Shown here: in pieces, positions 1 through 64,000 of the stretch
Position numbering within the stretch: the first letter of the stretch is position 1
Layout of the letters: each line of letters begins with the position of its first letter
Origin: a virus
DNA length: 64,000 nucleotides
Reading direction: 5' to 3' (one strand)
Virus record (IMG/VR): IMGVR_UViG_3300032163_000009
Span: 13,736 to 77,735 of that record
Position numbers and translations under genes: made by a program
The notes under the pieces: generated by a model
What the model saw: the letters and a program-made list of their open reading frames with translations, nothing else
Databases searched by the model: none
Told to the model about the DNA's origin: nothing

Positions 1-338
1 TCATAGAGATCGGCAATCTCTTTTCGCATTTGAAGCCATTGACCTTTCGGCCACACATATTCTTTGACGAGGCCGATTAGAAATTCGACCAAGTTGCGGT
101 CCTTGATCTCTACCTTGAAGCGGTGTTCCTTGTCTTTCCACGAATACGCGGTGATGTCACGCCCATCGGTGAGACGGGTTTCAGTTTGAGACCACCCGAC
201 CAAATCCCGATCCCGATCACTGAGTTCAATCAAATCCAGCAATCGACTGGCCTTGTGCATGATACGGGCGGACGGTGCAATGTCGCCAACAATCGTAGCC
301 AGGTTCACGCGCTGCCAAGTATTCAAAAGCAATTCCAT
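1..338 (-). CDS. Hypothetical protein, 3' end outside window (MELLLNTWQRVNLATIVG...)
   Basis: Read by hand: ATG at 338, GAGGG RBS, open to window edge, downstream of promoter at 379-407. Confidence 0.75.
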   Translation of the reverse strand, partial: MELLLNTWQRVNLATIVGDIAPSARIMHKASRLLDLIELSDRDRDLVGWSQTETRLTDGRDITAYSWKDKEHRFKVEIKDRNLVEFLIGLVKEYVWPKGQWLQMRKEIADLY

Positions 339-378
339 TATTTTCCCTCACTGAAATTTAGGATAGACTGCCGCTTAG

Positions 379-407
379 ATTCTATGCCTAATTCTGTGCG
401 GTGTCAA
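379..407 (-). promoter_or_regulatory. Sigma70-type promoter TTGACA-N17-TAGAAT
   Basis: Near-consensus boxes in the intergenic gap after the fibre gene. Confidence 0.75.
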
Positions 408-415
408 TCGGCTGG

Positions 416-3400
416 TTACGAACCCAAATTCCACACCCTCACCGTGCAATGCCAGGTCACGTTGTTGTTAAGCGCCCCAGTAATTCTTACCCGCGCCGTC
501 GCCCCCGTCACATCGATCGTAGCATCCCAACCCGCCTGACTTTCTCCGAGAACGGTGGTTGTTGCCGAACCAACAATTGCCGTAGTCGGCGTACTGTTGC
601 ACTTGATAACGGCATAGACCACATATCCGGCGCTGTCATTGGGTGCGCCACTACTGCCGCCAGTTCTGCGCGCGGTTATCACTGCTTCAATTACACACGT
701 CGTTGATGCGGCCACAGTGACAGTATGAAGCGTTGTTACAGTGGCATCGGTGGTCGCCGCCCGATTCTGGTAGATGTTCTCAGTTGGATCATCATTGGTT
801 GCCGTTGAAATATAAGTTTGAACAGCATTCCCCAGTGTGTCTTGCTGCACCTTGATCTCGCCGGTGCCTGCGCCAGTGGCTGAGCCGATATTAAGGCCAC
901 CCGTAATAATGCTGCTGCCTCGGACATCGAGCATTGCCGCTGGTGTGTCGAGTGCACCAATAACCAACCCGTCAAAAGTGCCTGCACTGGAATACAATTG
1001 TGCGCGGCTAGTGCTTGACCCGTTGCTGGTAAGATTAAAAAATGCTTGCACCGTTCCAGTTATATTCGTGGTTTCAATAACAACGGTGGCAGATTCGGTA
1101 GCGGTCTTACTTAGTGCTTCAATAACTATCTGCGCATTTGTTCCGGCATACGTTGTCAGTACACGACTTATATTCACTCCCCCATTGAACCAATGGACAC
1201 CGTGAGTTGTTCCAGTTGCCGATGTAGCCGCGATTGATATTCCGGTAGAGTTCAGCGTAACATCTCCGCCACCTGCCGAGATTGAACCATCCGTATCCAC
1301 ATACGCCTGCACCGTCGTATTCCCTCGAAACTCCAACCGGTTATTCGACGTATTCCAATAAGCATTTCCTTTCGATGCACCCACCACGCCCAGCGTCACA
1401 TTGCCGCTTGTATCGACCGAAAAGTAAGTAGCGTCCACCGCGCCAGCCGATCGCGCAATAATGCTGATTGCACCGGCTGACACCTCCACGCGGCTTTGCG
1501 AATTTGCCACTTGCCCGACGATCACTTTGCCGCTCGTGTCCAGTTGCATATTGACCGTCGTATTGGTGCGGAACTGCGCCGCGCCGGCCGTGATCAAAAT
1601 GTTGGACAACGACGCCCCCACCGCGCCGATGGTGATCACGCCCGCCGTGCTCATACTCATCTGCGTCGTATCCACCCCGCCGCCGCTGCGTGAAATGAAA
1701 TTGACTGCGCCGGCTGTAATCTCAACCCGACTCAGTGAATTGGCGACTGTGCCCACCACAATGTTGCCGCTGGTGTCCAATGACAAATTAACGGTGGTGT
1801 TCGTGCGCAACTGCACCGCGCCCGCCGTGATGTATACATTGCTCAGTGATGCGCCGACTGCACCGACAGTGATGTTCCCGCTGCCGTCCCACTGGCCGAT
1901 CGTGGTGACGTTGTTAATAATCCGCAGCCCGTTCGTCGTGTCGAGCGTGATCGACGTTTGACCCGCTACTCCATACGAACCAAACCCTACGCCATAAGTA
2001 TTTACGACATAGCCATAAGCCCCGTTTAAGTTACCGAGCCGCGTCAGCAAGGTCGTCGTGCTCCACGGTGAACCGGCATGCGTGCCCATCGAGATATTCG
2101 GCGCAGAGCCAATCGTTCCATCGCTGCTCAACGAAATCCAAGATGAGCCACTTGCGCCGTAATCCACCACTGCCGCACCTGCGGGAAAAGTCGCTGAACT
2201 GCCATTCATCAACGAGACATTGTAGGTGTAATACGTCACGCCGTTGCTGGTATTGATCGCATTGTCCACGCGCAACCAATTGTCTACCACGGCTGAACCG
2301 GTGAACGCCTTGAGGCGCAGAATATCACCGGCTGCGAATAAAGGCAGATGACCAGTTGGTGAATCTTTCACTTGAATCTGAGCGCCCGAACCATCTTGTA
2401 ATGAACCAAGCCAGCGATGCTCGTTGTTCGTTCCACGCGGCCAGATCGTCAGGTTGTCAAATGTGTTGCTGGTATTAGTGCTATACAGGCCATGCAATGT
2501 GTAAGTCGAAGCAGGCACAGTGACAACGCCGAGCGCGACCTTAACATTATTGTAATAAAGTAACCCATTGGTGCCGTCGATAATCAACCGCAGCACCGCT
2601 CCCGCACTGTAAGTGGCCGCCGCACTGATCAAATTGGTTGTGACGCCCGCGACCACCTTATCCAACTTCGCGTTCGTGCCATCATGATAGGCGATTAGAT
2701 AGTTGCTTGTATCCTGCCAACGTGCCACGATCCCAGCCACGCCACCAGCACGAGTAACCGCCACATCAATAATCGCGTCAGCGCACAGTGAATTAACGGT
2801 CGCAAAGCCATTGCCGCCACTCAACGTTGGACAATAAGCTGCATTCGTTGAAATTCCCCATGTGCCAACTTGTGCCGTATAGGCCAGTGCACTGATTATC
2901 TGCGAGTCCGGCCCGCTCGTTTCGGTGCTCGTCAGAGTGACCGCGCTATTCGCGCGCGCGAACGTATCGTAGGCGCACGGCGCTGGAATATACAACTGAG
3001 TCGGGATTCGGAAATCATCAAAGGTCGCCACGCCGGTGTTGCCTTCATCCTGAATGGTTGGATACAAATTCGCAGTGCCCGCCGACGACACCCAAACCAA
3101 TGACCAATTCGTGTAAATGCCACCTTTGATGAAATACCATGCACCTGTTGATCGCAACACGACTGCCATTTGATAATCTGTGCCCGAAGACAGATTTGCA
3201 CCCACCGCCTTTCCCGACGAATTGTCGCGTATGCTTAGTCCACCGCCACCACCAGAATTTTGATAAATAGTCGCAATAGGTGAAGTCGATGCAGTTTGAT
3301 CACTATCCCAACCCATTGAGAGTGATCCGGCTGTCGTGAAATTATAGGTTCCTAATATGGCCAAACCCGCTTGTCGCGTCCGCTGCGCATACCACAAACC

Positions 3401-5593
3401 GGTCACCGCTGAACCCGCTGCGATCGTGATCTTATTTGAAGCGATCGACAATCGGCTATTGGTGTCCACGACTACGCGCGTGCCGCCGCCCGGTTCTGCC
3501 GCAGTGCCGTTGACCGCACCCGCTGCCAAGTTAGTGGTGAATGAATCGCTGATGGTGTAAGCCGTGGCCGTGGTAACCGCTGCATACAAATTTCCTGCGG
3601 ATAAAATCATAGCCGTGCCGCCAACCGCATGAATTTCACCGACCGTAAATACCGATGTGCGCATTTCGCCGCGCGCCGAAATGTTATTGAATTCCGCATT
3701 GCCAGTGTCGTTGATTGCCCAGCCGGTCAACCCTGATGTGAATGACGCGGATTGCACCGCATCACCAGCGCCAAAGGCCAACACATTCGCAGCCTTGCGA
3801 TTGATGGCCGCATCCGTGCCAAACACCACATTCGCCGTCGCCCCCAGATTAACCGTCGCGCCGGCCGCGCCCATATTGATCGTCGTACTTGCACCGGCGA
3901 AATTCAAAGTGGTGACCGTGGTGTTTAAGAGTGCGACCGTGGTTTGTGTGGACGTAATCGCAGACGCACCTAATGCGAGCGTGGCATTATTGATCGTGGT
4001 TGTGCCCGTCGCCGCTCCCATGTTCAACGCCGTAGCCGCACCAGCGAAATTAACAGTCGTAGCCGTGGTATTCACCAAGGCGAAAGTCGTCGTGTTTGCC
4101 AGTAGGTTCACCAACGTCAGTTGTCCGCTTGCATCCGAAGCCAACAGCGAAGCCGCCGCGCCGGGATTACTGGACGAAGTAATTGCGTGGCTGTGCGTTG
4201 TGCCGCTCACGCTATTGGTCGTTGAAACGGTCAAGGTGGTCGGCGTGCCGACCGCGATCACCTTGCTGGTAATCGTCAACCCCGCACCCGCCACCGCATC
4301 GGCTAACATCAGACCCGTTGAAATCTGCAAGCCCGATGTCGCGGCAAGTCGAACTTGAATGCTGTCTGCATTGATCGTCATTGATGTATCAGCCGTCGCC
4401 ACATCGATCGTCCGGTTAGCCGATAGATCACCGCCGCCCGTTAAGCCTGCCCCCGCCGTAATCGTAATCGCAGCGCGTGCAATCGTTGAATCGATCGCGT
4501 GGGTGTGATTAACCACCGTGAAATCATTGGTTGATGAAGCCGTGAGCGACCCCGCGCCTAATGAAATTGTGCCGGTAAGATCGGGCAAGGTGATGGTCTT
4601 GCCGCTGCTCGTCGGTGTCCACGTCAGTGTGCCGGTCACGCCGCCCGATTGCAGAATAATTTGATTTGTAGTCGAGGCTAATTTCAAATGTTGCAGCGTC
4701 AGATCACCGGAAGAATCCGAAGCCAACAATGAAGCCGCTGCGCCCGGCGCGCTGGATGAAGTAATCGCGTGACTATGAGTCGTGCCGCTGACGCTGTTGG
4801 TCGTGGCGACTGTTAAAGTGGTCGGCGTGCCGATAGCGATCACTTTACTCGTGATGGTCAGCCCGACACCGGCCACCGTATCAGCCAACATCAAACCCGA
4901 TGAAATCTGCAAACCGGAGGTCGAGGCCAATCTGACTTGCATCGAATCCGCGTTGATCGTGAGTGAAGTATCAGCGGTGACCACATCTAATACACCCGCC
5001 GTGTGAGTGAGTCCGGCACCGGCGAGAGTTGAAATCGATCGCCACGTCGCTGTCCACGGCGTAGTGCTTGAGCCGATGTACCCGTAGTCTGCTGCGCCGG
5101 AAGTGATACCGATCGAATCCGCTGCGACCGTGATCAGTGTGCCTGCCCCCACATCGATCGTTCGGTTCGCCGACAGATCTCCGCCTCCGGTTAAACCTGC
5201 ACCGGACGTAATAGTGATCGCACTCCGCGCGAGCGTGCTGTCGATCGCGTGCGTGTGCGTGGAAGTTGTAACTGAATTGGTGGAGATCGAAGTGATCGAG
5301 GAGGGCGTGCCTAGTTGCAAGCCGCTGGAGATCGTCATACCGCTATTCGTGTTCAGGTTCACACCAACGCCCGACCCATCGCTCGTGATCGAGGAGTCAC
5401 GCGTCGTCACCCGCACGGCTTGATAGGCGACGCGAGTGCCGCTGCCATCGGCGGAAGCATATTGAAGATGATCGTCGGCATTGAGATCGGTCAGCAGACT
5501 ATGATCGTTGGTGCCGCCGCCCTGGCTGCCGCCGCTGACCGACATCATCTTCAGCCCTTCGTAATTATCTTCGCCTCTGCCTAGTCTGCTCAT
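416..5593 (-). CDS. Large tail fibre / receptor-binding protein with internal repeats
   Basis: 1725 aa, T/G/A/S-rich; repeated GAGLTGGGDLSANRTIDV and HxH motifs; last of the tail genes. Confidence 0.85.
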   Translation of the reverse strand: MSRLGRGEDNYEGLKMMSVSGGSQGGGTNDHSLLTDLNADDHLQYASADGSGTRVAYQAVRVTTRDSSITSDGSGVGVNLNTNSGMTISSGLQLGTPSSITSISTNSVTTSTHTHAIDSTLARSAITITSGAGLTGGGDLSANRTIDVGAGTLITVAADSIGITSGAADYGYIGSSTTPWTATWRSISTLAGAGLTHTAGVLDVVTADTSLTINADSMQVRLASTSGLQISSGLMLADTVAGVGLTITSKVIAIGTPTTLTVATTNSVSGTTHSHAITSSSAPGAAASLLASDSSGDLTLQHLKLASTTNQIILQSGGVTGTLTWTPTSSGKTITLPDLTGTISLGAGSLTASSTNDFTVVNHTHAIDSTIARAAITITAGAGLTGGGDLSANRTIDVATADTSMTINADSIQVRLAATSGLQISTGLMLADAVAGAGLTITSKVIAVGTPTTLTVSTTNSVSGTTHSHAITSSSNPGAAASLLASDASGQLTLVNLLANTTTFALVNTTATTVNFAGAATALNMGAATGTTTINNATLALGASAITSTQTTVALLNTTVTTLNFAGASTTINMGAAGATVNLGATANVVFGTDAAINRKAANVLAFGAGDAVQSASFTSGLTGWAINDTGNAEFNNISARGEMRTSVFTVGEIHAVGGTAMILSAGNLYAAVTTATAYTISDSFTTNLAAGAVNGTAAEPGGGTRVVVDTNSRLSIASNKITIAAGSAVTGLWYAQRTRQAGLAILGTYNFTTAGSLSMGWDSDQTASTSPIATIYQNSGGGGGLSIRDNSSGKAVGANLSSGTDYQMAVVLRSTGAWYFIKGGIYTNWSLVWVSSAGTANLYPTIQDEGNTGVATFDDFRIPTQLYIPAPCAYDTFARANSAVTLTSTETSGPDSQIISALAYTAQVGTWGISTNAAYCPTLSGGNGFATVNSLCADAIIDVAVTRAGGVAGIVARWQDTSNYLIAYHDGTNAKLDKVVAGVTTNLISAAATYSAGAVLRLIIDGTNGLLYYNNVKVALGVVTVPASTYTLHGLYSTNTSNTFDNLTIWPRGTNNEHRWLGSLQDGSGAQIQVKDSPTGHLPLFAAGDILRLKAFTGSAVVDNWLRVDNAINTSNGVTYYTYNVSLMNGSSATFPAGAAVVDYGASGSSWISLSSDGTIGSAPNISMGTHAGSPWSTTTLLTRLGNLNGAYGYVVNTYGVGFGSYGVAGQTSITLDTTNGLRIINNVTTIGQWDGSGNITVGAVGASLSNVYITAGAVQLRTNTTVNLSLDTSGNIVVGTVANSLSRVEITAGAVNFISRSGGGVDTTQMSMSTAGVITIGAVGASLSNILITAGAAQFRTNTTVNMQLDTSGKVIVGQVANSQSRVEVSAGAISIIARSAGAVDATYFSVDTSGNVTLGVVGASKGNAYWNTSNNRLEFRGNTTVQAYVDTDGSISAGGGDVTLNSTGISIAATSATGTTHGVHWFNGGVNISRVLTTYAGTNAQIVIEALSKTATESATVVIETTNITGTVQAFFNLTSNGSSTSRAQLYSSAGTFDGLVIGALDTPAAMLDVRGSSIITGGLNIGSATGAGTGEIKVQQDTLGNAVQTYISTATNDDPTENIYQNRAATTDATVTTLHTVTVAASTTCVIEAVITARRTGGSSGAPNDSAGYVVYAVIKCNSTPTTAIVGSATTTVLGESQAGWDATIDVTGATARVRITGALNNNVTWHCTVRVWNLGS

Positions 5594-7113
5594 GTGATCG
5601 TGTGCCTCATCACCAGCGTACCCATCGGGAATTCCGGCGTCGCTGGCCCCATCTCAACCTCTGCCACAAATTGAATTCGCGGATCGTCTTCATCATGCCC
5701 GCTGATCTGCGTCGGCCCCACCGGCGCATCATCCAGTTGCAAGTTGTAGCCCGGCACCACGAAATACGGTTCTAGTTCGCCGCCGCTGGCATCATAATAG
5801 CGGCCCTGCCGATAATGGTAAGCGATAGTCCCCGGCGCAGGCTGATAGTCGAATAGCCGGCCGCCGTACACGCCCCCGATCCATTTTTGACCCGTATCAT
5901 CGCCCGCATCGATGATGTCATTGATCGCTTGCCACGCTCGAATCGGCGCGCGATCGTCCACCAGAAAATCGGTTGAATTGGTTTCGATTTTGCCCGCTGT
6001 CACAAATTCAGATTGAGCGATCAGCGTGCTGATATGGGCGCTCATGGTCGCTGTGCTGCCGGCTGCCAGACAATATTTGTTCGCCAGCGTCTGTGAATAA
6101 CCGTGCCACAAAATCGACAGATGATCGGGCTGACCCTGCGCCAGGCTCATATCGAAAGTAGACAAATCATTGGGCGAGTGCGTGCGCGGCCATGCCGATT
6201 GCACCAGCAGTGTTTTGGCGCGAGCAATCGCTGCCGCCGCCGTGCTGCCCACCATCAGCGCGGCCAATTCAATTCGACCGAATTCACTCATCGAGCCGCT
6301 GTCGGTATACCAGCCCGTTTGCACACCGGGCAGCGGTTCATGGCGAGCCGTGAAGCCGTCACCATACACGCTGCCCGCCACGCTATCGGACAGTAATTTG
6401 ATGTTGACCGTTCCACTGTAGGTGTTGCCAATGGGGATGCTGAATCTGATCCTATATTCACCGACCACTAAATAAGTCCCTTCCGAAGCCAGTGATGCGC
6501 CTGTATCCGATCGCTGCGCGCTCACCCGCCAAGCGCCGCTGACAATGTTCAGTTTGCCTTCGATGTTGTAAGTGCGTCCAGCCACCACCGTGATTGCGCC
6601 AATCAACGCGCCGCGCACCGTCGTATCCGCCACCACCACCTTGCCCGAATAAGTCCCTTCATTCACCCAATCCGTTGCTTGCGTGACGGTTGCCCCGTTG
6701 ATCACCGTCCACGCCCCGGACTCGGCCCCGCCGTTCGTCAGCAGGTTGTCGAACAGCCGTGTGTAAATGGTTTTCGTCGCATTGTACACATTGATGATCG
6801 AGCGCGTGTACGTCACCCCGTCCAGTGTAAGATCGATCGAGGCTGCCAAGCCTTGCCACGTGATCAAGCCGCCGACTGTTTCTTTAATTTCACGCGCCAG
6901 CCCCTCCAAAAACATTTCCATCATTTCATCGCGAGTCCATCCGTGGCGCGGATCAGCCAGCAGGCTCTGGTCGTCGGACGTGCCCAGCCAGTAGCCGCCT
7001 TTGGCCCGAATCGAGCGCCGCCATGTCGGGCGCAGCGTCTCAGTCACGTCCCACAGCGGAGCGCCGCCACGCTTGATGGAATTGTGCAGAGTCAGCGCGT
7101 AATCTTGACTCAT
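5590..7113 (-). CDS. Minor tail protein with carbohydrate-binding-module-like insert
   Basis: Position after Dit-like gene; NLLTNGGAESG is a typical CBM-like start; start moved to MSQDY. Confidence 0.7.
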   Translation of the reverse strand: MSQDYALTLHNSIKRGGAPLWDVTETLRPTWRRSIRAKGGYWLGTSDDQSLLADPRHGWTRDEMMEMFLEGLAREIKETVGGLITWQGLAASIDLTLDGVTYTRSIINVYNATKTIYTRLFDNLLTNGGAESGAWTVINGATVTQATDWVNEGTYSGKVVVADTTVRGALIGAITVVAGRTYNIEGKLNIVSGAWRVSAQRSDTGASLASEGTYLVVGEYRIRFSIPIGNTYSGTVNIKLLSDSVAGSVYGDGFTARHEPLPGVQTGWYTDSGSMSEFGRIELAALMVGSTAAAAIARAKTLLVQSAWPRTHSPNDLSTFDMSLAQGQPDHLSILWHGYSQTLANKYCLAAGSTATMSAHISTLIAQSEFVTAGKIETNSTDFLVDDRAPIRAWQAINDIIDAGDDTGQKWIGGVYGGRLFDYQPAPGTIAYHYRQGRYYDASGGELEPYFVVPGYNLQLDDAPVGPTQISGHDEDDPRIQFVAEVEMGPATPEFPMGTLVMRHTIT

Positions 7114-7114
7114 A

Positions 7115-8521
7115 TTAAGTTTCGTTGCCGCGCAGTGTGCGCCAGCGCGGTATATAGGTGTAAGACATGTTGACCAGCTTACCCTTGACACTGCCGGCCG
7201 TCACGTCCTGCGCGGCCACCACCAAGACGGGGCTATCATCGTATGCCGGCAGCGCCCATTTGCCTGTCGGTTTGACGATTACAGAGTACAGAACGTTGCC
7301 ACCTTCTTCAAATAAGGCGCCGAGGTCGTCCGTCACACGCTGAAAGACGTTAATTGATTTGCCGGTGGTCGTGACCCCGATCGGGGCGGATAACTTAACC
7401 ATACCGTCGTCAACTGGAATGAGAATAAAACAGTCAACGTCGAGATAGCCAGCTCCGCTTAGCCGCTCGGCATCCAGCTGAATGGCGAAGTTTGTTAAAG
7501 TGTGCGTGGCATAGATGCGAGTCGGCGGAATAGACACATTCCCCACTTCGTACAGCCGCCAAGCAGTGCCGCTGACCACCTGCCGGGATCGAATGACGGG
7601 ATTATAGAGAGTAATGCCCGGCGCGAAACCTGCTTCAATCCGGACCCGCGCCACACTAGCATCGCTCATTTTAGCGCGAAGCAAGACGGTGTAGCTTCCG
7701 CGCTGGTCTGCGTCGACCCCGGTTGAACCCCCTAACTGATTGATGCAGCGCGCCAGAAAAGTCGCTCCCGAAGCGAAAGTGCATTGCAGCTTATTGGTTC
7801 CGTAGGCTGTTCCGTCTGCCACTTGGGCCGTATCTGCGATAAGCGGCAAACCAGAATCGCCAATCGACCACACCGGCTGAAAATTAGCGGCCACTCCAAA
7901 TCGATTGGTTTTCCAGCCCAGCCAATAATCAGACATCGGACTTACGGCATCCGGTGGCGTTAATGAAACCTTAGCAAGTCGGGCCGGCACATCGCCCCTA
8001 ATCGTTTCACTCAACGTCGCCAGGCCGCCGATTGAATTGATATTCGTCTTGGCCGTCGTCGTCGGATAGGCATACGGGTCTTCCCACCACGGCGTTCGCT
8101 CGATCGCAACTTGATAATCTTCAACGTCACTATCCAATTGCGCTTCAAGCGCCTGCACGGCGATCGCTGTACCGCGAATCGATTTGACCATCGCCTGCCG
8201 TTCCAGCGTCTCGTTGTTCATCTTCACCCGCAGCCAGACTTGATAGCGCTCCACGCCCGGATTCTTCAGCCAATCATTCACCTGCCTGATCTTGGTGTCT
8301 AATGCTTGCACCTGCGTAGCCAGGTTGTCGCTCGACGAACCTTTGATTCTGAATGTGAACACTTCCTGCACGCTGGTGTCGCTATCGCTCGCGATCGCCT
8401 GCACCCAGCCGTCGCGCTTCAACACGAAGCCCGTGGCCGCGCCCAGCCCGCCCATCAGATCGAGCGAATCGATATCAGCGGCCATATCGTCCAGCCACAC
8501 CAGTTTGATCGTTGCCGTCAT
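7115..8521 (-). CDS. Distal tail (Dit-like) minor tail protein
   Basis: Directly follows tape measure; 468 aa, beta-rich. Confidence 0.6.
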   Translation of the reverse strand: MTATIKLVWLDDMAADIDSLDLMGGLGAATGFVLKRDGWVQAIASDSDTSVQEVFTFRIKGSSSDNLATQVQALDTKIRQVNDWLKNPGVERYQVWLRVKMNNETLERQAMVKSIRGTAIAVQALEAQLDSDVEDYQVAIERTPWWEDPYAYPTTTAKTNINSIGGLATLSETIRGDVPARLAKVSLTPPDAVSPMSDYWLGWKTNRFGVAANFQPVWSIGDSGLPLIADTAQVADGTAYGTNKLQCTFASGATFLARCINQLGGSTGVDADQRGSYTVLLRAKMSDASVARVRIEAGFAPGITLYNPVIRSRQVVSGTAWRLYEVGNVSIPPTRIYATHTLTNFAIQLDAERLSGAGYLDVDCFILIPVDDGMVKLSAPIGVTTTGKSINVFQRVTDDLGALFEEGGNVLYSVIVKPTGKWALPAYDDSPVLVVAAQDVTAGSVKGKLVNMSYTYIPRWRTLRGNET

Positions 8522-8522
8522 A

Positions 8523-11500
8523 TCAGCCGCCCATCCGCGCGTTCGAATAATCGATCAAGCGCCGCCGCTTCTGCTCATATACCTGCGCCAGCGCCAACCG
8601 ATCGTTGATCACGATCGTGTCACCACCAAAACTATTCTGTGTCGAAGATGATTGACCGCCGCCCAATGCCAATTTCTCCATCGCTTGAATCAAGCGCATC
8701 GAATCGGAATTGGTCATCACGAAGCCGCGCTGCGATGGGAAAATCAACTCCGGCCCGCCTTCACCGACCAGCGACGGCCTGTACGCCTCCGCCACCCCGC
8801 CGAATTGATGCGGCGTCGCAGTGGGATCAACGCCTCCGTTCGGCGTCGGATCAACATGCACCGCATAATGAATCGTCCGCTCGATGTTCGGCAACTCCGA
8901 TAATTTGGTGGTCAATAGAACCACTTTGCCCATTGTCGTTGTTGCGTGGCTGTCGATGCTGATGAGTCCGGCCACTGGCCCGCCGCCGCCTTTGCCGCCA
9001 CGTCCGCCGCGTTCACCGGATGAATCGGTCTCGCCTGTTTCTTGAATTTTCAAACCGAGATTGCCCATCAGTCCGGTGGTGTTGTCAATGTGCGTTTGAA
9101 CGCGCCCCAACGCCTCGCCGATGGCCGTTGCCAAGACCGGCGCAGTGGCTTGCCCGGTATGGTTCATCGACGCATCGACGTCTTGCATCCCCGCGTTCAC
9201 GTGCGGCAGGGTAACGGTTGCGACTGTTGATAAGGCGCCGTCAGCGCCCAACGTCGCGTCTCGAATGCCCCACAGGGCCAACTGGAAATCTTTGCCGGAT
9301 GAATTTGGATCAGCTAACACTTTTTGAAACTCGGCCGTATGGATCGCAGCGGTCAACTGACTTTGATCAAACAGGCCAAAAGTGTAATTGATATTGCTCA
9401 TGCGGCTTTCAAAGTCGGCCGCAGAAATCGCGCCATCTGCGAATTGCTTTTGCACGATGTCATAGGCTTTACTGCCGGCCGCCTGCACGTCGGCCGCCTT
9501 CATGGCTTCGATGGTGTCTAAAATTGCCTGGCGTTGTTCCAGTTGCTTGACCGTCGCTCCGCCTAAAGCTGCGGCGTGCGAACCCAAAGCGGCGGTGAGG
9601 GAGGCTACTTTGTTTCTGGCGTCCGCCACCTTCACGGCGTAATCAGCATCCGTGTCGCCTTTCTTCCGTTCGGTCGTCGTTAAATCTTCAAGCGCTTGCG
9701 CCAACTTCGCCTCAGCTAAGGCGCGACCTTCAGTCGTGAACTTTTTATTTTGCGCAATGCCGATTTGAGCCGAGCCAGCGGCCGCGATCGTTGCTTCTAT
9801 GTCGGCCAACTTCTTTTGCTCGGTCGCCATCTTGGAAGCTTGATCGGTATAAGCAATGGCAATATCGTAAGCCGTGGCAAAGATTGCGCCCTGGGCTTGC
9901 TGCGCAGCGGCATTCGCTTTCAGCGCGACCGTCATACTGTCATACTCGTTGACCGTGCCTGCAATGGCCCGCGCTTGCTGCTGAGCAATTCGGTTTGTTT
10001 CGTCCAGTGCGCCACCTAAGCCATAAGCGCCCTGCATGGCTTCGTATTGCGCTCGCGTGTAGAGATCGGTTTGCTTGGAAGCGTCATTCAGGATAACGAT
10101 GTGATCGCCGATTTTTCGGTACACGACTGAATAACCGGCTGTGACTTTATCTAGCGAGCCGTCCAGTTCCAATTGTTTCTTGGTGGTGGCGTCGGTGATT
10201 TCGTTGAACTGCCCGGCGGCTACGCCTGTACTGACAATCCCGTTGGCATATTCGTCGTACGATTTTGAGGTCTTGAGGATTTGCTGCGCGTTGCCTTGAA
10301 AAGCCGAGGTCAGCCGATTGTTCCATGTAAATAGCAGATCCAGCGTGCCGAGTCCGGTGGTTAAGGTGTTGAAGAAATCGCCCAACACGGGCAGCAACCG
10401 ATCGCCCAAGGCAATCTTGACGGCATCGAAAGAGGCTTCGGTTTTCTTGAGCTTGAAGTTGAAAGTGTCGCTGACGGTTGTAAAAGCCTTATCAGTTGCA
10501 CCGGCAGCATGATTCATGGAGTCGAGCACCTGCGCGTAGGCTTCGCCTTGCGTTCCGGCTGTAGCGAGCACGCCGGTGAGGGCGCGGACATTTGGCACGA
10601 TGTCGCCGAGCGTTTCAATGTTGCCTTGCGTGCGCTCCATCAAATCTTTTAGGGTGGTGAGCAGCCCTTTGTCTCGAATAGAGTTGCGGACTTCATCCGT
10701 AGACAAGCCCAATGAATGTAAAGTCTCCGTGGCTTGCCTGCTTGGATTGAGCAGGCTATTTAACACACCGCGCAGCGCGGTGGCCGCCTCATCGGCCGAT
10801 AGACCGATGCGCGTCATGGTCGCCATGCTCGCGCCCACTTGCTCGAACGACACGCCTAAAGCCGACGCGATCGGCAGCACGCGACCGAGCGCACCAGCGA
10901 ACGCTTCCGGCTCGCCTTTGCCTTCCTTGACGATCTGGATCAAGATGTCGGTGTAATGACCAGCCCGCTCAACAGGTTCTTGGTAAGCGTTCATCGCCGA
11001 GGTCAAGGCATCTGCGACAATTTTAGTTTGGCCCAATCCGGCAGCGCTGGCCTTCGCTGCTGCATTGAGAATGGTCAAGCCTTTAGCACCGGCATAGCCC
11101 GATGAAGCAATAAAATATAAACCGTTGGCAAGTTCCTGCGGAGCCTTGCCGGTGCGCACACCCATTTCGACAACGGCCTCCGTCATGCCGCCGATTTCAG
11201 CCTTGGAGGTATCCGTCAAGGCTTCGATGCGGTTCATGGCCGATTCGAAATCGGCCGCAGCCTTGACCGATTCCAGCAAGCCAACGGCAAAAGCCATGGC
11301 CGCGACTTTCGCTAAGCCTAAGGCAACTTGCAACGCCTGCGCCCCGCGCTCCGAGGCAGCCAGTTCGGCTTGCACTTGTTTCAAGCCTGAGGTGTAGGCT
11401 TGCACATCGCCTGTCTTGGTATATTCGGCGTTGAGTCTGTTAAGTGAAGTAGCCGCTTGCAGCGCGGACGGTGAAACCAAACGTGCCTGCAATAAAGAGG

Positions 11501-11771
11501 CTTCGGACGCTCTGGTATAAGTCTCCGTCGAAATGCGGCCCGCGTTCAGTTCTTCGCGCAGACCAATTTGAGATTGCTTGGTGACGTTGGCTAGACTGCT
11601 ATTCTTGGTGAGCGATAGCGCGAGGGTGTTGTGCGCAATAGCCGACCTCACCGCTGCGGCTTGATCTTGATCGAGACTGCGATTCAGTTCAGCTAATTCG
11701 CGCTTGGCGTCCGCCACGCCGGAGCCGGTTTTACTTGCGCGTAAAATGAGATTCAAAACTGAGTCAGACAC
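8523..11771 (-). CDS. Tail tape measure protein (TP901-like core)
   Basis: 1082 aa Ala-rich helical; AADFESAMNRI...ELANGLYFIASSG core; follows tail chaperones. Confidence 0.95.
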   Translation of the reverse strand: MSDSVLNLILRASKTGSGVADAKRELAELNRSLDQDQAAAVRSAIAHNTLALSLTKNSSLANVTKQSQIGLREELNAGRISTETYTRASEASLLQARLVSPSALQAATSLNRLNAEYTKTGDVQAYTSGLKQVQAELAASERGAQALQVALGLAKVAAMAFAVGLLESVKAAADFESAMNRIEALTDTSKAEIGGMTEAVVEMGVRTGKAPQELANGLYFIASSGYAGAKGLTILNAAAKASAAGLGQTKIVADALTSAMNAYQEPVERAGHYTDILIQIVKEGKGEPEAFAGALGRVLPIASALGVSFEQVGASMATMTRIGLSADEAATALRGVLNSLLNPSRQATETLHSLGLSTDEVRNSIRDKGLLTTLKDLMERTQGNIETLGDIVPNVRALTGVLATAGTQGEAYAQVLDSMNHAAGATDKAFTTVSDTFNFKLKKTEASFDAVKIALGDRLLPVLGDFFNTLTTGLGTLDLLFTWNNRLTSAFQGNAQQILKTSKSYDEYANGIVSTGVAAGQFNEITDATTKKQLELDGSLDKVTAGYSVVYRKIGDHIVILNDASKQTDLYTRAQYEAMQGAYGLGGALDETNRIAQQQARAIAGTVNEYDSMTVALKANAAAQQAQGAIFATAYDIAIAYTDQASKMATEQKKLADIEATIAAAGSAQIGIAQNKKFTTEGRALAEAKLAQALEDLTTTERKKGDTDADYAVKVADARNKVASLTAALGSHAAALGGATVKQLEQRQAILDTIEAMKAADVQAAGSKAYDIVQKQFADGAISAADFESRMSNINYTFGLFDQSQLTAAIHTAEFQKVLADPNSSGKDFQLALWGIRDATLGADGALSTVATVTLPHVNAGMQDVDASMNHTGQATAPVLATAIGEALGRVQTHIDNTTGLMGNLGLKIQETGETDSSGERGGRGGKGGGGPVAGLISIDSHATTTMGKVVLLTTKLSELPNIERTIHYAVHVDPTPNGGVDPTATPHQFGGVAEAYRPSLVGEGGPELIFPSQRGFVMTNSDSMRLIQAMEKLALGGGQSSSTQNSFGGDTIVINDRLALAQVYEQKRRRLIDYSNARMGG

Positions 11772-11772
11772 G

Positions 11773-12026
11773 TTATTGTCCTAAGCGCCGATAGTAGGCG
11801 GTCTTGATCAGCTGACGGGCTTGAGCAATGGCTGGATGGGTAGGCAGTTTAGGCGGCGGCTGGTAGTGTTTCAAAAGAAGATCGATAATCGAGATGAAGG
11901 TGTCATCCAGTTGATCGATCTCCCATGGCCCTAGCGTTGTGCCTAAGTAGGTATTTATTTTTCGGGCAAGCAAGATCGTTGCCAGCAGCGGGTCATCGGT
12001 TAGATCGCCGCCGATGACCCGATCGG
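11773..12026 (-). CDS. Tail assembly chaperone, frameshifted C-terminal (T) part
   Basis: -1 frame open from slippery site (TDRVIGGDLTDDPLLATILLARKINTY...) to stop just before TMP. Confidence 0.75.
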
Positions 12027-12033
12027 TTTTTTC
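11989..12033 (-). other. Programmed -1 frameshift signal (G AAA AAA plus 11-bp hairpin)
   Basis: Slippery run 12027-12033; stem CGGGTCATCGG/CCGATGACCCG 5 nt downstream. Confidence 0.75.
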
Positions 12034-12344
12034 AGCATGTCTGCCCGGTAGTCATCAACCAGCGCCCAGGCCCGGATCACGATCCAATCCCACAGTGCCG
12101 GATCGGTTTCGCTTATCTCTTGCAGCTCGTCGGCTGTCCAGTGCGTTTCAGGATCGTCGGCTTGCGATAGCCATTCCGCATACCAAGCCAGTGTCAGAAC
12201 CTCATCGGCCAGCAGGGCGGCGTTGTGCCGAGCCGCAAAGGCGCGCGGCATGTTGACCCAAATTTGCAGCACTGCCTCAGCCAGTTGCGGCGAGTAGTCA
12301 GCGAGTGATAGCGGCTTCAATATTTTGACAAGTTTTATTTTCAT
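12000..12344 (-). CDS. Tail assembly chaperone (G)
   Basis: Between major tail and TMP; ends at slippery site. Confidence 0.8.
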   Translation of the reverse strand: MKIKLVKILKPLSLADYSPQLAEAVLQIWVNMPRAFAARHNAALLADEVLTLAWYAEWLSQADDPETHWTADELQEISETDPALWDWIVIRAWALVDDYRADMLKKPIGSSAAI

Positions 12345-12347
12345 GGC

Positions 12348-13367
12348 TTAGACCGTGTTGGTGTTGGTCACGACCGTTACGGCCAGCGCGTTGGCAAGAT
12401 CGGTCGAGATCAAACCGTGAAAGAGAGCCTGATGTAGATTGTTGTTTTGCGATTCAGCATTCAGCGGCACCACTTTCTCCCACTGGCCCCAAATGTTGGT
12501 GGTCAGCGCGTGCGTGGAGTTGGTGTTGACAATGGCATCGCCCAACATTTTCAGTTGGATGGCGCGGAAAGTCTGCGCGTCACATTCATCGTAAATGACA
12601 CCGGCTGCGGCATTGCCTTCCAGCGTCAAGGTCAGCATGGCTTGCACAAAGCCTTCGCCGTAAGACGAGAAATACAGATTGGCGTCGCCAAAGAATTTCG
12701 GATGGTTGCCGTTCAGGATTTCCAGTTCAAAGCCGCGCAAGGTCGCCGTGACTTCGGTGTTGCCGGCTGCGGCCCACGTGCTGTCGTCATACAGTCGCGT
12801 TTTCTTGGCGCTCATGCTGGTCACGGCCGCTGCGACTAAGGACGCGGTAAAATTTTGCTTGGCAACTTGCCGCGCAAAATAATTGGCCTCGATCTTGATC
12901 GGACTTTCGCTGCCGTCTTGCGCAATCTCCCCTGAGATTTTGATGTCCTTGAACATGCAATATTCTCGGACATACGCCTGCATGTCGTCACCGGCTTCCA
13001 GCGTGAACGTGTTGGGATTGTTAGCCGCGTTCAACGTCGGCGAGAACGTCCACAGGTAATCTGTTTGATTGGCCGTCACCGGCGCGGCTGTGACGCCGCC
13101 TTTCAAACCGTGCTTGAAGAAAAACGGCAACACTTGAAAATAGGCGTGGGGAATGCCGATGCTGTCTTCCACGAACAATTCCGATTTCAAACTGCGCCCG
13201 GACTCGATGCGCACGCCGAGATTGTCAGCGGGATAAACAGGCTTCCAATCCATCGGGATCGGCTTCTGCTCCGCCCCAATTAAGATTTTAGTCGCAGGCA
13301 CAATTGTCCCGCGCGTTGCCTCAGGCCCATATTGATACTTAGAGAAAATTCTTTCACCCATGATCAT
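12348..13367 (-). CDS. Major tail (tube) protein
   Basis: Position, 339 aa, GPEATRGT N-terminus, AAGGAG RBS. Confidence 0.8.
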   Translation of the reverse strand: MIMGERIFSKYQYGPEATRGTIVPATKILIGAEQKPIPMDWKPVYPADNLGVRIESGRSLKSELFVEDSIGIPHAYFQVLPFFFKHGLKGGVTAAPVTANQTDYLWTFSPTLNAANNPNTFTLEAGDDMQAYVREYCMFKDIKISGEIAQDGSESPIKIEANYFARQVAKQNFTASLVAAAVTSMSAKKTRLYDDSTWAAAGNTEVTATLRGFELEILNGNHPKFFGDANLYFSSYGEGFVQAMLTLTLEGNAAAGVIYDECDAQTFRAIQLKMLGDAIVNTNSTHALTTNIWGQWEKVVPLNAESQNNNLHQALFHGLISTDLANALAVTVVTNTNTV

Positions 13368-13394
13368 TTACTCCTTCATTGAACAGGCTCAGCG

Positions 13395-13868
13395 TTAGGC
13401 GGCGACGGTTAACCCGACTGCGCCGCCGACGTCTTGCTTAACTTCCCACTGGACAACAATGCCCAAATGCGGTTCTTCGCTGCCATACTGCAATTTCACT
13501 GGACCGCGCACCGGAAAGGCAATGTCGCTGCGCGGCAGAAAATGCGAGACCTTGTTGTGTAAAGACATATTCGCCGCCATTGCATTTCTGATCCGCGCAA
13601 ACATCAGCATCAACTCTGGATAATGCGATCGGCTGGTGTCATCGTACAAATGCAATTCGGTAACGCCCGTCCAGAAATCAATCAGCGGCCCGCCAAAACT
13701 AAAGTTCGGCTTATAGCCTTCGGTGAACGTCAGGGCGCATGGAAAACTATTGATAGCGTCTGGAAATTCGGCCTTGTCGTAAACGTGAAAGGCTTTTATC
13801 TTCTTGCCACCTGGTCCCACTAGCGCAAAGACATCAGCCACAGCATCGATCCAATCTTCCACGGCCAT
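13395..13868 (-). CDS. Tail terminator/completion protein
   Basis: Size and synteny. Confidence 0.55.
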   Translation of the reverse strand: MAVEDWIDAVADVFALVGPGGKKIKAFHVYDKAEFPDAINSFPCALTFTEGYKPNFSFGGPLIDFWTGVTELHLYDDTSRSHYPELMLMFARIRNAMAANMSLHNKVSHFLPRSDIAFPVRGPVKLQYGSEEPHLGIVVQWEVKQDVGGAVGLTVAA

Positions 13869-14359
13869 TAGCTGCCCCCGATGGCAAGCAAGTCCGTCAG
13901 CCGATCGGCGGCTACTTTGAACAAGGTCAAAATGTTCGGGATGTTTTTTTCATAGGCGCGCTTTAGAAACCAGTGCCCCTTGATGCCTTTGCGCCCAATG
14001 CTGCGAGCCACTACAAAAGCCAGCCCCGGCCCTAACACGGCATCGCTCCACACGCGGATCGCTTCGATCGGTGGCATCCGTGCGCCAGGCCGCCGCCCGG
14101 CTTCCATGACCAGCGGATAAATAGGATTACTCATCGAGGAGTAGACCTCACCAGTGATATAAGTAACTTCGTTCATTACTCTCGAAGTCATGCTGCCAGC
14201 GAGTTCGCCGGTGAATCTAGGGGCAAGTGTTTGGGCATCAGCCGCGATCGAGGCCACGCTGGAGCGCATGGCGCTGTCGAGCTGCGTGTCCGACAATCGA
14301 TCGTAGTTGTCCAACCTCGAAAGTTGTTCCGGCAGTCCCAAGATTTCCACTTCGTACAT
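13868..14359 (-). CDS. HK97 gp10-like neck/tail completion protein
   Basis: APRFTGELAGS, YPLVMEAGRRPG, FLKRA motifs. Confidence 0.8.
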   Translation of the reverse strand: MYEVEILGLPEQLSRLDNYDRLSDTQLDSAMRSSVASIAADAQTLAPRFTGELAGSMTSRVMNEVTYITGEVYSSMSNPIYPLVMEAGRRPGARMPPIEAIRVWSDAVLGPGLAFVVARSIGRKGIKGHWFLKRAYEKNIPNILTLFKVAADRLTDLLAIGGS

Positions 14360-14360
14360 A

Positions 14361-15353
14361 TTAGAGGCTCACGATTCGATAGTTCTTCATAATTCTTTCA
14401 AGCGGGTCTTTCGGAAATTCCTGATTGTAAAAGACTTCGCCTGTTTCGGGATTGCCGGTTTTGCCTGCAAAGCCGGTCTGCGACTTTTTGATCATCAGGG
14501 CGGCAATTTGTTCGGTCAAGTATCGGATGTCGTAAGGCGGCAGCACTCGCAACACATCAGCCGTGTTGTGAGCAGCGGCGCTCGTTCCGTTCACTGCGCG
14601 AGTGACATTGAACAGGCGGTAGGCTTCGAGTGCGGTGTTGGCACTGTGCTCCTGCCGCTGCGTGCCATTCCAACCGCGCAGCGCTGAACAACTATTCCCG
14701 TTGAGACTTTGCACGCGCAGCTGCTCGTGTTCCAGCCGGATGATTTCATTTACCTGAATGAGCGAGCCGTCAGAGATATTGAAGTCATTTTGAGAATCCG
14801 AAATAGTCTCAGTCAAGCGCAGCGTGCCAACGGTCAGGGGGGCCGCATAGGCTTCGACAACTTCCTGCTCGTCATCCAGCAGCAAGACCACGCCCGGACT
14901 GATTTGCGCGGCAGTGCTGACTTCAACGGTCGAGACGGTTGCATTCTGCACTACCGTCGTGCCGAGATCGATCGCGTCATCGTAAAGCGACCAGCGACCC
15001 GTGATCACGACCGTCGCCCGATTGCTTGACCACGAACTCAAATCTCGGAGTTCAAGCGAATTGTAGGGGCCGAGTGTCCAGTGGCGATTGAACGGCATCA
15101 AGAAGTAATCATCAGTCGAGAGCGTCCGACCATCGACTTCAAGGCTGATCAACTCCACCAGACTATCGATCCAAAGCGTGCGCTGCCCGTAGCCGTCAAA
15201 CGTGCGCGACTCTGTTTCCGCAATAAAGCGGCCTCGCCGGTCGATGACTTGCGAGGCCGCGCGAATGAAGCGCAAAGGCTTGTCTACAAAGCGCGTGCCG
15301 TCAATCTCCAAATCATCGAAGATGTCGAGCAGTGAGCAGTAAGGTCGATTCAC
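14361..15353 (-). CDS. Head-tail adaptor (gp6/gp15-like) with inserted beta domain
   Basis: YCSL..IRAASQVID N-terminus and LPPYDIR..QIAA C-terminus around about 150 extra aa. Confidence 0.7.
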   Translation of the reverse strand: MNRPYCSLLDIFDDLEIDGTRFVDKPLRFIRAASQVIDRRGRFIAETESRTFDGYGQRTLWIDSLVELISLEVDGRTLSTDDYFLMPFNRHWTLGPYNSLELRDLSSWSSNRATVVITGRWSLYDDAIDLGTTVVQNATVSTVEVSTAAQISPGVVLLLDDEQEVVEAYAAPLTVGTLRLTETISDSQNDFNISDGSLIQVNEIIRLEHEQLRVQSLNGNSCSALRGWNGTQRQEHSANTALEAYRLFNVTRAVNGTSAAAHNTADVLRVLPPYDIRYLTEQIAALMIKKSQTGFAGKTGNPETGEVFYNQEFPKDPLERIMKNYRIVSL

Positions 15354-15355
15354 GC

Positions 15356-15796
15356 TCAGGCGTCCTTCAATTCTTCGTCTTCGGCTGCATCTTTAGCCGC
15401 TTGGCGATCGGCCTTATCTTGCGCCTTCTTTTCCTTCGTGGTCAAGATGGCGGTCGTCAACGGCGCAGCGTCGAATGCAGCGGTGAGGGGCTGATGAGTC
15501 AACACTCGCTCGTTCGCGGCCAGCGCCTCGGCTTCCGCTGCGGCTTTATCCAACCGCGCCTGCTTCGCTTCGGCAACGGCTTGCGCGTCAAGCTCGGCCT
15601 TGTCTTTCGCAGCCTGCGCGTCGATCGCCTGCTTGGCTAACGCAACTTTATCCGACACCTTTACCTCATCGAAGGTGTCGGGCGCGTCGGTCTGCAAGAA
15701 AGCCGCGATGGAATCTTCGACTTCAATCACTCCGGCTTCAAAGTGCAGGTTGCGAGGCGGGTTGTCGTACTGGCTCAGACAAATCAATTTCTTCAT
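15356..15796 (-). CDS. Hypothetical Ala/Lys-rich head-associated protein
   Basis: ORF with GGAGA RBS in head operon. Confidence 0.65.
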   Translation of the reverse strand: MKKLICLSQYDNPPRNLHFEAGVIEVEDSIAAFLQTDAPDTFDEVKVSDKVALAKQAIDAQAAKDKAELDAQAVAEAKQARLDKAAAEAEALAANERVLTHQPLTAAFDAAPLTTAILTTKEKKAQDKADRQAAKDAAEDEELKDA

Positions 15797-16580
15797 GGGA
15801 ATCTCCTGTAGTGTCGTGATCTAAGGGTTTACCGGCCAGATCGTGGGACCACTCGCCCCACGCGCCGGTGTTTGGAAAATTCGCGCGCCCAACATGGGCG
15901 GCCATTACCTTTTGAGTCGCACAGACTCGCGCACCGGCTGCCGCTGCCAGTCGTGAGAAGTGCCAGTCTTCCGGCTCGACGTCCGCGTACCACAGGCCGT
16001 CGTCTCGTTTGAAAATCGCGTCGTTTATTTCAAACCAGCAGCGCTCAATCCACGGCTTGCGAACATCAATGAGCAGCAAGCCCGTATTCACTAGCAGCGT
16101 GGGCGACGTGGATTGATCTTCGAACACGCGCTGAAGGTCGAGGGCATCAAACGTCGGTGGCAGGCTGGCGGCTTCTTTGAGAGTCAAGCGCTGTCGCCGG
16201 AACTCACGGCGACCAACGGGATCGGCTTCCCCCGTTACATCCGGCAGCAAGGCGGTTGAAGTCAAGCCCTTGCCGTCTTTGATTGCCAGCACTGTGCCCA
16301 ACACATCGGCCTGACTGCGTACCATCTCCTCCCACAAAACCGCTAAGAAGCCCGGCTGTGGAATCACGTCGGCATGCCAAATGAGCAGGTGCGTGATCTC
16401 CGGCCGATTGTTCAGCGCGATACAGAGCAAGGCATTGTGGGCATAGGCCAACAGTGAAGCCGTCTTGAAGGCGACGGTGTAAGGCGGGCAGTGGGGTTGT
16501 CGGCTTTCACTGAGCAACAAGCCGCACGCCGCCGCCTTCACCGTGTCATCGTAAGTCGGGACGCCGATTAAGATGGTCAT
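15738..16580 (-). CDS. GT-A (GT2-like) glycosyltransferase within head genes
   Basis: ILIGVPTY, LLIWHADV, TGLLLID, EDWHFS, HVG motifs. Confidence 0.75.
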   Translation of the reverse strand: MTILIGVPTYDDTVKAAACGLLLSESRQPHCPPYTVAFKTASLLAYAHNALLCIALNNRPEITHLLIWHADVIPQPGFLAVLWEEMVRSQADVLGTVLAIKDGKGLTSTALLPDVTGEADPVGRREFRRQRLTLKEAASLPPTFDALDLQRVFEDQSTSPTLLVNTGLLLIDVRKPWIERCWFEINDAIFKRDDGLWYADVEPEDWHFSRLAAAAGARVCATQKVMAAHVGRANFPNTGAWGEWSHDLAGKPLDHDTTGDSHEEIDLSEPVRQPASQPAL

Positions 16581-16990
16581 GCTGGCAGCAAAATTCCAAC
16601 CAGAATCACGTCCATGTCGATCGTGTTGGCGGCAAAGTTCGCATCAGCTACGATGTCCACGCCCACGATCTTGCCCGCCGCGATTGAGCCGACATTCGGG
16701 CGTTGCGTGGTGCTCCCGACTTGCGTGCCAGCGGCAATCGCTACGGTTGGGCCAACGGTCACGGCCACGGCATTGGCCGTTACCTTGAACGTCGCATTGC
16801 CCGCGCCGGGATTGGCGTTCGCTTCGCCGTGGAGCAGCATCGGGTGAAAATTATAGCCGGATGGCACCTTTAAGCCTGCGCCACCGTTGGGCATGATCAA
16901 GTGAGTGTCTGCATTGGCCGCCACATTTTGAGCGCCGAAATGCAAAGTGATCGGCAACCCGAAATCGTAAGTCAAATCATCTGCTGACAT
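16577..16990 (-). CDS. Putative capsid decoration protein
   Basis: 137 aa beta-rich, right after capsid, AGGAG RBS. Confidence 0.55.
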   Translation of the reverse strand: MSADDLTYDFGLPITLHFGAQNVAANADTHLIMPNGGAGLKVPSGYNFHPMLLHGEANANPGAGNATFKVTANAVAVTVGPTVAIAAGTQVGSTTQRPNVGSIAAGKIVGVDIVADANFAANTIDMDVILVGILLPA

Positions 16991-17051
16991 GATAGTTCTC
17001 CTATAGGTGTGTGAGTGTTCGACAGTGCTGACTCAAGCGTTCAAAATTCTC

Positions 17052-18416
17052 TTAGGAGCGCTTGATATAATGGATGCCGCTGGTGTGAGTGGCGGTGCTG
17101 CGCACGCCACGGCAAGCTACGGCAATGCGGAACGAAGCCACCATCACGAACTGACGCTTCTGAATCAAGCGATCCATTTCGATGAGCAACTGGCGGCGGA
17201 AGCCGACGCGCCAATCGTTGCGATGATAGATGGCGATCGTGCCATACACATCATTGGTCGCAGGTGACGTGGTGGTGTATTTGCCGTCCGTGTCCGTTTC
17301 GGCCATCGCGCCGGTCACAATCAACGGGATGTTGGCATACTTCGCCAGCTCGCCGCTGAGGATCGTGGCGTTGGGACCGAACTTGTCCATGGTGGCGACA
17401 TTGGGCAGCCCCAACATGCCGATATAGGTTTTGGCATCCATTGCCATTGCCAGTTGTCCGACGTTCGCGCCGTAGCGCCCCATGCGCCCTAAACCCGCCA
17501 GCGTCAAGCTGTCGGTCAAGGTGGTGTTCAACGCCACGCCTTGCGCGGTGTTGTCCACGAGGAACAAGTGACGGATGCCGTCCTGCCCGTTGGACAGATA
17601 GTAGGAATCGTCGGGCGGATTCGCGTCGTCACTGTTGATGTTGCCGGTGTTGGCGTCCGTCGAATCGGCGTTCAAGATGAAGCGATCGATCTGTTCCGCG
17701 CCGTCTGCCACCAGTGAGGCGCGCAGTGACGGCAGGACAGCGATGATCGAATCTTCATCGAGATCGTAACTCCAATCGACTTCGTACACCTGCTCAGTGC
17801 TGGTCAGCGTCGCCTTGGCGGTCGTCGCATTCTGCGGTGTGATCGCCGTGTTCTGCGTGCCTTTGCGCCACGCGCCAGTGACCCAGCCTAACGGGATGTC
17901 GAACGGGTCGGTCGGCATGGGAATGACAGAGATCGTGCTGGCAACCTTCGCGGCCAAGAACATATCCTGCCACAGTTCAGCCGCCATGCCCGTTGGCACA
18001 AACTCATCGCCGCTGCCAGGCGTAACGGTGTCCAGCGCCTTGTCCACAACGGCCTTTAAGTCTTTTGACGGCGGCTTCACGCTGTCGCGTCGAACTTGAC
18101 CGGCGCGTTCCAACAGCCAGTGCGTGAAGATCAAGTCATCGACCTTCTGGCCGTCGAACTTGCCGCCTTGCACCAACCCCTTGCTGCGGGCTTGTGCGCC
18201 GGGCAGCCCGACTAGCTCGCCGCGCCGAATCGGGCGGTTGGCTTGCTGCTCGCTCAGTCGTTTTTGAACTTGGGCATCGACTAAGCCGGTTAAATGATCG
18301 GCCAGTCGATCGATGTCCAAGGTAGCCTTGTCGGTTTGATGATCTTTCACCGTCGCCGTTAAGGCGGCTACTTCCGTTTTGATTTCTTCCAACGTGGTGG
18401 GATTTTGAGCACTCAT
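17052..18416 (-). CDS. Major capsid protein, HK97 fold
   Basis: N-terminal coiled delta-like region; GSGDEFVP, SYDLDEDS motifs; synteny. Confidence 0.93.
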   Translation of the reverse strand: MSAQNPTTLEEIKTEVAALTATVKDHQTDKATLDIDRLADHLTGLVDAQVQKRLSEQQANRPIRRGELVGLPGAQARSKGLVQGGKFDGQKVDDLIFTHWLLERAGQVRRDSVKPPSKDLKAVVDKALDTVTPGSGDEFVPTGMAAELWQDMFLAAKVASTISVIPMPTDPFDIPLGWVTGAWRKGTQNTAITPQNATTAKATLTSTEQVYEVDWSYDLDEDSIIAVLPSLRASLVADGAEQIDRFILNADSTDANTGNINSDDANPPDDSYYLSNGQDGIRHLFLVDNTAQGVALNTTLTDSLTLAGLGRMGRYGANVGQLAMAMDAKTYIGMLGLPNVATMDKFGPNATILSGELAKYANIPLIVTGAMAETDTDGKYTTTSPATNDVYGTIAIYHRNDWRVGFRRQLLIEMDRLIQKRQFVMVASFRIAVACRGVRSTATHTSGIHYIKRS

Positions 18417-19906
18417 TTTGCGTATGCCTCCATGACAATTTGCCTAAGTTCGATAAGTAAAGCGCTCAGCTCTTTAACATCTGGCTGCTCGCCTTCGTTC
18501 ACAGGTTTTGAGAAAAGCGTCTCCGCTGCGGGTGACAGCGCGACCGTCAATGGCTCACCCGCTTCATGCGTCAACACGGTAGACACCGCATCGGTTACGG
18601 TTTCGGCCTCGACTTGCTTGAGAACTTCACCGACTTTATCAGCAGCGCTCTGCGCGTCCTGCTGCGCTGACTTCAATTTGCTTTCGTTGGTGGCGCTGAG
18701 CACGCGCCCGCGTTTGGTCTGCAAGGTGTCCGGCGCAGCGGCCAGTTCGATCGGATCGCCTGCGCCTCGATCAACGGTTGCTTGGGGCGAGGCGTCGGCT
18801 GACAAGTGCGCAGCTTGACGGTGCTGCAAGGCTTTCAGCATCTTCACCGCACTGGCTAACGACTTGCGCGTAACGATGTCGATCGGCAGGCCGGTCGCAT
18901 GGACTTGCCAGCCTTTGACGATCTCGACAGGCGGCAAGGTGGCAAGCACCTCGCTCAACTCGATCGACTTCCAATAGTCGGCAGCCAGCAAATCATTATC
19001 GGAACAATCGCGGCGCTCGATTGCATACACTGCATCGCCATCAGCCAAGAGCAGCGGCGGTGTGAACATGACTGTTTTGAAAGTGACTGTTTGACCGGCT
19101 TCGGGGTGGGGGACTTCGCGGCATTCGCCTAAAGTGAAATCCATTTGCAACAGCGTTGCGTCAGCCGGTACGCTGATGGCGTTCTGCATGAAGCACGCAA
19201 ACAATTCTTGGTGTTGATCGGTTTCAACCGTGAAGCGGCGCAGCCAAGCCCGCGCGATCGGCTCAGGCGCAGCCGGTTCGTCGGTTGGCGACACGCTGGC
19301 CGCGGGCATCTCGCTTGAACCTGTTTCGGAGGTAGCGAGCAAGGCGTCTTTGTTCGAGGCGACGATCACGATCGGCAAGGCCGCCGGAGCGACTAAGCCG
19401 CCGAGCGCGTAGTGTGGAATCTCTAGGCTTTTAACGGCCAAGCGCAAGGCTTCCGCATTGGATGGAATCGGCACCAACGACCACTCCAGCAATTCCCATT
19501 CGGTGTAATCGTGTCCGCCAATATTGTTGGGCTTGCCTGCCAGCGGAATGAAACCGATCGAGGAAGTTTTGATCCATTCGCCGTCCCACAAAAGCCGGAC
19601 GATGTTTTGAGGATCGGCTTCATTGGCGGCGGGTCGCAATTCAAAGTCAGCGACCAAGCCATCGGCGGCGCGAATGAGGGTCAATGTGCGGCCGATCGTG
19701 GCGAATGGGTCTTTGTAGTTGTGACCCCATTGCACGACCGGATTCTTGAGGTAATTGTCGAACCGCCCGCCCGCGGGAAAGACGTGATCGCTATCGCGGT
19801 CAGCCGCAGCGGTATTGATCACGATGCGTCCGCCGTCTTTGCGTTTGTCTAAAATCTTGATCTCGAACGTCTTGTGGGTCAGGGCAGGATCAAATTGGAT
19901 CGGCAT
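18413..19906 (-). CDS. Prohead protease (HK97 family) with long C-terminal extension
   Basis: NPVVQWGH, SSIGF, ELLEWSLVPIPSN; KRGRVLSATNE tail; start moved to MPIQF. Confidence 0.9.
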   Translation of the reverse strand: MPIQFDPALTHKTFEIKILDKRKDGGRIVINTAAADRDSDHVFPAGGRFDNYLKNPVVQWGHNYKDPFATIGRTLTLIRAADGLVADFELRPAANEADPQNIVRLLWDGEWIKTSSIGFIPLAGKPNNIGGHDYTEWELLEWSLVPIPSNAEALRLAVKSLEIPHYALGGLVAPAALPIVIVASNKDALLATSETGSSEMPAASVSPTDEPAAPEPIARAWLRRFTVETDQHQELFACFMQNAISVPADATLLQMDFTLGECREVPHPEAGQTVTFKTVMFTPPLLLADGDAVYAIERRDCSDNDLLAADYWKSIELSEVLATLPPVEIVKGWQVHATGLPIDIVTRKSLASAVKMLKALQHRQAAHLSADASPQATVDRGAGDPIELAAAPDTLQTKRGRVLSATNESKLKSAQQDAQSAADKVGEVLKQVEAETVTDAVSTVLTHEAGEPLTVALSPAAETLFSKPVNEGEQPDVKELSALLIELRQIVMEAYAK

Positions 19907-19922
19907 AATGGCCTCATCGGGC

Positions 19923-19961
19923 AAACAAAAAGCGCCCGCTCGACATGATCGAGGGGGCGCT
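19923..19961 (-). terminator. Intrinsic terminator-like hairpin in leader of protease/capsid genes
   Basis: AGCGCCC...GGGCGCT stem followed by TTTTGTTT. Confidence 0.65.
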
Positions 19962-19987
19962 GCGTAATATGTCAGCCTTAACATGGA

Positions 19988-20362
19988 TTATTTTACATCG
20001 GTTGACGGTCGATTGTCAATAGGCAATTTCTTTTCCTTGTCGGGGGCCTTGTGCAGCTCAACGAATTCAACCTCAATCGTCAAGCCAGCCGCCAAGGCAA
20101 TAGTCGGGACGTGCGGCTCGTGACTGTCGTCCGCAGACTGTCCAGCCGCAACGATCGACCCGCCCATCACTTCGCTCAAAAGGGTCAACAAGGCCTTGTG
20201 CGAGACGTGGGCCTTGTCGGTGGCTGACTCCGGCAACGGTCGGGCTTGCACCTTGAGCACCGGCGCTAGTTCGTCTTGATCTTCAACAACTTTTAAGGCA
20301 TAGCCTGCCTCGTGGGCGGCCGATTTCAATTCAGTCCAGCGGGTAGCGAATGGATATTGCAT
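19988..20362 (-). CDS. Hypothetical protein
   Basis: ORF with GAGGAG RBS. Confidence 0.7.
   Translation of the reverse strand: MQYPFATRWTELKSAAHEAGYALKVVEDQDELAPVLKVQARPLPESATDKAHVSHKALLTLLSEVMGGSIVAAGQSADDSHEPHVPTIALAAGLTIEVEFVELHKAPDKEKKLPIDNRPSTDVK
19990..20019 (-). promoter_or_regulatory. Promoter TTGACA-N18-TAAAAT inside 3' end of upstream ORF
   Basis: Direct motif match. Confidence 0.65.
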
Positions 20363-20377
20363 GATGAACTCTCCTCG

Positions 20378-20590
20378 TCAAGTATTGGGTAACCACTTCA
20401 AGCGTACATCTTCACTGACCGTGAAGTTATTGCCGTTGAAATAAACGACGATCGCGCCAGGCTGCTGCCGTCGTTCCATCGAACGCATCAGCTCCACCAC
20501 GCTCATTTCGTCTGTGCCTAAAGCCGAGGCCGTCGAACTGGCCGCGCTTTTACCGCGCCGTAGTGAGGGGCTGTCAGTTGATAGTGTCAT
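20378..20590 (-). CDS. Small hypothetical protein
   Basis: ATGA overlap with portal stop. Confidence 0.55.
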   Translation of the reverse strand: MTLSTDSPSLRRGKSAASSTASALGTDEMSVVELMRSMERRQQPGAIVVYFNGNNFTVSEDVRLKWLPNT

Positions 20591-21951
20591 GCGCTAATCG
20601 TTTCCAGCGTGCCGTGTCCGTTTTGCTTAGCTGGTGTCGCGGCCGGTGCAGCCACTGGTGCAGGATTCGGATTGATTTGAGGCGCAGGCTTAGGCAAGGC
20701 CGCGACGGGCACTTCCGGCCCCGAGATTGGCATGAGGGTTTTACTCATCCAAGCCACGTCGCCCCATGGCTTCGGCTTTTGTCCGCGAGCAGTCAGCCAA
20801 TCGTTGACGGTCAAAACACCCCGATCAATCTTTTCCCGATCGCGCTTCCACTCGTCATTTTCTTCCTCGCCTAATTCAGTCACTCCGCTGTAATCGGTGT
20901 GCAGGAATTCGTCGTCGCGCATCGCATTGTTTCGCTGAAAGAACTCCGTCAGGTGGGTGTCACGATAAGCGAGCAGCGGCTTGATGGTCAAGGTGTATAA
21001 GGCTTCCACGGCGGCCGACCGTTTCTCCGACGTGTCGTAACTGTCGTTGCCGAAGCCCATCAAAATATCCGGCACGCCGAAGCCACCGGCCACTTCGTCG
21101 CGGCTCATTTGGCGCAGCGGAATGCCGCTCAAATCTTTAGGCTTCCACGAGAGAATCTTGATGTCGGTAATAGACTCCTCAAGGACAATCGGTTTGCCGA
21201 CGTTGCGAGATCCGCCATATTTGAGTGTAATCTTTTTCTCGATGTCGTCGCGTTCGCGCTGCGTCGTGCCTTGCGGCGTCACGATCGCATACTCGGGGCG
21301 AGCGTTGTTTTGATAAAGATACTTCTCCCAAGATTGCGCAAACACGTCTACGGCGATTGCCAATTGCAGCGCTATCAAGACCGGCAAGCCGCGCCACGGG
21401 TTGCGCGGATTATAAAATTTGAAGTGAATAAACTCATCAGGTGGTAGAAAATAAGGCTCGCCTTGCTTGTCGTCAATCTCGTATTTTGCCACTTCAAGGT
21501 AGCGGCGGCGCGCAGGATTAGGATAGACGTTGAAGATGTTAGGTTGACGCGGCCAAATTTCAGTGTACTGGCCGCGCCCGCTGCGCACCAATTCAAAACC
21601 GACTTCACCGCCGAGCAGTTGATCGATCGTCCACTGCCGCCACAGATCGCCGGAGGACATGGCGTCGTTGACATCGGTTAGCAAGTTGACGACCTCATGC
21701 TGCTCTAACCGCTCTTTGCCGCGCGTGCAATACACCGGCAGCGAAGCCACTGCATCCGAAATAACCTTGATTGCTTTTTGAACCCACACATAGGTTTCGT
21801 AGGTAACAATGGCGGAGAGATAAGTATACGGAGCAGCCGCTTGCATGTCGGAGCGAATGCTAAACAAGTGCTCGCGCTCCGTCATCTCTGGATGTTGATC
21901 GATCAGCGCCTTGCCACTGACTCTCGATTGAATGCGATCTCGAAGATTCAT
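20587..21951 (-). CDS. Portal protein, HK97 family
   Basis: DAVASLP, FIHFKFYNPRNPWRGLP, NVGKPIVLE, FGVP motifs. Confidence 0.95.
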   Translation of the reverse strand: MNLRDRIQSRVSGKALIDQHPEMTEREHLFSIRSDMQAAAPYTYLSAIVTYETYVWVQKAIKVISDAVASLPVYCTRGKERLEQHEVVNLLTDVNDAMSSGDLWRQWTIDQLLGGEVGFELVRSGRGQYTEIWPRQPNIFNVYPNPARRRYLEVAKYEIDDKQGEPYFLPPDEFIHFKFYNPRNPWRGLPVLIALQLAIAVDVFAQSWEKYLYQNNARPEYAIVTPQGTTQRERDDIEKKITLKYGGSRNVGKPIVLEESITDIKILSWKPKDLSGIPLRQMSRDEVAGGFGVPDILMGFGNDSYDTSEKRSAAVEALYTLTIKPLLAYRDTHLTEFFQRNNAMRDDEFLHTDYSGVTELGEEENDEWKRDREKIDRGVLTVNDWLTARGQKPKPWGDVAWMSKTLMPISGPEVPVAALPKPAPQINPNPAPVAAPAATPAKQNGHGTLETISA

Positions 21952-21958
21952 AATGACC

Positions 21959-22204
21959 TCAATTCAACCCGCTGCGCAGGTGTACTATCAAATAAAAGTT
22001 TTGGTGGCCGAGGCGTTGAACTCGCCGCCGCAAAGATTCATCAGCCTTGAAGCGCTCAGCAATCTCAGCCACCTGCTGCCCGAAAGCGAGTTGCAGCGCG
22101 AGGTCAAAGGTGTTGGAATTCTCCAGCATATACTTACCGAGACGATCGAGCGTTCGACGGATTTCTTCGGCTTCAAGTTGTAACTGATGATCACTTGTTG
22201 ACAA
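21959..22204 (-). CDS. Hypothetical protein
   Basis: AGGAG RBS, overlaps neighbour. Confidence 0.6.
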   Translation of the reverse strand: MSTSDHQLQLEAEEIRRTLDRLGKYMLENSNTFDLALQLAFGQQVAEIAERFKADESLRRRVQRLGHQNFYLIVHLRSGLN

Positions 22205-22490
22205 GCTGATCTCCTGCTTTGAAACTTTCGATCAAGCCAACGACCAGCCGATGTAAAATGCCATACACGATGCCCGCGCCGCCGCCGACGACAATTGAAA
22301 ACAGATCGAGGCCTAAGATAAAGAGACTGCGGAGAGCAGCCAGCAACCACACCATGGCCCCAATCACCCAATGCCATTCCTGCTGCGCGGCTGAGTTCAG
22401 CCGATCAAGTTCAACGCGCAGCCACTTGCGAGCGCTGCGCAAAATTAACTGAACGGCCGTCTGTAGTCGGAGGAAGGTGGAAGTCGGCAT
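22191..22490 (-). CDS. Small membrane protein
   Basis: Hydrophobic segments; start moved to MPTST, after the leader hairpin. Confidence 0.6.
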   Translation of the reverse strand: MPTSTFLRLQTAVQLILRSARKWLRVELDRLNSAAQQEWHWVIGAMVWLLAALRSLFILGLDLFSIVVGGGAGIVYGILHRLVVGLIESFKAGDQLVNK

Positions 22491-22493
22491 GGA

Positions 22494-22529
22494 ATATAAA
22501 AGGATACCGAAGCAGGCATCGGTATCCTT
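22494..22529 (-). terminator. Terminator-like hairpin in leader of portal operon
   Basis: AAGGATACCGA/TCGGTATCCTT 11-bp stem then TTATATT. Confidence 0.6.
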
Positions 22530-22585
22530 ATCCTTGAAATGAAGCACAGCATTCGACGGTGGGTCTTGGCTGCGCCAACGGTTCT

Positions 22586-22614
22586 AATATACGCCGATTA
22601 TTTGCGCGTGTCAA
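22586..22614 (-). promoter_or_regulatory. Promoter TTGACA-N17-TATATT overlapping 3' end of upstream ORF
   Basis: Direct motif match. Confidence 0.65.
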
Positions 22615-22939
22615 TAGGCAGCACTTCGATCGAATCAATTTGGCCTGTCAGCAAGTCTAGCAGCGCGTGCGGTTTGATCGCATGTGCTCGCGCCTTGTGC
22701 CGTAGTTGCTGATAAGTATTCAGGAAACGGGCATCGTCTTTCGTAACGAATAGACGCACTAAACTAGGGGCTGACTGCGGCACAGGCGCAAGACAATCCA
22801 GCAACACCGCAGAACAATTCCGGCAAAGGTCGTTGGCATCCGTCACCCATTCGGCGCCGACGTGTTCTAGTTCAAGCCACGGCAAGCCGCACAAGGATTC
22901 TTGATCGTTCAAAGAACGTCGCAAGTGGCGATCAGACAT
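22598..22939 (-). CDS. Hypothetical protein with H/C...CxxC metal site
   Basis: SLCG...LCRNC. Confidence 0.6.
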   Translation of the reverse strand: MSDRHLRRSLNDQESLCGLPWLELEHVGAEWVTDANDLCRNCSAVLLDCLAPVPQSAPSLVRLFVTKDDARFLNTYQQLRHKARAHAIKPHALLDLLTGQIDSIEVLPIDTRK

Positions 22940-23020
22940 CTAAGTCTCCAGCCCGCTAATTTCAAAACGTCCGAGTTGTCTTGGCTCATCAGCTGTCCTT
23001 GTGGCGAGTATCTGCTTGCC

Positions 23021-24469
23021 TTAATTCTTTGCCCGTGCCCACACCCATGTGCGAAAGGCATCCGCCGCATGGTTGTTTTCGTCCAATGGTTCTTCTTCGT
23101 CGCGACGGCTGCCTTCCGGCGCATACCGATAGCCAGCCGTGACTTCCTCGATGATATTCTTGCAGCGACGATGAACTGCCACGGCCCGATAGCCTTGACC
23201 ATCGCAAAATAATTGGCGCACGATCGGGATGCCGTCGATAATCTTATGCACACCGACCCGCGCCGGGATGTTGGCATTCCGAAAGCGCCGGTGCAGCGCA
23301 GGCGCTTCATGCGACACGATCGCAATTTCCGGCAACTGCGTGGAGCGACTCCAACCGGCTTGCAAGCGCTGCTCGGCTTCCTCTGGGCTCGGGGCAGGCA
23401 CGACCTCATACTTATCATTCAGCCACTGCCAGCCGTAATGCTTGCCGAACAACTCGATCGCTTCTCGAATGCAGACTTCTTCAAGGTGCTTGCGGTGATA
23501 CAGTTCATCGAAAATTAAAATGCGCGTCGGCTGACGCTGAATGAGCAAGATAGCCCGTGGATCAATAAAGCCGTCGTCGCACGCCAATTCAAACGGCAGC
23601 GTCAGATCAGGTTCGTCGTCGGTCAAGTTACCGATCGGCCAATCCTCGGCGCTGAAATTATCGTAGACCATACCCTCGAAAGCGGCTGACTCGCCTAAGA
23701 ACAAACGCGCCCGCAAATTGCCAACCAACGAACTGAGTGTGTCGTAAACTTGTAGCCCTTCGACTGTCCACTGCCCGTTCTGCCACCAGCGCGGATTGTC
23801 GATCAACTGCGCTCGATGAATGACGAGTTTGCCCTCCTGCTGGCGCTTCCACGTCCAGTGCGACGGCGGCGGCGGATTCATGTCGCCAATGATTTGCGAG
23901 TAGCCTAACTTGAAGCGTGTCAGCCGCGTGGTAAGTTTTTGCCATTCATCCAGCGACAACTCCGGCGCTTCGTTGACGTAGATCAAGTCCCATTCCGTGG
24001 ACATGATCTTCTCAGTTTGATCCTTGCCGCTCTGCCGAAAGCCACCTACCACAATTTGGCTGCCGTTCTCGTATAAATAAACATCGCGGTTCTTGCGCTG
24101 CGGTGCGCCTTGCAAGACAAAATGATCGGCGGGAATGACATCGAGTTCGAACGTCGCCAGCGCAGACTCCGACAATGATTCACGCGTCTTGCGCAGAATG
24201 AGAAAGCGGCAACCGGGGATCGTCTCGGCTAAGTGATGCAGCTTATACAGAATGCCGAACGTCTTAGCCGCGCGGGCTGGCCCGCTCAAGATCACTTCGC
24301 GGCGCTGCTCCGTTTGAACGGTCAGCGCTGCGCCGCGCAACTCCGGCACAACCTCAGCCGTCAACGAGGTTGCTGTCAGTTGTGTCGCTTGCTCGAAGTG
24401 CCGATTGACGCGGCTGATCAAGTAATCGATTCCAGTCGGCTTGGATGGCGGCAAGAGTGGGTTTATCAC
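23021..24469 (-). CDS. terL: Terminase large subunit (start uncertain)
   Basis: SGPARAAKT Walker A variant, LIYVNEAPE Walker B, DMNP, nuclease CDDGFIDP and NHAADAFR. Confidence 0.93.
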   Translation of the reverse strand: MINPLLPPSKPTGIDYLISRVNRHFEQATQLTATSLTAEVVPELRGAALTVQTEQRREVILSGPARAAKTFGILYKLHHLAETIPGCRFLILRKTRESLSESALATFELDVIPADHFVLQGAPQRKNRDVYLYENGSQIVVGGFRQSGKDQTEKIMSTEWDLIYVNEAPELSLDEWQKLTTRLTRFKLGYSQIIGDMNPPPPSHWTWKRQQEGKLVIHRAQLIDNPRWWQNGQWTVEGLQVYDTLSSLVGNLRARLFLGESAAFEGMVYDNFSAEDWPIGNLTDDEPDLTLPFELACDDGFIDPRAILLIQRQPTRILIFDELYHRKHLEEVCIREAIELFGKHYGWQWLNDKYEVVPAPSPEEAEQRLQAGWSRSTQLPEIAIVSHEAPALHRRFRNANIPARVGVHKIIDGIPIVRQLFCDGQGYRAVAVHRRCKNIIEEVTAGYRYAPEGSRRDEEEPLDENNHAADAFRTWVWARAKN

Positions 24470-25187
24470 TTATATGCTCGAACACGGCGCGGGTGAGGGC
24501 GTCGTATAGAATGGCAACTTGCGTGAGACTGACATACGTTTGAGCGTCCAACTCACGCTTGGACTCCGTTTGAACCAACTTGCGTTTCAATTCGATCAAA
24601 CGATTCAACTCATCAAACAGCGCCCCTTCACGATTGCCTTGCTCTAACACACTTTGCAGCGCGACTACGGCTTGGCCTTGCGCTTGAGCGATGGCGAAAC
24701 TTTCTGTTTTGAATTCAGCACTGTCGGGATCGGGATTGATCGGCTTGCGCTGCAAAGTGAGCAGCAGCTCGCGCAAATTTCCTCGGGCTTGCTGCCAGGC
24801 CGTCATGCCTGCGCCGGTGGTGCTTAGGCGCTGCATCACACCGATAATTTGAGCGTCGAGCAAAGCGATGTCGGGGCGCAGGCCGATCAAAGACGGATCA
24901 CTCAGCGCGTCGTCAAAGGGAATCTTCCACCGCGCAGGCAGGTGCGGCAGATAGCGGCTGCTCCCTTTGCCTTCGTATTGCGGGCTGGCAATGCCGCTCG
25001 GTGTCTTGCCGCCGTGTCGATCGCAGCGGTGATTCAGCATCGGCGTCTTGAGACACGGCCCCGCTGCGCCGGACGACTTCTTGGCTCCGCAGACCCGCTT
25101 GCCTTTTTTTGTGCCTTCAACGCCCAGGCAATAACCGTCGGCATCCAGCGGCAGGTTAAACAGATTCCCGAAGGGCTGATTAGGCAT
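24354..25187 (-). CDS. terS: Terminase small subunit (HGGxSTG-like)
   Basis: CGAK..PC..RCDRHGGKTPSG; adjacent to terL. Confidence 0.75.
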   Translation of the reverse strand: MPNQPFGNLFNLPLDADGYCLGVEGTKKGKRVCGAKKSSGAAGPCLKTPMLNHRCDRHGGKTPSGIASPQYEGKGSSRYLPHLPARWKIPFDDALSDPSLIGLRPDIALLDAQIIGVMQRLSTTGAGMTAWQQARGNLRELLLTLQRKPINPDPDSAEFKTESFAIAQAQGQAVVALQSVLEQGNREGALFDELNRLIELKRKLVQTESKRELDAQTYVSLTQVAILYDALTRAVFEHISDKPTLAAIQADWNRLLDQPRQSALRASDTTDSNLVDG

Positions 25188-25653
25188 CGATGACCTTGCG
25201 GCGACGCGCGACGCGGCGCTGGCGGCCTTGCCTGCGGCCTGTCTCGTAAATGGTAATGCCGTGCAAGGCTTTCATGAGCTTCGCCTTGAGGATATACAGG
25301 CGTGTTCGAACGCCCTTGAAATCTTCTACAACCTTTTGACCGTTCTCGATATAAACGAAATCGGCCATGTAGGTTGCGATGTGGAGGCCGTTCACGTCCA
25401 GCGAATACTCGACTTGCAATTCCAGATCGGTAATCTCACCGGCGCGCTCCCGTATCTTCAACTGGCTGTACCGAGTCGCTTCGCCTTGACTGGCAAACCG
25501 GATGCCATCTACCCAGGTAACCTTAGCCTTGAACTTGTTTTGTTTTTTCGGGGCGTGCTGGATCAGCGCTTGGTATTCTTCGGACGTGTATTCTTCGATC
25601 GGTTGATCGGCAACACGCGGCAAGAGCAGCGCTGTCGAAATAGAGCGCTTCAT
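25180..25653 (-). CDS. DUF1064-like PD-(D/E)xK endonuclease
   Basis: NKFKAK..DGIRFASQGEATRY, YMADFVY, VVEDFKG. Confidence 0.85.
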   Translation of the reverse strand: MKRSISTALLLPRVADQPIEEYTSEEYQALIQHAPKKQNKFKAKVTWVDGIRFASQGEATRYSQLKIRERAGEITDLELQVEYSLDVNGLHIATYMADFVYIENGQKVVEDFKGVRTRLYILKAKLMKALHGITIYETGRRQGRQRRVARRRKVIDA

Positions 25654-26186
25654 AGTTGGACCAGCCAGACGCGGCCAGCGACGAGAAAGGTCGGTTCGCG
25701 TTCCGGCCAGTATTCTGAAAAGGCGCGGACCACGCCTTCCTCCCAATAATCATCACCGCAGACAAGGCCTCCCGGCTTCACCTTTGGCACCCACAATTTC
25801 AAATCTTGGATCACCGCTTCGTAGAAATGGCTGCCGTCGATAAACAGCAGGTCTAACGATCTGTCGCGGAACAACGGCGCGGCGTCAGCACTACTTTTGA
25901 AAATAGGCACGATGCGGTGTAGCACACCGGCGCTCTGCACATTAGACAGGAACGATTGATAGAGCTTTAAGGGTTCATCCACAAGGCCTGTGCCGCTGTC
26001 GCTGCCTTGCCAGTGATCGATACAATACACCACGCCTGCGCTGTGCTGCGCCAGCGCAATAGCCGAATGGCCCAGCCACGAGCCAACTTCGGCAATAGCC
26101 GATTTGCCTTGCGCGACGTTAGCCAAAGCCTCAAGCATTTCTTTCGGATGCCAGTTGTCTGGCACGGCAATTGTATTGGAGTTCAT
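25650..26186 (-). CDS. Class I SAM-dependent methyltransferase (Methyltransf_24-like)
   Basis: AEVGSWLGHS, DLLFIDGSH, KPGGLVCGDDY. Confidence 0.9.
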   Translation of the reverse strand: MNSNTIAVPDNWHPKEMLEALANVAQGKSAIAEVGSWLGHSAIALAQHSAGVVYCIDHWQGSDSGTGLVDEPLKLYQSFLSNVQSAGVLHRIVPIFKSSADAAPLFRDRSLDLLFIDGSHFYEAVIQDLKLWVPKVKPGGLVCGDDYWEEGVVRAFSEYWPEREPTFLVAGRVWLVQL

Positions 26187-27061
26187 AACGACACCACCTT
26201 TAAGAATTCTGCACGAGTCGAAAGGTCTGTTCTAAACGCGCCACGCATGACAGATGTTTTCATGGTCAGCGGCGTCTTGATGCCGCGCATGGCTGCGCAG
26301 GTATGCACACCCTTGGCAAACACGGCGACATCAGGTGTGCCGGTGACTGCGCTGATGTCAGTCGCAATGTCAGCGACCAGCCGTTCTTGAATCTGCAACT
26401 TGTGCGCGTGCTTGTGGGCAATGCGGGCGAACTTCGACAAGCCTAAAACTTTTGAGCCGGTGAGCACGCCGATCGACAAATCACACCAGAACGGCAAGAG
26501 GTGATGTTCGCACAAACTCCATACCCGAATGTCTTGCACGACAACCATTTGATCGGCTTCAACTACTTCAAACGTGGAGTCTGCATTCGTTTCTTTATAG
26601 CGCATGAACTCCAGCCACGCGGCGGCGGCGCGACGCGGTGTCTCGATCAAGCCTTCGCGCTGCGGGTCTTCGCCAATCGTTTTCAGCAAGTCTCGATACA
26701 GGCGCTCCACCTTCGTGATAAATTTGGCATCAGTGAGCAGCGGCGCAGGCGGAGAGAGCAAGACGATCGTCTCCGTGTGGCGAGTGGAATATAACTGATA
26801 ACGCTGCTCGATCTTTTCCGCTGTTTCCATTTGCTGCGCGAACACATATAGCCCCAAGCCTGGCAGTTCGCCATCGATGACCGTGACTTTAACCGGCTGG
26901 CCTTCAAAGACAGCATCATCGGATAGTCCAAGCCGTTGCCCGGCGTTGACATCGCGGACAAAGGCGGCGGATTGATCGCCGCGCAGTTCGACGCCGTACG
27001 GATAGGTCTTCATCACTTGCAAACCGGCAAAGTGCATGTGTTGTGGATCAGTGAGTATCAT
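26183..27061 (-). CDS. folE: GTP cyclohydrolase I with about 110-aa N-terminal extension
   Basis: REGLIETPRR, SLCEHHLLPF, GLSKFAR, QIQERL, HTCAAMRG. Confidence 0.95.
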   Translation of the reverse strand: MILTDPQHMHFAGLQVMKTYPYGVELRGDQSAAFVRDVNAGQRLGLSDDAVFEGQPVKVTVIDGELPGLGLYVFAQQMETAEKIEQRYQLYSTRHTETIVLLSPPAPLLTDAKFITKVERLYRDLLKTIGEDPQREGLIETPRRAAAAWLEFMRYKETNADSTFEVVEADQMVVVQDIRVWSLCEHHLLPFWCDLSIGVLTGSKVLGLSKFARIAHKHAHKLQIQERLVADIATDISAVTGTPDVAVFAKGVHTCAAMRGIKTPLTMKTSVMRGAFRTDLSTRAEFLKVVSL

Positions 27062-27080
27062 TTTACTTTTACCTTCGCCT

Positions 27081-27929
27081 TTACCTTCTGATTGGGATTT
27101 TTCTCGGCGCGGAACTCGACGCGAGGTAATCACCGGCCATGTATTCTAAAGCGCGGCCGCGTGCATTCTTGCCGCCGACCTCAGCCGCGATAGCGTCGAT
27201 CGCTTGATTGATCACGCCTTGCTGACTGGCATGCACTAGAAAGGACAGATAGCCCCAATCTTTTTGAGGCGGCGACACCTGCTTGGACACCAGCAGCATG
27301 ATCGCCTGCTCATCTTCCGTGACACCGTGTTCCGCCTTGAGGCCGTCCAGCGCTGCTCTAAATTTTTGGGCTTCGCTGCGCGGCAGGGTGAACAGGAAAT
27401 TGACGTGCGCAATCAGCGCACCTTTTGAATCAGCCGCCGCGCGGGCTTCACCTTCTCCGCCTGCGTTAGCGCCGTCCAATATCTTTTGCCAATCGACACC
27501 CGCTGTAAAGTTTGCGATATAGGCGGGGCTGAGTCCGGCATACTTGATCAGCACAGACGGATCGGGCAGCGAGCTAACCAGTGCGGCCATTTTGGTTACG
27601 TCATTGCCACCGCGCAGCGCATTCAAAGCAATGGTCAACGTCTTCGCTTCGTCGTCCGTGCCTTCCCATTCGATGACAGGAAACAATGGCTCAGTGGTTA
27701 GCAACAATTCTCGATAGCGTTGTTCACCGTCCACGATTCGCCAAAAGTCGTCACCGGCCTTGCGTCGCCCTGGAAACACATGCTGACATAGGATGCCACC
27801 GAACATGCCGTATTGATCCAAGGTGTTGCCCAACGACGCGTGAGTATCGGCATCCATTTCATTCGGATTCCACGGATTCGGTTTGATCTTGTCGCGCGGC
27901 ACCATGATCACTTGATTGTAGAATTTCAT
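27081..27929 (-). CDS. ParB/Srx-like N-terminal domain protein
   Basis: IKPNPWNPNEM, IVDGEQRY, LNALRG. Confidence 0.85.
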   Translation of the reverse strand: MKFYNQVIMVPRDKIKPNPWNPNEMDADTHASLGNTLDQYGMFGGILCQHVFPGRRKAGDDFWRIVDGEQRYRELLLTTEPLFPVIEWEGTDDEAKTLTIALNALRGGNDVTKMAALVSSLPDPSVLIKYAGLSPAYIANFTAGVDWQKILDGANAGGEGEARAAADSKGALIAHVNFLFTLPRSEAQKFRAALDGLKAEHGVTEDEQAIMLLVSKQVSPPQKDWGYLSFLVHASQQGVINQAIDAIAAEVGGKNARGRALEYMAGDYLASSSAPRKIPIRR

Positions 27930-28882
27930 TGCCACACCACTCCCCGCGTGCGCCACAGGTCAGTCATGTTGCGCTCTACCTGCCATAGCACTTTCAGGTT
28001 AGCCAAAAAGACTTTGCCTGTGACCGCTCGCTTCGAACCTGAATCAGATTGCGCATTGTCAAAGTCAAACCATTCACGGGATAGTCCTTGATGCAGCAGC
28101 TTGTCGATGTCCAGCGGGTCTTTGGCTTGATGCTGGCCGATGCGGGTAAAAGACATCTTGCCTTCGGCGGGCGAAAATAAAGACAAGCCCCACAGCGCGG
28201 CGGACTTCCACGAAATCGAATCGACGCTATACACGGGCAGCGCTTGCATGAGTGCGATCGAGGTCGCCTTGAATAAGTGCGTCTTGATCTGACGCTGGTA
28301 GGCATCGACCGCCACGCCTCTGATCAACGCTTGAGCAGCGGGCGTGCCGCTGCGCATGATCTCCGCACCGGCTGCGAGGCCGATATACTTCAAGCCTTTG
28401 CGCTTGATGAGACTTTGATAGCCAGCCCAGCCGTCTAACGGCGACCACACATATAAAATTTCAATGCCAGTTTCTTGGGCGACGGCTTGCCACACTTCAT
28501 CGCGCCATCGATCGATCACGTCGATCCCAAACTCCATTTGCAAATCCAACTCCACCATGTAGTTAGGCTTCAGCGGACAGGTCAAGACTGTTTCCACATA
28601 TCGATCGCGGAAGCGGCGGGCTTCGTCAATCTTGATTCGTTCGCCGCGTCGAAAGCGCTGATGAAAAGAATGCGCGCCGGAGTCGAGGAGCACATCACAC
28701 GGATCAAGCGCAGCGTGCATGGCTTCCAAACAGTTGCGCAGCGAGTTGGCGCCGCTGCTCTTGGTCTTATTGTGCTGAACGATCGAGGTGAGTAAATGGA
28801 TCTTCGGCGGTCGCGCAGGTAAAGCCGTCTCGACCCACTTCACTTTCTGTTTGCTGTCTACACCGGCGAGTAAGACATTCAT
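27926..28882 (-). CDS. TGT-fold DNA guanine transglycosylase-like protein (DpdA-like)
   Basis: LLDSGAHSF, MVELD, YIGL, HLF, YSVDSISW motifs; inside que operon. Confidence 0.75.
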   Translation of the reverse strand: MNVLLAGVDSKQKVKWVETALPARPPKIHLLTSIVQHNKTKSSGANSLRNCLEAMHAALDPCDVLLDSGAHSFHQRFRRGERIKIDEARRFRDRYVETVLTCPLKPNYMVELDLQMEFGIDVIDRWRDEVWQAVAQETGIEILYVWSPLDGWAGYQSLIKRKGLKYIGLAAGAEIMRSGTPAAQALIRGVAVDAYQRQIKTHLFKATSIALMQALPVYSVDSISWKSAALWGLSLFSPAEGKMSFTRIGQHQAKDPLDIDKLLHQGLSREWFDFDNAQSDSGSKRAVTGKVFLANLKVLWQVERNMTDLWRTRGVVWQ

Positions 28883-29889
28883 GTCCGCAGCCTCGTGACA
28901 ATACCTTGCGCGTTGTCTGACCAGCGCGAAGTATAGGCTAAAGCGAGAGGTTCGAAGTCGCGGTGATGCAGACGCTCGACTAATTGATCGAAGGTGGAGT
29001 AGAGGGCTTCACTTGAAACCATTTCGGGATAGCAAGCCCGATCAGGCACGAGGACTTCACAGCCGTACAAGATGGCTTCTTGCAGCGCGTAGCCGAATGT
29101 CTCTTGCTGCGCCGTGCTCAGAAACCAACGGGCGTGTTTGACGAGGCTGAGATATTCCGTTTTGGTTAAGCCTGCTTCATACGACACATTGAGCGGCAGG
29201 TTCGGCAGCGCTCGACCGTTGCCGCAAGAAGTGATCAAGAAATGCAAGTCGGGCACGGCCGCCGCAGCGGCGAGGAATTCGGCCAAGCCTTTTTCAGTTG
29301 CGGGGCGGTGCGGCCAAATGCAGTAATTCTGTTTAGCGTGCGGTGTTTGCCAACTGACTAATTGATTGTACCAATTGATATTCCAGATCAAGCCGGTGAC
29401 GCGCACCTTGCTGTCCGGCAGATCAAAATACTTTCGCACGCGCTGCGCATGGAACTCGCTGCCCACATAAATTTCAGAGGCCAGTTGATGCCAGCTCCGT
29501 TCAGCGTTATCGCTCCAGCGGCGCAACTGCTGGACGAAATCTGTTTCATCGGCGCGTCCGGCATAGTTGAAGCCAACGATTCGGATAGTCAGTTGCTGCA
29601 ATTCAGCGAGGTAGCCGATGGCTTCCAAGCCCGGAAAGAATAAGTCGCCAACGAGAAAGACGTCGCCGGAGTGAATGAATTTCTGCGCAAAGAGTTGCGT
29701 GACCATTTTGAGTTGTTCGGCCTTGAACGCAATGGTGTTGTTCACGTCCAGAAATTCACCTGACTGGATTAAGACGCGCTCAAAGCCGTCGGGGTAAAGC
29801 GTGACATCTATCAGCGGGCGCAGCGTCTCATTCATCATGACGGTGTAGCGATTGACGATGTTCTCGATCGGCAAATAATACAAAGTCAT
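28879..29889 (-). CDS. GT-B (GT4-like) glycosyltransferase
   Basis: WPHRPATEKG, QETFGYALQEA (Ex7E). Confidence 0.85.
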   Translation of the reverse strand: MTLYYLPIENIVNRYTVMMNETLRPLIDVTLYPDGFERVLIQSGEFLDVNNTIAFKAEQLKMVTQLFAQKFIHSGDVFLVGDLFFPGLEAIGYLAELQQLTIRIVGFNYAGRADETDFVQQLRRWSDNAERSWHQLASEIYVGSEFHAQRVRKYFDLPDSKVRVTGLIWNINWYNQLVSWQTPHAKQNYCIWPHRPATEKGLAEFLAAAAAVPDLHFLITSCGNGRALPNLPLNVSYEAGLTKTEYLSLVKHARWFLSTAQQETFGYALQEAILYGCEVLVPDRACYPEMVSSEALYSTFDQLVERLHHRDFEPLALAYTSRWSDNAQGIVTRLRT

Positions 29890-30899
29890 TTCTCGACCTC
29901 ATTGCCCTTGAACATATTGACTTGAATGTGGCCTTGACTGCGGGCGTTGAACAAACGCCCTTCGGGGCAGTGCTGACACATCTCAGGCTTGTCCGTCGAT
30001 TTCATGCGGCGGCGAAACTCGGCATACTTCGGCCCGTTCCAAATCTCCAACGGCGATTGCTCAAAGATGTTGCCCATCACATTCAAGCCAGCCCAATCCC
30101 GATCGCACGGCACGACATTGCCATTTACATGGATCGTCATGCCGTAAAACGCCTCGCGGCAAACGTCGTCCGGTTGCAGCCCGCCTTTGTCGGCGATCTC
30201 GCCTCGGAAAGAATCGAGGAACTTGTAACGCACTTCGTCAGCGTGCAAGCCGCCTGTCCAGTCAATGAACTGCGCCTCGGTGTATTCCGGCACGCCATTC
30301 AGCATGATCGTTTGAGCCACGGCATACGGGCGCTGCTCGCGCGACAGGATATTGATCACGCGCTCCCGCAGCAAGTCCAGTCGACCGTTCACCCGCATAC
30401 TCGCATACCGATCGGGATCGAGGCTATCCACATCCATCACAAGGAAATTCAAGCCAGCGGCAAAGGCGCGATCGAGTTTGTCGGGGGTAGCGGGCAGCAA
30501 GTTGGAAGCAATGACGGTATAGATATTGCGCTGCGTGCAAGCGGCAATGTAGTCGGCAATATCGTTCTGCATGAACGGCTCGCCAAAATGAAACAGTTCG
30601 AGCGACTTCACCCACGGCATTTGATCGAGGATCGATTCGAATTGACCAAGCGGCATCACTGCATTCAAGTCGCGTTGGCCGTGAACTTTGAGATCGGTGG
30701 TGCGCGGACAAAACGGACAGGCGAGATTGCAGCGCGAAGTCGTTTCAACTTGATACAAGCGCGGCAACGTCACCGGCTCGATCGTGAACCGATCCTGCTC
30801 TACTTCGGAGAGCAGCGCCGGAAAATCCATTTGCTCAAAAGTAAAATCGGGCAGGTTACTCAGCACACCTTTCAAGCGTGGGTCGTGTTGATCGATCAT
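29886..30899 (-). CDS. Radical SAM / SPASM-twitch enzyme
   Basis: CNLACPFC, FGEP, C..GNVVPC..GNIF..CQHC. Confidence 0.9.
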   Translation of the reverse strand: MIDQHDPRLKGVLSNLPDFTFEQMDFPALLSEVEQDRFTIEPVTLPRLYQVETTSRCNLACPFCPRTTDLKVHGQRDLNAVMPLGQFESILDQMPWVKSLELFHFGEPFMQNDIADYIAACTQRNIYTVIASNLLPATPDKLDRAFAAGLNFLVMDVDSLDPDRYASMRVNGRLDLLRERVINILSREQRPYAVAQTIMLNGVPEYTEAQFIDWTGGLHADEVRYKFLDSFRGEIADKGGLQPDDVCREAFYGMTIHVNGNVVPCDRDWAGLNVMGNIFEQSPLEIWNGPKYAEFRRRMKSTDKPEMCQHCPEGRLFNARSQGHIQVNMFKGNEVEK

Positions 30900-31246
30900 G
30901 CCGCTGCCTCCGTCTCAACCGTTGCGCCGTTCTCGCCGTCCTCACTGACTTCCACTTTGAACCAACGCCCGGCATAATTCAATTCACACCATTTGAGCAG
31001 CGCGGTCGCCATGACTTCGCAACTCTCGTCGCCGATGAGCGTGGATTGGTAAGTGGCAAACCATTCGATGGCGTGACTTTGCAGCGCGTGGTATTCGACA
31101 TCGCGCTCAGTGTGCGTTTGCTCGAAGTCAAGGCGCACTTTGAAAACGTGCCGATGCGGACTCCGCAGATAAGCGGTATCCAGCGGCGCGTCCGGCCAGC
31201 GATGGAAGCCGATTTGAGAAAAGGTTACGAAGCCGGTGAGTTTCAT
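30896..31246 (-). CDS. QueD-paralog T-fold protein, DpdL-like (putative CDG decarboxylase)
   Basis: LRSPHRHVF fits LxxxHRHxF; SCE and VSEDGENGA. Confidence 0.7.
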   Translation of the reverse strand: MKLTGFVTFSQIGFHRWPDAPLDTAYLRSPHRHVFKVRLDFEQTHTERDVEYHALQSHAIEWFATYQSTLIGDESCEVMATALLKWCELNYAGRWFKVEVSEDGENGATVETEAAA

Positions 31247-31286
31247 AGACTGCTCCTGGTAAGGTTAATCAACGACAAGGGTTGAA

Positions 31287-31997
31287 TCACACGCCGCGTC
31301 GATTGCCGAACAGTTCAATGTGAAAGCGCGGCGTCAAATGATAACCACGCTGCAAGATAGCCGGCAATAGTTCTTGAGCGCGTCGTTGCAAGACTTGTTG
31401 ATCGATGCCTTCCAACATGATGTAGACGTGGGGCAGTGGGATGGCGTGCGCCTTGACCAGCTCATCGACTTCAAGCAAGTCTTGTTCGTTCATCACGACA
31501 AACTTAAACCACGCGATCGGTGAACGCGCAAACCAATCAAGCGTTTCAGGATGGTAGCGCTTCTTGAGTGCATTGCCGCTATTGATCAATTTTGGGCTGA
31601 CGTTGTATTGATCGGCAAAGTAAGGCGTCGGGGGTGTGACGGTGCCAGCCGTTTCGATCTGGACACGCCACTTCAGCACGCGCAGGCGGTCGATCAATTC
31701 TCCGAGGCTGCGCCATTGCAGCATCGGCTCGCCGCCCGTCACAACGAGGGACTTGATTAACGGATTGTGTTGCCCTCTCTCTAATATCCTCTCAAGACAG
31801 TGTTCAACCGACATAGACTTGATCTCGACGTTGGGATCAAACTTTTCCCAATTCCAAGTATACGGGGTGTCGCAAAAAACGCATTTCAAATTGCAGCCCG
31901 CCAATCGAAGGAAGTATACCGGCTCTCCGATCGACACCCCTTCGCCTTGAATCGTTTCGCCGAACACCTCGGAAATCGCCAGCCGCTCATTCGACAT
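31287..31997 (-). CDS. queE: 7-carboxy-7-deazaguanine synthase
   Basis: TIQGEG, FLRLAGCNLKCVFCDT, TGGEP, IETAG, VSPKL. Confidence 0.95.
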   Translation of the reverse strand: MSNERLAISEVFGETIQGEGVSIGEPVYFLRLAGCNLKCVFCDTPYTWNWEKFDPNVEIKSMSVEHCLERILERGQHNPLIKSLVVTGGEPMLQWRSLGELIDRLRVLKWRVQIETAGTVTPPTPYFADQYNVSPKLINSGNALKKRYHPETLDWFARSPIAWFKFVVMNEQDLLEVDELVKAHAIPLPHVYIMLEGIDQQVLQRRAQELLPAILQRGYHLTPRFHIELFGNRRGV

Positions 31998-32469
31998 ACT
32001 GCACCTCGCACACGGCGGAAGTCTTCGGCGTCTCTTTCACTTCAACGCTGGACACCCACACCCCTTGCCCATCTAGCAAGCGGCTGGCAACTTGCTGAAA
32101 AAAGATCGCCAGACATTCAGCAGTAGTGTCGCCTACGTTCAGCAAGGCAACATCTTCAAGCGGCAAGCTATAAGACTTTTGATTGTGTTCAAACAAAACG
32201 AAGCGATCTTCAAACTCTTCCACCAAAGCTGCTGGTAGCAGCGTCCGGTGATCGAGGTGATCGTCCAGCCAATTTTTGAACACGCCGAGATCGGTGTAGT
32301 CTTTGATCCAATTCTGGTTAGTCAATGGGCCGGAGAGCGTGAGGCTGACCAACCAGTTGTGGCCGTGCAAGCGGCCGCACTTGTGATCAGGTGGAACGGT
32401 GAATAAAATATGCGCAGCGGAGAACTCAAATACTTTGGTGATCGTTAGTTTAGTTGAAAGCGCCGGCAT
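31987..32469 (-). CDS. queD: 6-carboxy-tetrahydropterin synthase
   Basis: FSAAH, CGRLHGHN, LDH, TTAE, VKET. Confidence 0.95.
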   Translation of the reverse strand: MPALSTKLTITKVFEFSAAHILFTVPPDHKCGRLHGHNWLVSLTLSGPLTNQNWIKDYTDLGVFKNWLDDHLDHRTLLPAALVEEFEDRFVLFEHNQKSYSLPLEDVALLNVGDTTAECLAIFFQQVASRLLDGQGVWVSSVEVKETPKTSAVCEVQYVE

Positions 32470-32488
32470 CAGTTACTCCTTGCGCGTC

Positions 32489-32518
32489 ATTATGCCACGA
32501 ATGGGCAAGCGCTGTCAA
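32489..32518 (-). promoter_or_regulatory. Promoter of que operon TTGACA-N18-CATAAT
   Basis: Motif directly upstream of AAGGAG RBS of queD. Confidence 0.65.
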
Positions 32519-32524
32519 TTAGCT

Positions 32525-32564
32525 AAAACAAAACGACTCGAACTTCTGCGCAGAGTTCGAATCG
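32525..32564 (-). terminator. Intrinsic terminator
   Basis: CGATTCGAACT/AGTTCGAGTCG stem then TTTTGTTTT. Confidence 0.8.
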
Positions 32565-32682
32565 CTTCGTGTCATCCGTAAGATGGACGTCGCTATTATA
32601 AAATTATGCCGATCGTGCGGCCTCGTCGGCGCGAAGCCGCACACTACAAAACAGCAACTCGATCGGAGGGATCGAAGAACAC
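32525..32682 (-). ncRNA. Putative small RNA with CCUCC (anti-SD) loop
   Basis: Extended -10 TGnTATGAT at 32689-32697, hairpins, terminator 32525-32564, no ORF. Confidence 0.55.
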
Positions 32683-32768
32683 GCTGGCATCATACCACAC
32701 TTTGTCAATGGCCGTCGAAGGGCAGCTCAGTCAAGACATTTAAGAGATCAGTCAACAGGCAGTCCTGT

Positions 32769-33302
32769 CTAAGCATTTGCACCGGCAGTGTTAGGTGGGC
32801 TATATCTGCTCAAAGACAAACTGAGCAGGCAAGATATTACGGCACAAATAAATACTTTGAAAGGTACAGCGTTGGAGAACCTGGCTTTTCTCTCATAATC
32901 AATGCGCTTGTCGAATACCATAATTTCAAACTTATTGGTGGACAGCAATTGAAAGCGAATTTTGCTATCAAATAAACCAGAGTCATTCAGTAGCATGGCA
33001 AACGGTTTTTGGAGTGCATACAATCTTTGAAGTATAGGCTCTCTTAGGCTATATGGCGGATTTGAAATAATCACGTCATATCTTTTTGGCTCATACCGAA
33101 AGAAATCTTGACCTGTTTCAATGTGCGAATTGGTTACGGTGAAACCGTGTGACCTGAACACACTGACAAATTTACTATACTCTTTATCGAAGGGACACCA
33201 GACGATTGAACCGGTTTTTACATATTTCACAAGCGGCTCAATTGCATAAGCCTTTGTGTAGCTTTCATCGTGCCTGTTGAACTTGTATTGACGTGTGGAC
33301 AT
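32769..33302 (-). CDS. Small phage N6-adenine methyltransferase-like protein, probable 3' frameshift
   Basis: IVWCPFD, GQDFF, IISNPPYS; AT-rich relative to flanks. Confidence 0.75.
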   Translation of the reverse strand: MSTRQYKFNRHDESYTKAYAIEPLVKYVKTGSIVWCPFDKEYSKFVSVFRSHGFTVTNSHIETGQDFFRYEPKRYDVIISNPPYSLREPILQRLYALQKPFAMLLNDSGLFDSKIRFQLLSTNKFEIMVFDKRIDYERKARFSNAVPFKVFICAVISCLLSLSLSRYSPPNTAGANA

Positions 33303-33309
33303 GTATCAC

Positions 33310-33375
33310 CTATCTGATATTCGAGTGTGGCGGGCCGATCAATTCTCGCCAATCTGGATAGTCGTTGAATTCCAT
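33310..33375 (-). CDS. 21-aa mini-ORF or gene remnant (MEFNDYPDWRELIGPPHSNIR)
   Basis: GAGGA RBS; stop abuts RBS of methyltransferase. Confidence 0.35.
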   Translation of the reverse strand: MEFNDYPDWRELIGPPHSNIR

Positions 33376-33531
33376 TTTATTTTCCTCACGGCAGAGCAGG
33401 GGGTTTGAATTGAGCATAATCCGGTAGCGTGTGAGTATTGAACTCAATACCCGTTTAGTCTGTTGCTCGTTGGACGTAATTTTCAATATGTTCAAAAGCC
33501 ATTCAAGTGAAAAACATCTCCCCTGCCCTGC

Positions 33532-34137
33532 TCAGCGGTGCTTAATTGTTACCTCGTCTTCTTCATCCAAGAAAACTGTTCGATCGCCGAAAGGCGTGCG
33601 CTGCTCTTTCGCTTTCAGTTGTGCGACAAGGTGTGCAGGCAGAGGACGCGGCGCACGCGGCTGAATGGGTTGCAGCCAGCCGGAGCGCTTAAGCACCAAG
33701 GCCGTGATCACAATGACCGCCCCAGCGACGACGAGCAAGGTAACAATGGGGCCGAGGACTTGCCATGCATCGGGCTTGGCGATCTTCACAAACTCCGGCA
33801 CAGCGATCGGCGCGGCCACTGGCGCAGTGATCGGCTCAGCTACAGGTGCGGCGACTGGCACAGCCACCGGCGCGGCGACCGGCACAGCGACATGACTAAG
33901 CAACGACACAGCGACGAAGCCCAACACCAAGACAGCGATGCCGATCAAGGCGAGGCCGCCGATCGCGCTGCGGCGTTCAGCCCCCTGCCCGCTTGTGTCA
34001 CGCTCTGGCACTGACGCAGTCGCCGTGGCGTGGCCGCCTTGCATGGTGTAATGCTGCGGTCGCCCGACGATACGCGCCACGATGTAAACCGCCCCGACAA
34101 AAATGATCAACGCCCAACCTTCAAGTGTGATGTGCAT
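33532..34137 (-). CDS. Membrane protein (3 TM, PVAA repeats)
   Basis: Hydrophobic segments and Pro/Ala linker. Confidence 0.75.
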   Translation of the reverse strand: MHITLEGWALIIFVGAVYIVARIVGRPQHYTMQGGHATATASVPERDTSGQGAERRSAIGGLALIGIAVLVLGFVAVSLLSHVAVPVAAPVAVPVAAPVAEPITAPVAAPIAVPEFVKIAKPDAWQVLGPIVTLLVVAGAVIVITALVLKRSGWLQPIQPRAPRPLPAHLVAQLKAKEQRTPFGDRTVFLDEEDEVTIKHR

Positions 34138-34236
34138 TTAAGCCCCCTGCTCCATTGTTACCTTTGTTTTCATTGTTTCTGCCTTTGTTCTCTCTTGTAC
34201 TCGAATGTTCTGTATTGTCTCCGAGCACAGACTTTG

Positions 34237-34276
34237 GGCGACCACTCCCCGCGCTTGGGGCAGGGGAGTGGTCGCC
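34237..34276. repeat. Perfect 14-bp inverted repeat
   Basis: GGCGACCACTCCCC/GGGGAGTGGTCGCC just after stop of lipoprotein gene; no U-tract. Confidence 0.7.
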
Positions 34277-34288
34277 GCCTTGAAAAAT

Positions 34289-35485
34289 CTACAACCCGTT
34301 ATCTCGGATGTGGCGGAACAGTTTGATCAAAGTGTCATGCTCGCCGACGAGATGGTTGCCGCCGTCCTCGCCCTGCCCCGGTTGGCTGATCACATAACCG
34401 GCACGCTGCAAAGGCTCAATCCAGTCCGACCATTTCTTGGAAGTATAGTTGGGCAACCAACGGAAGCCTGGGATCGTGTCGGAGTTTTCGGTCCATTGAT
34501 ACGGCAGTTTGTTGCGTTTGCCTTTGGCGCGCATGGCGGCACTGAGCAAGGCAACGACATGCTTGCGTTCAATGAATTTCTTTTGACGCTCTGCGAGTTC
34601 GGCTGGATCATCGGCGTAGAAAGTTTCGCGTCCGAGATTGCGGATCAACACACCGCTGGGCGTTGTCGGCAACGCGCCGGAAAAATTCTGACCTTGATGA
34701 CTAACGACTTCGGCCTTTGGAGTTTCGGCGGCTGAATCCGCAGCCGGTGGTGTAAAGAATTCCTGTGGCTCACTTAGCCTCGAAGTCGGCGCAGCCAGCA
34801 AAAGAATTTCAGCGCCTTGCAACTCGCCCCAGCGGTTGTACCTCAATTTCAACCAGCCGCGATCCTTGTCCCAGAACGTGGTCGTTTTCGTGTTCAAGTG
34901 TCGCAGCAAGATCGCCAGTCCGATGATCGCCGCCAAGACACCCGCTGCCACTAAAAAGCCGATCGCCAATCGCCCGACGCCGTTGTTGTAATTGGATTGA
35001 TCGATCGAGTCGTGCAAGTCTTGCGCGGTCTGCGTCGCTTGCACCATGGTATTGGTTTGCTGGATGAGCGCGGCTTGCTGCGTCGCGCTCAGTGACACTT
35101 GCGACTCGATCGCCAGCGCGGTCGCGGTCGCTTTGACGATGGCCGATTTTTCTTGCAGCGCGATGGCCGTTGCTTGCAGGTTCAAGGCTTGCACCGTTGA
35201 CGTGAAGATCAAGGCTTGGGCTTGCTGCGTCGCCATGATCGAGCGGCCTTGCGCATCGACTTGCGCCTGAACCTGCGCGGTCGCCTCGGCAATCCTCACA
35301 TTCAAAGCTTGCTGCGTCGCGCGCAAATTATCTTGTTGGGAATTGATCGACACCGATTGACCCGCCAGACCGATCGACGGCGGTTCACTTTGATCAGCTG
35401 AACTCACCGCGAAGCAACCGGCCAAAATAAAACTAGACAGTCCGATCGCCGTCAGTGCCAATAATTTTCGGTTAGTCATCATCAC
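34289..35485 (-). CDS. Putative lipoprotein/membrane protein with ATQQA/ATATA repeats
   Basis: Signal peptide with ILAG-C lipobox, Q/A/T-rich stalk, second TM, cytoplasmic domain. Confidence 0.75.
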   Translation of the reverse strand: MMMTNRKLLALTAIGLSSFILAGCFAVSSADQSEPPSIGLAGQSVSINSQQDNLRATQQALNVRIAEATAQVQAQVDAQGRSIMATQQAQALIFTSTVQALNLQATAIALQEKSAIVKATATALAIESQVSLSATQQAALIQQTNTMVQATQTAQDLHDSIDQSNYNNGVGRLAIGFLVAAGVLAAIIGLAILLRHLNTKTTTFWDKDRGWLKLRYNRWGELQGAEILLLAAPTSRLSEPQEFFTPPAADSAAETPKAEVVSHQGQNFSGALPTTPSGVLIRNLGRETFYADDPAELAERQKKFIERKHVVALLSAAMRAKGKRNKLPYQWTENSDTIPGFRWLPNYTSKKWSDWIEPLQRAGYVISQPGQGEDGGNHLVGEHDTLIKLFRHIRDNGL

Positions 35486-35903
35486 TCTCCGTCGCCCGTC
35501 GTTCGTTCAAGATCATTTCCAATTGGGTAGCTGCTTCATCAATGCTCGTCCGATCAACGCTCGGCAAGAAATCGATCGTCGGTTGCGGCCATTCAATTTT
35601 CTCCGGCGTGTAATTCGGGCGGCTGCTTTGAACTCGATGCAAAAACATTCGAGCGCCTTCATCACTGAATCCCATTTGTGTTTTGTGTTTCATGATCAAG
35701 CGGTCGAGCCATTGGCGCTGGCGGGGCGTGATACGATCCGACTTCGCCAACTGCTGAACAAATTTATCGGCCTGATTGAACGCGCCAAATTTGCAGCGAC
35801 TCAATTTCTTGATCGCCTCGCGCTCCGCGTCTGTCTGATCAAACCACACCACCGGCACTTTGGTTGTCATTCGCTGTCCCCTCACCTGCTTCATTTGCTT
35901 CAT
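35472..35903 (-). CDS. Hypothetical protein
   Basis: Overlapping operon structure; start may be 35870. Confidence 0.65.
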   Translation of the reverse strand: MKQMKQVRGQRMTTKVPVVWFDQTDAEREAIKKLSRCKFGAFNQADKFVQQLAKSDRITPRQRQWLDRLIMKHKTQMGFSDEGARMFLHRVQSSRPNYTPEKIEWPQPTIDFLPSVDRTSIDEAATQLEMILNERRATESDDD

Positions 35904-36153
35904 CTATTTCTTGCCACCGCGCAGGTGGCACATATTGACTGCCCACAATTTTCAATTCATACCAAGTGCGCCCGACGATCACCAGTCCCTCTTTCGCCAA
36001 GGCGTTCAAAATATATTTCAAGTGACTGGCTGACGACACCTTGAACCGTTTGATCACCTCAGCCCGATCAGGCAACGCGCCTTGATGATCGATCAAGTAT
36101 TGAACAAGGTAACGGTAGAGGGCGTGATAGTTTTTCTTGCGTGTGCCTGACAT
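35839..36153 (-). CDS. LexA-like winged-helix regulator (no protease domain)
   Basis: LYRYLVQY..HQGALPDRAEV..SSASHLKYILNALAKEGLV. Confidence 0.75.
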   Translation of the reverse strand: MSGTRKKNYHALYRYLVQYLIDHQGALPDRAEVIKRFKVSSASHLKYILNALAKEGLVIVGRTWYELKIVGSQYVPPARWQEIDEANEAGEGTANDNQSAGGVV

Positions 36154-36159
36154 GCCGGT

Positions 36160-36188
36160 ATCTTAGTTCATAACGCCTAAAATGTCCA
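36160..36188 (-). promoter_or_regulatory. Promoter TGGACA-N17-TAAGAT, probably leaderless transcript
   Basis: -10 ends 6 nt before ATG at 36153; no SD. Confidence 0.55.
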
Positions 36189-36570
36189 GTGGCAATTTTA
36201 AGCCGTGCGGTAGACACCGCAGCGATGCATTGGCGCAGCGCGGCAAAGAATAACGGCAACGCCTACGGTTGAATTTCAACGCGGCTGGACTAAAATGATG
36301 TGGACTATGTGTTCGCATGTGCGACGCGCTGCTGTGTGCTTTTAGCACTGCAAACAATATACCCAAACTGCGCAGCGCGTCCTACCCGTTTTGGGGCGAT
36401 TTTGGTCCCGCCGTCCAGCCCCTAAACTGCCCGCAGGACGCTTGAGAACCCAAAAGAGCGCCCCTACAGCCCTATCTATATGTAGGAACAGCCCCAAATA
36501 AGCGCTGCGCAACGCTGCAAACAACCCCCAAAACTGACATTGTAGACCCCTCTTTTTGCCCAGTTGATAG

Positions 36571-36599
36571 TTGACATTTACTGTATAAACGTTTATACT
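36571..36599 (+). promoter_or_regulatory. Main rightward promoter TTGACA-N17-TATACT with overlapping 16-bp palindrome
   Basis: GTATAAACGTTTATAC at 36583-36598. Confidence 0.8.
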
Positions 36600-36605
36600 G
36601 TTTTT

Positions 36606-37375
36606 GCAACAAGCAATTGCAACGCGCAGATGGATAGCAAGACACACAACGGTTTGGGAACGTAAAAGGAATTTCTGCACAGGTTTCCCACCCGATCTAG
36701 GCGCGCAAAAAACAAAATGGAACGGTACTGCGTTTAAGAGTTTGTGTGTTGCGCAGTGCAGCAGGTTGAGGAATGTTTGTGAAGTGCAGATGGCGGTCGT
36801 TTTTTCGGGCAGCGCGCCAGCAAGTGCAAAGTAACAAAAAACATTCAACCTAAAGCACAGCGCGTAGAACGCTAAACAAACCACAGGCCACATTTTGAAA
36901 TAGCAGTTGTGCAAATAGTGTGAGGAGTTGTTAGCATGTGCGAACGGGCTAACATGCGCAGCAGAAAATAATAGCTGCGCAGGATCGCTACACTTGGGGA
37001 TGAACACGCTCCAGAAAATTGAGAACTGTTTGTGGACTGGGCTACATGCGCAGCAAACAAACTGAACAGCAAATTGTTCGTAACCTCTCAAATCCATTTA
37101 GTCCACTCACTGCCGCACTTGTAGAAAGTTTACAAGGCGACAAACAAAACACCTACATCCGGCCAGACCGGTGACATACTTTGCAAATCGTTTGGACTAG
37201 AAAATTGTTAGGCGCTGCGGACTGCGAGCAGGTTTGCACACGTTGCAAAATAACTCCGCTGGACAGCTTCAACGTCCGTAACCCGCAGCGCCTAACCCAA
37301 CGATTGAAAATAAATTTTGCAGCCCGTTCGACGCGCTGCAAAATTTGCGTTCAACCAAATCCAAAACGCAGAACA
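36606..37375 (+). ncRNA. Putative large structured RNA / long 5' leader
   Basis: No credible ORF; several long stems, e.g. 37207-37220/37283-37296 (14 bp) and 37312-37323/37335-37346 (12 bp). Confidence 0.55.
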
Positions 37376-37389
37376 CAGGAGAACAAAAA

Positions 37390-38076
37390 ATGGCACTGCA
37401 ATCGAAACAAAGCGTGGTAAAGGAAATTACGAAATTGGAATTGAAACTGCGCGGCAAGTTTTTTCAAGAGCGAGGCCGGACGTGGTTTAGCAGCAAGTTG
37501 ACTCGCAAGCAACGCGCTGACATTGAATGGCGGGTCGCAGTGCATCATCGTTGGTTCGAGATGCACTTGACCGCAGCCGAATACAAAAAACTGAAAGCAG
37601 AGTACGGCTGTGAACGCAAAGGCTGCTATGTGTTCGTCACCGCGCAGTTAGAAACAGTGCGCGTGACGATCCCGGCGGCTAAGTTCAGCGGCAAACAAAC
37701 GCGCGAAAATTTCCAAATCGATTTTATCGAACGCGACTACATGGCAAAGCAAGTGCAACGCACAAGGAGCAATGACATGCACAACAAGGTAATTAAAACC
37801 GATCTTAAGACTTTTGAGCGCGACCGAGAAACTGCACTGAAAGAATTTTGCGTTTGGCACAATTTGAAAATTGTCAAACGCTATACGACGCGCACCGAAT
37901 ACGCCGTCCCCAAAGGCAACTTACTGCGCGGCGGCGACACAAACGATCGCGTGCTGATGGCATGTGGTTGCCGATTGCGCTACGAATATTTGAAAGGTTG
38001 GCGGTTTGCAGATAAACACGCAGCCCGACATGAAACAAACTGCGCTGACAATGAATTCAACGGTTACGTTTGGTAA
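37390..38076 (+). CDS. Hypothetical early protein
   Basis: AGGAG RBS, ATG 37390. Confidence 0.75.
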   Translation: MALQSKQSVVKEITKLELKLRGKFFQERGRTWFSSKLTRKQRADIEWRVAVHHRWFEMHLTAAEYKKLKAEYGCERKGCYVFVTAQLETVRVTIPAAKFSGKQTRENFQIDFIERDYMAKQVQRTRSNDMHNKVIKTDLKTFERDRETALKEFCVWHNLKIVKRYTTRTEYAVPKGNLLRGGDTNDRVLMACGCRLRYEYLKGWRFADKHAARHETNCADNEFNGYVW

Positions 38077-38105
38077 CCACTCAATCACCTCAAGGAGAAA
38101 ATAAA

Positions 38106-38678
38106 ATGTCCGACAAAAATTTGAATCAACTATTGAAGAAGGCCGACGAAGCCCGCAGTCAAGTGAACTACTTTACAGACGCCCAGTTAGCTTACCGGTT
38201 AATCGCCCGACGCGGCTCCAAAGGTTTTGTGCGCAGCGCGAAAGAAGGTCAAGTGTACGACCAGATGGCGTGCGTGGCAGTGCAATTGAAGAAGGATGTG
38301 CTTGCCGGTGACACCACACACATTTCATTGAGCATCGGAGCAGCCAAAGAACTGCGCAGCCAATTGAACACCGCGATCGAGCAGTATGAATTTGCAACGC
38401 GACAAGATGACATTGAAACGCGAGCACGCGAGGACGCCAAGGCGGGCTTGAAGCCGCTGATGATTTGGACGGCGATTGTGGAATGGCGACTGTGCGGCAG
38501 CAACACTGTAGGCGGCAAAGAAGTGATCGAGCGCGAAGAAGTAGATTTGCAAATCCGCAGCGACGATCGAACGATTGCGCGTGAGGCAATGAAAGAGGAA
38601 CTGTCGCGCAATTACCGCGAGGGCGGCAAAATTATTTCGATGGGCAAGCGCGGCAACCTGTCCGTTTATCAACTGTAA
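38106..38678 (+). CDS. Hypothetical early protein
   Basis: AAGGAG RBS. Confidence 0.75.
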   Translation: MSDKNLNQLLKKADEARSQVNYFTDAQLAYRLIARRGSKGFVRSAKEGQVYDQMACVAVQLKKDVLAGDTTHISLSIGAAKELRSQLNTAIEQYEFATRQDDIETRAREDAKAGLKPLMIWTAIVEWRLCGSNTVGGKEVIEREEVDLQIRSDDRTIAREAMKEELSRNYREGGKIISMGKRGNLSVYQL

Positions 38679-38688
38679 AAGATTCGAA

Positions 38689-38817
38689 CGCGCTGCGCAG
38701 TGCAACGCCCTCACCCACCGGCGAGGAGGCAAGACTTAGGCACTGCGCAGCGCGGGTTATTGTTTTGCCCGCGTGTGCGTTGGCAACGACGCATAGGCGG
38801 GCAAGCCGGTAACGGTT
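38689..38817 (+). ncRNA. Intergenic structured RNA element (three hairpins, GNRA loops)
   Basis: 15-bp perfect stem 38689-38703/38740-38754; GCAA- and GTAA-capped hairpins. Confidence 0.6.
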
Positions 38818-38846
38818 TGACTACATTTTGATCGGAGAAAAATAAA

Positions 38847-39125
38847 ATGGCACACCTTGAAAATGAAATCGCTCCACTATCATCTAGCGTAAAAAAGGAA
38901 ATCAGAAACAAACTCGACGGGCTGGCAGACAAAGTTACTTTCCACCGCGACGGCAGTATCGAGATTCGCTTCGGCTTCTTTTATCGTCACGGCATGACGA
39001 CCGAGACTTGCAAGAAAAATGTATTGGCCGTCGTGCCCGATGCAAAATTTGTCGAAGATGAATGCTTTGAGAATTGGCAGCCGTGGCCGCGTGACTCTTA
39101 CTTCAAGATCACCTTCAAGATTTAA
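38847..39125 (+). CDS. Hypothetical protein
   Basis: ATCGGAG RBS. Confidence 0.75.
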   Translation: MAHLENEIAPLSSSVKKEIRNKLDGLADKVTFHRDGSIEIRFGFFYRHGMTTETCKKNVLAVVPDAKFVEDECFENWQPWPRDSYFKITFKI

Positions 39126-39158
39126 GATCAATTCCAAATTTCAATCGGAGGCAGTGAC

Positions 39159-39458
39159 ATGATTAAAACAATTCAATATACACTCAGGTTCACTGAGGGC
39201 ATTGCTTCATCGATGAAGCACCATATAACAATAACGTGTGGGAGTGTAACTGGAAAGGCGACTGTCGAAATTACAGAAACAGATGACGGCCGGCTTGGTG
39301 ATGGCTCTAAGGAAAATCCGTTCATTGGGCGACTGTTAGAAATGGCGGACGACCATGAAGTGAATCTAAGCGGGCCGTATGACGCACGCGGGAATTTCAG
39401 AAACTTGAGCGGCGCACATGAATATGGTTCACCGCGCAATCTGGACATCGAGAAGTAA
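39159..39458 (+). CDS. Hypothetical protein flanked by 26-bp direct repeats
   Basis: ATCGGAGG RBS; repeats at 39136-39161 and 39458-39483. Confidence 0.7.
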   Translation: MIKTIQYTLRFTEGIASSMKHHITITCGSVTGKATVEITETDDGRLGDGSKENPFIGRLLEMADDHEVNLSGPYDARGNFRNLSGAHEYGSPRNLDIEK

Positions 39459-39480
39459 AATTTCAATCGGAGGCAACGAC

Positions 39481-39750
39481 ATGCTCGCTTTACATCGCAC
39501 GGCCAAGACGCAGCGTCAAACCAACAGCACATTGACGGACTGCGTCGTTAAGACTTTCCTGATCGAGATCGAAGACGCGCTGCGCACTTACTGTCAACAG
39601 CACGGCTTCACGATCGACCGGCGCCGGATCGTGTTCATCAAAGAGGCGCGCAACATCGGCGCGCTGACCGTCAACATCGCGCTGGTCAAGCGCGGAGGTC
39701 GGCACTTCACGCTATACGAACAAAACGCGCAATGGTGCAAAGTCAACTGA
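39481..39750 (+). CDS. Hypothetical protein
   Basis: ATCGGAGG RBS. Confidence 0.7.
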   Translation: MLALHRTAKTQRQTNSTLTDCVVKTFLIEIEDALRTYCQQHGFTIDRRRIVFIKEARNIGALTVNIALVKRGGRHFTLYEQNAQWCKVN

Positions 39751-39779
39751 ACGACATTCAAATGATCGGAGGATCAAAA

Positions 39780-40022
39780 ATGACTGAGCAAGAAGCAAAT
39801 CAATTGAAAGCCGTGTTAGGCGGTGAGGTATTGCAAACGGGCGGCGGTGTGTATGTGCTGATCCTAAAAGAAGTCAACCGGCCATACTGCGACGACGCTC
39901 GCGTGTTGGTGTTTAGCGGTGAAGTGATTGCGGAATACTTTAGCCGCGAGTTCTTTGACGATGGTATGCAACCAGCCGCAGAGTATGACTTAGACACGGT
40001 GGTTAATTATGACCAAAGTTAA
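39780..40022 (+). CDS. Hypothetical protein
   Basis: ATCGGAGG RBS. Confidence 0.7.
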   Translation: MTEQEANQLKAVLGGEVLQTGGGVYVLILKEVNRPYCDDARVLVFSGEVIAEYFSREFFDDGMQPAAEYDLDTVVNYDQS

Positions 40023-40539
40023 TTACGATCGCACGGACGTTCGCGCGACGGTCGAAGCAGCGCATCGCGTGATCGGCAGCATCGAAACTTCCAAAGTGAA
40101 GTTCGTGTATGCGACGGCCAACGGCTTTGTGGTGTCCGGCGTGAAGCCGCCGATCGCTCAAGACTACTACCGAGTGACGTTCGACCAGCACGAATTGATC
40201 ACGGCCAACCCGCAAGAGTATTATGCGTTTGGCTTCGTGATCGCCACGGCCAACAACGGCGCGAAAGACACCTGTACCTACATGGGCAATGAAGACACAC
40301 TCGACAAAGCGATCGAACGGGTGACCGGCGCAGTCATTAGATACATGCGCGAGGGCGTGATTGTTTATCGCGCCGAAGTCAATCGCATGTGCAAGCGCTG
40401 TAATTTCACCGGCACGATCGGCAAGATCGGCCACGCGCAGACTTGCCCTAGTTGTCGGGGTGCGCCGTTGATGAAGGTTGAGCGCGTCTTGATCGACTTG
40501 CCTTTTACAGCGGGCAAGGTGTGGAATGTAAAGGATTAA
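40009..40539 (+). CDS. Hypothetical protein with DnaJ-like Zn finger
   Basis: CKRCNFTG...CPSCRG. Confidence 0.7.
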   Translation: MTKVNYDRTDVRATVEAAHRVIGSIETSKVKFVYATANGFVVSGVKPPIAQDYYRVTFDQHELITANPQEYYAFGFVIATANNGAKDTCTYMGNEDTLDKAIERVTGAVIRYMREGVIVYRAEVNRMCKRCNFTGTIGKIGHAQTCPSCRGAPLMKVERVLIDLPFTAGKVWNVKD

Positions 40540-40562
40540 ATCTGATTCGGAGAAATCGAAAA

Positions 40563-40832
40563 ATGAAACACTCTAAACGTCCAGCACTATTGGCCGCCGC
40601 TGAATATCTTGGCACTTACTGCCTGATGCAAATGCAGGTTGAACGCTTGATCGAATTGGTGCGCGAGCATCGGCACACCGACATCACGGCCATCCGTGAT
40701 CAAAGCCAACCGCGCTGCTTCAAGGTGTCCGTCGCACACAACAATGATTGGGATCGCAATGACTATTTGAATCTGGCCGCATTTGTAGCAAGGGCGGTTA
40801 CGGTCTTGCCAGAGGCACAGCATGTCGCCTAA
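40563..40832 (+). CDS. Hypothetical protein
   Basis: TTCGGAG RBS. Confidence 0.65.
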   Translation: MKHSKRPALLAAAEYLGTYCLMQMQVERLIELVREHRHTDITAIRDQSQPRCFKVSVAHNNDWDRNDYLNLAAFVARAVTVLPEAQHVA

Positions 40833-41163
40833 AGTCAGAATCGTTCACGTCAAGCGCGGCATGACCGCCGCGAATGTGATCAAGCACCTGCGCGTGATAC
40901 TCGAAGCGCAGCGCCAGTCGTTGATCGACAACACTGCGCAGGAATGGGTGGAGTATTATCACAACCAAGTCCAGCAAATGATCGCCGCGATCGGCGCACT
41001 GGATGGCGGCGCTGATATTGTGACGGTGTTGGCGCAGGTGAAGAAATTTATCAACGGCAACTACTTGAGTTCGATCGCGCGGCTGTATGAAGCCAATCGC
41101 TACGGCTTTAAGCCCGACGACAACTGGCAAGTCATTGACGGCGATCTCGTAAGGCAAACCTAA
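40822..41163 (+). CDS. Hypothetical protein
   Basis: Overlapping operon. Confidence 0.7.
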   Translation: MSPKVRIVHVKRGMTAANVIKHLRVILEAQRQSLIDNTAQEWVEYYHNQVQQMIAAIGALDGGADIVTVLAQVKKFINGNYLSSIARLYEANRYGFKPDDNWQVIDGDLVRQT

Positions 41164-41567
41164 TGCCCAATCAAGAACTGTTTCAATGGCTAAGCCAATT
41201 TCGCAACACCAGCAACGGCGACACGTTTAGAATCGGTCAAGCCGACTTGATGATTCACTCGCAACGCCACACCACTGATCGCGTGAACTTGGATGAGATC
41301 GTGACACGCGATCGAGGCCGCGGCTACGGCGGCACAGCACTGAAAGAATTTTGCACTGCGCTCGATCGTTGCAAAGTGACTTGCGTGCTGGTGTGTGAAC
41401 CGTTTTCAGTAACGTATCACACGCTTGACGGCGAGGAAGAAATCATCGCGCCGTCGCAGTCGTGGCGACAACTGCAAGCGTGGTATCGAAAGTTTGGCTT
41501 CAAGGGCAGCGGCAAGGTCATGATTCGCAGGCCGCAAAGCCAGTTCGCCGAAGGAGATAAAAGATGA
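41163..41567 (+). CDS. GNAT-family acetyltransferase
   Basis: RGRGYGG motif A; LQAWYRKFGF. Confidence 0.75.
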   Translation: MPNQELFQWLSQFRNTSNGDTFRIGQADLMIHSQRHTTDRVNLDEIVTRDRGRGYGGTALKEFCTALDRCKVTCVLVCEPFSVTYHTLDGEEEIIAPSQSWRQLQAWYRKFGFKGSGKVMIRRPQSQFAEGDKR

Positions 41568-42001
41568 CGGATGTCGAACAGGACTTGATGGACTATTTAC
41601 GCAGTGTAAGCGAGATGACTCAAGGCCGATCGCTTGAAGGCGTGGTGTTGAAGCACGTCCGAATCTGCCTTGCACAGAAGTTACCGTCCGGCTGCAAGCG
41701 CGGGCCTAAAGGCATGTGCTTCATGAACGCCTACCATCTAGTTTGCTCCAAGCCGGAGTTGTCGTATGTGGAAGGCTTCGCTATGACGGAGGTTGTGCCA
41801 ATCGCTATTCGGCACGCTTGGGCGGTTGATAAACAAAATCAAGTCTACGACAACACTTGGAAGACAGTCGGGGTGGCTTACTTCGGCATTGTAATGAAGT
41901 TGAATCAAGTCAACAAGATAATTTTTGAGACAAAGCGCTACGGCGTGCTGGATTTTTCCAGCGCAGCGTTCCGAAAGATGGTGGAGGTGAAGGATGCCTA
42001 A
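41564..42001 (+). CDS. Cys-His-Asp (transglutaminase/papain-like) protein
   Basis: CFMNAY, YVEGFA, HAWAVD, YDNTW. Confidence 0.6.
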   Translation: MTDVEQDLMDYLRSVSEMTQGRSLEGVVLKHVRICLAQKLPSGCKRGPKGMCFMNAYHLVCSKPELSYVEGFAMTEVVPIAIRHAWAVDKQNQVYDNTWKTVGVAYFGIVMKLNQVNKIIFETKRYGVLDFSSAAFRKMVEVKDA

Positions 42002-42200
42002 GACGCTTGTTTCATCCCCGCAAGTGGTGCGCTATCAGAAAGAATTTGTCAATCGCACCTGGCGCGTTGTGCCGCACATTTTCGACAACGGCGAAAAGGC
42101 TGACGAATGGGCGGCGAGTCACCGCTGGCTGCACTGGGTTGTCCCCGCTGATTTTGGCGGCCACAAAGTTCTCGACGCGATCGATCATCGCGGCGAATAG
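41994..42200 (+). CDS. Small hypothetical protein
   Basis: GGAGG RBS. Confidence 0.6.
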   Translation: MPKTLVSSPQVVRYQKEFVNRTWRVVPHIFDNGEKADEWAASHRWLHWVVPADFGGHKVLDAIDHRGE

Positions 42201-42209
42201 GAGCCTGAC

Positions 42210-42623
42210 ATGAAAAACAAATCAACGCGATCGAGTCCAACGATCGGCGCTTCGACACTGCCGATTAAATATGCCGTGAAAGACGCCGGGCGCGTGCTGC
42301 CCTCGACGGTGGCGGCGAAAGTGCAATTGCTGGCTGAGGCGTTCAATCAATCAGCGCGTGAACGCAATGCCAACACGACCGGCTCGATCGTTCCATTGAT
42401 TGTCAAGTTTCGGTTGCATACAGTGATGGCGCCGATTGTTGGCTACGCAGATGTGCCACTTGACGCCATGCTGTTTCAAGACAATCGAGAAATTAAGCCG
42501 ATGACCAAAAATCTCGACAGTCGGCGCGGCGACACTTATGCCGTGCGGCTGATGGCGCATGAAGGCAATCACTTTTTGGAAGTGTATCACTACACATGGC
42601 AAGCGGAGGTTGAACATGCCTGA
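42210..42623 (+). CDS. Hypothetical protein
   Basis: AGGAG RBS. Confidence 0.7.
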   Translation: MKNKSTRSSPTIGASTLPIKYAVKDAGRVLPSTVAAKVQLLAEAFNQSARERNANTTGSIVPLIVKFRLHTVMAPIVGYADVPLDAMLFQDNREIKPMTKNLDSRRGDTYAVRLMAHEGNHFLEVYHYTWQAEVEHA

Positions 42624-42885
42624 TCAATTGCGCAAAATAAAAACGATCATCGGCTATACCGCCGACGCCCGCTTTTACGCAGAAGCGAGCGACGAGATTG
42701 TCGGCTTCGTCAAACGGCGTTCTGAAATTCCTTCACCGTACCGTTACTCACCAACGCATGAAGTGCTGCTATTCAAGGGCTTGAAAGTCATTCACGTTGA
42801 AACGGCACATCGCCGCTATGAAATTTTCGACGTGAGCGATCTGCAAATCTTCGCAACCGAAGACGAAGCGATGAATAGCGCTTGA
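42616..42885 (+). CDS. Hypothetical protein
   Basis: GGAGG RBS, ATG 42616. Confidence 0.7.
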   Translation: MPDQLRKIKTIIGYTADARFYAEASDEIVGFVKRRSEIPSPYRYSPTHEVLLFKGLKVIHVETAHRRYEIFDVSDLQIFATEDEAMNSA

Positions 42886-42889
42886 TTGA

Positions 42890-42918
42890 TTGTCAAGAAT
42901 TGTATAACCATTTATAAT
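42890..42918 (+). promoter_or_regulatory. Promoter TTGTCA-N17-TATAAT
   Basis: Motif in AT-rich gap. Confidence 0.75.
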
Positions 42919-42939
42919 AATCCTCGGAGGCATTCCAAT

Positions 42940-43401
42940 ATGGACGAAAAATTGTTAGGCACGAATGTAAGCGATCGGCGGATCGGATTTTGTTTGGTCT
43001 GCGGCGAGGTCGGCGCAGTGGCGATCGAGATTGGCGGCACACTGATCATCTCGACCAATTATCAAAACATCACCGGCGCAGAACATCCTAACGCGCTGCG
43101 CTCGATCGATGTTGATCACGGCAACGGCCAAGCGCATTGTCGGGCCGAAGACTTGGGCTTGCTGGAAATTCACCAGACGGCACAGCTCTCCGGTAGCCAC
43201 GATCAAACGATCTACAAGGCGATTCAACGCAAGCGACTGAGCGCGACAACTTTGCCGTTCACCGGCAACCGGCAATTTATTGATCCGATCGACTTGCCGC
43301 ACTACTGGCTGACCGCGAAAGCGGGCCGCCCGAAAGGGCCACGCAGCAAGCCGTATCAATACAAAAAGAAAGAACCGGAGGCTGCTATCGCCAATAAATA
43401 A
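42940..43401 (+). CDS. Zn-site plus excisionase/MerR-like HTH protein
   Basis: CLVC..; LEIHQTAQLSG..TIYKAIQRKRLSA; GRP AT-hook-like tail. Confidence 0.65.
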   Translation: MDEKLLGTNVSDRRIGFCLVCGEVGAVAIEIGGTLIISTNYQNITGAEHPNALRSIDVDHGNGQAHCRAEDLGLLEIHQTAQLSGSHDQTIYKAIQRKRLSATTLPFTGNRQFIDPIDLPHYWLTAKAGRPKGPRSKPYQYKKKEPEAAIANK

Positions 43402-43453
43402 TATCGACGCGTTCAAAAAAAGAGTTCTACTATCTGATTCGGAGGAATCGAAA

Positions 43454-44980
43454 ATGTTATCAACAAAATCTGCTCGGCAGGCAGGCGTCCCCCTCATTGT
43501 CGTTGAAACCAACGACAGCGCCCAATCGGTTAAAACATTTCGCGCGGAGTTAAATGGTCGGGCTGACACCAGTCCGATGATTTCGCACGATCTAGGCAGC
43601 GGCGTGCAAGCCTACAACGACGTTGGCGGAGAATTGCTGCAAACCTTGTGCGGCGACGAAGATCGCACCGGCATGAATCCAGCCACGTTCTTAATCAATG
43701 TAGCGAAGCTGCGCAGCCTGGAAGTTGAGCAACCGGTCTATGTGTTGCTGTTCAATCCGCAGTTGTATTGGAACTTGGAGTCCGGCATCACCATTCAGCA
43801 AGCGGTCTGGAATCTGCGCGACGTACTCAAGCCCTCGAAATCTCAACTGCTCATGTTCGTGCCGACTGGCACGCAATTGCCCGACGTGTTGAAGTCGGAC
43901 GTGCTGGTGTTGAAAGACACGCTGCCCACGCCTGCGGAGTTGACCGAGATCATCGAACGCACGCTGAACAGCGCAGTCAAAGCCGGATTGGATGCCAAGA
44001 AAATCCCTGATCGCGTGACCATTCTCAAGACACTGACGGGCTTGCCTGCGTTTCCAGCGGAGCAGGTGTTAGCGATGTCCATTAGTCGTGAGGGCGTTGA
44101 CACGAAAAATTTGTGGGAGCGCAAGCGCCAAGCGATCGAACAAACGCCCGGCCTCAGCGTGTGGCGCGGCGGCGAATCGTTTAACGACATTGGCGGCTAC
44201 GAGAACGTCAAAGAGTTCATGCGGCGCATTATCGGCGGCCGTGACGCGCCGAACGCGATCGTTTATCAAGACGAGATGGAAAAGTTTTTCGGCGCGAACG
44301 TGACCGGCGACAATACCGGTGTCACGCAAGATCAGTTAGGCGTGCAATTGGCTTACATGCAAGACACCAACGCGCTCGGCTGCATGTTCCTCGGTGTGCG
44401 CGGCAGTGGCAAGAGCGCGATTGCCAAAGCGATCGGCAACGAAGCTGGCATCCCCACGATCGCGCTAGACTTGGGCGGCATGAAGGCGGGCATCGTGGGA
44501 TCTTCGGAAGCGCGGCTGCGCAGCGCATTCGATGTCGTTAGTTCAATCTCGCAGGGCCGTGTGTTGTTCATTGCCACCTGCAACTCGGTCGCCACGCTGC
44601 CACCGGAATTGCGACGGCGTTACAACTACGGCACTTTCTTCTTCGACATCCCCGACAGCGCCTCGCGCAAAAAGATTTGGGACATTTACAAAAAGAAGTA
44701 TCCTGAACTGGCGAAAGAAAAAACGCCATCGGACGAAGGCTGGACGGGCAGCGAGATTCGAAACTGCGTGATGATTGCGTGGAACTTGAAGATCACGCTG
44801 CTGGACGCGGCCAAGTACATTGTGCCGGTGACCGTTAGCGACGCAGTGGCGACCACGCGCCTGTTAGAGAGCGCCAACAATCGGTATTTGGATGCGTCGA
44901 GCGCGGGACTATTCCAATACAAGTCGAAGTCAAAGAGCAGCGCAGCCAATTCGGGCGAGCGCAAAATGGAGTTGGATTAA
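43454..44980 (+). CDS. Ycf46-like AAA+ ATPase with swapped Walker A/B segments
   Basis: DIGG, DEMEK, GVRGSGKS, VGSSE, ATCN, LPPELRRR, GWTGSEI. Confidence 0.88.
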   Translation: MLSTKSARQAGVPLIVVETNDSAQSVKTFRAELNGRADTSPMISHDLGSGVQAYNDVGGELLQTLCGDEDRTGMNPATFLINVAKLRSLEVEQPVYVLLFNPQLYWNLESGITIQQAVWNLRDVLKPSKSQLLMFVPTGTQLPDVLKSDVLVLKDTLPTPAELTEIIERTLNSAVKAGLDAKKIPDRVTILKTLTGLPAFPAEQVLAMSISREGVDTKNLWERKRQAIEQTPGLSVWRGGESFNDIGGYENVKEFMRRIIGGRDAPNAIVYQDEMEKFFGANVTGDNTGVTQDQLGVQLAYMQDTNALGCMFLGVRGSGKSAIAKAIGNEAGIPTIALDLGGMKAGIVGSSEARLRSAFDVVSSISQGRVLFIATCNSVATLPPELRRRYNYGTFFFDIPDSASRKKIWDIYKKKYPELAKEKTPSDEGWTGSEIRNCVMIAWNLKITLLDAAKYIVPVTVSDAVATTRLLESANNRYLDASSAGLFQYKSKSKSSAANSGERKMELD

Positions 44981-44981
44981 C

Positions 44982-45254
44982 ATGCCTTGCGATACAGTTC
45001 AAATCACGGGAATTCAATTAGGCAAAGTCGATGCCGCGCTGCTGGAAGCAGCGATGGCGAGTTTGGACTATCAACGCTATCAATGGAAGTTGATCGGCGA
45101 AGAAGTGCAAGTGCGCGGCCAGCGGCTGACCGATGAAGATATTTCAGCGGTCAAGGTGGCGTATTCGCAGCAGGTGGTGAAGCAGACGGCTAATAAGTTT
45201 GGCTGGCAGTTGAAGCAGATTAGCCCGACGCAGTTTGTGGCGGTGAAGCGATGA
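44982..45254 (+). CDS. DUF1257/Ycf35-like small protein
   Basis: LLEAAMASL..AYSQQVVKQTANKFGW; follows Ycf46-like ATPase. Confidence 0.55.
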   Translation: MPCDTVQITGIQLGKVDAALLEAAMASLDYQRYQWKLIGEEVQVRGQRLTDEDISAVKVAYSQQVVKQTANKFGWQLKQISPTQFVAVKR

Positions 45255-45463
45255 ACGGCGACGAAATCAAGATTGAGATTCTCGCAGACGGCACGATCAA
45301 GATCGAAACCGATCGCATCGGCCCCGCCAATCACTTGAGCGCCGAACGCTTCATCAAAGAAGCGCAGCGCTTGGCAGGCGGTGCGACTAAAATCACCCGC
45401 AAGGTTGGCAAATTCTTGCGCGGTCAACACGATCATTCACATACTCAAACCGGAGGGCATTGA
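45251..45463 (+). CDS. DUF2997-like small protein
   Basis: IKIEILADGTIKIET. Confidence 0.55.
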   Translation: MNGDEIKIEILADGTIKIETDRIGPANHLSAERFIKEAQRLAGGATKITRKVGKFLRGQHDHSHTQTGGH

Positions 45464-45467
45464 GAGC

Positions 45468-46493
45468 ATGGCAAACAAAACAGCAACACCTAAGAAATTG
45501 AGTCGGCAGGTTATCCGCAGCGTGGAGCAGGCTTTTGGCGAAGCCGACAAACCAAGCGGCAGTCAAACGATCGGTCTCGACGTGTTAGCGAACGCGGCGT
45601 TATTCACGTTCACTTTTCACCGCTGGGGCAATCGGCGCAAAGCCGACACCACGCCCGAAGGCGCGATCGATGACGAAGACAAGGCGAAGAAGCGCGTGCG
45701 ATCGACGCTGCGCTTAATTGAGAGCGAAGCGTACGATACCATCAATAGTTATATCAACGAAGCGCGGCAGTGGCTATTGGGGCGGTGTATGCCGTCCTAC
45801 ATGGTCAAGGGCGTGTTTTTCGTTAAGTTGGATCAAGTCGAAACGTTTGAGGCGAAGATCGCGGAAGTGAAAGAATGGATGTCCAAGACCGGCTTGCCGG
45901 ATTTGCTGAGCGACTATGAGCGCGCCATTGATCAAGCGGAAGTAGACTTGCGGGCGGTGTCTCGCACACTGCGCAGCGCGGAGTTATTCAATCGCGCCGA
46001 TTATCCCAAGCCAAACGACTTGCGGTCGCGCTATTATGTGACGCACAACTGGATGAGCTTCGGCGTGCCGCAGAACTTGCCGCTGAAGATACGCGAGCAG
46101 GAAGAGACGAAGATCAAAGCCAAGTTCGAAGACGCAGCCGCCGAAATTACCGAAGCGCTGCGGGCGGCTTTCAACGAACTGCTCACCACGGCGACGGCGC
46201 GACTGACCGCCAACCCCAACGGCAAGAAGATGATCATTCGATCGGCGCTGGTCGACAACTTCAACGAGTTCATCGAGACGTTCAACGCGCGGAACTTGAC
46301 CGACGATCGACAGTTGGAACAACTGGTTGAGCAAGCGCGAGCATTGATGAAGGGGGTCAGCGCCGAAACACTGCGCACGCGCCCGACGGTGCGGCGCAGC
46401 GTGGCCGCGCAGTTGTTAAACTTGCAAGCGGCCGCAAAAGAACTGGTCATCGAGCGACCGGATCGAAAATTCGACTTTGATGATGAGGAATAA
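45468..46493 (+). CDS. DUF3150-like helical protein
   Basis: LFNRADYP, FNARNLTDDRQLEQLVEQAR. Confidence 0.55.
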   Translation: MANKTATPKKLSRQVIRSVEQAFGEADKPSGSQTIGLDVLANAALFTFTFHRWGNRRKADTTPEGAIDDEDKAKKRVRSTLRLIESEAYDTINSYINEARQWLLGRCMPSYMVKGVFFVKLDQVETFEAKIAEVKEWMSKTGLPDLLSDYERAIDQAEVDLRAVSRTLRSAELFNRADYPKPNDLRSRYYVTHNWMSFGVPQNLPLKIREQEETKIKAKFEDAAAEITEALRAAFNELLTTATARLTANPNGKKMIIRSALVDNFNEFIETFNARNLTDDRQLEQLVEQARALMKGVSAETLRTRPTVRRSVAAQLLNLQAAAKELVIERPDRKFDFDDEE

Positions 46494-46495
46494 AC

Positions 46496-46846
46496 ATGCC
46501 AACTGTCAGTGACGCCAAACAAGATGAAGTCTGGCAGCACTTGATGCAGTTGCCTGCGTCACACCGCCCTAACGGTGTGACGCAGGCCAGGCTGGAACGC
46601 ATCAAGGCGCAGGTCTACCAATACCCGTTCTTCTGGCAAGATGTCGTCGTGCGACATGGCTTGCTCGATCGAACGCCGGAGCAACTGAAAGCCGCTGATC
46701 TCGCGGCCTACGAACACATGCTCGGCAATGCGTGGGGCATGATAGCGACGCTGGTGCAGCAAATGCTGCTCGCGCCGGAGCAGCCCGAGGTGATTAAGGA
46801 GCAGCATGAGCAAAGAGATAGTGCGCAGTGTGCGGCTTTGGAATAA
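46496..46846 (+). CDS. Hypothetical protein
   Basis: GAGGA RBS. Confidence 0.65.
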   Translation: MPTVSDAKQDEVWQHLMQLPASHRPNGVTQARLERIKAQVYQYPFFWQDVVVRHGLLDRTPEQLKAADLAAYEHMLGNAWGMIATLVQQMLLAPEQPEVIKEQHEQRDSAQCAALE

Positions 46847-47357
46847 CACCGATCGGCACGACAAGGTGTACGAGATCGATCTGGTGCAGCCTGACGGATC
46901 GAAAAATCTGTATGAAGTGCAATTCCGTTACGGGCGGCGCGGCACCAATTTGCAAGTCGGTGTGAAGGTGCGCGACGTGTCGCTGCTGAAAGCCGAAGCC
47001 GTTTACGCTGACCTGTTAGCAACAAAGCGCGGGCGCGGATATGAAATCTTGGCTTACCAATCGGTATCCAGCCTCGGAGAAGCCCGCGCTGAGCGAGTTG
47101 AATGGACAGGCGAAACGCTGGCAGATAAATCCGAGAAAGCCGCACGCGAAATCTTGGCACAACGGCAGCGTGAGAGAATCACTGAAATAAACCGGCGCGG
47201 AATCAAGCGCTCATTAAGCGACGAAGACATTCTTCTGCGGCGCGTCACGCAAACAACGCAGGCCAAGCCAGCCGCCAAGCCACCCGCAGGCAAATCGAAC
47301 ACGACTAAACCGATCGGGCCGACCGAGCGGAAATTTACTTTTGACGACGAGGAGTAG
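46806..47357 (+). CDS. WGR-domain protein
   Basis: HDKVYEI..VQFRYGRRG..ATKRGRGY. Confidence 0.75.
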   Translation: MSKEIVRSVRLWNNTDRHDKVYEIDLVQPDGSKNLYEVQFRYGRRGTNLQVGVKVRDVSLLKAEAVYADLLATKRGRGYEILAYQSVSSLGEARAERVEWTGETLADKSEKAAREILAQRQRERITEINRRGIKRSLSDEDILLRRVTQTTQAKPAAKPPAGKSNTTKPIGPTERKFTFDDEE

Positions 47358-47360
47358 GAC

Positions 47361-47855
47361 ATGGATCAAGAACAATTGATAGAAGAAATTAGAGTGTTGG
47401 CACTGGCCCGCGAAGAACTCGCCAAAGCCAAAGATAAAGCCAAAGCGCAGCGCGAGGCGTTCGATCAATCGCTTGAGCGGCAGGCAATGCTTGCACAGCA
47501 AACCATACTGGAAGCCAGTGTGACAAACATCGAAGCCGAGTTGCGCAATGAAATGGCGCGGCACTATCAAGCCACCGGCTTCAAGTCGTTGGCGGATGGC
47601 GCGTTAGGGATTCGCGTGTCGAAGGCGTTTCACTATACGCCCGACGAAGCGACGGCGTGGGCCAAGTCAAACGCGCCGGTGCTGCTGGTGTTGGATCAAA
47701 AGGCGTTCGAGAAAATGATCGGCAGTCTGGAGCACAAGCCCGCTTTCGTGATCGAGACGCCGGACGTGAAGGCGACGATCGCTACCGATTTGAGCAAGTA
47801 TCTTAAACCCGAAGGAGGTGAGGCTGGCACGAACACGCAAGCAACGAGCGACTAA
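47361..47855 (+). CDS. Gp157/Mu Gam-like coiled-coil protein
   Basis: Coiled N-terminus; GIRVSK..WAKSN..LDQKAFEK. Confidence 0.5.
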   Translation: MDQEQLIEEIRVLALAREELAKAKDKAKAQREAFDQSLERQAMLAQQTILEASVTNIEAELRNEMARHYQATGFKSLADGALGIRVSKAFHYTPDEATAWAKSNAPVLLVLDQKAFEKMIGSLEHKPAFVIETPDVKATIATDLSKYLKPEGGEAGTNTQATSD

Positions 47856-47877
47856 TTGATACCGATCGGAGGATAGT

Positions 47878-48279
47878 ATGGCAAGAACTTATGTGCAAGA
47901 CAGAACCAAAAAGCGTCGCGTGAGTGTGTGGCAAGACGACGGTCGCACGGCCTCAGCGCATGCCGCCCAGTGGTGTGTGTGTGGTTACTGTTGGGGGCCG
48001 GTGGTGGAACGCTACGACGAGGAATTGAAGCGTTGGTATGCGTCCTGTTCGAATGAACTGCATCGCGGCTTTCACCACTTCGTCTTTGTCGAGCGCACGA
48101 AATCGGCGCACGCGCTGGAGGTGCTGGAAGTCAAGCACTTCTATTCGCGGACGCCGCTGGCCGCTGCGCTCGGCTTTGAACCACCGCTGACCGGCGACGC
48201 GCTTCAAGCCCGATTGAAGCAGAACAAACAAGTATTGGGCCAAAGTGATCTCAACCTAGGAGCAAATATAAATGAGTAA
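47878..48279 (+). CDS. Zn-finger hypothetical protein
   Basis: CGYCWG..C...H. Confidence 0.7.
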   Translation: MARTYVQDRTKKRRVSVWQDDGRTASAHAAQWCVCGYCWGPVVERYDEELKRWYASCSNELHRGFHHFVFVERTKSAHALEVLEVKHFYSRTPLAAALGFEPPLTGDALQARLKQNKQVLGQSDLNLGANINE

Positions 48280-49522
48280 AGGACCCGTAAGAATGGCGCT
48301 GCGCGGAGAACGGCAAGTCGGTGATCCGTTTCCAACGTTCGCTAATATCCGCAAAGGCGCGCCTAAGATCGATCGTGTAGATGGGGCCAGCGGCCGCGGG
48401 TATCAAGTGGTCGGGCCGAACTTGAAGCACTTTCGATTCACCGCGTTCAATGAAACGAACGAGCGACTGGTCGCGTTCATCAAGTCGTTGGGCGATGAAC
48501 CCAATCACATCCCGTTCTACTTTCCAGCGCGGGCGATCGACAACAACTTCATGTTCCGCAATGAAGGCTATCGCGGCAGCGTGATGATTCACCGCTGCAT
48601 GCCGGACGAATCGCGCTTGGTGCTAACGGACTTGAATCCCAAGACGTTTGCGCAGCGCGTCAAGCAAGGCAAAAGTGTCGAGACTGGGCAGCCGGTGCAG
48701 TGCGAATGTCCTGAGCAGCCGTTGTATCTGGATGGCAAACAGAAGCCGGTCAATTGCAGTCCGGTGGTGCGAATGCGAATCATGATTCCAGGCCAAGGCG
48801 AGATCGGCGAGCCCGGCTGCTTTCAGGTGTTGAGCACGTCGGCGTATGACGGTATCTACCTCACGCGCCAACTTGAAGGCTTCTACGAACTGTTGACGAT
48901 GAACGCGCAGATGGAAGCCAACGGGCTGCGCGGCGTGCCGTTCTACTTGAATCGCTCGATGCGCCCGATCAAATATCGGGACGACAGCGGCAAGCTGATC
49001 AGCCGCGAAGAGTCTTTGCTGTGGCTGGAAATCGATCCCAAGTTCGGCGCGACGCTGCTCGATCGCATGGTGCAAGAAACACTGGCCGCTGTGAAAGATC
49101 AGCCGGTGTTGATGCCTGCTTCAATCGCCGACGAACTGCCCGAAGGGGGCGGACACACCGACAACGAAGAACTGTTGAGCATCGTTAGCGGCAGCACAGA
49201 CAGCGCCGACAGTGCGCCTGATCTGGATTTGACGACGCCGCCCGCTGAGCCGCAACAAACCAAGCCGCCGACCACGCAAGCGGTCGCAGTGCGCAGTCCG
49301 CAGCCCCCGCCCGTCGAAACGGCCTATGCCGCTGATGACTTACCGGGCAACGGTCAAGGCTTTCTCGACTGGCTCAAGGAAAAGAAGTTCAAAGGGGAGT
49401 GGGTGGTCAAGGTGTTAGGCATGGATGCCAAGAAGTATCAGCGCGAGCTGCAAGTCGATTGGCGCACGATCGCGCAAATCTTAGTCGACGCGAAAGCGAA
49501 GGAAGCGACCACGCCGAAGTAA
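48272..49522 (+). CDS. Gp3-like recombination directionality factor-like protein
   Basis: IRKGAPK..HFRF..C..C-x-C..CSPVVRM..LRGVPFYLNR. Confidence 0.6.
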   Translation: MSKGPVRMALRGERQVGDPFPTFANIRKGAPKIDRVDGASGRGYQVVGPNLKHFRFTAFNETNERLVAFIKSLGDEPNHIPFYFPARAIDNNFMFRNEGYRGSVMIHRCMPDESRLVLTDLNPKTFAQRVKQGKSVETGQPVQCECPEQPLYLDGKQKPVNCSPVVRMRIMIPGQGEIGEPGCFQVLSTSAYDGIYLTRQLEGFYELLTMNAQMEANGLRGVPFYLNRSMRPIKYRDDSGKLISREESLLWLEIDPKFGATLLDRMVQETLAAVKDQPVLMPASIADELPEGGGHTDNEELLSIVSGSTDSADSAPDLDLTTPPAEPQQTKPPTTQAVAVRSPQPPPVETAYAADDLPGNGQGFLDWLKEKKFKGEWVVKVLGMDAKKYQRELQVDWRTIAQILVDAKAKEATTPK

Positions 49523-49616
49523 GCCGCAGGATGAGGTTGCCGGAACACATTTCAACGCAGCCGATCGACGGCAACTCGATCGGCTGCATCAAATTTAATC
49601 GGAGAACAATAAACGC

Positions 49617-49976
49617 ATGGAAAAGAAAATGGAAAAGAAAAAGGTAGTAGTGAAGCAGGTAGTGAAGCAAGCGCCGAACTTCTTGACTGTCGATCAGATT
49701 CAAACGACCGGCGATCAAGTTTACTCGCGCTGGTGCAAAGGCGTGATCGACGGCACGCCGTTTGATTTGCTGGCCGCGCAGTTGGCTGTGGAGTTTGTGC
49801 CGCAAGTCAAGAAGGGTCAAAAGGCGACGGCGATCGAACAACTGCGCGACGCCTTCAAAGAGATGTGGCAGGCGCGCAATCGCAGCGACCGTGCCGTGTA
49901 CGATCTCGTGTTGGAAGAATGCGTGTTGGTGCAGTTGAATCCGGCACTGGCAATGGAACTGGCAGGTGTGGCATGA
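49617..49976 (+). CDS. Hypothetical protein
   Basis: ATCGGAG RBS. Confidence 0.7.
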   Translation: MEKKMEKKKVVVKQVVKQAPNFLTVDQIQTTGDQVYSRWCKGVIDGTPFDLLAAQLAVEFVPQVKKGQKATAIEQLRDAFKEMWQARNRSDRAVYDLVLEECVLVQLNPALAMELAGVA

Positions 49977-51964
49977 CGGCCAGCAAACAAGGCACACTGA
50001 CTGACATTCGGCGCGAGTTGATCGATCGCAACCCCGACAACATGCGCAAGATTTTCGATGAAGCGAAGTTGCAGGAACTAGCGCAGTCGATCAAAGAGCA
50101 CGGCTTGAATACGCCAATCGTGGTCGCCGAGCGCGGCGATCGGTACATGCTGATCGCCGGTGAACGGCGCTTCCGCGCGGCCACACTCATTGACCTCGAC
50201 GTGCTGCCTGCTTTCGTGAAGGTGGGGCTGGACGATAAGCAAATCGCTATCGCATCAGCGGTAGAGAATTTGCAGCGCGAGAATTTAACGAGGGGCGAGG
50301 AAGCCCAAGGCTTCGAGCAGTTGGCGCTCAAGTTTGAATTAAGCGACGAAGACATCGCAACGTGGCTGAGCAAGCCAGTCGATCACATTCAAACGGCGCG
50401 CTCGCTGCTGGTGCTGCCCGCCGATGTGCAATTGCTCGTCGGCGAACAGGCGGGTCAATTGCCGCTGCGCTTGGCGAAGATGCTAGTGAAGATCGCCGCC
50501 CGTATGCCGGTCAAGACTCTGCGCAAGGCAGTTGAAGATATGTTGGCTGCGCCGGATGCCGAAACGTGGCAAAACAGCGCGAATCAAATCTTGTTGAACG
50601 TGCTGGCTAAACACGCCGACGAGTTGCAGGGCACGCATCAAGGTGGTTGGGATTTGAGTTGGCCGAAGAAGCCGATCACGATCGAAGATAAGCAAGGCGA
50701 GCTGGTCATTCCCGCGTGCAAAGGTTGTGAGCAATTGATCGAGGTTGGTCGAACTGGCAACTTCTGCGCTCTCGCCCGCTGCTTCAAGGCTAAGCGCGAA
50801 CAGTTTGCGGCGGCCGAGATACAACGCATCAGTGAGAGAACGAAAGTGCCGGTCGCGGTCGAGAAAGAAAAGGTGACGATCCTCAAAGTCGGCTATGGCG
50901 AAACGGATGCCATCCGGCGCATGATCGACAGCAAAGCCGAGTTCCTGCGCATCGTGCCGAGTGACGGCAAGCAATCGCGCGATTACTACGCCGAGAACTT
51001 GATCGGGTCGCGTTATGCCGATCTCGCTGTCACAGACAAGGCGGCGTATGAGGCTGCGCTGAAAGTCAAGCCCAAGAAAGAAACCGGCACGTCAAAGGCC
51101 AAGACCGAATCACCCGCCGCCTTAGCCAAGCAACAAAAGATCAATCGCAACATCAAGTCGATCGCCAATAAAGCGATGAAAGACATCGACTGGCTGGCGC
51201 TGCATACCGCGGAGACAGTTGCGCCGCAGATTCAAATGAAGGGCAAGACGCTGGAACTGTTCAGCGTGTATGTGGCCCATCACGAGCAGGACTTCATGCG
51301 CGGCTGGCCGGAACTGGCGGCGATCATCGACTTGAAGAACGCGGCCATCGGCAGCGCAACGAAAGTCGAGCAACGCGAAACGCTCCGCCGTGAATTGATC
51401 TTGCTGCATCTGATCGGTTCACTGATGGGCGGGTATGGCGATCGTTGGCACAAGGATTGGGCCAACGCACAGAAGAAGATCGAGGACATGATTGCAGGCG
51501 ACATCACGCATCCGGTTCACGATCGCAGCAGCTGGACCGAAGGTATGGGCTTGAAGTTGATGCCTAAGTGGAACGTGGCACCGATCCACCGCACCGCGTT
51601 CAATTGCTGGAAGTGCGGCAAGTTCGTCAGTGGCGACCACATTACCAAGCGCGACAGCAGCGAGGACGGCTGGAGCATCGAGTATGCCAAAGACGGCAAA
51701 ACGGTGCTCAATGTCACATGCGGCGATCATCAACCGCTGCTGATGAAGCAAGCCAAAGCCGAGGCAACGACGGCCAAGAAAGGCGCGGCTAAGAAAACGG
51801 CTGTCAAGAAAACGGCTAAGCCGATCGGCAAGGTGAAAGCCGGTGCCAAGAAGAACAAGGCGCTGGATGTTGAAGCCGAAAACGAAGACTTCGAAACGAA
51901 GCGGCGCACGGTCGAAGTGCAAGATGACGAGGCCGACGAGATAGCGAGTAAAGACAATGCCTAG
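49973..51964 (+). CDS. ParB/Spo0J-family protein with long C-terminal region
   Basis: ELAQSIKEHGL, LIAGERRFRA, ENLQRENL; start MTASK. Confidence 0.9.
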   Translation: MTASKQGTLTDIRRELIDRNPDNMRKIFDEAKLQELAQSIKEHGLNTPIVVAERGDRYMLIAGERRFRAATLIDLDVLPAFVKVGLDDKQIAIASAVENLQRENLTRGEEAQGFEQLALKFELSDEDIATWLSKPVDHIQTARSLLVLPADVQLLVGEQAGQLPLRLAKMLVKIAARMPVKTLRKAVEDMLAAPDAETWQNSANQILLNVLAKHADELQGTHQGGWDLSWPKKPITIEDKQGELVIPACKGCEQLIEVGRTGNFCALARCFKAKREQFAAAEIQRISERTKVPVAVEKEKVTILKVGYGETDAIRRMIDSKAEFLRIVPSDGKQSRDYYAENLIGSRYADLAVTDKAAYEAALKVKPKKETGTSKAKTESPAALAKQQKINRNIKSIANKAMKDIDWLALHTAETVAPQIQMKGKTLELFSVYVAHHEQDFMRGWPELAAIIDLKNAAIGSATKVEQRETLRRELILLHLIGSLMGGYGDRWHKDWANAQKKIEDMIAGDITHPVHDRSSWTEGMGLKLMPKWNVAPIHRTAFNCWKCGKFVSGDHITKRDSSEDGWSIEYAKDGKTVLNVTCGDHQPLLMKQAKAEATTAKKGAAKKTAVKKTAKPIGKVKAGAKKNKALDVEAENEDFETKRRTVEVQDDEADEIASKDNA

Positions 51965-52229
51965 TCTGATAACTGGCAGCGAAATGTTGGCCGCGATCGT
52001 GCCCTGCGACCCCGACAATCTGTTTTTCGAGCCAGCCGATCAGACGTGGCACGCTCGGTGGATCGATACGCCCACGCTGCTGGAAATGGAAACCTTGTCC
52101 CGCACAGCGGGCGTGGAGATTGTGCAAACAACCGACCACCCTTTCATGCCGGAAGGCATCCTTGTGCGCTTCACATATGATCCAGACGCAGCCCGGCTTG
52201 ATCCGGCTGAGCTGATGCAAATGGATTAA
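51957..52229 (+). CDS. Hypothetical protein
   Basis: Overlap with parB-like stop. Confidence 0.6.
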   Translation: MPSLITGSEMLAAIVPCDPDNLFFEPADQTWHARWIDTPTLLEMETLSRTAGVEIVQTTDHPFMPEGILVRFTYDPDAARLDPAELMQMD

Positions 52230-52314
52230 CGCGGAGACTCCCGCGTCACTTAAATAGTTAGCCGCCGAGTCTGGCGGCCAACACACACTCTATCTGCATA
52301 GGAGCAGACCACCA

Positions 52315-52908
52315 ATGACCGACAAGAAAGCAACACCGCAACCGACGAAGAAAGCCAAGGCAACGAAGGTCAAGATCACGCCGATCAAACACACCGGCCT
52401 GGTGAGAGGCAAAACGGTGCTCGACGCGAAACAAAAAGCCGTAGCCAACAAAGCGAAGACGAAGCGCCAGGCGCAGCAAGTCAAACAGCACGCGGCGAAC
52501 GCGCTGCCGAAGATCAAATCGAACGGTCGGACCTTGCCCGTGATGAAGTCGCTAGTCAAACCCGCGGCGGCGGAGATCTCGAAGCAGATTGCGGAATTGA
52601 AAGCGATGAAGCCGGACATCCCGCCAGCGACGGCCTTTGGCAATGACAATCACGCCGCGATCGACGCACAGATTCAAGTGCTTGAAAATCCTGCGATGAC
52701 CGAGAGCGAGATTTACGATCGCTGGCCGGACGAGGACGAAGACGGCCGCGATCAAATCGACTTGCGCGACAACGCGCTGTCGGCCTATAAGTGGCTGAAC
52801 GCGATTGACGACGGTGCGGGCAATGAATCACCGGCGCAGTCGTGGCGAGCGCTGGTCGGGCTGACGATCAAGCCGATCGAAATCGAAGACAGCGGCCTTT
52901 CGTTTTAA
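52315..52908 (+). CDS. Hypothetical protein, basic N-terminus and acidic C-terminus
   Basis: AGGAG RBS. Confidence 0.7.
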   Translation: MTDKKATPQPTKKAKATKVKITPIKHTGLVRGKTVLDAKQKAVANKAKTKRQAQQVKQHAANALPKIKSNGRTLPVMKSLVKPAAAEISKQIAELKAMKPDIPPATAFGNDNHAAIDAQIQVLENPAMTESEIYDRWPDEDEDGRDQIDLRDNALSAYKWLNAIDDGAGNESPAQSWRALVGLTIKPIEIEDSGLSF

Positions 52909-52915
52909 TTGAGCA

Positions 52916-52954
52916 AGTGACTGCGCTGCCGATCATTACGGCAGCGCAGTCACT
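52916..52954 (+). terminator. 16-bp perfect hairpin (weak U-tract)
   Basis: AGTGACTGCGCTGCCG/CGGCAGCGCAGTCACT. Confidence 0.5.
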
Positions 52955-52965
52955 CTTAGGAGATC

Positions 52966-53190
52966 ATGGCTAACAAGAAACGCTATCGAGATCATGCAGT
53001 GATGGCAAAGTTGTACGAAATGAAAGTGAAAGACTTTAGCGAGGCGGAGTTGAAACGCGCCTTTGCGGGAGTAGTCGGCTTTGAAGCGTGTATGAAACGA
53101 ACTCGCCGCATGATTGATCAAGGCTTAACTATTCGCGAACTGTTTAGAACAAAATGGTACGAAAAAAAAGAATACACTCGAATCGAATAA
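52966..53190 (+). CDS. Small hypothetical protein
   Basis: AGGAG RBS. Confidence 0.6.
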   Translation: MANKKRYRDHAVMAKLYEMKVKDFSEAELKRAFAGVVGFEACMKRTRRMIDQGLTIRELFRTKWYEKKEYTRIE

Positions 53191-53202
53191 TAGGAGACGC
53201 AC

Positions 53203-53538
53203 ATGCAAATGAAGATCAGAGTCAATCCAGATACGGTCTTTATCGGTCAAGGGGTGTGGGTGACGGTGTGGCTGACTGACATCCGGCCCGCCGATGTGTC
53301 GCCCAAAGGCGAAATATACCGCGTCGCGCTGCATGGCGAGCATTTGACCATCCGCGACGCGCTGCTCAACGAGCAGGCTTGGCAAGACAGCACCTTGATC
53401 GTCTACCACGATCAGGCGTTTGTCTTTAACGTGATTCCTGATCGCGCCGGGCAACATGTGATCACGGCTGATCTGTTTTGGGCGCAGCATTTCTTAGCCA
53501 GCGTTCAAACAGCAATTGAAGTTCATTCGGAGGAATGA
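53203..53538 (+). CDS. Hypothetical protein
   Basis: AGGAG RBS. Confidence 0.7.
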   Translation: MQMKIRVNPDTVFIGQGVWVTVWLTDIRPADVSPKGEIYRVALHGEHLTIRDALLNEQAWQDSTLIVYHDQAFVFNVIPDRAGQHVITADLFWAQHFLASVQTAIEVHSEE

Positions 53539-53542
53539 AGAT

Positions 53543-54175
53543 ATGCTAACCAAGAAAATGAAATTTGACGAAGATGTATTAGATGTGCTCCGCGCGATGA
53601 CGTGGAGCGACGACGGCTTGTTAGGCAAAATCGTTTCGCAGCTCGATCGCGGACTGTATATGAAGGTGAACAAGGCACTCGACGCGATGGGCGGAAAGTG
53701 GAACAAGAAAGCGGGCGGGCATGTGTTCGCTAGCGATCCGCGCACCAACGTCGAAGGGTTGATCGCCTCTGGCGTATTGGTTGTCGAGCGCGATGGCTTC
53801 TTTGAAACACCGCGAGCAGTAGTTGAACGAATGCTTGAACTCGCGCCGTTGAGCCGCGCGACTCAACTGATCATGGAGCCGAGTGTTGGGCGCGGAGCAA
53901 TCTTAAAAGTGCTGCTGGAGCAACCGCACAGTGAAGTGCATTTGTTTCAGGTGCTGGAAAAGAACGAGGTCCGACGCGCCTACATCGCGCAGACCTTCCC
54001 TGATGTTGAAATCGTTGGCACCGACTTCTTGAAGTATCAATTGCCGCGCTATCAAGACGACAACGAAGTGATGTGCTACGCCGATCGCATTTACATGAAC
54101 CCACCGTTTGAAGAATTGCAAGACATCCGGCACGTCGGTCAATACGCGGCTTGTGAAGATCGAAAGGAAAATAGC
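53543..54175 (+). pseudogene. N6-adenine DNA methyltransferase, C-terminally truncated and in frame with next gene
   Basis: FFETP, MEPSVGRGAI, DFL, MNPPF; similarity stops after QDIRHV. Confidence 0.65.
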
Positions 54176-54589
54176 ATGAATGACGCGACACTGCTAACCT
54201 TGATTGGCGAACGGCCAACTCAGGCGCCGGAAGGCTGGCTGATCTTCAATGCCCCTCGCCCGCTATATGGGCAGTTGGAATGGCAAGGCGATTTCAAACA
54301 CGGCCTTTTCTATGTCGCAGTCGATCCGGCTGATGAATTCTCCGCAGGCTTCATTTTTGAGAACCTGCGCAACGATGCCTATTTGCTGCGTTATGCGTCA
54401 CCCGTTGAAGTGATGGAGTGGGCCAAGAAGTTTGCCGCTGACCATCAAGTAGACCTAGCAGACTTCGAGCAGCGGGACATCGAGAACTCGTGGCGCAACT
54501 CGCATCCGGCGCTGGTGCGGTCATACGATCCGAGTCTGCGCAAAATAACAGCCGAGCAATTGCTGGCCTTGTTCGAGGCAGCGACGTGA
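54176..54589 (+). CDS. Hypothetical protein (MNDATLL...)
   Basis: Internal AAGGA RBS and ATG in frame with the methyltransferase. Confidence 0.65.
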   Translation: MNDATLLTLIGERPTQAPEGWLIFNAPRPLYGQLEWQGDFKHGLFYVAVDPADEFSAGFIFENLRNDAYLLRYASPVEVMEWAKKFAADHQVDLADFEQRDIENSWRNSHPALVRSYDPSLRKITAEQLLALFEAAT

Positions 54590-54906
54590 TCGCCGAAGAG
54601 TCTGCGCGAGTTAAGCCGCAGCGGCGGTCGATCGTCAAGCGCGAAGAAATCGTGAAGTTCATCGCTGACTATCAAGACTTTTGGAAATATCCGCCGACGT
54701 TCGAGGAGGTTACAGTCGGCTGCAATCTCTCTACGAAGTCACTAACGGACTATCACTTGCAAGCGCTGGCGGCTGAGGGGCGCGTCACTTGGCAGCATTA
54801 TATGACCCGCACATTGCAAGTCATCGAGCCAGTGCCAACGAGCAAAAGTGTTCAATTTTGCTCGTTGAAATTAAGGGTTGACAACGGAGGCGATCAGGCA
54901 CTATAA
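54586..54906 (+). CDS. LexA DNA-binding-domain-like regulator
   Basis: REEIVKFI..YPPTFEEV..LSTKSLTDYHLQALAAEG. Confidence 0.85.
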   Translation: MIAEESARVKPQRRSIVKREEIVKFIADYQDFWKYPPTFEEVTVGCNLSTKSLTDYHLQALAAEGRVTWQHYMTRTLQVIEPVPTSKSVQFCSLKLRVDNGGDQAL

Positions 54907-54907
54907 T
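54878..54907 (+). promoter_or_regulatory. Promoter TTGACA-N18-TATAAT for replication operon
   Basis: Both boxes perfect consensus. Confidence 0.8.
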
Positions 54908-54917
54908 CATTGCACAG

Positions 54918-55006
54918 TGAACACGCACTGCGAAACGCCCGTTTTGTTTTGGGGTGGTTGAATGCGTGTTCATTCAATCAGTCCAAACCAAATCGGGCGT
55001 TTCGCA
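54918..55006 (+). ncRNA. Leader RNA: long hairpin whose loop is complementary to the 5' leader
   Basis: 13-bp stem 54929-54941/54994-55006; TGAACACGCA 54918-54927 versus TGCGTGTTCA 54963-54972. Confidence 0.65.
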
Positions 55007-55032
55007 TTCTAATCCTAAGCACAGGTGAATCT

Positions 55033-55275
55033 ATGGAAGCAACAACAATTCAAAAGAAGATGCACGGGACACACCGCACGCGCAACTGGGCCAAGAAGCG
55101 CAAAGCCGAATATCTCGACGGCGATGAGTGGTTGGTCACGGGCGGCCTGAAAGAACATCGCGTCACGGCCGGTGTCTACAATCGCCCCGAAACATTCAAA
55201 TGCGATTGTGACGGCTGGCCGAACGCAAAGGGCGGCGCGTGCTGCCATGTGCTATGCGTCATGGAGGAAATGTAA
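55033..55275 (+). CDS. SWIM zinc-finger protein
   Basis: CDC...CCH. Confidence 0.75.
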   Translation: MEATTIQKKMHGTHRTRNWAKKRKAEYLDGDEWLVTGGLKEHRVTAGVYNRPETFKCDCDGWPNAKGGACCHVLCVMEEM

Positions 55276-56273
55276 TGACGAGCAGCAACCAGCAACAAAT
55301 TTTTGCCTTGATCAAAGCGATTAGCGGTCAAGCGAACATCCTCACCATTCCCGTTGTCTTTGTGAAGATGCTGAAAGGCAATCACCGCGCAGCCCTGCTC
55401 CTGAGTCAATCGATCTATTGGAGCGATCGGAGCCATCAGGCTGATGGCTGGTTTGACAAATCGTTCAGGGAGTGGCTGGAAGAAATTGGTTTGAATCAGC
55501 ACGCGATCGAAACCGCTGTCGCCCACTTAAAGAAGTTTGAAGTCCTCGAAACAAAGCTAGGGCGCGTCGGCCAACGTGACACCACGTTCTATCGTCCGCA
55601 ACTGGAAAAGATTGCTGAAATGGTGCAAGCCACCTTAGCGGAATCCGCTAAGGTCACCCTAGCGGATTCCGCTAAGGTACATAAGCGGAAAACTATAACG
55701 TCTACAATAGAACATAGATCACAAACAGAGATTAAACAACAAGCCGCTGCCGCGGCTGATGTGCCGGTCAAGCCAGTCGAGCCAGTCGAGCCAGTCGAGC
55801 CGCAGCGTGATCTCGTTTGGGAAGCACTGTTCCAACTTGTGTACGGGCAGCCGTATCAGCCGAAGGTCAGCAAGATCGGTAAAGGTGATTCCGGCAAGCT
55901 GGGTAAGCTCAAGCGCGAGGTGTTAGAAGTGGAATTGACCGCCGATCAGATTCCGTTAGTGTGGAAATGGTGGCAGCGCTTCGATTGGCGCGTGCAGGCA
56001 GTCAAGGCGCGTAATCTGCAAGCAGGCAAACAGCGCCGCGCCTTAGAACCGATCCCGCGACCGAAGATCACACAAGTCAGCGAAATTTTAAGCGCCGCCG
56101 CGCTGTGGATTAAAGCCGGTGCGCCCGAAGGAGGTATCAGTGAAGAAACACCTAACGCCGGAAGAAGCCCAGCGCCAGGCGCAAGCGGCACAGACGCTCG
56201 AATTACAACGGCTGTCCAAGTTATCCAGCGAAGAGCTGCGGAACGAGCAGCAAAGGAGTTGCCTGTTTTGTAA
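55275..56273 (+). CDS. Replication initiator (lambda O-like winged helix)
   Basis: AALLLSQSIYW..GWFDKS..EEIGL; internal repeats; followed by DnaC-like gene. Confidence 0.85.
   Translation: MTSSNQQQIFALIKAISGQANILTIPVVFVKMLKGNHRAALLLSQSIYWSDRSHQADGWFDKSFREWLEEIGLNQHAIETAVAHLKKFEVLETKLGRVGQRDTTFYRPQLEKIAEMVQATLAESAKVTLADSAKVHKRKTITSTIEHRSQTEIKQQAAAAADVPVKPVEPVEPVEPQRDLVWEALFQLVYGQPYQPKVSKIGKGDSGKLGKLKREVLEVELTADQIPLVWKWWQRFDWRVQAVKARNLQAGKQRRALEPIPRPKITQVSEILSAAALWIKAGAPEGGISEETPNAGRSPAPGASGTDARITTAVQVIQRRAAERAAKELPVL
55631..55742. repeat. Putative replication origin: two 24-bp palindromic iterons plus A-rich tract
   Basis: CACCTTAGCGGAATCCGCTAAGGT / CACCCTAGCGGATTCCGCTAAGGT, then A-rich 55679-55742. 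Confidence 0.7.
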
Positions 56274-57051
56274 CGAACTCTTGACGCCGGTGCCGTTCGA
56301 TTATCTTTGGCGTGGAGCGCCACGTCGCACGTGGCTATGGCCGCCGTGTCAATGCGTAGGCGCACAGCAGGATCAAGCGCAACAGGAGCAGCGCTTAAAG
56401 CAAACCGCCGAAGCCGAAAAGAGAACGGAATATGATTTGCAACTGCAACGGGCCGGACTCACCGGCTTGCTGCGGGACTGGACCTTCGACACTTATCAAG
56501 ATCGGCCTAAGTTTCCAGACGCGGCTAATGTTCGTTCTCGCGTGCGACTATTCGCGCAGTCGATCGAAAGCGTCAGCCCACAGCAACACCTCAAACCGTG
56601 GCTCATTCTGTATGGCGATTATGGCTTAGGTAAATCGCACTTAGCCGCAGCCGTCATTCGGCAATTGGTCGATCGCAATTACACCGGCTGCTATTTTCGG
56701 GCCTGGACGAGTTATCTCAAGCGCCTTCAAGCCTCGTGGGATCGCAAAGCGCGCGAAGAGAAAGGCGAATCCGAAACTCAAATCCTGGCAGAACTAACGC
56801 GCGGGCGCGTGGTCGTCATTGACGATCTGGATAAAGTGAACGCGACGGAGTGGACCCGCAGTAGTCTGTACCTTGTGCTGAATAAACGCTACACCGACAA
56901 TGCCCCCACGATTCTCACTTTCAACCACGCTTTAGGCGATCGAGCGTTGCTGGATTACGTGGGTGAGGCCGTAATGGATCGCATCATGCAGCACGCCTTC
57001 GACCTGATCGAATTTCGAGGCGAATCTTTTAGAATTCAATCGGAGGATTGA
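56140..57051 (+). CDS. DnaC/IstB-like helicase loader ATPase
   Basis: CLFC..CQC, GDYGLGKSHL, VVIDDL, AVMDRI. Confidence 0.9.
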   Translation: MKKHLTPEEAQRQAQAAQTLELQRLSKLSSEELRNEQQRSCLFCNELLTPVPFDYLWRGAPRRTWLWPPCQCVGAQQDQAQQEQRLKQTAEAEKRTEYDLQLQRAGLTGLLRDWTFDTYQDRPKFPDAANVRSRVRLFAQSIESVSPQQHLKPWLILYGDYGLGKSHLAAAVIRQLVDRNYTGCYFRAWTSYLKRLQASWDRKAREEKGESETQILAELTRGRVVVIDDLDKVNATEWTRSSLYLVLNKRYTDNAPTILTFNHALGDRALLDYVGEAVMDRIMQHAFDLIEFRGESFRIQSED

Positions 57052-57055
57052 AAAC

Positions 57056-57694
57056 ATGGAAACCAGTATAGCCCCAGTTGAACTTGCCTGTGCGACCGAC
57101 AAAGAACGCGCTGGCTTGAAATATGTGCAAATTGATCCGCAACGGCAGCGGTTAGTCGCCGCTGATGGCTTTATCATGGCGATTGCACCGATGCAATTAG
57201 AAGACAGCGAGTCGCTGCCCGCGCCACGTTTAATTCACGGCGACGTGTTGCGATCGCTGCGCCGGACGTCGCGCAAAGCACCGATCGTCAAAGGTCTGCG
57301 CAAAATTGGCGTCTTGCAGGATCAAGCCGCGCTCGATCTGTCCGGTGAAGCCGTGCCGGGTGGCAATCCGTTTGCCGGTGAAGACGTGCGCTTTCCGGCA
57401 ATCGACTACATCACGAAATCCGCACGTGGCGCACGCTTCGCCTTTGCCCTTGACGTGAATCGGTTGCAGCAATTGGCTCAAGCCATTAGCACGCCCACCA
57501 AGACCAAGCGCGGCGAGCATGAGAAGTTGATCGTGCAATTGTATTCTACGGATTTCAAATCGATCATCGTGGTCAAGCCCAACGATGACAACGGGGCAGT
57601 GGGCATCATCATGCCCGCGCACGCCAAAGGAATTGTCGGCGGTGAAGCCGTGCGAGGCTTAGAGTTAATTCTGCCGTTGGAGGTGAAAGTCTAA
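57056..57694 (+). CDS. Beta-clamp-like protein (partial fold)
   Basis: LVAADGFIMA, RFPAIDYI, GIIMP. Confidence 0.6.
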   Translation: METSIAPVELACATDKERAGLKYVQIDPQRQRLVAADGFIMAIAPMQLEDSESLPAPRLIHGDVLRSLRRTSRKAPIVKGLRKIGVLQDQAALDLSGEAVPGGNPFAGEDVRFPAIDYITKSARGARFAFALDVNRLQQLAQAISTPTKTKRGEHEKLIVQLYSTDFKSIIVVKPNDDNGAVGIIMPAHAKGIVGGEAVRGLELILPLEVKV

Positions 57695-57858
57695 TGGACT
57701 GGAGCAATTGGAAGCCAACTAAAGCGCGGATCGAATCTGAACACGGACGCCGCCAGCAATCGAGCAAACTGGCGACCGTGTTGATCGTCGTATTTTGCGT
57801 GGCGCTGTTCGGCCTGTTAGTTTTGATCGCCGTTGGCGTAGTGAGTCTGCCCCAATGA
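57694..57858 (+). CDS. 54-aa single-TM protein (MDWSNWKPT...)
   Basis: Read by hand; GGAGG RBS, TAATG and ATGA overlaps on both sides. Confidence 0.7.
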   Translation: MDWSNWKPTKARIESEHGRRQQSSKLATVLIVVFCVALFGLLVLIAVGVVSLPQ

Positions 57859-58352
57859 CACCTCGACCGAAGAAAACACCCGCCGAAGCGATTCAAAAAA
57901 TACGGGGCAAGCGCAGCCCGAAGACGTGGAAGCAAGTGGCGGAGATCATCGAGCAGCGCGGCCACTTCCCCCAAGGCAAATTCAACGTCGGTTACCTGCA
58001 ACAAATCATGGAGGGCAAGCGCGACGCCAACAACGAAATCCGCATGGCACTGAACTGCGAACTGAAAGACGCGCCCGGTAAGCCGTGCGGCAAGAAGATG
58101 CCCGATGGGACGCGCTGCATTCTCAATCACGGATCGAGGCGGCATCCTAAGTTGATCGATCAAGCCGCGCCGATCAAGTCGCGTGTAACGCTGGACACAT
58201 TGCGCAGCACGCATGAGATCGCAATTACAGCGAACTCAACCGGCGTATTCGTGAACATTGCCGACGACAGTTATGGCGCAAGGCAATTCGATTCATGGAG
58301 TGCGGCGATGCACTGGATCACGCACGACTGGGCGCAGGAGAAAACGAAGTGA
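57855..58352 (+). CDS. HTH-containing hypothetical protein
   Basis: TWKQVAE..NVGYLQQIMEGK; start MTPRP. Confidence 0.6.
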   Translation: MTPRPKKTPAEAIQKIRGKRSPKTWKQVAEIIEQRGHFPQGKFNVGYLQQIMEGKRDANNEIRMALNCELKDAPGKPCGKKMPDGTRCILNHGSRRHPKLIDQAAPIKSRVTLDTLRSTHEIAITANSTGVFVNIADDSYGARQFDSWSAAMHWITHDWAQEKTK

Positions 58353-58945
58353 AATACGAACTCGCGCTGCAAGTGGCCGATGACATGATCACTCGCCTTG
58401 CGCCATACTGTTGGCGGATTCAAGTGGCAGGCAGTGTGCGACGGCACGAACCCGAAGTACATGATGTCGAGTTGGTGATCGAACCTAAGTTGATCGCACC
58501 GCTTGATTTTCTGCCAATGTTTACCGCAGCGGATGACCCTTTGGTTAGCGCATTGACTACGCCGTTGATCGCGTCACTTGGCAAGATCAAACTCAACGGC
58601 GATCGATTAAAAAAGGTGTGGCTTAGCTGCGGTATCTACCTCGAATTGTATGTGGTTCTCAAGCCCGCGCAATATGGAAACATTTTAAGCATCAGGACTG
58701 GCCCGAAAGAATACAGTCATTGGCTGGTCACTCCCAAAGCGCAAGGCGGCGCAATGCCAGGTTACCTGCACGAGCAAGACGGCCGGTTACTGCGCATCGA
58801 CGACGGCACGGCGCTCAACACACCCAACGAAAAAGACTTCTTCGATGCGCTGGGTGTGCGGTATCTACCGCCCGAAGAACGAAAAGCACCGGAAGAGTTT
58901 GTAAGGCGCATGAAGCGCAAACTGAAAGATCAATCGGAGGATTGA
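58349..58945 (+). CDS. Minimal family X DNA polymerase (palm and thumb only)
   Basis: VAGSVRR..HDVELVI, RTGP, NEKDFFDALGVRYLPPEER. Confidence 0.85.
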   Translation: MKYELALQVADDMITRLAPYCWRIQVAGSVRRHEPEVHDVELVIEPKLIAPLDFLPMFTAADDPLVSALTTPLIASLGKIKLNGDRLKKVWLSCGIYLELYVVLKPAQYGNILSIRTGPKEYSHWLVTPKAQGGAMPGYLHEQDGRLLRIDDGTALNTPNEKDFFDALGVRYLPPEERKAPEEFVRRMKRKLKDQSED

Positions 58946-58947
58946 AC

Positions 58948-60084
58948 ATGAAAAAGAAAGTAAGTTCAGCCACACCGACGCCCGGCAGCGTCGAGGAAGT
59001 CCCAGAATCGATCGTGCTTGAATGCAAGGCCAACGGCTCGGATGCAGTCTACTCGATGCAACTCGTGAAGGCTAAAGACGGCTGGTTGGTCAATTACCAG
59101 AACGGGCGGCGCGGCGATGCTCCCACGACCGGCACCAAGACACGCCTGCCGATCCCGTATGCGCAAGCGCGATCGATCTACACCAAGACGATTCAGGAAA
59201 AGACTGCGCCAGGCCGCGATCGAGTCTACATCATTGCGCAAGGCTACGGCGCAGGCTTAACCGCTGCGCCGGTGTTGCCTGCATCCGACAAAGTGCAGAC
59301 CGGCATCCTGCCACAGAAACTAACCGACATCGACGAAGCGACTGCGCTGCAAATGATCGTAGGTGGCGGTTACGGACTGGAAGAAAAACACGATGGGGTA
59401 AGCGTGCGCATTTGCAAGTCAGGCGGCGTGATCACCGGCATCAATAAATTAGGACTGGAGCGGCCATTGCCGGAATGGTTGATCGCTGAGTTTAAGACTG
59501 CGCCTGCGTTTATCATCGATGGCGAATTGTTTGAAAAGCATTACATCGCCTACGATCTGCTGTCGCTCGAAACAGAAGACTGCCAGAGCGTGTCTTTCAA
59601 GCATCGACACGCGGCGTTAGTGCGCTTCATCGTCGAACATAAGCAAACACGCAAGGTGTGGCCGTCGGAATTGTTCACCGAAAACTTGACGCAAAAGATC
59701 GAACAATTCAAGATCGAGAATGCCGAAGGCGTGGTGCTGAAAGACTTGAACGCGCCGTATTACAGCGGACGCAAGGACGGCAATCAATTCAAGTTGAAGT
59801 TCAAAGCCAGCGCTTCGGTCGTAGTCGAGCAGATCAACGACAAGCGCAGCGTGCGAGTGATGGTGCGAACTGACGGCAATAGTTGGCGCGTCGTCGGCAA
59901 CGTCACGATTCCGGGCAAGCAAGCCATCCCTTTAGCGGGATCAGTCATTGAGTGCGAATACCTATACGCTTTCAAAGAAGGCAGTCTATATCAGCCGGTT
60001 TACAAAGGCATCCGCGAAGATGTGCTGCCAGAAGAATGCACGATCGATCAATTGAAATATAAACGAGAGGCCGCAAATGAATAA
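58948..60084 (+). CDS. WGR-domain ATP-dependent DNA ligase
   Basis: NGRRG; EEKHDG, IDGE, YDLL, EGVVLK, FKLKF, YQPVYKGIRED. Confidence 0.88.
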   Translation: MKKKVSSATPTPGSVEEVPESIVLECKANGSDAVYSMQLVKAKDGWLVNYQNGRRGDAPTTGTKTRLPIPYAQARSIYTKTIQEKTAPGRDRVYIIAQGYGAGLTAAPVLPASDKVQTGILPQKLTDIDEATALQMIVGGGYGLEEKHDGVSVRICKSGGVITGINKLGLERPLPEWLIAEFKTAPAFIIDGELFEKHYIAYDLLSLETEDCQSVSFKHRHAALVRFIVEHKQTRKVWPSELFTENLTQKIEQFKIENAEGVVLKDLNAPYYSGRKDGNQFKLKFKASASVVVEQINDKRSVRVMVRTDGNSWRVVGNVTIPGKQAIPLAGSVIECEYLYAFKEGSLYQPVYKGIREDVLPEECTIDQLKYKREAANE

Positions 60085-60463
60085 CGATCGTCCGTCGTTC
60101 CGAGTGCCGACTAACGGCATCGCCAATACCGACCCACTCGACATGTCGCAAGACGTGTTCGAGGAATGGGCGACGGTGCTAGAATGCAGCAATCCAGCGG
60201 CGATTGCTCAATGGCGAAGAAAGCGCATCGCTGCGGGCAAGTTGTCTGATGCCGCCTTTGAGAATCTTATCACCGAGGCTCGCATAATTCGAGGCGACAT
60301 CATGCTGGCCGGGCAAATGGCAACCAAAAGCCGCGTGGAAGATGTGCTGATGCTGCGCTATAGTTTCGATCGTGGCGTGGCCCACATGATTCTAAACACG
60401 ATCGAGCAGCGCAACTTGAAACCGTTGACTGTCGTGAAGCAGGAATGGAGCGAGGTGGCATGA
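60077..60463 (+). CDS. Hypothetical protein
   Basis: Overlapping operon. Confidence 0.65.
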   Translation: MNNDRPSFRVPTNGIANTDPLDMSQDVFEEWATVLECSNPAAIAQWRRKRIAAGKLSDAAFENLITEARIIRGDIMLAGQMATKSRVEDVLMLRYSFDRGVAHMILNTIEQRNLKPLTVVKQEWSEVA

Positions 60464-61572
60464 CCCAAAAGAAACAAGCGCTCTCGAAGAATGCGCAGCA
60501 AGCTGCGCTGGTCGCTGAATTGAAAAGGCAAACTGGCCTCGATATTCAAGTGGGCGACATCTTCATCGATGATGACGGCCGCTACCTGAAAGCCACGGCG
60601 TTGCTGCGCGAAGGCAAAGAGATCAAAGTAAAACTGGAAATCTGCGACTCGCGCGGCAAGATCACGAGCAGTTGGGGTACGATCGAACTCTCGCGCTTCG
60701 TGCATCGAGAATATATCAAGGTCACTGAACCTATTGAAGACTTGGAAGCGCAGGCCATTGCAGCGCTGAGCAATCTGGATCAGTTTGACGAAGAAAAGAT
60801 CGAAGCCGACGACACCAGCACGGCTTTAACCACCGCGCAAGACAAGAACGCCTTGATCGGTATGCGCGATCGGATGCAAGAGCGACGCGACCTGGTAGCG
60901 AAGATGGAAGCCGTGATCAAGCGCAAGATGAACGCGCTGAACAATTACGTTCAAGCCATGCAGGAAAAGATCGAAGCCGCGCAAAAAGTGATCGGCGCGT
61001 TTGAAGTTTATCTCGGTGTCTATCAAGACATCGTTCAAATCCGGGAAGGCGCACTGGCACCGGCGACCACCCCGATCGCGCTGCGTCAGCAAATTCTCTA
61101 CATGGACGAAGAAGCCGGAAACTACGAAGACGGCGGCATCGACTTCCAACGCATTGAAGATTTCGATCACTGGATCGTGCAACCGGCCAACCTGCACAGA
61201 GTTTTACCCGAAACTAAAGGCGTGGTGGCAATTCGGATTTCAAGACAGAAGCGCAACTACTCAAACAGTCCGTGGCTCAATGCCAGCCTGAACGCCAAGA
61301 ACATGCTGGCGTATCTGCTGATTCGCAACGGCGATCGATTGCTGCGCATTTGGCTCGACCTAACTTTAGATAAACGCCTGTACCCCTCGATCGATGAAAT
61401 GGAATCGATCCGGCGCAGCATTGAAAAAGACTGGGGCTTCACTGCCCGCGATGCGGGCGACAAAGAATTTGACTATAAGAAAAACGTGTTGATCTTGCAA
61501 GGCTTGCTCGATCGCACTGAGGTTTTTCAACCGCTGCCGATCGTGATCAACTTGTTGGGCGCAGGAGCATAG
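60460..61572 (+). CDS. Coiled-coil hypothetical protein, probably truncated by cassette insertion
   Basis: Last codons (LGAGA*) lie 3' of the G/TT crossover at 61554. Confidence 0.7.
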   Translation: MTQKKQALSKNAQQAALVAELKRQTGLDIQVGDIFIDDDGRYLKATALLREGKEIKVKLEICDSRGKITSSWGTIELSRFVHREYIKVTEPIEDLEAQAIAALSNLDQFDEEKIEADDTSTALTTAQDKNALIGMRDRMQERRDLVAKMEAVIKRKMNALNNYVQAMQEKIEAAQKVIGAFEVYLGVYQDIVQIREGALAPATTPIALRQQILYMDEEAGNYEDGGIDFQRIEDFDHWIVQPANLHRVLPETKGVVAIRISRQKRNYSNSPWLNASLNAKNMLAYLLIRNGDRLLRIWLDLTLDKRLYPSIDEMESIRRSIEKDWGFTARDAGDKEFDYKKNVLILQGLLDRTEVFQPLPIVINLLGAGA

Positions 61573-61576
61573 TCAC

Positions 61577-62266
61577 ATGAAGGCATTGAATCTGTACGCA
61601 GGCATTGGCGGTAATCGGCGGCTCTGGTCTGACGTTGAAGTTACAGCCGTCGAATACAATCCAGAGATAGCCGAAGTTTACAGCGACTTGTACCCACAAG
61701 ATAAAGTCATCATTGGCGACGCTCACCAATACCTGCTCGACCATTACCAAGAGTTTGATTTTATTTGGACTTCGCCGCCTTGCCAGTCTCATTCATCCAT
61801 GCGGCAAAATCTCGCAGTTCGTTTTCGTGGCACACCTGCCAAGTATCCAGATATGAGCCTGTATCAAGAAATCATTTTCTTGCAATACAACTTCGGCGGG
61901 TTGTGGGTTGTCGAGAATGTGCGCCCATATTATGAGCCGCTTATCCGTCCCACAATTGATTTACACCGTCACCTGTTCTGGTCAAACTTTCACATTGCGC
62001 CCGCCGATTTTACGAAAAGCAAATTACGCTCGGCGCAAATTTCAGACCTGCAAGAATATCTCGGTTTTGAAATAGGCAAATACAAGTTGTCTAATAAACG
62101 GCAGGTTTTGCGTAACTGCGTTCTCCCACCTTTAGGGCAGCATGTCTTCCTTTGCGCCCAACACCGCTTGCACCTGACCGCCTTTGGCGTGGGTACGGCG
62201 GCGGTCAATCCCCTGCAAGCGTCAATGTTTGCAGAAGTATCTCCCGCTACAATCGGCGGCAGGTAA
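61577..62266 (+). CDS. Compact C5-cytosine DNA methyltransferase (cassette 1)
   Basis: LYAGIGG, SPPCQ, VENV, RNCV; reads through attC1. Confidence 0.88.
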   Translation: MKALNLYAGIGGNRRLWSDVEVTAVEYNPEIAEVYSDLYPQDKVIIGDAHQYLLDHYQEFDFIWTSPPCQSHSSMRQNLAVRFRGTPAKYPDMSLYQEIIFLQYNFGGLWVVENVRPYYEPLIRPTIDLHRHLFWSNFHIAPADFTKSKLRSAQISDLQEYLGFEIGKYKLSNKRQVLRNCVLPPLGQHVFLCAQHRLHLTAFGVGTAAVNPLQASMFAEVSPATIGGR

Positions 62267-62281
62267 AGCAAGCCGTTAGAT
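62156..62281 (+). repeat. attC site 1 (126 bp)
   Basis: GCCCAAC-5-TTGCACCT...AGGTAAA-7-GTTAGAT. Confidence 0.85.
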
Positions 62282-62298
62282 TGCTTTTGAGGTATGCA

Positions 62299-62619
62299 AT
62301 GAATGAATCAACAACTGACGGAACATTAGGCAGACTTATCGACGCATCGTATGATTCCGGCTATTACAGCGGAAAATTGCAGGACGGTGAACCACATCAT
62401 CTTGCGGCAATAAAAGAGCGTGAATACTTCCGGCGCGCGGTGCTTGCAAGAATGAGAAACAAGGAAAAATGCACATGGGTTGAAGATAGTGAAGGCGAAT
62501 ACTGGAACACGTCATGTAATCAAGCCTTCACGCTTTTAGCCGGAACGCCAGTTGAAAACAGTATTCGCTTTTGTCCATTTTGCGGCGATGAAGTTTTGCA
62601 GACAGTGAGCGCAATCTAA
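62299..62619 (+). CDS. Phage-type Zn-finger protein (cassette 2)
   Basis: CTW..TSC..FCPFCG; stop TAA inside ATCTAAC. Confidence 0.8.
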   Translation: MNESTTDGTLGRLIDASYDSGYYSGKLQDGEPHHLAAIKEREYFRRAVLARMRNKEKCTWVEDSEGEYWNTSCNQAFTLLAGTPVENSIRFCPFCGDEVLQTVSAI

Positions 62620-62707
62620 CAACGGCTTGCACGCCGACTGTCTATCGTAGCGTCGATTATCGTAGTGGCTCGGCCATCGCCAGCGGGTGAAGCCGAGACC
62701 GTTGTAC
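62614..62707 (+). repeat. attC site 2 (94 bp)
   Basis: ATCTAAC..TTGCAC...GGTGAA..GTTGTAC. Confidence 0.85.
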
Positions 62708-62720
62708 GGCATCTCTTATC

Positions 62721-63464
62721 ATGGGCAACAGACGACCGATAATCTTAGACCTCTACTGCCGGGCTGGTGGGTCGGCAATGGGCTACAGTCGCGCCGGGTT
62801 TAGGGTGGTGGGCATTGACATCAGCCCACAGCCGCGCTATCCGTTTGATTTCGTGCGCGGTGACGCGATAGAACACCTGGCAATGCTGCTGCAAGGCGGT
62901 AGCATTCGCGGCAAGCGAAGAACTTACTATCTGTCAGACTTCAGCGCAATCAATGCAAGCCCGCCATGCCAGCGCTATTCGATGATCACTGTTGTTCATG
63001 GCAAGGACGTTGTGGATAGTCATCCCGACCTGATAGATGCTACTCGTAAAATGTTGGTAGAAACTGGTTTGCCGTATGTGATCGAAAACGTAGCACGTGC
63101 TCCGATGAATGGGAGTCTATTACTGTGCGGTTCGATGTTCGGGTTAGGCGTTCGTCGGCACCGCATATTTGAAGGAGATGTACCAACATTCGCGCCGTAT
63201 AGTTGTAATCATAGCGGGTGGGCCGTGCCGGTGTACGGCCATTCAGGAGCCGGCGCGAATCGAAACAGAGAACGCGAACGCGGTAGGAACAACAGCGTTA
63301 GTGATTGGGCTGTTGCGATGGGGATTGATTGGATGACAGGCGACGATCTGGCAGAAGCCATTCCGCCGGCTTACACTGAATACATTGGACGGCACTTGCT
63401 TAGATTGGTTGCCGTACAACACCGCGTGCAGCCGAACTTGCCCAGCTGCGCCGCAATCGTCTAA
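62721..63464 (+). CDS. Compact C5-cytosine DNA methyltransferase (cassette 3)
   Basis: DLYCRAGG, ASPPCQ, IENV, RRHRIFE, AIPPAYTEYIG. Confidence 0.88.
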   Translation: MGNRRPIILDLYCRAGGSAMGYSRAGFRVVGIDISPQPRYPFDFVRGDAIEHLAMLLQGGSIRGKRRTYYLSDFSAINASPPCQRYSMITVVHGKDVVDSHPDLIDATRKMLVETGLPYVIENVARAPMNGSLLLCGSMFGLGVRRHRIFEGDVPTFAPYSCNHSGWAVPVYGHSGAGANRNRERERGRNNSVSDWAVAMGIDWMTGDDLAEAIPPAYTEYIGRHLLRLVAVQHRVQPNLPSCAAIV

Positions 63465-63521
63465 ACTCTAAACCATAGGCCGGTCAGTCGGTGGCAAGTC
63501 GGCTGACGCAGGCCGTTAGGC
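63414..63521 (+). repeat. attC site 3 (108 bp)
   Basis: GTACAAC-5-GTGCAGCC...GGCTGAC-7-GTTAGGC. Confidence 0.9.
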
Positions 63522-63529
63522 TGCTAATC

Positions 63530-63805
63530 ATGGGACGCAAAACACTTTGGCGATCGTTTTCATTCACTGACCCGAACAAGGTTCGACGACTACAGTCGTC
63601 ATTATCTGGCCTTCCAGCGCATCATTCGGACAAATATCAGACAACCTTAATCGGTGGTCATGTCGGAGAAGTGGAAACAAATCTGCCACTATCTGAAATC
63701 CGTGTGTGGTTTCGCGCCGCTGGCGTACCAATGCAGGACTACGTAACTGACACGATGACGCTTGAAGACAGGGTGAAAGTTTGGGAAGCAGAGGACGCAA
63801 CCTAA
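63530..63805 (+). CDS. Hypothetical protein (cassette 4)
   Basis: ATG 9 nt after R'; stop TAA inside ACCTAAC. Confidence 0.75.
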   Translation: MGRKTLWRSFSFTDPNKVRRLQSSLSGLPAHHSDKYQTTLIGGHVGEVETNLPLSEIRVWFRAAGVPMQDYVTDTMTLEDRVKVWEAEDAT

Positions 63806-63890
63806 CAACCGCATAGAACCGATTTGCTTTCACCGTTTGGCAATCGGCACTAATTACGAAATCGCAAACGGCTCATGCAAACCGTTAGAT
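63800..63890 (+). repeat. attC site 4 (91 bp)
   Basis: ACCTAAC..ATAGAACCG...CGGCTCAT..GTTAGAT. Confidence 0.85.
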
Positions 63891-63907
63891 TGCTTTTGAG
63901 GTATGCA

Positions 63908-64000
63908 ATGAATGAATCAACAACTGACGGAACATTAGGCAGACTTATCGACGCATCGTATGATTCCGGCTATTACAGCGGAAAATTGCAGGACGGTGAA
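63908..64000 (+). CDS. Second copy of cassette-2 gene (partial)
   Basis: 63884-64000 is identical to 62275-62391. Confidence 0.85.
   Translation, partial: MNESTTDGTLGRLIDASYDSGYYSGKLQDGE

What the first reader, a model, noticed from the sequence alone, without database searches (positions are those of the whole stretch)
36606..37375. About 780-nt ORF-free, densely paired RNA directly after the main early promoter
Seen: stems at 36751-36778/36839-36863, TGTTAGC/GCTAACA near 36930-36954, GTGGACT/AGTCCAC (37032-37038/37100-37106), a perfect 14-bp stem closing a multi-branch domain (37207-37220/37283-37296), a 12-bp hairpin (37312-37346), A-rich linkers, and a repeated GGGCTA(A)CATGCGCAGCA (36946, 37039). 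Inference: a large phage ncRNA (size class of GOLLD/ROOL, identity not established) or a put-like antitermination leader for the 25-kb early operon.
Basis: partly seen in the sequence, partly recalled or inferred. Interest (0 to 1): 0.72.

Follow-up and report, generated by a model that had tools for sequence, protein, structure and literature searches.

The report
Hairpin-rich untranslated phage early leader
This is a real 785-base non-coding leader between a strong early promoter and the first early gene of an orphan sediment phage. Only its last ~150 bases fold exceptionally well, and nothing shows it to be a large stand-alone RNA like GOLLD or ROOL.

Summary
The stretch lies in the largest non-coding gap of the window (36154-37389) on a 77.7-kb IMG/VR contig from a sediment metagenome. 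A near-consensus sigma-70 promoter (36571-36599) is overlapped by a 22-bp LexA-box-like palindrome. It is followed by about 785 nt without credible ORFs, up to AGGAG-N8-ATG at 37390.

The reported stems exist. As a whole, 36606-37200 folds no better than shuffles (z -1.6) or than the genome background. Only 37207-37354 is extreme (z about -6): a three-way junction closed by a perfect 14-bp helix, plus a roughly 20-bp hairpin. It folds equally well on both strands.

Similar very stable hairpins without U-tails lie in other intergenic spacers of the rightward arm.

There is no Rfam match, tRNA, intrinsic terminator, iteron or AT-rich block. No homologue was found by any search, and both flanking proteins are singletons among 5.8 billion proteins. 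Covariation therefore cannot be tested, and no RNA data exist.

Best reading: a cis-acting untranslated leader whose hairpins are mRNA processing or stability sites, or attenuation sites, as in T7 early mRNA. It is not a GOLLD/ROOL-class RNA. The same stretch was noted once more by this scan, on the same DNA only. Interest is low to moderate.

The parts
35839..36153 (-). Divergent 104-aa gene for a LexA-type winged-helix DNA-binding domain without a peptidase domain. It is the candidate regulator of the early promoter.
   Evidence: Weak Pfam LexA_DNA_bind hit (E 0.0028, below cut-off). Atlas feature and structure neighbours are all LexA_DNA_bind clusters. Positive codon score. Singleton in the 5.8-billion-protein library.
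36154..36570 (.). Non-coding DNA upstream of the promoter, part of the same 1236-bp gap. It holds two TGGACTA copies 15 bp apart (36286, 36301) and one copy of ACTGCGCAGCGCG (36367).
36571..36599 (+). Sigma-70-type early promoter TTGACA-17-TATACT.
   Evidence: Matches 11 of 12 consensus positions.
36580..36601 (.). 22-bp near-perfect palindrome ACTGTATAAAC|GTTTATACtGT, with CTGT...ACtG ends like a LexA box. It overlaps the spacer and the -10 hexamer and is the candidate operator.
   Evidence: Only copy in the window; 0 expected in shuffles.
36606..37389 (+). Predicted untranslated leader of the first rightward transcription unit. The transcription start is inferred from the promoter and has not been mapped.
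   Evidence: No credible ORF. No terminator-like site on +. Positive AT skew as in the + strand genes.
36750..36864 (+). Hairpin domain 1: a long irregular hairpin of stacked 4, 7, 4, 4 and 5 bp helices.
   Evidence: Pair probabilities above 0.9. z -3.3 on both strands. The unbiased tile gives z -2.3.
36925..36985 (+). Twin hairpins (7-bp and 8-bp stems). They are overlapped by an 11-codon uORF (ATG 36937, stop 36970-36972) preceded by GAGGAG-N8.
   Evidence: z -4.8 on + and -4.5 on -. The uORF was read from the sequence.
37035..37190 (+). C-rich, G-poor stretch (C/G up to 2.3) holding only small hairpins (37064-37079, 37118-37136, 37159-37171). Its composition resembles a Rho loading site.
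37207..37296 (+). Domain A: a three-way junction closed by a perfect 14-bp helix, with two inner hairpins.
   Evidence: z -4.7 on +; z -4.6 on -.
37304..37354 (+). Domain B: a roughly 20-bp hairpin (5 bp, internal loop, 13 bp, 3 bp) with all Watson-Crick pairs in the core and no U-tail.
   Evidence: z -5.4 on +; z -5.8 on -. Not flagged as a terminator.
37377..37392 (+). Shine-Dalgarno AGGAG (37377-37381), 8-nt spacer, and ATG (37390) of the first early gene.
   Evidence: Sequence. The frame is confirmed by translation.
37390..38076 (+). First early gene, 228 aa, an orphan.
   Evidence: Codon score +0.28. No family match. It is its only relative among 5.8 billion proteins. No usable Atlas neighbour.

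Best explanation
The stretch is the untranslated 5' leader of the phage's first rightward (early) transcription unit. It is not a separate RNA gene.

Host RNA polymerase would start at the near-consensus promoter at 36571-36599. That promoter is probably gated by a protein binding the overlapping LexA-box-like palindrome: the divergently encoded LexA-domain protein or host LexA. Transcription would then run through about 785 nt of non-coding RNA into the first early gene.

The leader carries five local hairpin domains. The last two are by far the strongest: the 37207-37296 three-way junction with a 14-bp closing helix, and the 37304-37354 hairpin of about 20 bp. They end 35 nt before the start codon.

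They belong to a set of very stable hairpins without U-tails that this phage places in untranslated spacers of the rightward arm. I take them to act in the mRNA as double-strand-specific (RNase III-type) processing sites, stability sites, or both. Such sites would trim the long leader and leave protective hairpins at transcript ends, as in T7 early mRNA.

**Shown:** the promoter match, the non-coding nature, the hairpins and their statistics, and their recurrence in spacers.

**Inferred:** transcription, the transcription start, RNA-level action, and cleavage.
For: - **Promoter and operator:** promoter match and unique overlapping palindrome. LexA-domain neighbour.
- **Non-coding status:**
- **Read-through:** no terminator-like site on + between the promoter and the gene.
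- **Same transcription unit:** the leader shares the A>T bias of the + strand genes.
- **Module statistics:** the 3' module gives z -6.2 and is among the top 3 of 485 tiles.
- **Recurrence in spacers:** equally strong hairpins without U-tails lie in other spacers of the + arm. These are 38679-38828 (z -7.3, 12 kcal/mol better on +), 49557-49587, 52909-52965 (z -7.8) and 54929-55006 (z -7.1, directly after a 12/12 promoter).
- **Location of perfect repeats:** of the five perfect inverted repeats of at least 14 bp in the window, four lie in untranslated spacers, which I estimate make up under 10% of the sequence.
- **Size fits the substrate:** Domain B (about 20 bp with an internal loop) has the size of an RNase III substrate. 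This rests on established knowledge of T7 R0.3-R1.3 sites and was not tested here.
Against: - There is no RNA evidence at all.
- There are no homologues, so no covariation can be tested.
- The leader hairpins are all Watson-Crick and equally stable on both strands. A DNA-level role is therefore not excluded.
- The host, and so its RNase III specificity, is unknown.
- Words such as GCGCAGCG are the commonest 8-mers of this genome on both strands. This raises the chance rate of inverted repeats above what dinucleotide shuffles model.
- About 600 nt of the leader have no explained role.
Confidence: 0.4

Rival explanations
1. The leader is a transcription-control leader. Either Rho loads on the C-rich, G-poor stretch at 37035-37190 and terminates at or near the stable hairpins unless countered, or the 3' module modifies RNA polymerase in cis (put-like processive antitermination). 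In the second case the polymerase would read through the hairpins spaced along the early region.
For: - A long untranslated RNA is a natural Rho substrate.
- C/G ratio reaches 1.6-2.3 over 37035-37177, just upstream of the strongest structures.
- Hairpins recur along the operon.
- The element after gene 2 (38689-38754) is followed by a U-rich run (GGTTATTGTTTT) that can alternatively pair into the next hairpin.
Against: - There are no canonical terminators to override in the leader.
- The module is a three-way junction plus a hairpin about 600 nt from the promoter. That is unlike the paired stem-loops of put just downstream of the HK022 early promoters (established knowledge).
- No boxA/boxB-like motif was noticed by eye.
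- No antiterminator-like protein was recognised among the early genes.
- The rut-like composition is unspecific.
Confidence: 0.2
2. The gap is a DNA-level control region. The inverted repeats and clustered words are protein-binding sites in the whole 1.2-kb gap, for example operators, looping sites or replication or partition sites. The RNA folds are a by-product of DNA palindromes.
For: - Perfect Watson-Crick repeats show no strand preference.
- TGGACTA occurs 4 times in the gap, plus one TGGACTg, against 8 in the whole window. Copies lie on both sides of the promoter.
- TGCAAA and TGCGCAG are each enriched 12-15-fold in the gap.
- The gap sits at the strand switch and at the cumulative GC-skew minimum.
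- The phage encodes two LexA-domain proteins and a ParB-like protein.
Against: - There are no tandem or iteron-like repeats.
- There is no AT-rich unwinding block; the lowest GC, 0.38, is at the promoter itself.
- Motif spacings are irregular, and TTTGCA/TGCAAA pairs have variable gaps of 0, 5 and 17 bp.
- Arms 62 bp apart enclosing two further hairpins are unusual for a dimer site.
- Like hairpins elsewhere sit exactly between a stop codon and the next ribosome-binding site, which fits RNA better.
Confidence: 0.2
3. Most of the leader is a non-functional or fast-evolving spacer. Its lesser hairpins arise from the genome's bias towards GCGCAGC-type words on both strands. Only the promoter, operator and ribosome-binding site matter.
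For: - 36606-37200 gives z -1.58, and its tiles do not differ from background.
- GCGCAGCG and TGCGCAGCGCG are the commonest 8-mer and 11-mer of the window.
- No homologue exists anywhere, so no conservation has been shown.
Against: - A 14-bp and a 12-bp perfect repeat side by side give z about -6 and rank at the top of the genome.
- Strong perfect repeats concentrate in spacers.
- Phage genomes rarely keep 1.2 kb of useless DNA. This is a general expectation, not a test.
Confidence: 0.13
4. The stretch is a stand-alone large structured ncRNA of about 750 nt. It would be a new class in the size range of GOLLD/ROOL and the first early product of the phage.
For: - Size, lack of ORFs and position right after a strong promoter.
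- Overall z -4.4 on + against -2.5 on -.
- A-rich linkers lie between the hairpins.
Against: - No Rfam match, even at E<=10.
- No 3' end signal before the gene.
- The MFE has a frequency of about 0 in the ensemble, and the 5' 150 nt and the linkers are ill-defined.
- The fold consists of local hairpins only, and the significance comes from the last 150 nt.
- No tRNA neighbours.
- A covariance model of the module finds nothing in 1.5 Mb of loci, nor in 50 whole records of phages sharing the AAA module.
Confidence: 0.07

Closest known systems
RNase III processing sites of coliphage T7/T3 early mRNA (R0.3, R0.5, R1, R1.1, R1.3), and the analogous Bs-RNase III sites in Bacillus phage SP82 early mRNA (from established knowledge, not tested here)
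   Same: - A several-hundred-nt non-coding region lies between strong host-polymerase early promoters and the first early gene.
- A stable irregular hairpin of about two helical turns sits just upstream of the first gene.
- Further hairpins lie in intercistronic spacers of the early transcript, and none has a U-tail.
   Different: - There is no sequence or gene relationship to T7 or SP82.
- There is one promoter here, against three tandem promoters in T7.
- The module includes a three-way junction with a perfect 14-bp helix.
- Cleavage is untested and the host is unknown.
- The stems here are perfect, whereas T7 sites have characteristic internal loops.
HK022 put RNAs (cis-acting processive antitermination)
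   Same: An untranslated structured RNA lies downstream of an early promoter, ahead of a long multi-gene unit. No antiterminator protein is recognisable.
   Different: - put is about 70 nt with two stem-loops near the promoter. Here the exceptional structure is about 150 nt, has a different architecture, and lies about 600 nt downstream.
- No similarity could be tested, and no canonical downstream terminators were identified.
GOLLD and ROOL large ornate RNAs. [quoted passage not shown]
   Same: Size class, phage origin and absence of ORFs.
   Different: - No match to any Rfam model.
- No tRNA neighbours.
- Local hairpins only, with no evidence of multistem junctions beyond one three-way junction.
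- No conservation data.
- No own terminator.
Phage genetic switches with LexA-type control, such as LexA-box operators on early promoters and the DBD-only LexA homologue gp6 of Bacillus phage GIL01 (from established knowledge)
   Same: A divergently placed small LexA-domain protein, and a CTGT...ACAG-type palindrome over the -10 of the early promoter.
   Different: - The palindrome has 12, not 8, central bases.
- Binding is untested.
- This concerns the promoter, not the leader itself.

Membership tests
GOLLD / ROOL (Rfam large ornate RNAs) | Match to the family covariance model | tested here: not met
   cmscan of the whole window at gathering score gave 0 matches. The region at E<=10 gave only three chance-level hairpin hits to two miRNA families and Yfr1.
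GOLLD / ROOL (Rfam large ornate RNAs) | Complex fold with several multistem junctions and pseudoknots supported by covariation | tested here: inconclusive
   Thermodynamic folding gives local hairpins and one three-way junction. There are no homologues, so covariation cannot be tested.
GOLLD / ROOL (Rfam large ornate RNAs) | Frequent neighbourhood of tRNA genes in prophages (PMC5737381) | tested here: not met
   ARAGORN finds no tRNA gene in 64 kb.
HK022 put-type antitermination RNA | Two adjacent stem-loops of about 70 nt in total, shortly downstream of the early promoter | tested here: not met
   The first 145 nt of the leader are poorly structured. The strong module lies 600-750 nt downstream and is a three-way junction plus a hairpin.
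HK022 put-type antitermination RNA | Makes RNA polymerase terminator-resistant in cis | not testable with these tools
   This needs in vitro transcription or reporter read-through assays.
T7-type RNase III processing sites in early mRNA | Irregular hairpin of about 20 bp or more in the untranslated leader or intercistronic spacers of an early polycistronic transcript, without a U-tail | tested here: met
   Domain B (5+13+3 bp) and Domain A (14-bp helix) lie in the leader. Like hairpins occur at 38689-38817, 49557-49587, 52909-52965 and 54929-55006, in spacers. No terminator call in the leader.
T7-type RNase III processing sites in early mRNA | Specific cleavage by host RNase III | not testable with these tools
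   There are no RNA reads. The only run holding the DNA is the source DNA run.
Intrinsic (Rho-independent) terminator or attenuator | GC-rich hairpin immediately followed by a U-run | tested here: not met
   No + strand site between 36606 and 37390. Domain B is followed by GCGUUCAACC.
Riboswitch or other known cis-regulatory RNA | Match to a curated aptamer model | tested here: not met
   A perfect 14-bp closing helix is also unlike a switching P1 helix (inference).
Phage replication origin | Iterons with regular spacing next to an AT-rich unwinding block | tested here: not met
   TRF finds nothing. Direct repeats are few and irregular. GC stays at 0.38-0.59 in 100-nt windows.
Protein-coding gene (including the 251-aa - strand ORF) | Codon usage like the phage's genes, and/or a family match | tested here: not met
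   Codon score is -0.19 per codon against +0.32 +/- 0.07 for genes. The product has 18 Cys, 21 Phe and only 6 Asp+Glu, and the ORF spans the promoter. No Pfam or PHROG hit.

The most novel reading that the evidence does not exclude
The 150-nt module is a three-way junction closed by a 14-bp helix plus a 20-bp hairpin. Alone or with the upstream hairpins, it could be a new class of phage cis-acting RNA. It would reprogramme transcription or translation of the early unit without any recognisable protein factor, for example by put-like polymerase modification or as an anti-Rho element. Alternatively, the whole 750 nt could be a new large early ncRNA.
Probability: 0.1. Interest if true: 0.6.

Novelty: new member of a known kind. 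Interest (0 to 1): 0.3.

Why it matters
If the hairpins are processing or stability sites, T7-style shaping of early mRNA by host double-strand RNases would extend to an unrelated environmental tailed phage. That phage has 7-deazaguanine DNA genes and an almost wholly orphan early region.

The practical lessons are smaller:
- A 1.2-kb gap with a 251-aa ORF should not be annotated as a gene.
- A whole-region folding z-score can hide that one 150-nt module carries nearly all of the signal.
- The leader is a cheap bench target, because its promoter is near the E. coli consensus.

Without relatives or RNA data, the case for anything new remains weak.

Tried and rejected
**Homologue searches (all empty)**
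- blastn against 50,697 phage records found no match.
- IMG/VR protein-seeded scans with the first early protein, the LexA-domain protein, the 398-aa neighbour and the AAA protein found no relatives.
- The portal protein found one 61%-identical 17-kb contig that does not reach this region.
- IMG/VR pattern scans with the repeat motif gave three chance hits; the Domain B pattern gave none.
- The metagenome pattern scan with the Domain A stem was too unspecific. Its 120 hits share no further similarity with the gap.
- The GTDB genome scan with the portal protein found only a 28%-identical Bacillota MAG.
- Both flanking proteins are singletons among 5.8 billion proteins.
- An AAA-protein alignment brought in 80 loci of phages sharing that module. 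None shares the gap by blastn or nhmmer, or any gene of 32-43.4 kb by tblastn.
- A single-sequence covariance model of the module found only itself in 1.59 Mb and in 50 whole records. Such a model has little power, so this blank is weak.

**Tools and data that gave nothing**
- Sequencing runs: no RNA holder is listed. The only holder is the probable source DNA run. Its 35-kb Logan contig spans the region with no variant, joint or break. This says nothing on expression or on physical ends.

**Readings considered and rejected**
- **Decayed gene:** stop-to-stop frames gave no family match at E<=1.
- **P4/P1-like processed immunity RNA with targets elsewhere:** no complementarity beyond 13-14-nt common words.
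- **sar/OOP-like antisense RNA ending at Domain B on the - strand:** no consensus - strand promoter in 37360-37580.
- **Invertible promoter segment** between the 17-nt repeats at 36286 and 37089: only 82% complementary, one of many such pairs, and no alternative joint in the contigs.
- **MITE-like element:** no target duplication next to the 14-bp arms.
- **Physical genome end:** the large terminase is of the Terminase_3 type and lies 12 kb away next to DUF1064. I take this to suggest headful packaging from a pac site there, but this is weak, indirect evidence.

Full report
**Context**

The window is bases 13736-77735 of a 77.7-kb linear IMG/VR virus record estimated to be 73% complete. Its only public holder is a sediment-metagenome DNA run that is probably its source.

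Genes left of about 36.15 kb lie on the - strand. Genes right of 37.39 kb lie on the + strand. The finding sits in the gap between the two arms, 36154-37389. At 1236 bp this is the largest non-coding gap of the window.

**Is it non-coding?**

Mechanical ORF lists show a 251-aa ORF on the - strand (36342-37097) and TTG-start ORFs of 76 and 79 aa on the + strand.

I trained a codon-usage score on 23 long genes. It gives +0.32 +/- 0.07 per codon for genes and +0.18 to +0.35 for the genes flanking the gap. Every ORF in the gap scores -0.12 to -0.36.

The 251-aa product has 18 Cys and 21 Phe but only 6 acidic residues, and the ORF runs across the promoter. No frame matches Pfam or PHROGs, even at E<=1. 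The gap is non-coding.

The first gene starts at ATG 37390, 8 nt after AGGAG.

**Promoter**

TTGACA-17-TATACT at 36571-36599 matches 11 of 12 consensus positions. A 22-bp palindrome, ACTGTATAAAC|GTTTATACtGT, overlaps the spacer and the -10 hexamer. It is unique in the window, with none expected by chance.

The divergent neighbour gene (35839-36153) encodes a 104-aa LexA-type winged-helix domain without a peptidase domain. This looks like a repressor-operator-promoter switch, but binding is inferred only.

It is not the only strong + strand promoter. TTGTCA-17-TATAAT lies at 42890 and a 12/12 consensus promoter at 54878. The '25-kb operon' therefore probably consists of several units.

**Structure**

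The whole leader (36606-37390) folds with z -4.4 on + and -2.5 on -, with only 20 shuffles each. Splitting it changes the picture:
- 36606-37200 gives z -1.58, with 5 of 100 shuffles as good.
- 37195-37365 gives z -6.24 on + and -5.85 on -, with 0 of 200 shuffles as good.

I tiled the whole window with 150-nt tiles on both strands, 485 tiles in all. Tile 37201-37350 is one of the three best on + and the best on -. The tiles of 36601-37200 do not differ from the rest of the genome (p 0.17).

Pair probabilities define five local domains separated by A-rich linkers:
- 36750-36864 (z -3.3)
- 36925-36985 (z -4.8)
- 37110-37175 (z -2.7)
- 37207-37296 (z -4.7)
- 37304-37354 (z -5.4)

The first three values are inflated because I chose the boundaries after folding. 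All five domains are equally stable on both strands. The main helices contain only Watson-Crick pairs, so the sequence itself does not say whether RNA or DNA is the active form. The GTGGACT/AGTCCAC pairing is not well supported.

**What it is not**
- No Rfam family matches, at gathering score over the whole window or at E<=10 over the gap.
- There are no tRNA or tmRNA genes.
- No intrinsic terminator lies on + between the promoter and the gene, so there is no sign of a separate RNA gene.
- There are no tandem repeats or iterons and no AT-rich block, so it does not look like an origin of replication.
- No decayed gene is detectable.

**The wider pattern**

The five perfect inverted repeats of at least 14 bp within 120 nt in the window are at 52916, 38689, 46552, 34237 and 37207. 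Four of them lie in untranslated spacers. The one at 46552 is inside a gene.

In the + arm, very stable hairpins without U-tails sit between a stop codon and the next ribosome-binding site, or right after a promoter:
- 38679-38828: z -7.3, and 12 kcal/mol more stable on + than on -.
- 49557-49587.
- 52909-52965: z -7.8.
- 54929-55006: 36-nt arms, z -7.1, starting about 15 nt after the predicted start of the 12/12 promoter.

The leader's 3' module is one more member of this set. That is the main reason I prefer an RNA-level role.

The best-known precedent is the early mRNA of T7. There, a long non-coding region with host promoters is followed by an RNase III site just before gene 0.3, and further sites separate the early cistrons. 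Comparable sites exist in SP82 early mRNA. Both statements rest on established knowledge. I could test only the form and the placement, not cleavage.

**Rival readings**

*Transcription control.* The stretch 37035-37190 is C-rich and G-poor, with C/G up to 2.3. It lies just upstream of the module, so Rho-dependent attenuation or an anti-Rho or antitermination function is possible.

*DNA-level control region.* Several words cluster in the gap:
- TGGACTA occurs 4 times plus one variant, against 8 in the whole window, and lies on both sides of the promoter.
- TGCAAA occurs 7 times against 0.5 expected.
- TGCGCAG occurs 5 times against 0.4 expected.

These clusters, together with the strand-symmetric palindromes, keep this reading alive.

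*Word bias.* GCGCAGCG and TGCGCAGCGCG are the commonest 8-mer and 11-mer of the window. Some inverted repeats may therefore be cheaper than dinucleotide shuffles suggest.

**No comparative evidence is available**

Both flanking proteins are singletons among 5.8 billion proteins. All ten early proteins I tested between 39.4 and 43.4 kb lack any family match.

Searches of phage records, IMG/VR, metagenome contigs and GTDB genomes found no relative of the gap.

The AAA ATPase module further downstream is shared with at least 135 IMG/VR contigs at 36-48% identity. Their loci share nothing with the gap or with the genes of 32-43.4 kb. A covariance model of the module finds only itself.

No RNA run holds the sequence. 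The source run's contig crosses the region without variants.

**Verdict**

The leader is real, non-coding and hairpin-bearing, and it follows a strong promoter. Only its last 150 nt or so are exceptional.

The GOLLD/ROOL-class reading is not supported. A cis-acting leader is the best reading. I put about 0.4 on mRNA processing or stability sites, 0.2 on transcription attenuation or antitermination, 0.2 on DNA-level sites, 0.13 on a mostly functionless spacer and 0.07 on a stand-alone large ncRNA.

Noticed in passing
window 36580-36601, with gene 35839-36153 (-): A 22-bp CTGT...ACtG palindrome with 12 central bases lies over the -10 of the early promoter. Next to it is a 104-aa LexA-DNA-binding-domain-only protein that is a singleton in the protein library. 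This may be a LexA-mimic switch.
   Followed up: partly
window 54490-55032: A second LexA_DNA_bind-like ORF (138 aa, E 1.6e-4, below cut-off) ends inside a perfect 12/12 sigma-70 promoter (54878-54907). A hairpin with 36-nt arms (54929-55006, z -7.1, tile z -9.7 on +) follows at once, just before the gene at 55033. This is a stronger candidate for a structured leader than the finding itself.
   Followed up: partly
window 38679-38828: The intergenic element after early gene 2 has a domain closed by a 15-bp perfect stem plus a long three-part hairpin, all enclosed by an outer stem. It gives z -7.3 on + against -4.8 on -. A U-rich run after the first stem can pair into the second hairpin, which is the layout of alternative terminator/antiterminator structures.
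   Followed up: partly
window 36367, 38689 (-), 38742, 45968; also 29439, 38230, 39576, 48649: ACTGCGCAGCGCG occurs four times exactly. TGCGCAGCGCG is the commonest 11-mer of the window, with 8 copies, 7 of them between 36.3 and 48.7 kb on both strands, in genes and in spacers. It could be a DNA motif (regulator or modification site) or a compositional quirk.
   Followed up: partly
window 36286, 36301, 37033, 37099 (-), 37193: (G)TGGACTA words cluster in the gap on both sides of the promoter: 4 exact copies of the 8 in 64 kb, plus one variant. Two of the copies extend to TGGACTAAA(A)TG(G)AT in inverted orientation 786 bp apart.
   Followed up: partly
window 36921-36972: An 11-codon uORF (MCERANMRSRK) has a good GAGGAG-N8-ATG start. 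It runs through the twin hairpins and stops in the loop of the second one. The repeat GGGCTA(A)CATGCGCAGCA supplies an in-frame ATG CGC AGC in both copies.
   Followed up: no
window 37390-43400: The first early gene and the ten early genes tested between 39.4 and 43.4 kb have no Pfam or PHROG match. The first one also has no relative among 5.8 billion proteins.
   Followed up: partly
window 42890-42918: A further near-consensus + strand promoter (TTGTCA-17-TATAAT) lies in the spacer before the gene at 42940. It splits the supposed single early operon.
   Followed up: no
window 43454-47357: The AAA ATPase of the AAA/DUF1257/DUF2997/DUF3150/WGR module has over 1000 relatives at up to 52% identity. 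At least 135 IMG/VR contigs carry it, many of them complete with terminal repeats. The rest of this phage's early region is unique.
   Followed up: partly
window 35074-35320 and 55771-55801: Short in-gene repeats. CTTGCTGCGTCGC occurs three times in the 398-aa gene (35074, 35221, 35308). AGCCAGTCGAGCC occurs three times at 9-bp steps in the gene 55275-56273.
   Followed up: no

Follow-up and report, generated by a model that had tools for sequence, protein, structure and literature searches.

A tailed phage carries five integron gene cassettes inside a conserved gene

The record IMGVR_UViG_3300032163_000009 comes from an uncultured tailed phage in a sediment sample, and five integron gene cassettes lie inside one of its conserved genes. 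The 77.7-kb record encodes terminase, portal and tape-measure genes, and its structural and replication genes look intact. It is classed as linear in IMG/VR, is rated 73% complete and has no tRNA genes. We analyzed a stretch of 64,000 nt of this record (the window), which was present in one sample only and whose end is also the contig end.

The cassettes are single-ORF units, all on the + strand, in the order MT1, Zn, MT2, an unassigned ORF and Zn. Cassette 1 (61555–62275, 721 nt) holds the MT1 ORF (61577–62266) and attC1 (62153–62281), and cassette 2 (62276–62701, 426 nt) an ORF (62299–62619) for a 106-aa CPFCG Zn-ribbon protein and attC2 (62611–62707). Cassette 3 (62702–63515, 814 nt) carries the MT2 ORF (62721–63464) with attC3 (63411–63521), followed by cassette 4 (63516–63884, 369 nt) with a 91-aa ORF (63530–63805) and attC4 (63797–63890). 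Cassette 5 repeats the Zn cassette; it starts at 63885 and leaves the window and the contig at 64000; its remainder sits at the contig start (L001 1–179), with attC5 at L001 89–185. The contig end (63882–64000) is identical to 62273–62391, the contig start (1–181) is 99.4% identical to window positions 62523–62703, and about 131 nt of cassette 5 are unassembled. Among the Logan contigs of the probable source run, the Zn unit has a depth of 14.9, against about 25 expected for two copies per genome.

The whole 77.7-kb record contains no tyrosine recombinase (neither TIGR02249 nor PF00589 has a match). The array, with five attC sites in 2.8 kb, is thus integrase-less, a CALIN. The intI and attI of a complete integron are absent, as is Pc; cassette 1 abuts codon 370 of a phage ORF, which leaves no attI. 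The earlier note on this DNA had supposed that an integrase might be encoded by the host or outside the window. No intI lies elsewhere in the record, so the integrase must act in trans.

One + strand ORF precedes each of the four attC sites in the window, and promoter-like sites are not enriched in the array (8 versus 5.5 ± 2.6 in shuffles), in keeping with the earlier description of promoterless ORFs. The cassettes share the orientation of the early/replication operon, as had also been seen, and this + strand operon runs for kilobases past the array before giving way to tail/lysis-type genes on the other strand.

The palindromes have the architecture of attC sites

All four palindromes lie within 1–3 nt of where the earlier note had placed them, with the boxes, spacer and L stem of an attC site. 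Each starts with xxYAAC and ends with GTTRRRY. The xxYAAC start is common to all five array sites and to an isolated site described below, and the 3′ ends of the array sites read, in order, GTTAGAT, GTTGTAC, GTTAGGC, GTTAGAT and GTTCGAC. In each attC the unpaired spacer sets 3–4 nt against 5 nt, the L″/L′ stem carries extra bases on its 5′ (″) arm and the center is variable; in a hand alignment, a bulged base follows the fourth L pair in every site. The array attCs are 94–129 nt long, with loops of varying length.

An attC-derived pattern had 0 matches in 100 shuffles of the window, and chance origin of the palindromes is excluded. Over 47 related sites, 7 of 10 pairs of the L stem show double (compensatory) changes, the covariation score of the stem was reached by none of 500 shuffles, and 92% of the cells are paired, as against 21–29% in slid controls. 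Plain minimum free energy (MFE) folding of the bottom strand gave z = −3.3 for attC4 and modest values for the other three sites (−1.0 to −1.6). Plain MFE folding alone does not discriminate attC sites.

The whole record was searched with R1, a covariance model trained on phage sites only. It scored attC1 to attC4 at 88.9, 70.8, 91.9 and 81.7 bits, which as its own training sites are high by construction, and found no site in the phage record beyond its phage training sites. The two ends of each cassette had been described as complementary to each other: over 12 nt, cassettes 1–5 pair their own ends at 10, 10, 11, 9 and 10 positions, against 4–8 for other pairings. This part of the description stands except for cassette 4, which is ambiguous, its R″ pairing equally with the start of the next cassette (10/12). 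At the level of sequence, these analyses confirm the four palindromes as genuine attC sites that bound single-ORF cassettes.

The array splits a phage gene without loss of sequence

Judged by alignment, both flanks of the array are phage DNA and form the two halves of one gene, which upholds the proposal that the array is phage-borne. The N-terminal part (60445–61554, + strand) holds the first 370 codons of a conserved early phage gene of about 600 aa, and the C-terminal part (L001 180–884), 234 codons, follows directly after attC5. The N-terminal ORF now extends to 61572, with 5 codons and a stop taken from cassette DNA. More than 40 homologues, of about 570–650 aa, are uninterrupted. A search with alignment A2 placed the family at 63 IMG/VR loci, most of them matching nearly the whole gene length; a search of viral contigs with the split gene as a single protein had no match. 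None of the 63 related-phage loci carrying the intact gene has an attC site, so no relative shows another cassette order. Pfam and PHROG gave no function for the gene, and an AF2 model of a homologue had no fold match in the PDB. The break falls in a predicted coil (residues 361–375) that separates two folded parts, and the two halves may thus have kept their function.

Both junctions can be read to the base. The left junction (61552–61557, + strand) is TTG|TTG, in which the phage half is joined at G61554|T61555 to the remainder of the R′ of cassette 1; this first R′ (G61554|TT) lies at a codon boundary inside the phage gene. On the right, G179|TTC GAC after attC5 restarts the broken gene in frame, and alignment A1 (...VINL | FDPNTY... 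versus ...IPNLFDPATY...) has no residue gained or lost. With the array taken out, the target reads ATCAACTTG|TTCGACCCG, and an intact relative (L002) has ...AATCTG|TTCGACCCG at the same codons. The target, TTG|TTC, is an attG-type G|WT junction with exact restoration of the gene and no duplication or loss. An independent assembly of the probable source run spans 60500–62302, across the left junction; the right junction (attC5 to the C-terminal part) is known from the IMG/VR contig alone.

About 5 kb beyond the array, an isolated single cassette (L001 5310–5547) interrupts an ASCH-like gene, with the break precisely at the WRWK motif. Its left border lies at the G|TT cleavage point of the R′ box. 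The target is TTG|AAA, and the right junction, G|AA, agrees with only part (G|W) of the published G|WT consensus. The halves of the ASCH-like gene went unrecognized by Pfam and were recognized by homology alignment.

The cargo includes two putative methyltransferases and a mobile cassette

MT1 (229 aa) matches PF00145 at 37.2 bits (cut-off 22), over profile positions 1–80 only, as well as phrog_363. MT2 (247 aa) matches phrog_363 at 1e-31, has no direct Pfam match above cut-off and has at least 7,900 homologues of 190–290 aa, many with PF00145 or named DNA (cytosine-5)-methyltransferase. Both proteins are short, the GxGG/AGG, SPPCQ and (V/I)ENV motifs are readable in both, and PDB sequence searches returned marginal matches only. 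MT2 homologues are flanked by attCs of the same type at L164, L196 and L178, and methyltransferase cassettes recur in other viral contigs. The Zn-ribbon protein matches phrog_10312, with look-alike clusters that are mostly viral (a lead only), and the cassette 4 ORF had no match in Pfam, PHROG, NCBIfam or Atlas. Small C5 DNA methyltransferases and a Zn-ribbon protein of this kind fit the phage-accessory cargo described in the earlier note.

Cassette 1 also occurs, at 96–97% identity and with other flanks, in lake-water and wastewater metagenome contigs (runs X2 and X5). The flanks of these copies diverge exactly at 61554 and 62279/62280, and one upstream flank is the 3′ end of another attC. 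This comparison of contigs identifies cassette 1 as a mobile unit, the only one among cassettes 1–4 for which mobility is demonstrated.

Orphan phage DNA methyltransferases act as counter-defense. Restriction-site avoidance is strong in the phage backbone, a sign that this phage is under real pressure from restriction, and the most likely role of the two small putative orphan C5 methyltransferases would be to protect phage DNA from host restriction. CGATCG is enriched in the backbone, an enrichment that the array lacks (1 versus 7.2 expected, P = 0.006). The excess was considered as a trace of the cyanobacterial HIP1 octamer and rejected, GCGATCGC occurring 3 times against 1.6 expected; a reading of the window as cyanophage DNA was dropped as well.

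The same attC type adjoins integron integrases in Chloroflexota and in other phages

Of 51 genome stretches that contain the attC pattern, 31 belong to Chloroflexota MAGs (taxon labels are MAG bin assignments). At one Anaerolineales MAG locus (L127), R1 found 13 co-oriented sites of 36–43 bits diverging from a 450-bit IntI. R1 arrays also lie beside IntI in two further Chloroflexota genomes (three in all) and in seven phage-like (viral) records. These IntI proteins score 368–480 bits on TIGR02249 (integron integrase, cut-off 265 bits), which none of 14 control genomes passes. The attC type offers a lead to Chloroflexota as the host or donor lineage; among 401 Chloroflexota genomes, relatives of the phage portal protein are only 33% identical.

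Seven of the 50 IMG/VR records with this attC type encode a bona fide IntI immediately upstream of their own array and in its orientation. Among these seven, two were examined, and both have terminase, portal and head or tape-measure genes. One IntI-bearing record of 37 kb has a terminal overlap and is rated 100% complete, and in another, of 56 kb, IntI is the sole tyrosine recombinase. These phage genomes with complete integrons merit a study of their own. We put forward only tentatively, as a possibility we ourselves doubt, that for a set of tailed phages integrons are no accident but a regular platform for accessory genes. If so, IntI phages or host integrons would supply integrase in trans to integrase-less phages, this integrase would load and shuffle counter-defense cassettes in phages like the present one, and phage IntI might double as a lysogeny integrase.

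Origin of the array

We consider it highly probable that the locus is a CALIN in a tailed phage whose cassettes were inserted by IntI, acting in trans, at a non-canonical G|TT site. An IntI-type integrase would recombine the site ATCAACTTG|TTCGACCCG, in a linker of the conserved early gene of about 600 aa, with a folded attC carried by a circle of one or several cassettes, and the array could have been built in one step or stepwise. A separate single cassette would have been inserted into the ASCH-like gene, and we infer integrase catalysis for both insertions. Probable sources of the integrase are an integron in the host chromosome, with attCs of the Chloroflexota type, or a co-resident integron-bearing phage. 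The cassettes are promoterless and co-oriented with the early/replication operon, so run-through transcription would read them.

IntI-type cassettes joined at G|TT, as the earlier note had it, agree with the site architecture, the junctions and the occurrence of the same sites beside IntI. Its suggestion that the phage uses the integrase as a gene-shuffling system of its own finds no support: there is no attI, the founding off-target insertion cuts a conserved gene and the second cassette cuts another. The insertions look like collateral IntI activity, not a dedicated platform.

Whether the cassettes benefit the phage is a separate matter. They could be real and yet no more than junk, neutral or harmful, in a defective element instead of the adaptive load of a working phage. 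The interruption of two conserved genes might mean that the element is defective, no integrase is present, and the whole stretch was found in a single sample. We judge this unlikely, if still worth some weight, against structural and replication genes that appear intact, a split in a coil that may leave both halves working, orphan methyltransferases that recur as cassettes in other viral contigs and the strong restriction-site avoidance of the backbone.

A different route of entry, in which illegitimate or homologous recombination with a host array brought the array in as one block, without IntI acting at an attG-type site, seems improbable. A single event could have brought the whole array, and Qi et al. 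proposed off-target or illegitimate recombination for phage CALINs with GTTRRRY-like motifs at their borders (Qi et al. 2023; PMC9892861). Here, both borders lie exactly at the R′ G|TT cleavage point and the target is complete, without loss, gain or duplication of a base; the second insertion, an independent one, has an equally exact left border, and the borders match the experimentally defined attG pathway.

It is very hard to sustain that the array is part of a host chromosomal integron past the end of a prophage, or that the contig is an assembly chimera joining phage to integron DNA. The array does sit at the very end of a linear, 73% complete record, the contig break falls within a repeat, and cassette arrays are known to confuse assemblers. 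The flanks, on the other hand, are two halves of one conserved phage gene that meet at one codon boundary, which contradicts the prophage-end setting that the earlier note had named as fatal to its own reading. The + strand operon continues past the array to tail/lysis-type genes on the other strand, and the record is without any tyrosine-type integrase. A second assembler bridges the left junction. Equally remote is that the hairpins belong to a phage-specific cassette system with another recombinase, or are simple terminators: the phage does lack IntI, but the same site type adjoins TIGR02249 proteins in bacteria and phages, the boxes are canonical (RYYYAAC/GTTRRRY) with ORF-then-attC order and a G|TT cut, and there are no T-runs like those of intrinsic terminators.

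Comparison with known systems

Phage-borne cassette arrays and attG insertion were both known before this case, which joins the two. The earlier note's premise, that descriptions of integrons come mainly from chromosomes and plasmids, overlooks the phage CALINs already in print, among whose cassettes are methyltransferases (Qi et al. 2023; PMC9892861). Insertion at attG and the resulting SALINs were described by Loot et al. (bioRxiv 10.1101/2022.09.11.507474; Nat Microbiol 2024 according to the reference list of PMC13323075). The present locus is a natural example suggesting that phage genomes can acquire mobile genes through integron enzymes, and a clean record of an integron integrase at work on such a genome, in which both junctions, the restored target and, in a relative, the empty site are all legible. 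The genome holds a second insertion as well, and one of the cassettes recurs almost unchanged in distant habitats. Taken together, our findings support the view of phages as recipients and carriers of integron cassettes, with a cargo of putative orphan C5 methyltransferases that, in a genome strongly avoiding restriction sites, points to counter-defense.

Like the phage CALINs of Qi et al., this array has co-oriented attC cassettes, no intI, methyltransferase cargo and a proposed anti-restriction benefit. Unlike in those, the founding event is directly readable here, as a gene opened at G|TT without loss of sequence; another gene is interrupted by a further, single cassette, and the attC type is that of Chloroflexota integrons. 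With attG insertion the case shares a short G|WT target outside attI and attC, inside genes, and its products, isolated single cassettes and small integrase-less arrays. It differs in its target, which is a phage genome and not a bacterial chromosome, in its integrase, which probably belongs to a distant lineage of Chloroflexota type and not to IntI1–3, and in the G|AA right junction of the single cassette. Chloroflexota chromosomal integrons, with IntI and homogeneous attCs (as at L127), have the same attC family, but the phage array is without intI, attI and Pc, and its attCs measure 94–129 nt as compared with about 133 nt at L127. Finally, the array resembles phage morons and orphan phage methyltransferases in that small accessory genes have joined an operon, whose run-through transcription would read them; morons, however, are autonomous promoter-terminator units, whereas each gene here has its own attC and would be mobilizable by IntI.

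An array of attC-type cassettes at the contig end

The array occupies the extreme contig end of the 77,735-base IMG/VR virus record, of which the window covers bases 13,736-77,735. From 61,554 onward it holds four ORFs, all on the plus strand and each directly followed by an imperfect palindrome: a C5 methyltransferase-like gene (MT1, cassette 1, 61577-62266), a Zn-ribbon gene (cassette 2, 62299-62619), a putative C5 methyltransferase gene (MT2, cassette 3, 62721-63464) and a gene (cassette 4, 63530-63805) whose product had no match in family and profile searches. The aligned palindromes share xxYAAC, a 3-4-nt spacer, GCNTGCA-NCCGA, a centre of variable length, CGGNTNANGC, a 5-nt spacer (ARRCC) and GTTRRRY, while the L stem carries one bulged base on its 5' arm in all copies, with compensatory changes between them. 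The first 12 nt of cassettes 1-4 pair with their own R'' at 10/12, 10/12, 11/12 and 9/12 positions (4-8 in other pairings), cassette 4 being an exception in that its R'' pairs equally well with the start of the next cassette. Promoter-like sites are not enriched in the array. The order of ORFs and palindromes, the shared boxes, the own-end pairing and this lack of promoter enrichment thus bear out the cassette array described in an earlier note, the coordinates of which are right to within a few bases.

The array splits a phage gene

The start of cassette 2 recurs in the last 119 bases of the contig, and the contig's first 181 bases match the end of cassette 2 and its attC at 99.4% identity, through ...GAGACCG/TT; the record therefore closes on itself via another Zn cassette copy (cassette 5), of which ~131 bases are unassembled. 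After the fifth attC the DNA continues as G/TTC GAC CCG, which is read in the frame of a 234-codon ORF. On the upstream side of the array, the ORF at 60445-61572 encodes 375 aa, compared with ~570-650 aa in nearly all of >40 homologues. When both parts are aligned with full-length homologues, the upstream match ends at ...VINL and the downstream ORF begins with FDPNTY..., which jointly match ...IPNLFDPATY... in a full-length relative without loss or gain of a residue. At the break point the DNA of this relative reads ...AATCTG/TTCGACCCG, and that of the phage with the array taken out ...AACTTG/TTCGACCCG, defining an 18-bp target, ATCAACTTG/TTCGACCCG.

The split gene belongs to a family found on 63 viral contigs, mostly matched over almost the whole gene. 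Replication genes lie just upstream of the array (a DnaC-like loader, a RusA-like protein, a pol-beta-like nucleotidyltransferase and an ATP-dependent ligase), and the other arm of the record carries terminase, portal, protease and tape-measure genes. The probable source run is a sediment metagenome; when assembled independently, it yields a single contig spanning 60500-62302. The array lies in the phage: closure through the Zn copy, the in-frame gene halves, the phage genes and the independent contig across the left junction exclude, for practical purposes, host-flanking DNA or an assembly chimera. A position in a host chromosome beyond a prophage end, considered in the earlier note, is contradicted by the phage gene on both sides, and the doubt whether 61.5 kb is joined to the phage arm by the contig spanning that point.

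Searches recognised no function for the split gene and gave no fold match. An AlphaFold model of one full-length homologue (pLDDT 77.7) places the break within a coil (361-375), with a long helix on one side and the C-terminal part on the other, so the two halves might still work.

The palindromes resemble Chloroflexota integron sites

R1, a covariance model trained on the five distinct phage sites alone, matched the six sites in the phage record and nothing beyond them. A pattern derived from the attCs had no match in 100 shuffles of the window and matched 51 stretches among 185,579 species genomes, 31 of them in Chloroflexota MAGs. The integron-integrase model TIGR02249 scored 430-480 bits in three of five such genomes, against a curated cut-off of 265 that none of 14 control genomes passed. 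In an Anaerolineales MAG, 13 R1 hits on a single strand lead away from a divergent IntI, and R1 hits adjoin IntI in two further genomes. Over 47 such sites, in an alignment fitted to R1, the stem is 92% paired with double changes in 7/10 L pairs, a score reached by 0/500 shuffles. Homologues of MT1, MT2 and the Zn-ribbon protein in other loci are flanked on both sides by attCs of the same type. Judged by sequence, the palindromes are integron attC sites: R1 arrays adjoin real integron integrases in bacterial DNA.

IntI layout differs among Chloroflexota integrons. In one of the loci L126 (G005:C5) and L127 (G004:C1, from the Anaerolineales MAG) IntI is divergent from the array, the classical arrangement; in the other it is upstream and co-oriented, as in the seven phage records described below.

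Cassette 1 occurs in other contexts

The stretch 61554-62280 was found at 96-97% identity in one lake-water and one wastewater contig, the flanks of which part exactly at both boundaries of cassette 1. One upstream flank ends in ...GGTAACGCAATCC, the 3' end of another attC. These junctions mark cassette 1 itself as mobile.

Two side observations concern shorter stretches. A 34-nt part of MT1 encoding the SPPCQ catalytic motif (61749-61784) matches many high-depth contigs in unrelated metagenomes; these matches are the conserved methyltransferase motif, not cassette 1 itself. At 62155-62190, the source run has two short contigs (depth 3.4) with the R''-L'' of attC1 and different upstream sequence, and therefore other cassettes with related attCs in the same sample.

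A second insertion in an ASCH-like gene

An isolated 238-nt cassette lies at 5310-5547 of the contig start, with a 61-aa Zn-ribbon ORF (5329-5514) and an attC (5459-5553). The flanking ORFs (5055-5309 and 5548-6021) are halves of an ASCH-like phage gene: the 85 codons on the upstream side correspond in alignments to the N-terminal half of homologues, whose WRWK motif marks the exact start of the downstream ORF, and removal of the cassette restores the reading frame. The cassette's own ends are complementary at 10/12 positions; its right junction is G/AA, not G/TT, only a partial fit to the consensus. This cassette represents a second, independent event, and supports attG-type entry.

Cassette entry and a possible source of integrase

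The earlier note proposed looking for intI beyond the window; the whole record yielded no integron integrase, nor any sort of tyrosine recombinase. No attI is present at the array, the first cassette being joined directly to codon 370 of the phage gene. In the attG pathway described in bacteria, an attC-bearing circle inserts at a short G/WT site anywhere in the genome, producing single cassettes (SALINs) and small integrase-less arrays (Loot et al., bioRxiv 10.1101/2022.09.11.507474). At the sequence level, the array junctions match exactly what this pathway would yield. An attC-bearing circle may thus have inserted in attG fashion at a non-att G/TT site in the phage gene, the five cassettes arriving together on one multi-cassette circle or singly (attC x attC). 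Either a replicative IntI event or a donor that already carried two Zn copies would account for the duplicated Zn cassette. Logan contigs from the source run give the Zn unit (62273-62703) a depth of 14.9, against 11.9 and 13.3 for its two feeder contigs; this is below their sum, unlike what two copies per genome would give, and may reflect free cassette circles or a mixed population.

The attC pattern also matches 97 stretches of IMG/VR, and seven of 50 records with this attC type have an IntI gene whose product passes the curated cut-off, at 368-428 bits: G035 (L237+L238), G029 (L241-L243), G043, G047, G052, G036 and G031. R1 hits directly follow IntI, co-oriented, in each. Phage hallmark genes were checked in two of the seven. 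G035 (37,160 bases, 127-nt terminal overlap, CheckV 100%) carries terminase, portal and major head genes, and G029 (56 kb) terminase, portal and tape-measure genes, with IntI as its sole tyrosine recombinase. Both look like phages with complete integrons, and such phages could provide integrase in trans. An attC R' (CC GTTAGAC) marks the exact start of the terminal overlap of G035.

Cargo and restriction pressure

The family of MT2 is very large, with proteins of 190-290 aa, many of which carry PF00145 or are named DNA (cytosine-5)-methyltransferase; MT1 has matches to phrog_363 and to the N-terminal portion of PF00145, and both MT1 and MT2 contain SPPCQ and ENV motifs. Look-alikes of the Zn-ribbon protein are mostly viral, which is a lead only. 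Across the whole record, 34 of 64 six-base palindromes occur at no more than a quarter of expectation, many being wholly absent; with a backbone nearly devoid of them, restriction is a strong pressure on the phage, against which MT1 and MT2 would plausibly help as orphan methyltransferases. CGATCG occurs 207 times against 22 expected, and GCGATCGC is not enriched despite this excess. The array, with one CGATCG against 7.2 expected (P = 0.006), lacks the ninefold excess of the backbone and avoids 6-bp palindromes as the backbone does, which together suggest that the array DNA is foreign and evolved under a comparable pressure from restriction.

Relation to known phage CALINs and attG insertions

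The array belongs to two known kinds at once. CALINs, attC arrays without an integrase, have been described in 17 phages, virulent ones among them, with methyltransferase cassettes noted and recombination of phage attCs with attI1 shown (Qi et al., 2023; PMC9892861); ours is likewise an integrase-less attC array in a phage, with putative methyltransferase cassettes. The attG insertions of Loot et al. are in bacteria, whereas the target here is a phage gene. To these, this phage adds a founding event readable directly within a phage gene, a second insertion elsewhere in its genome, an attC family of Chloroflexota type and a cassette common to distant habitats.
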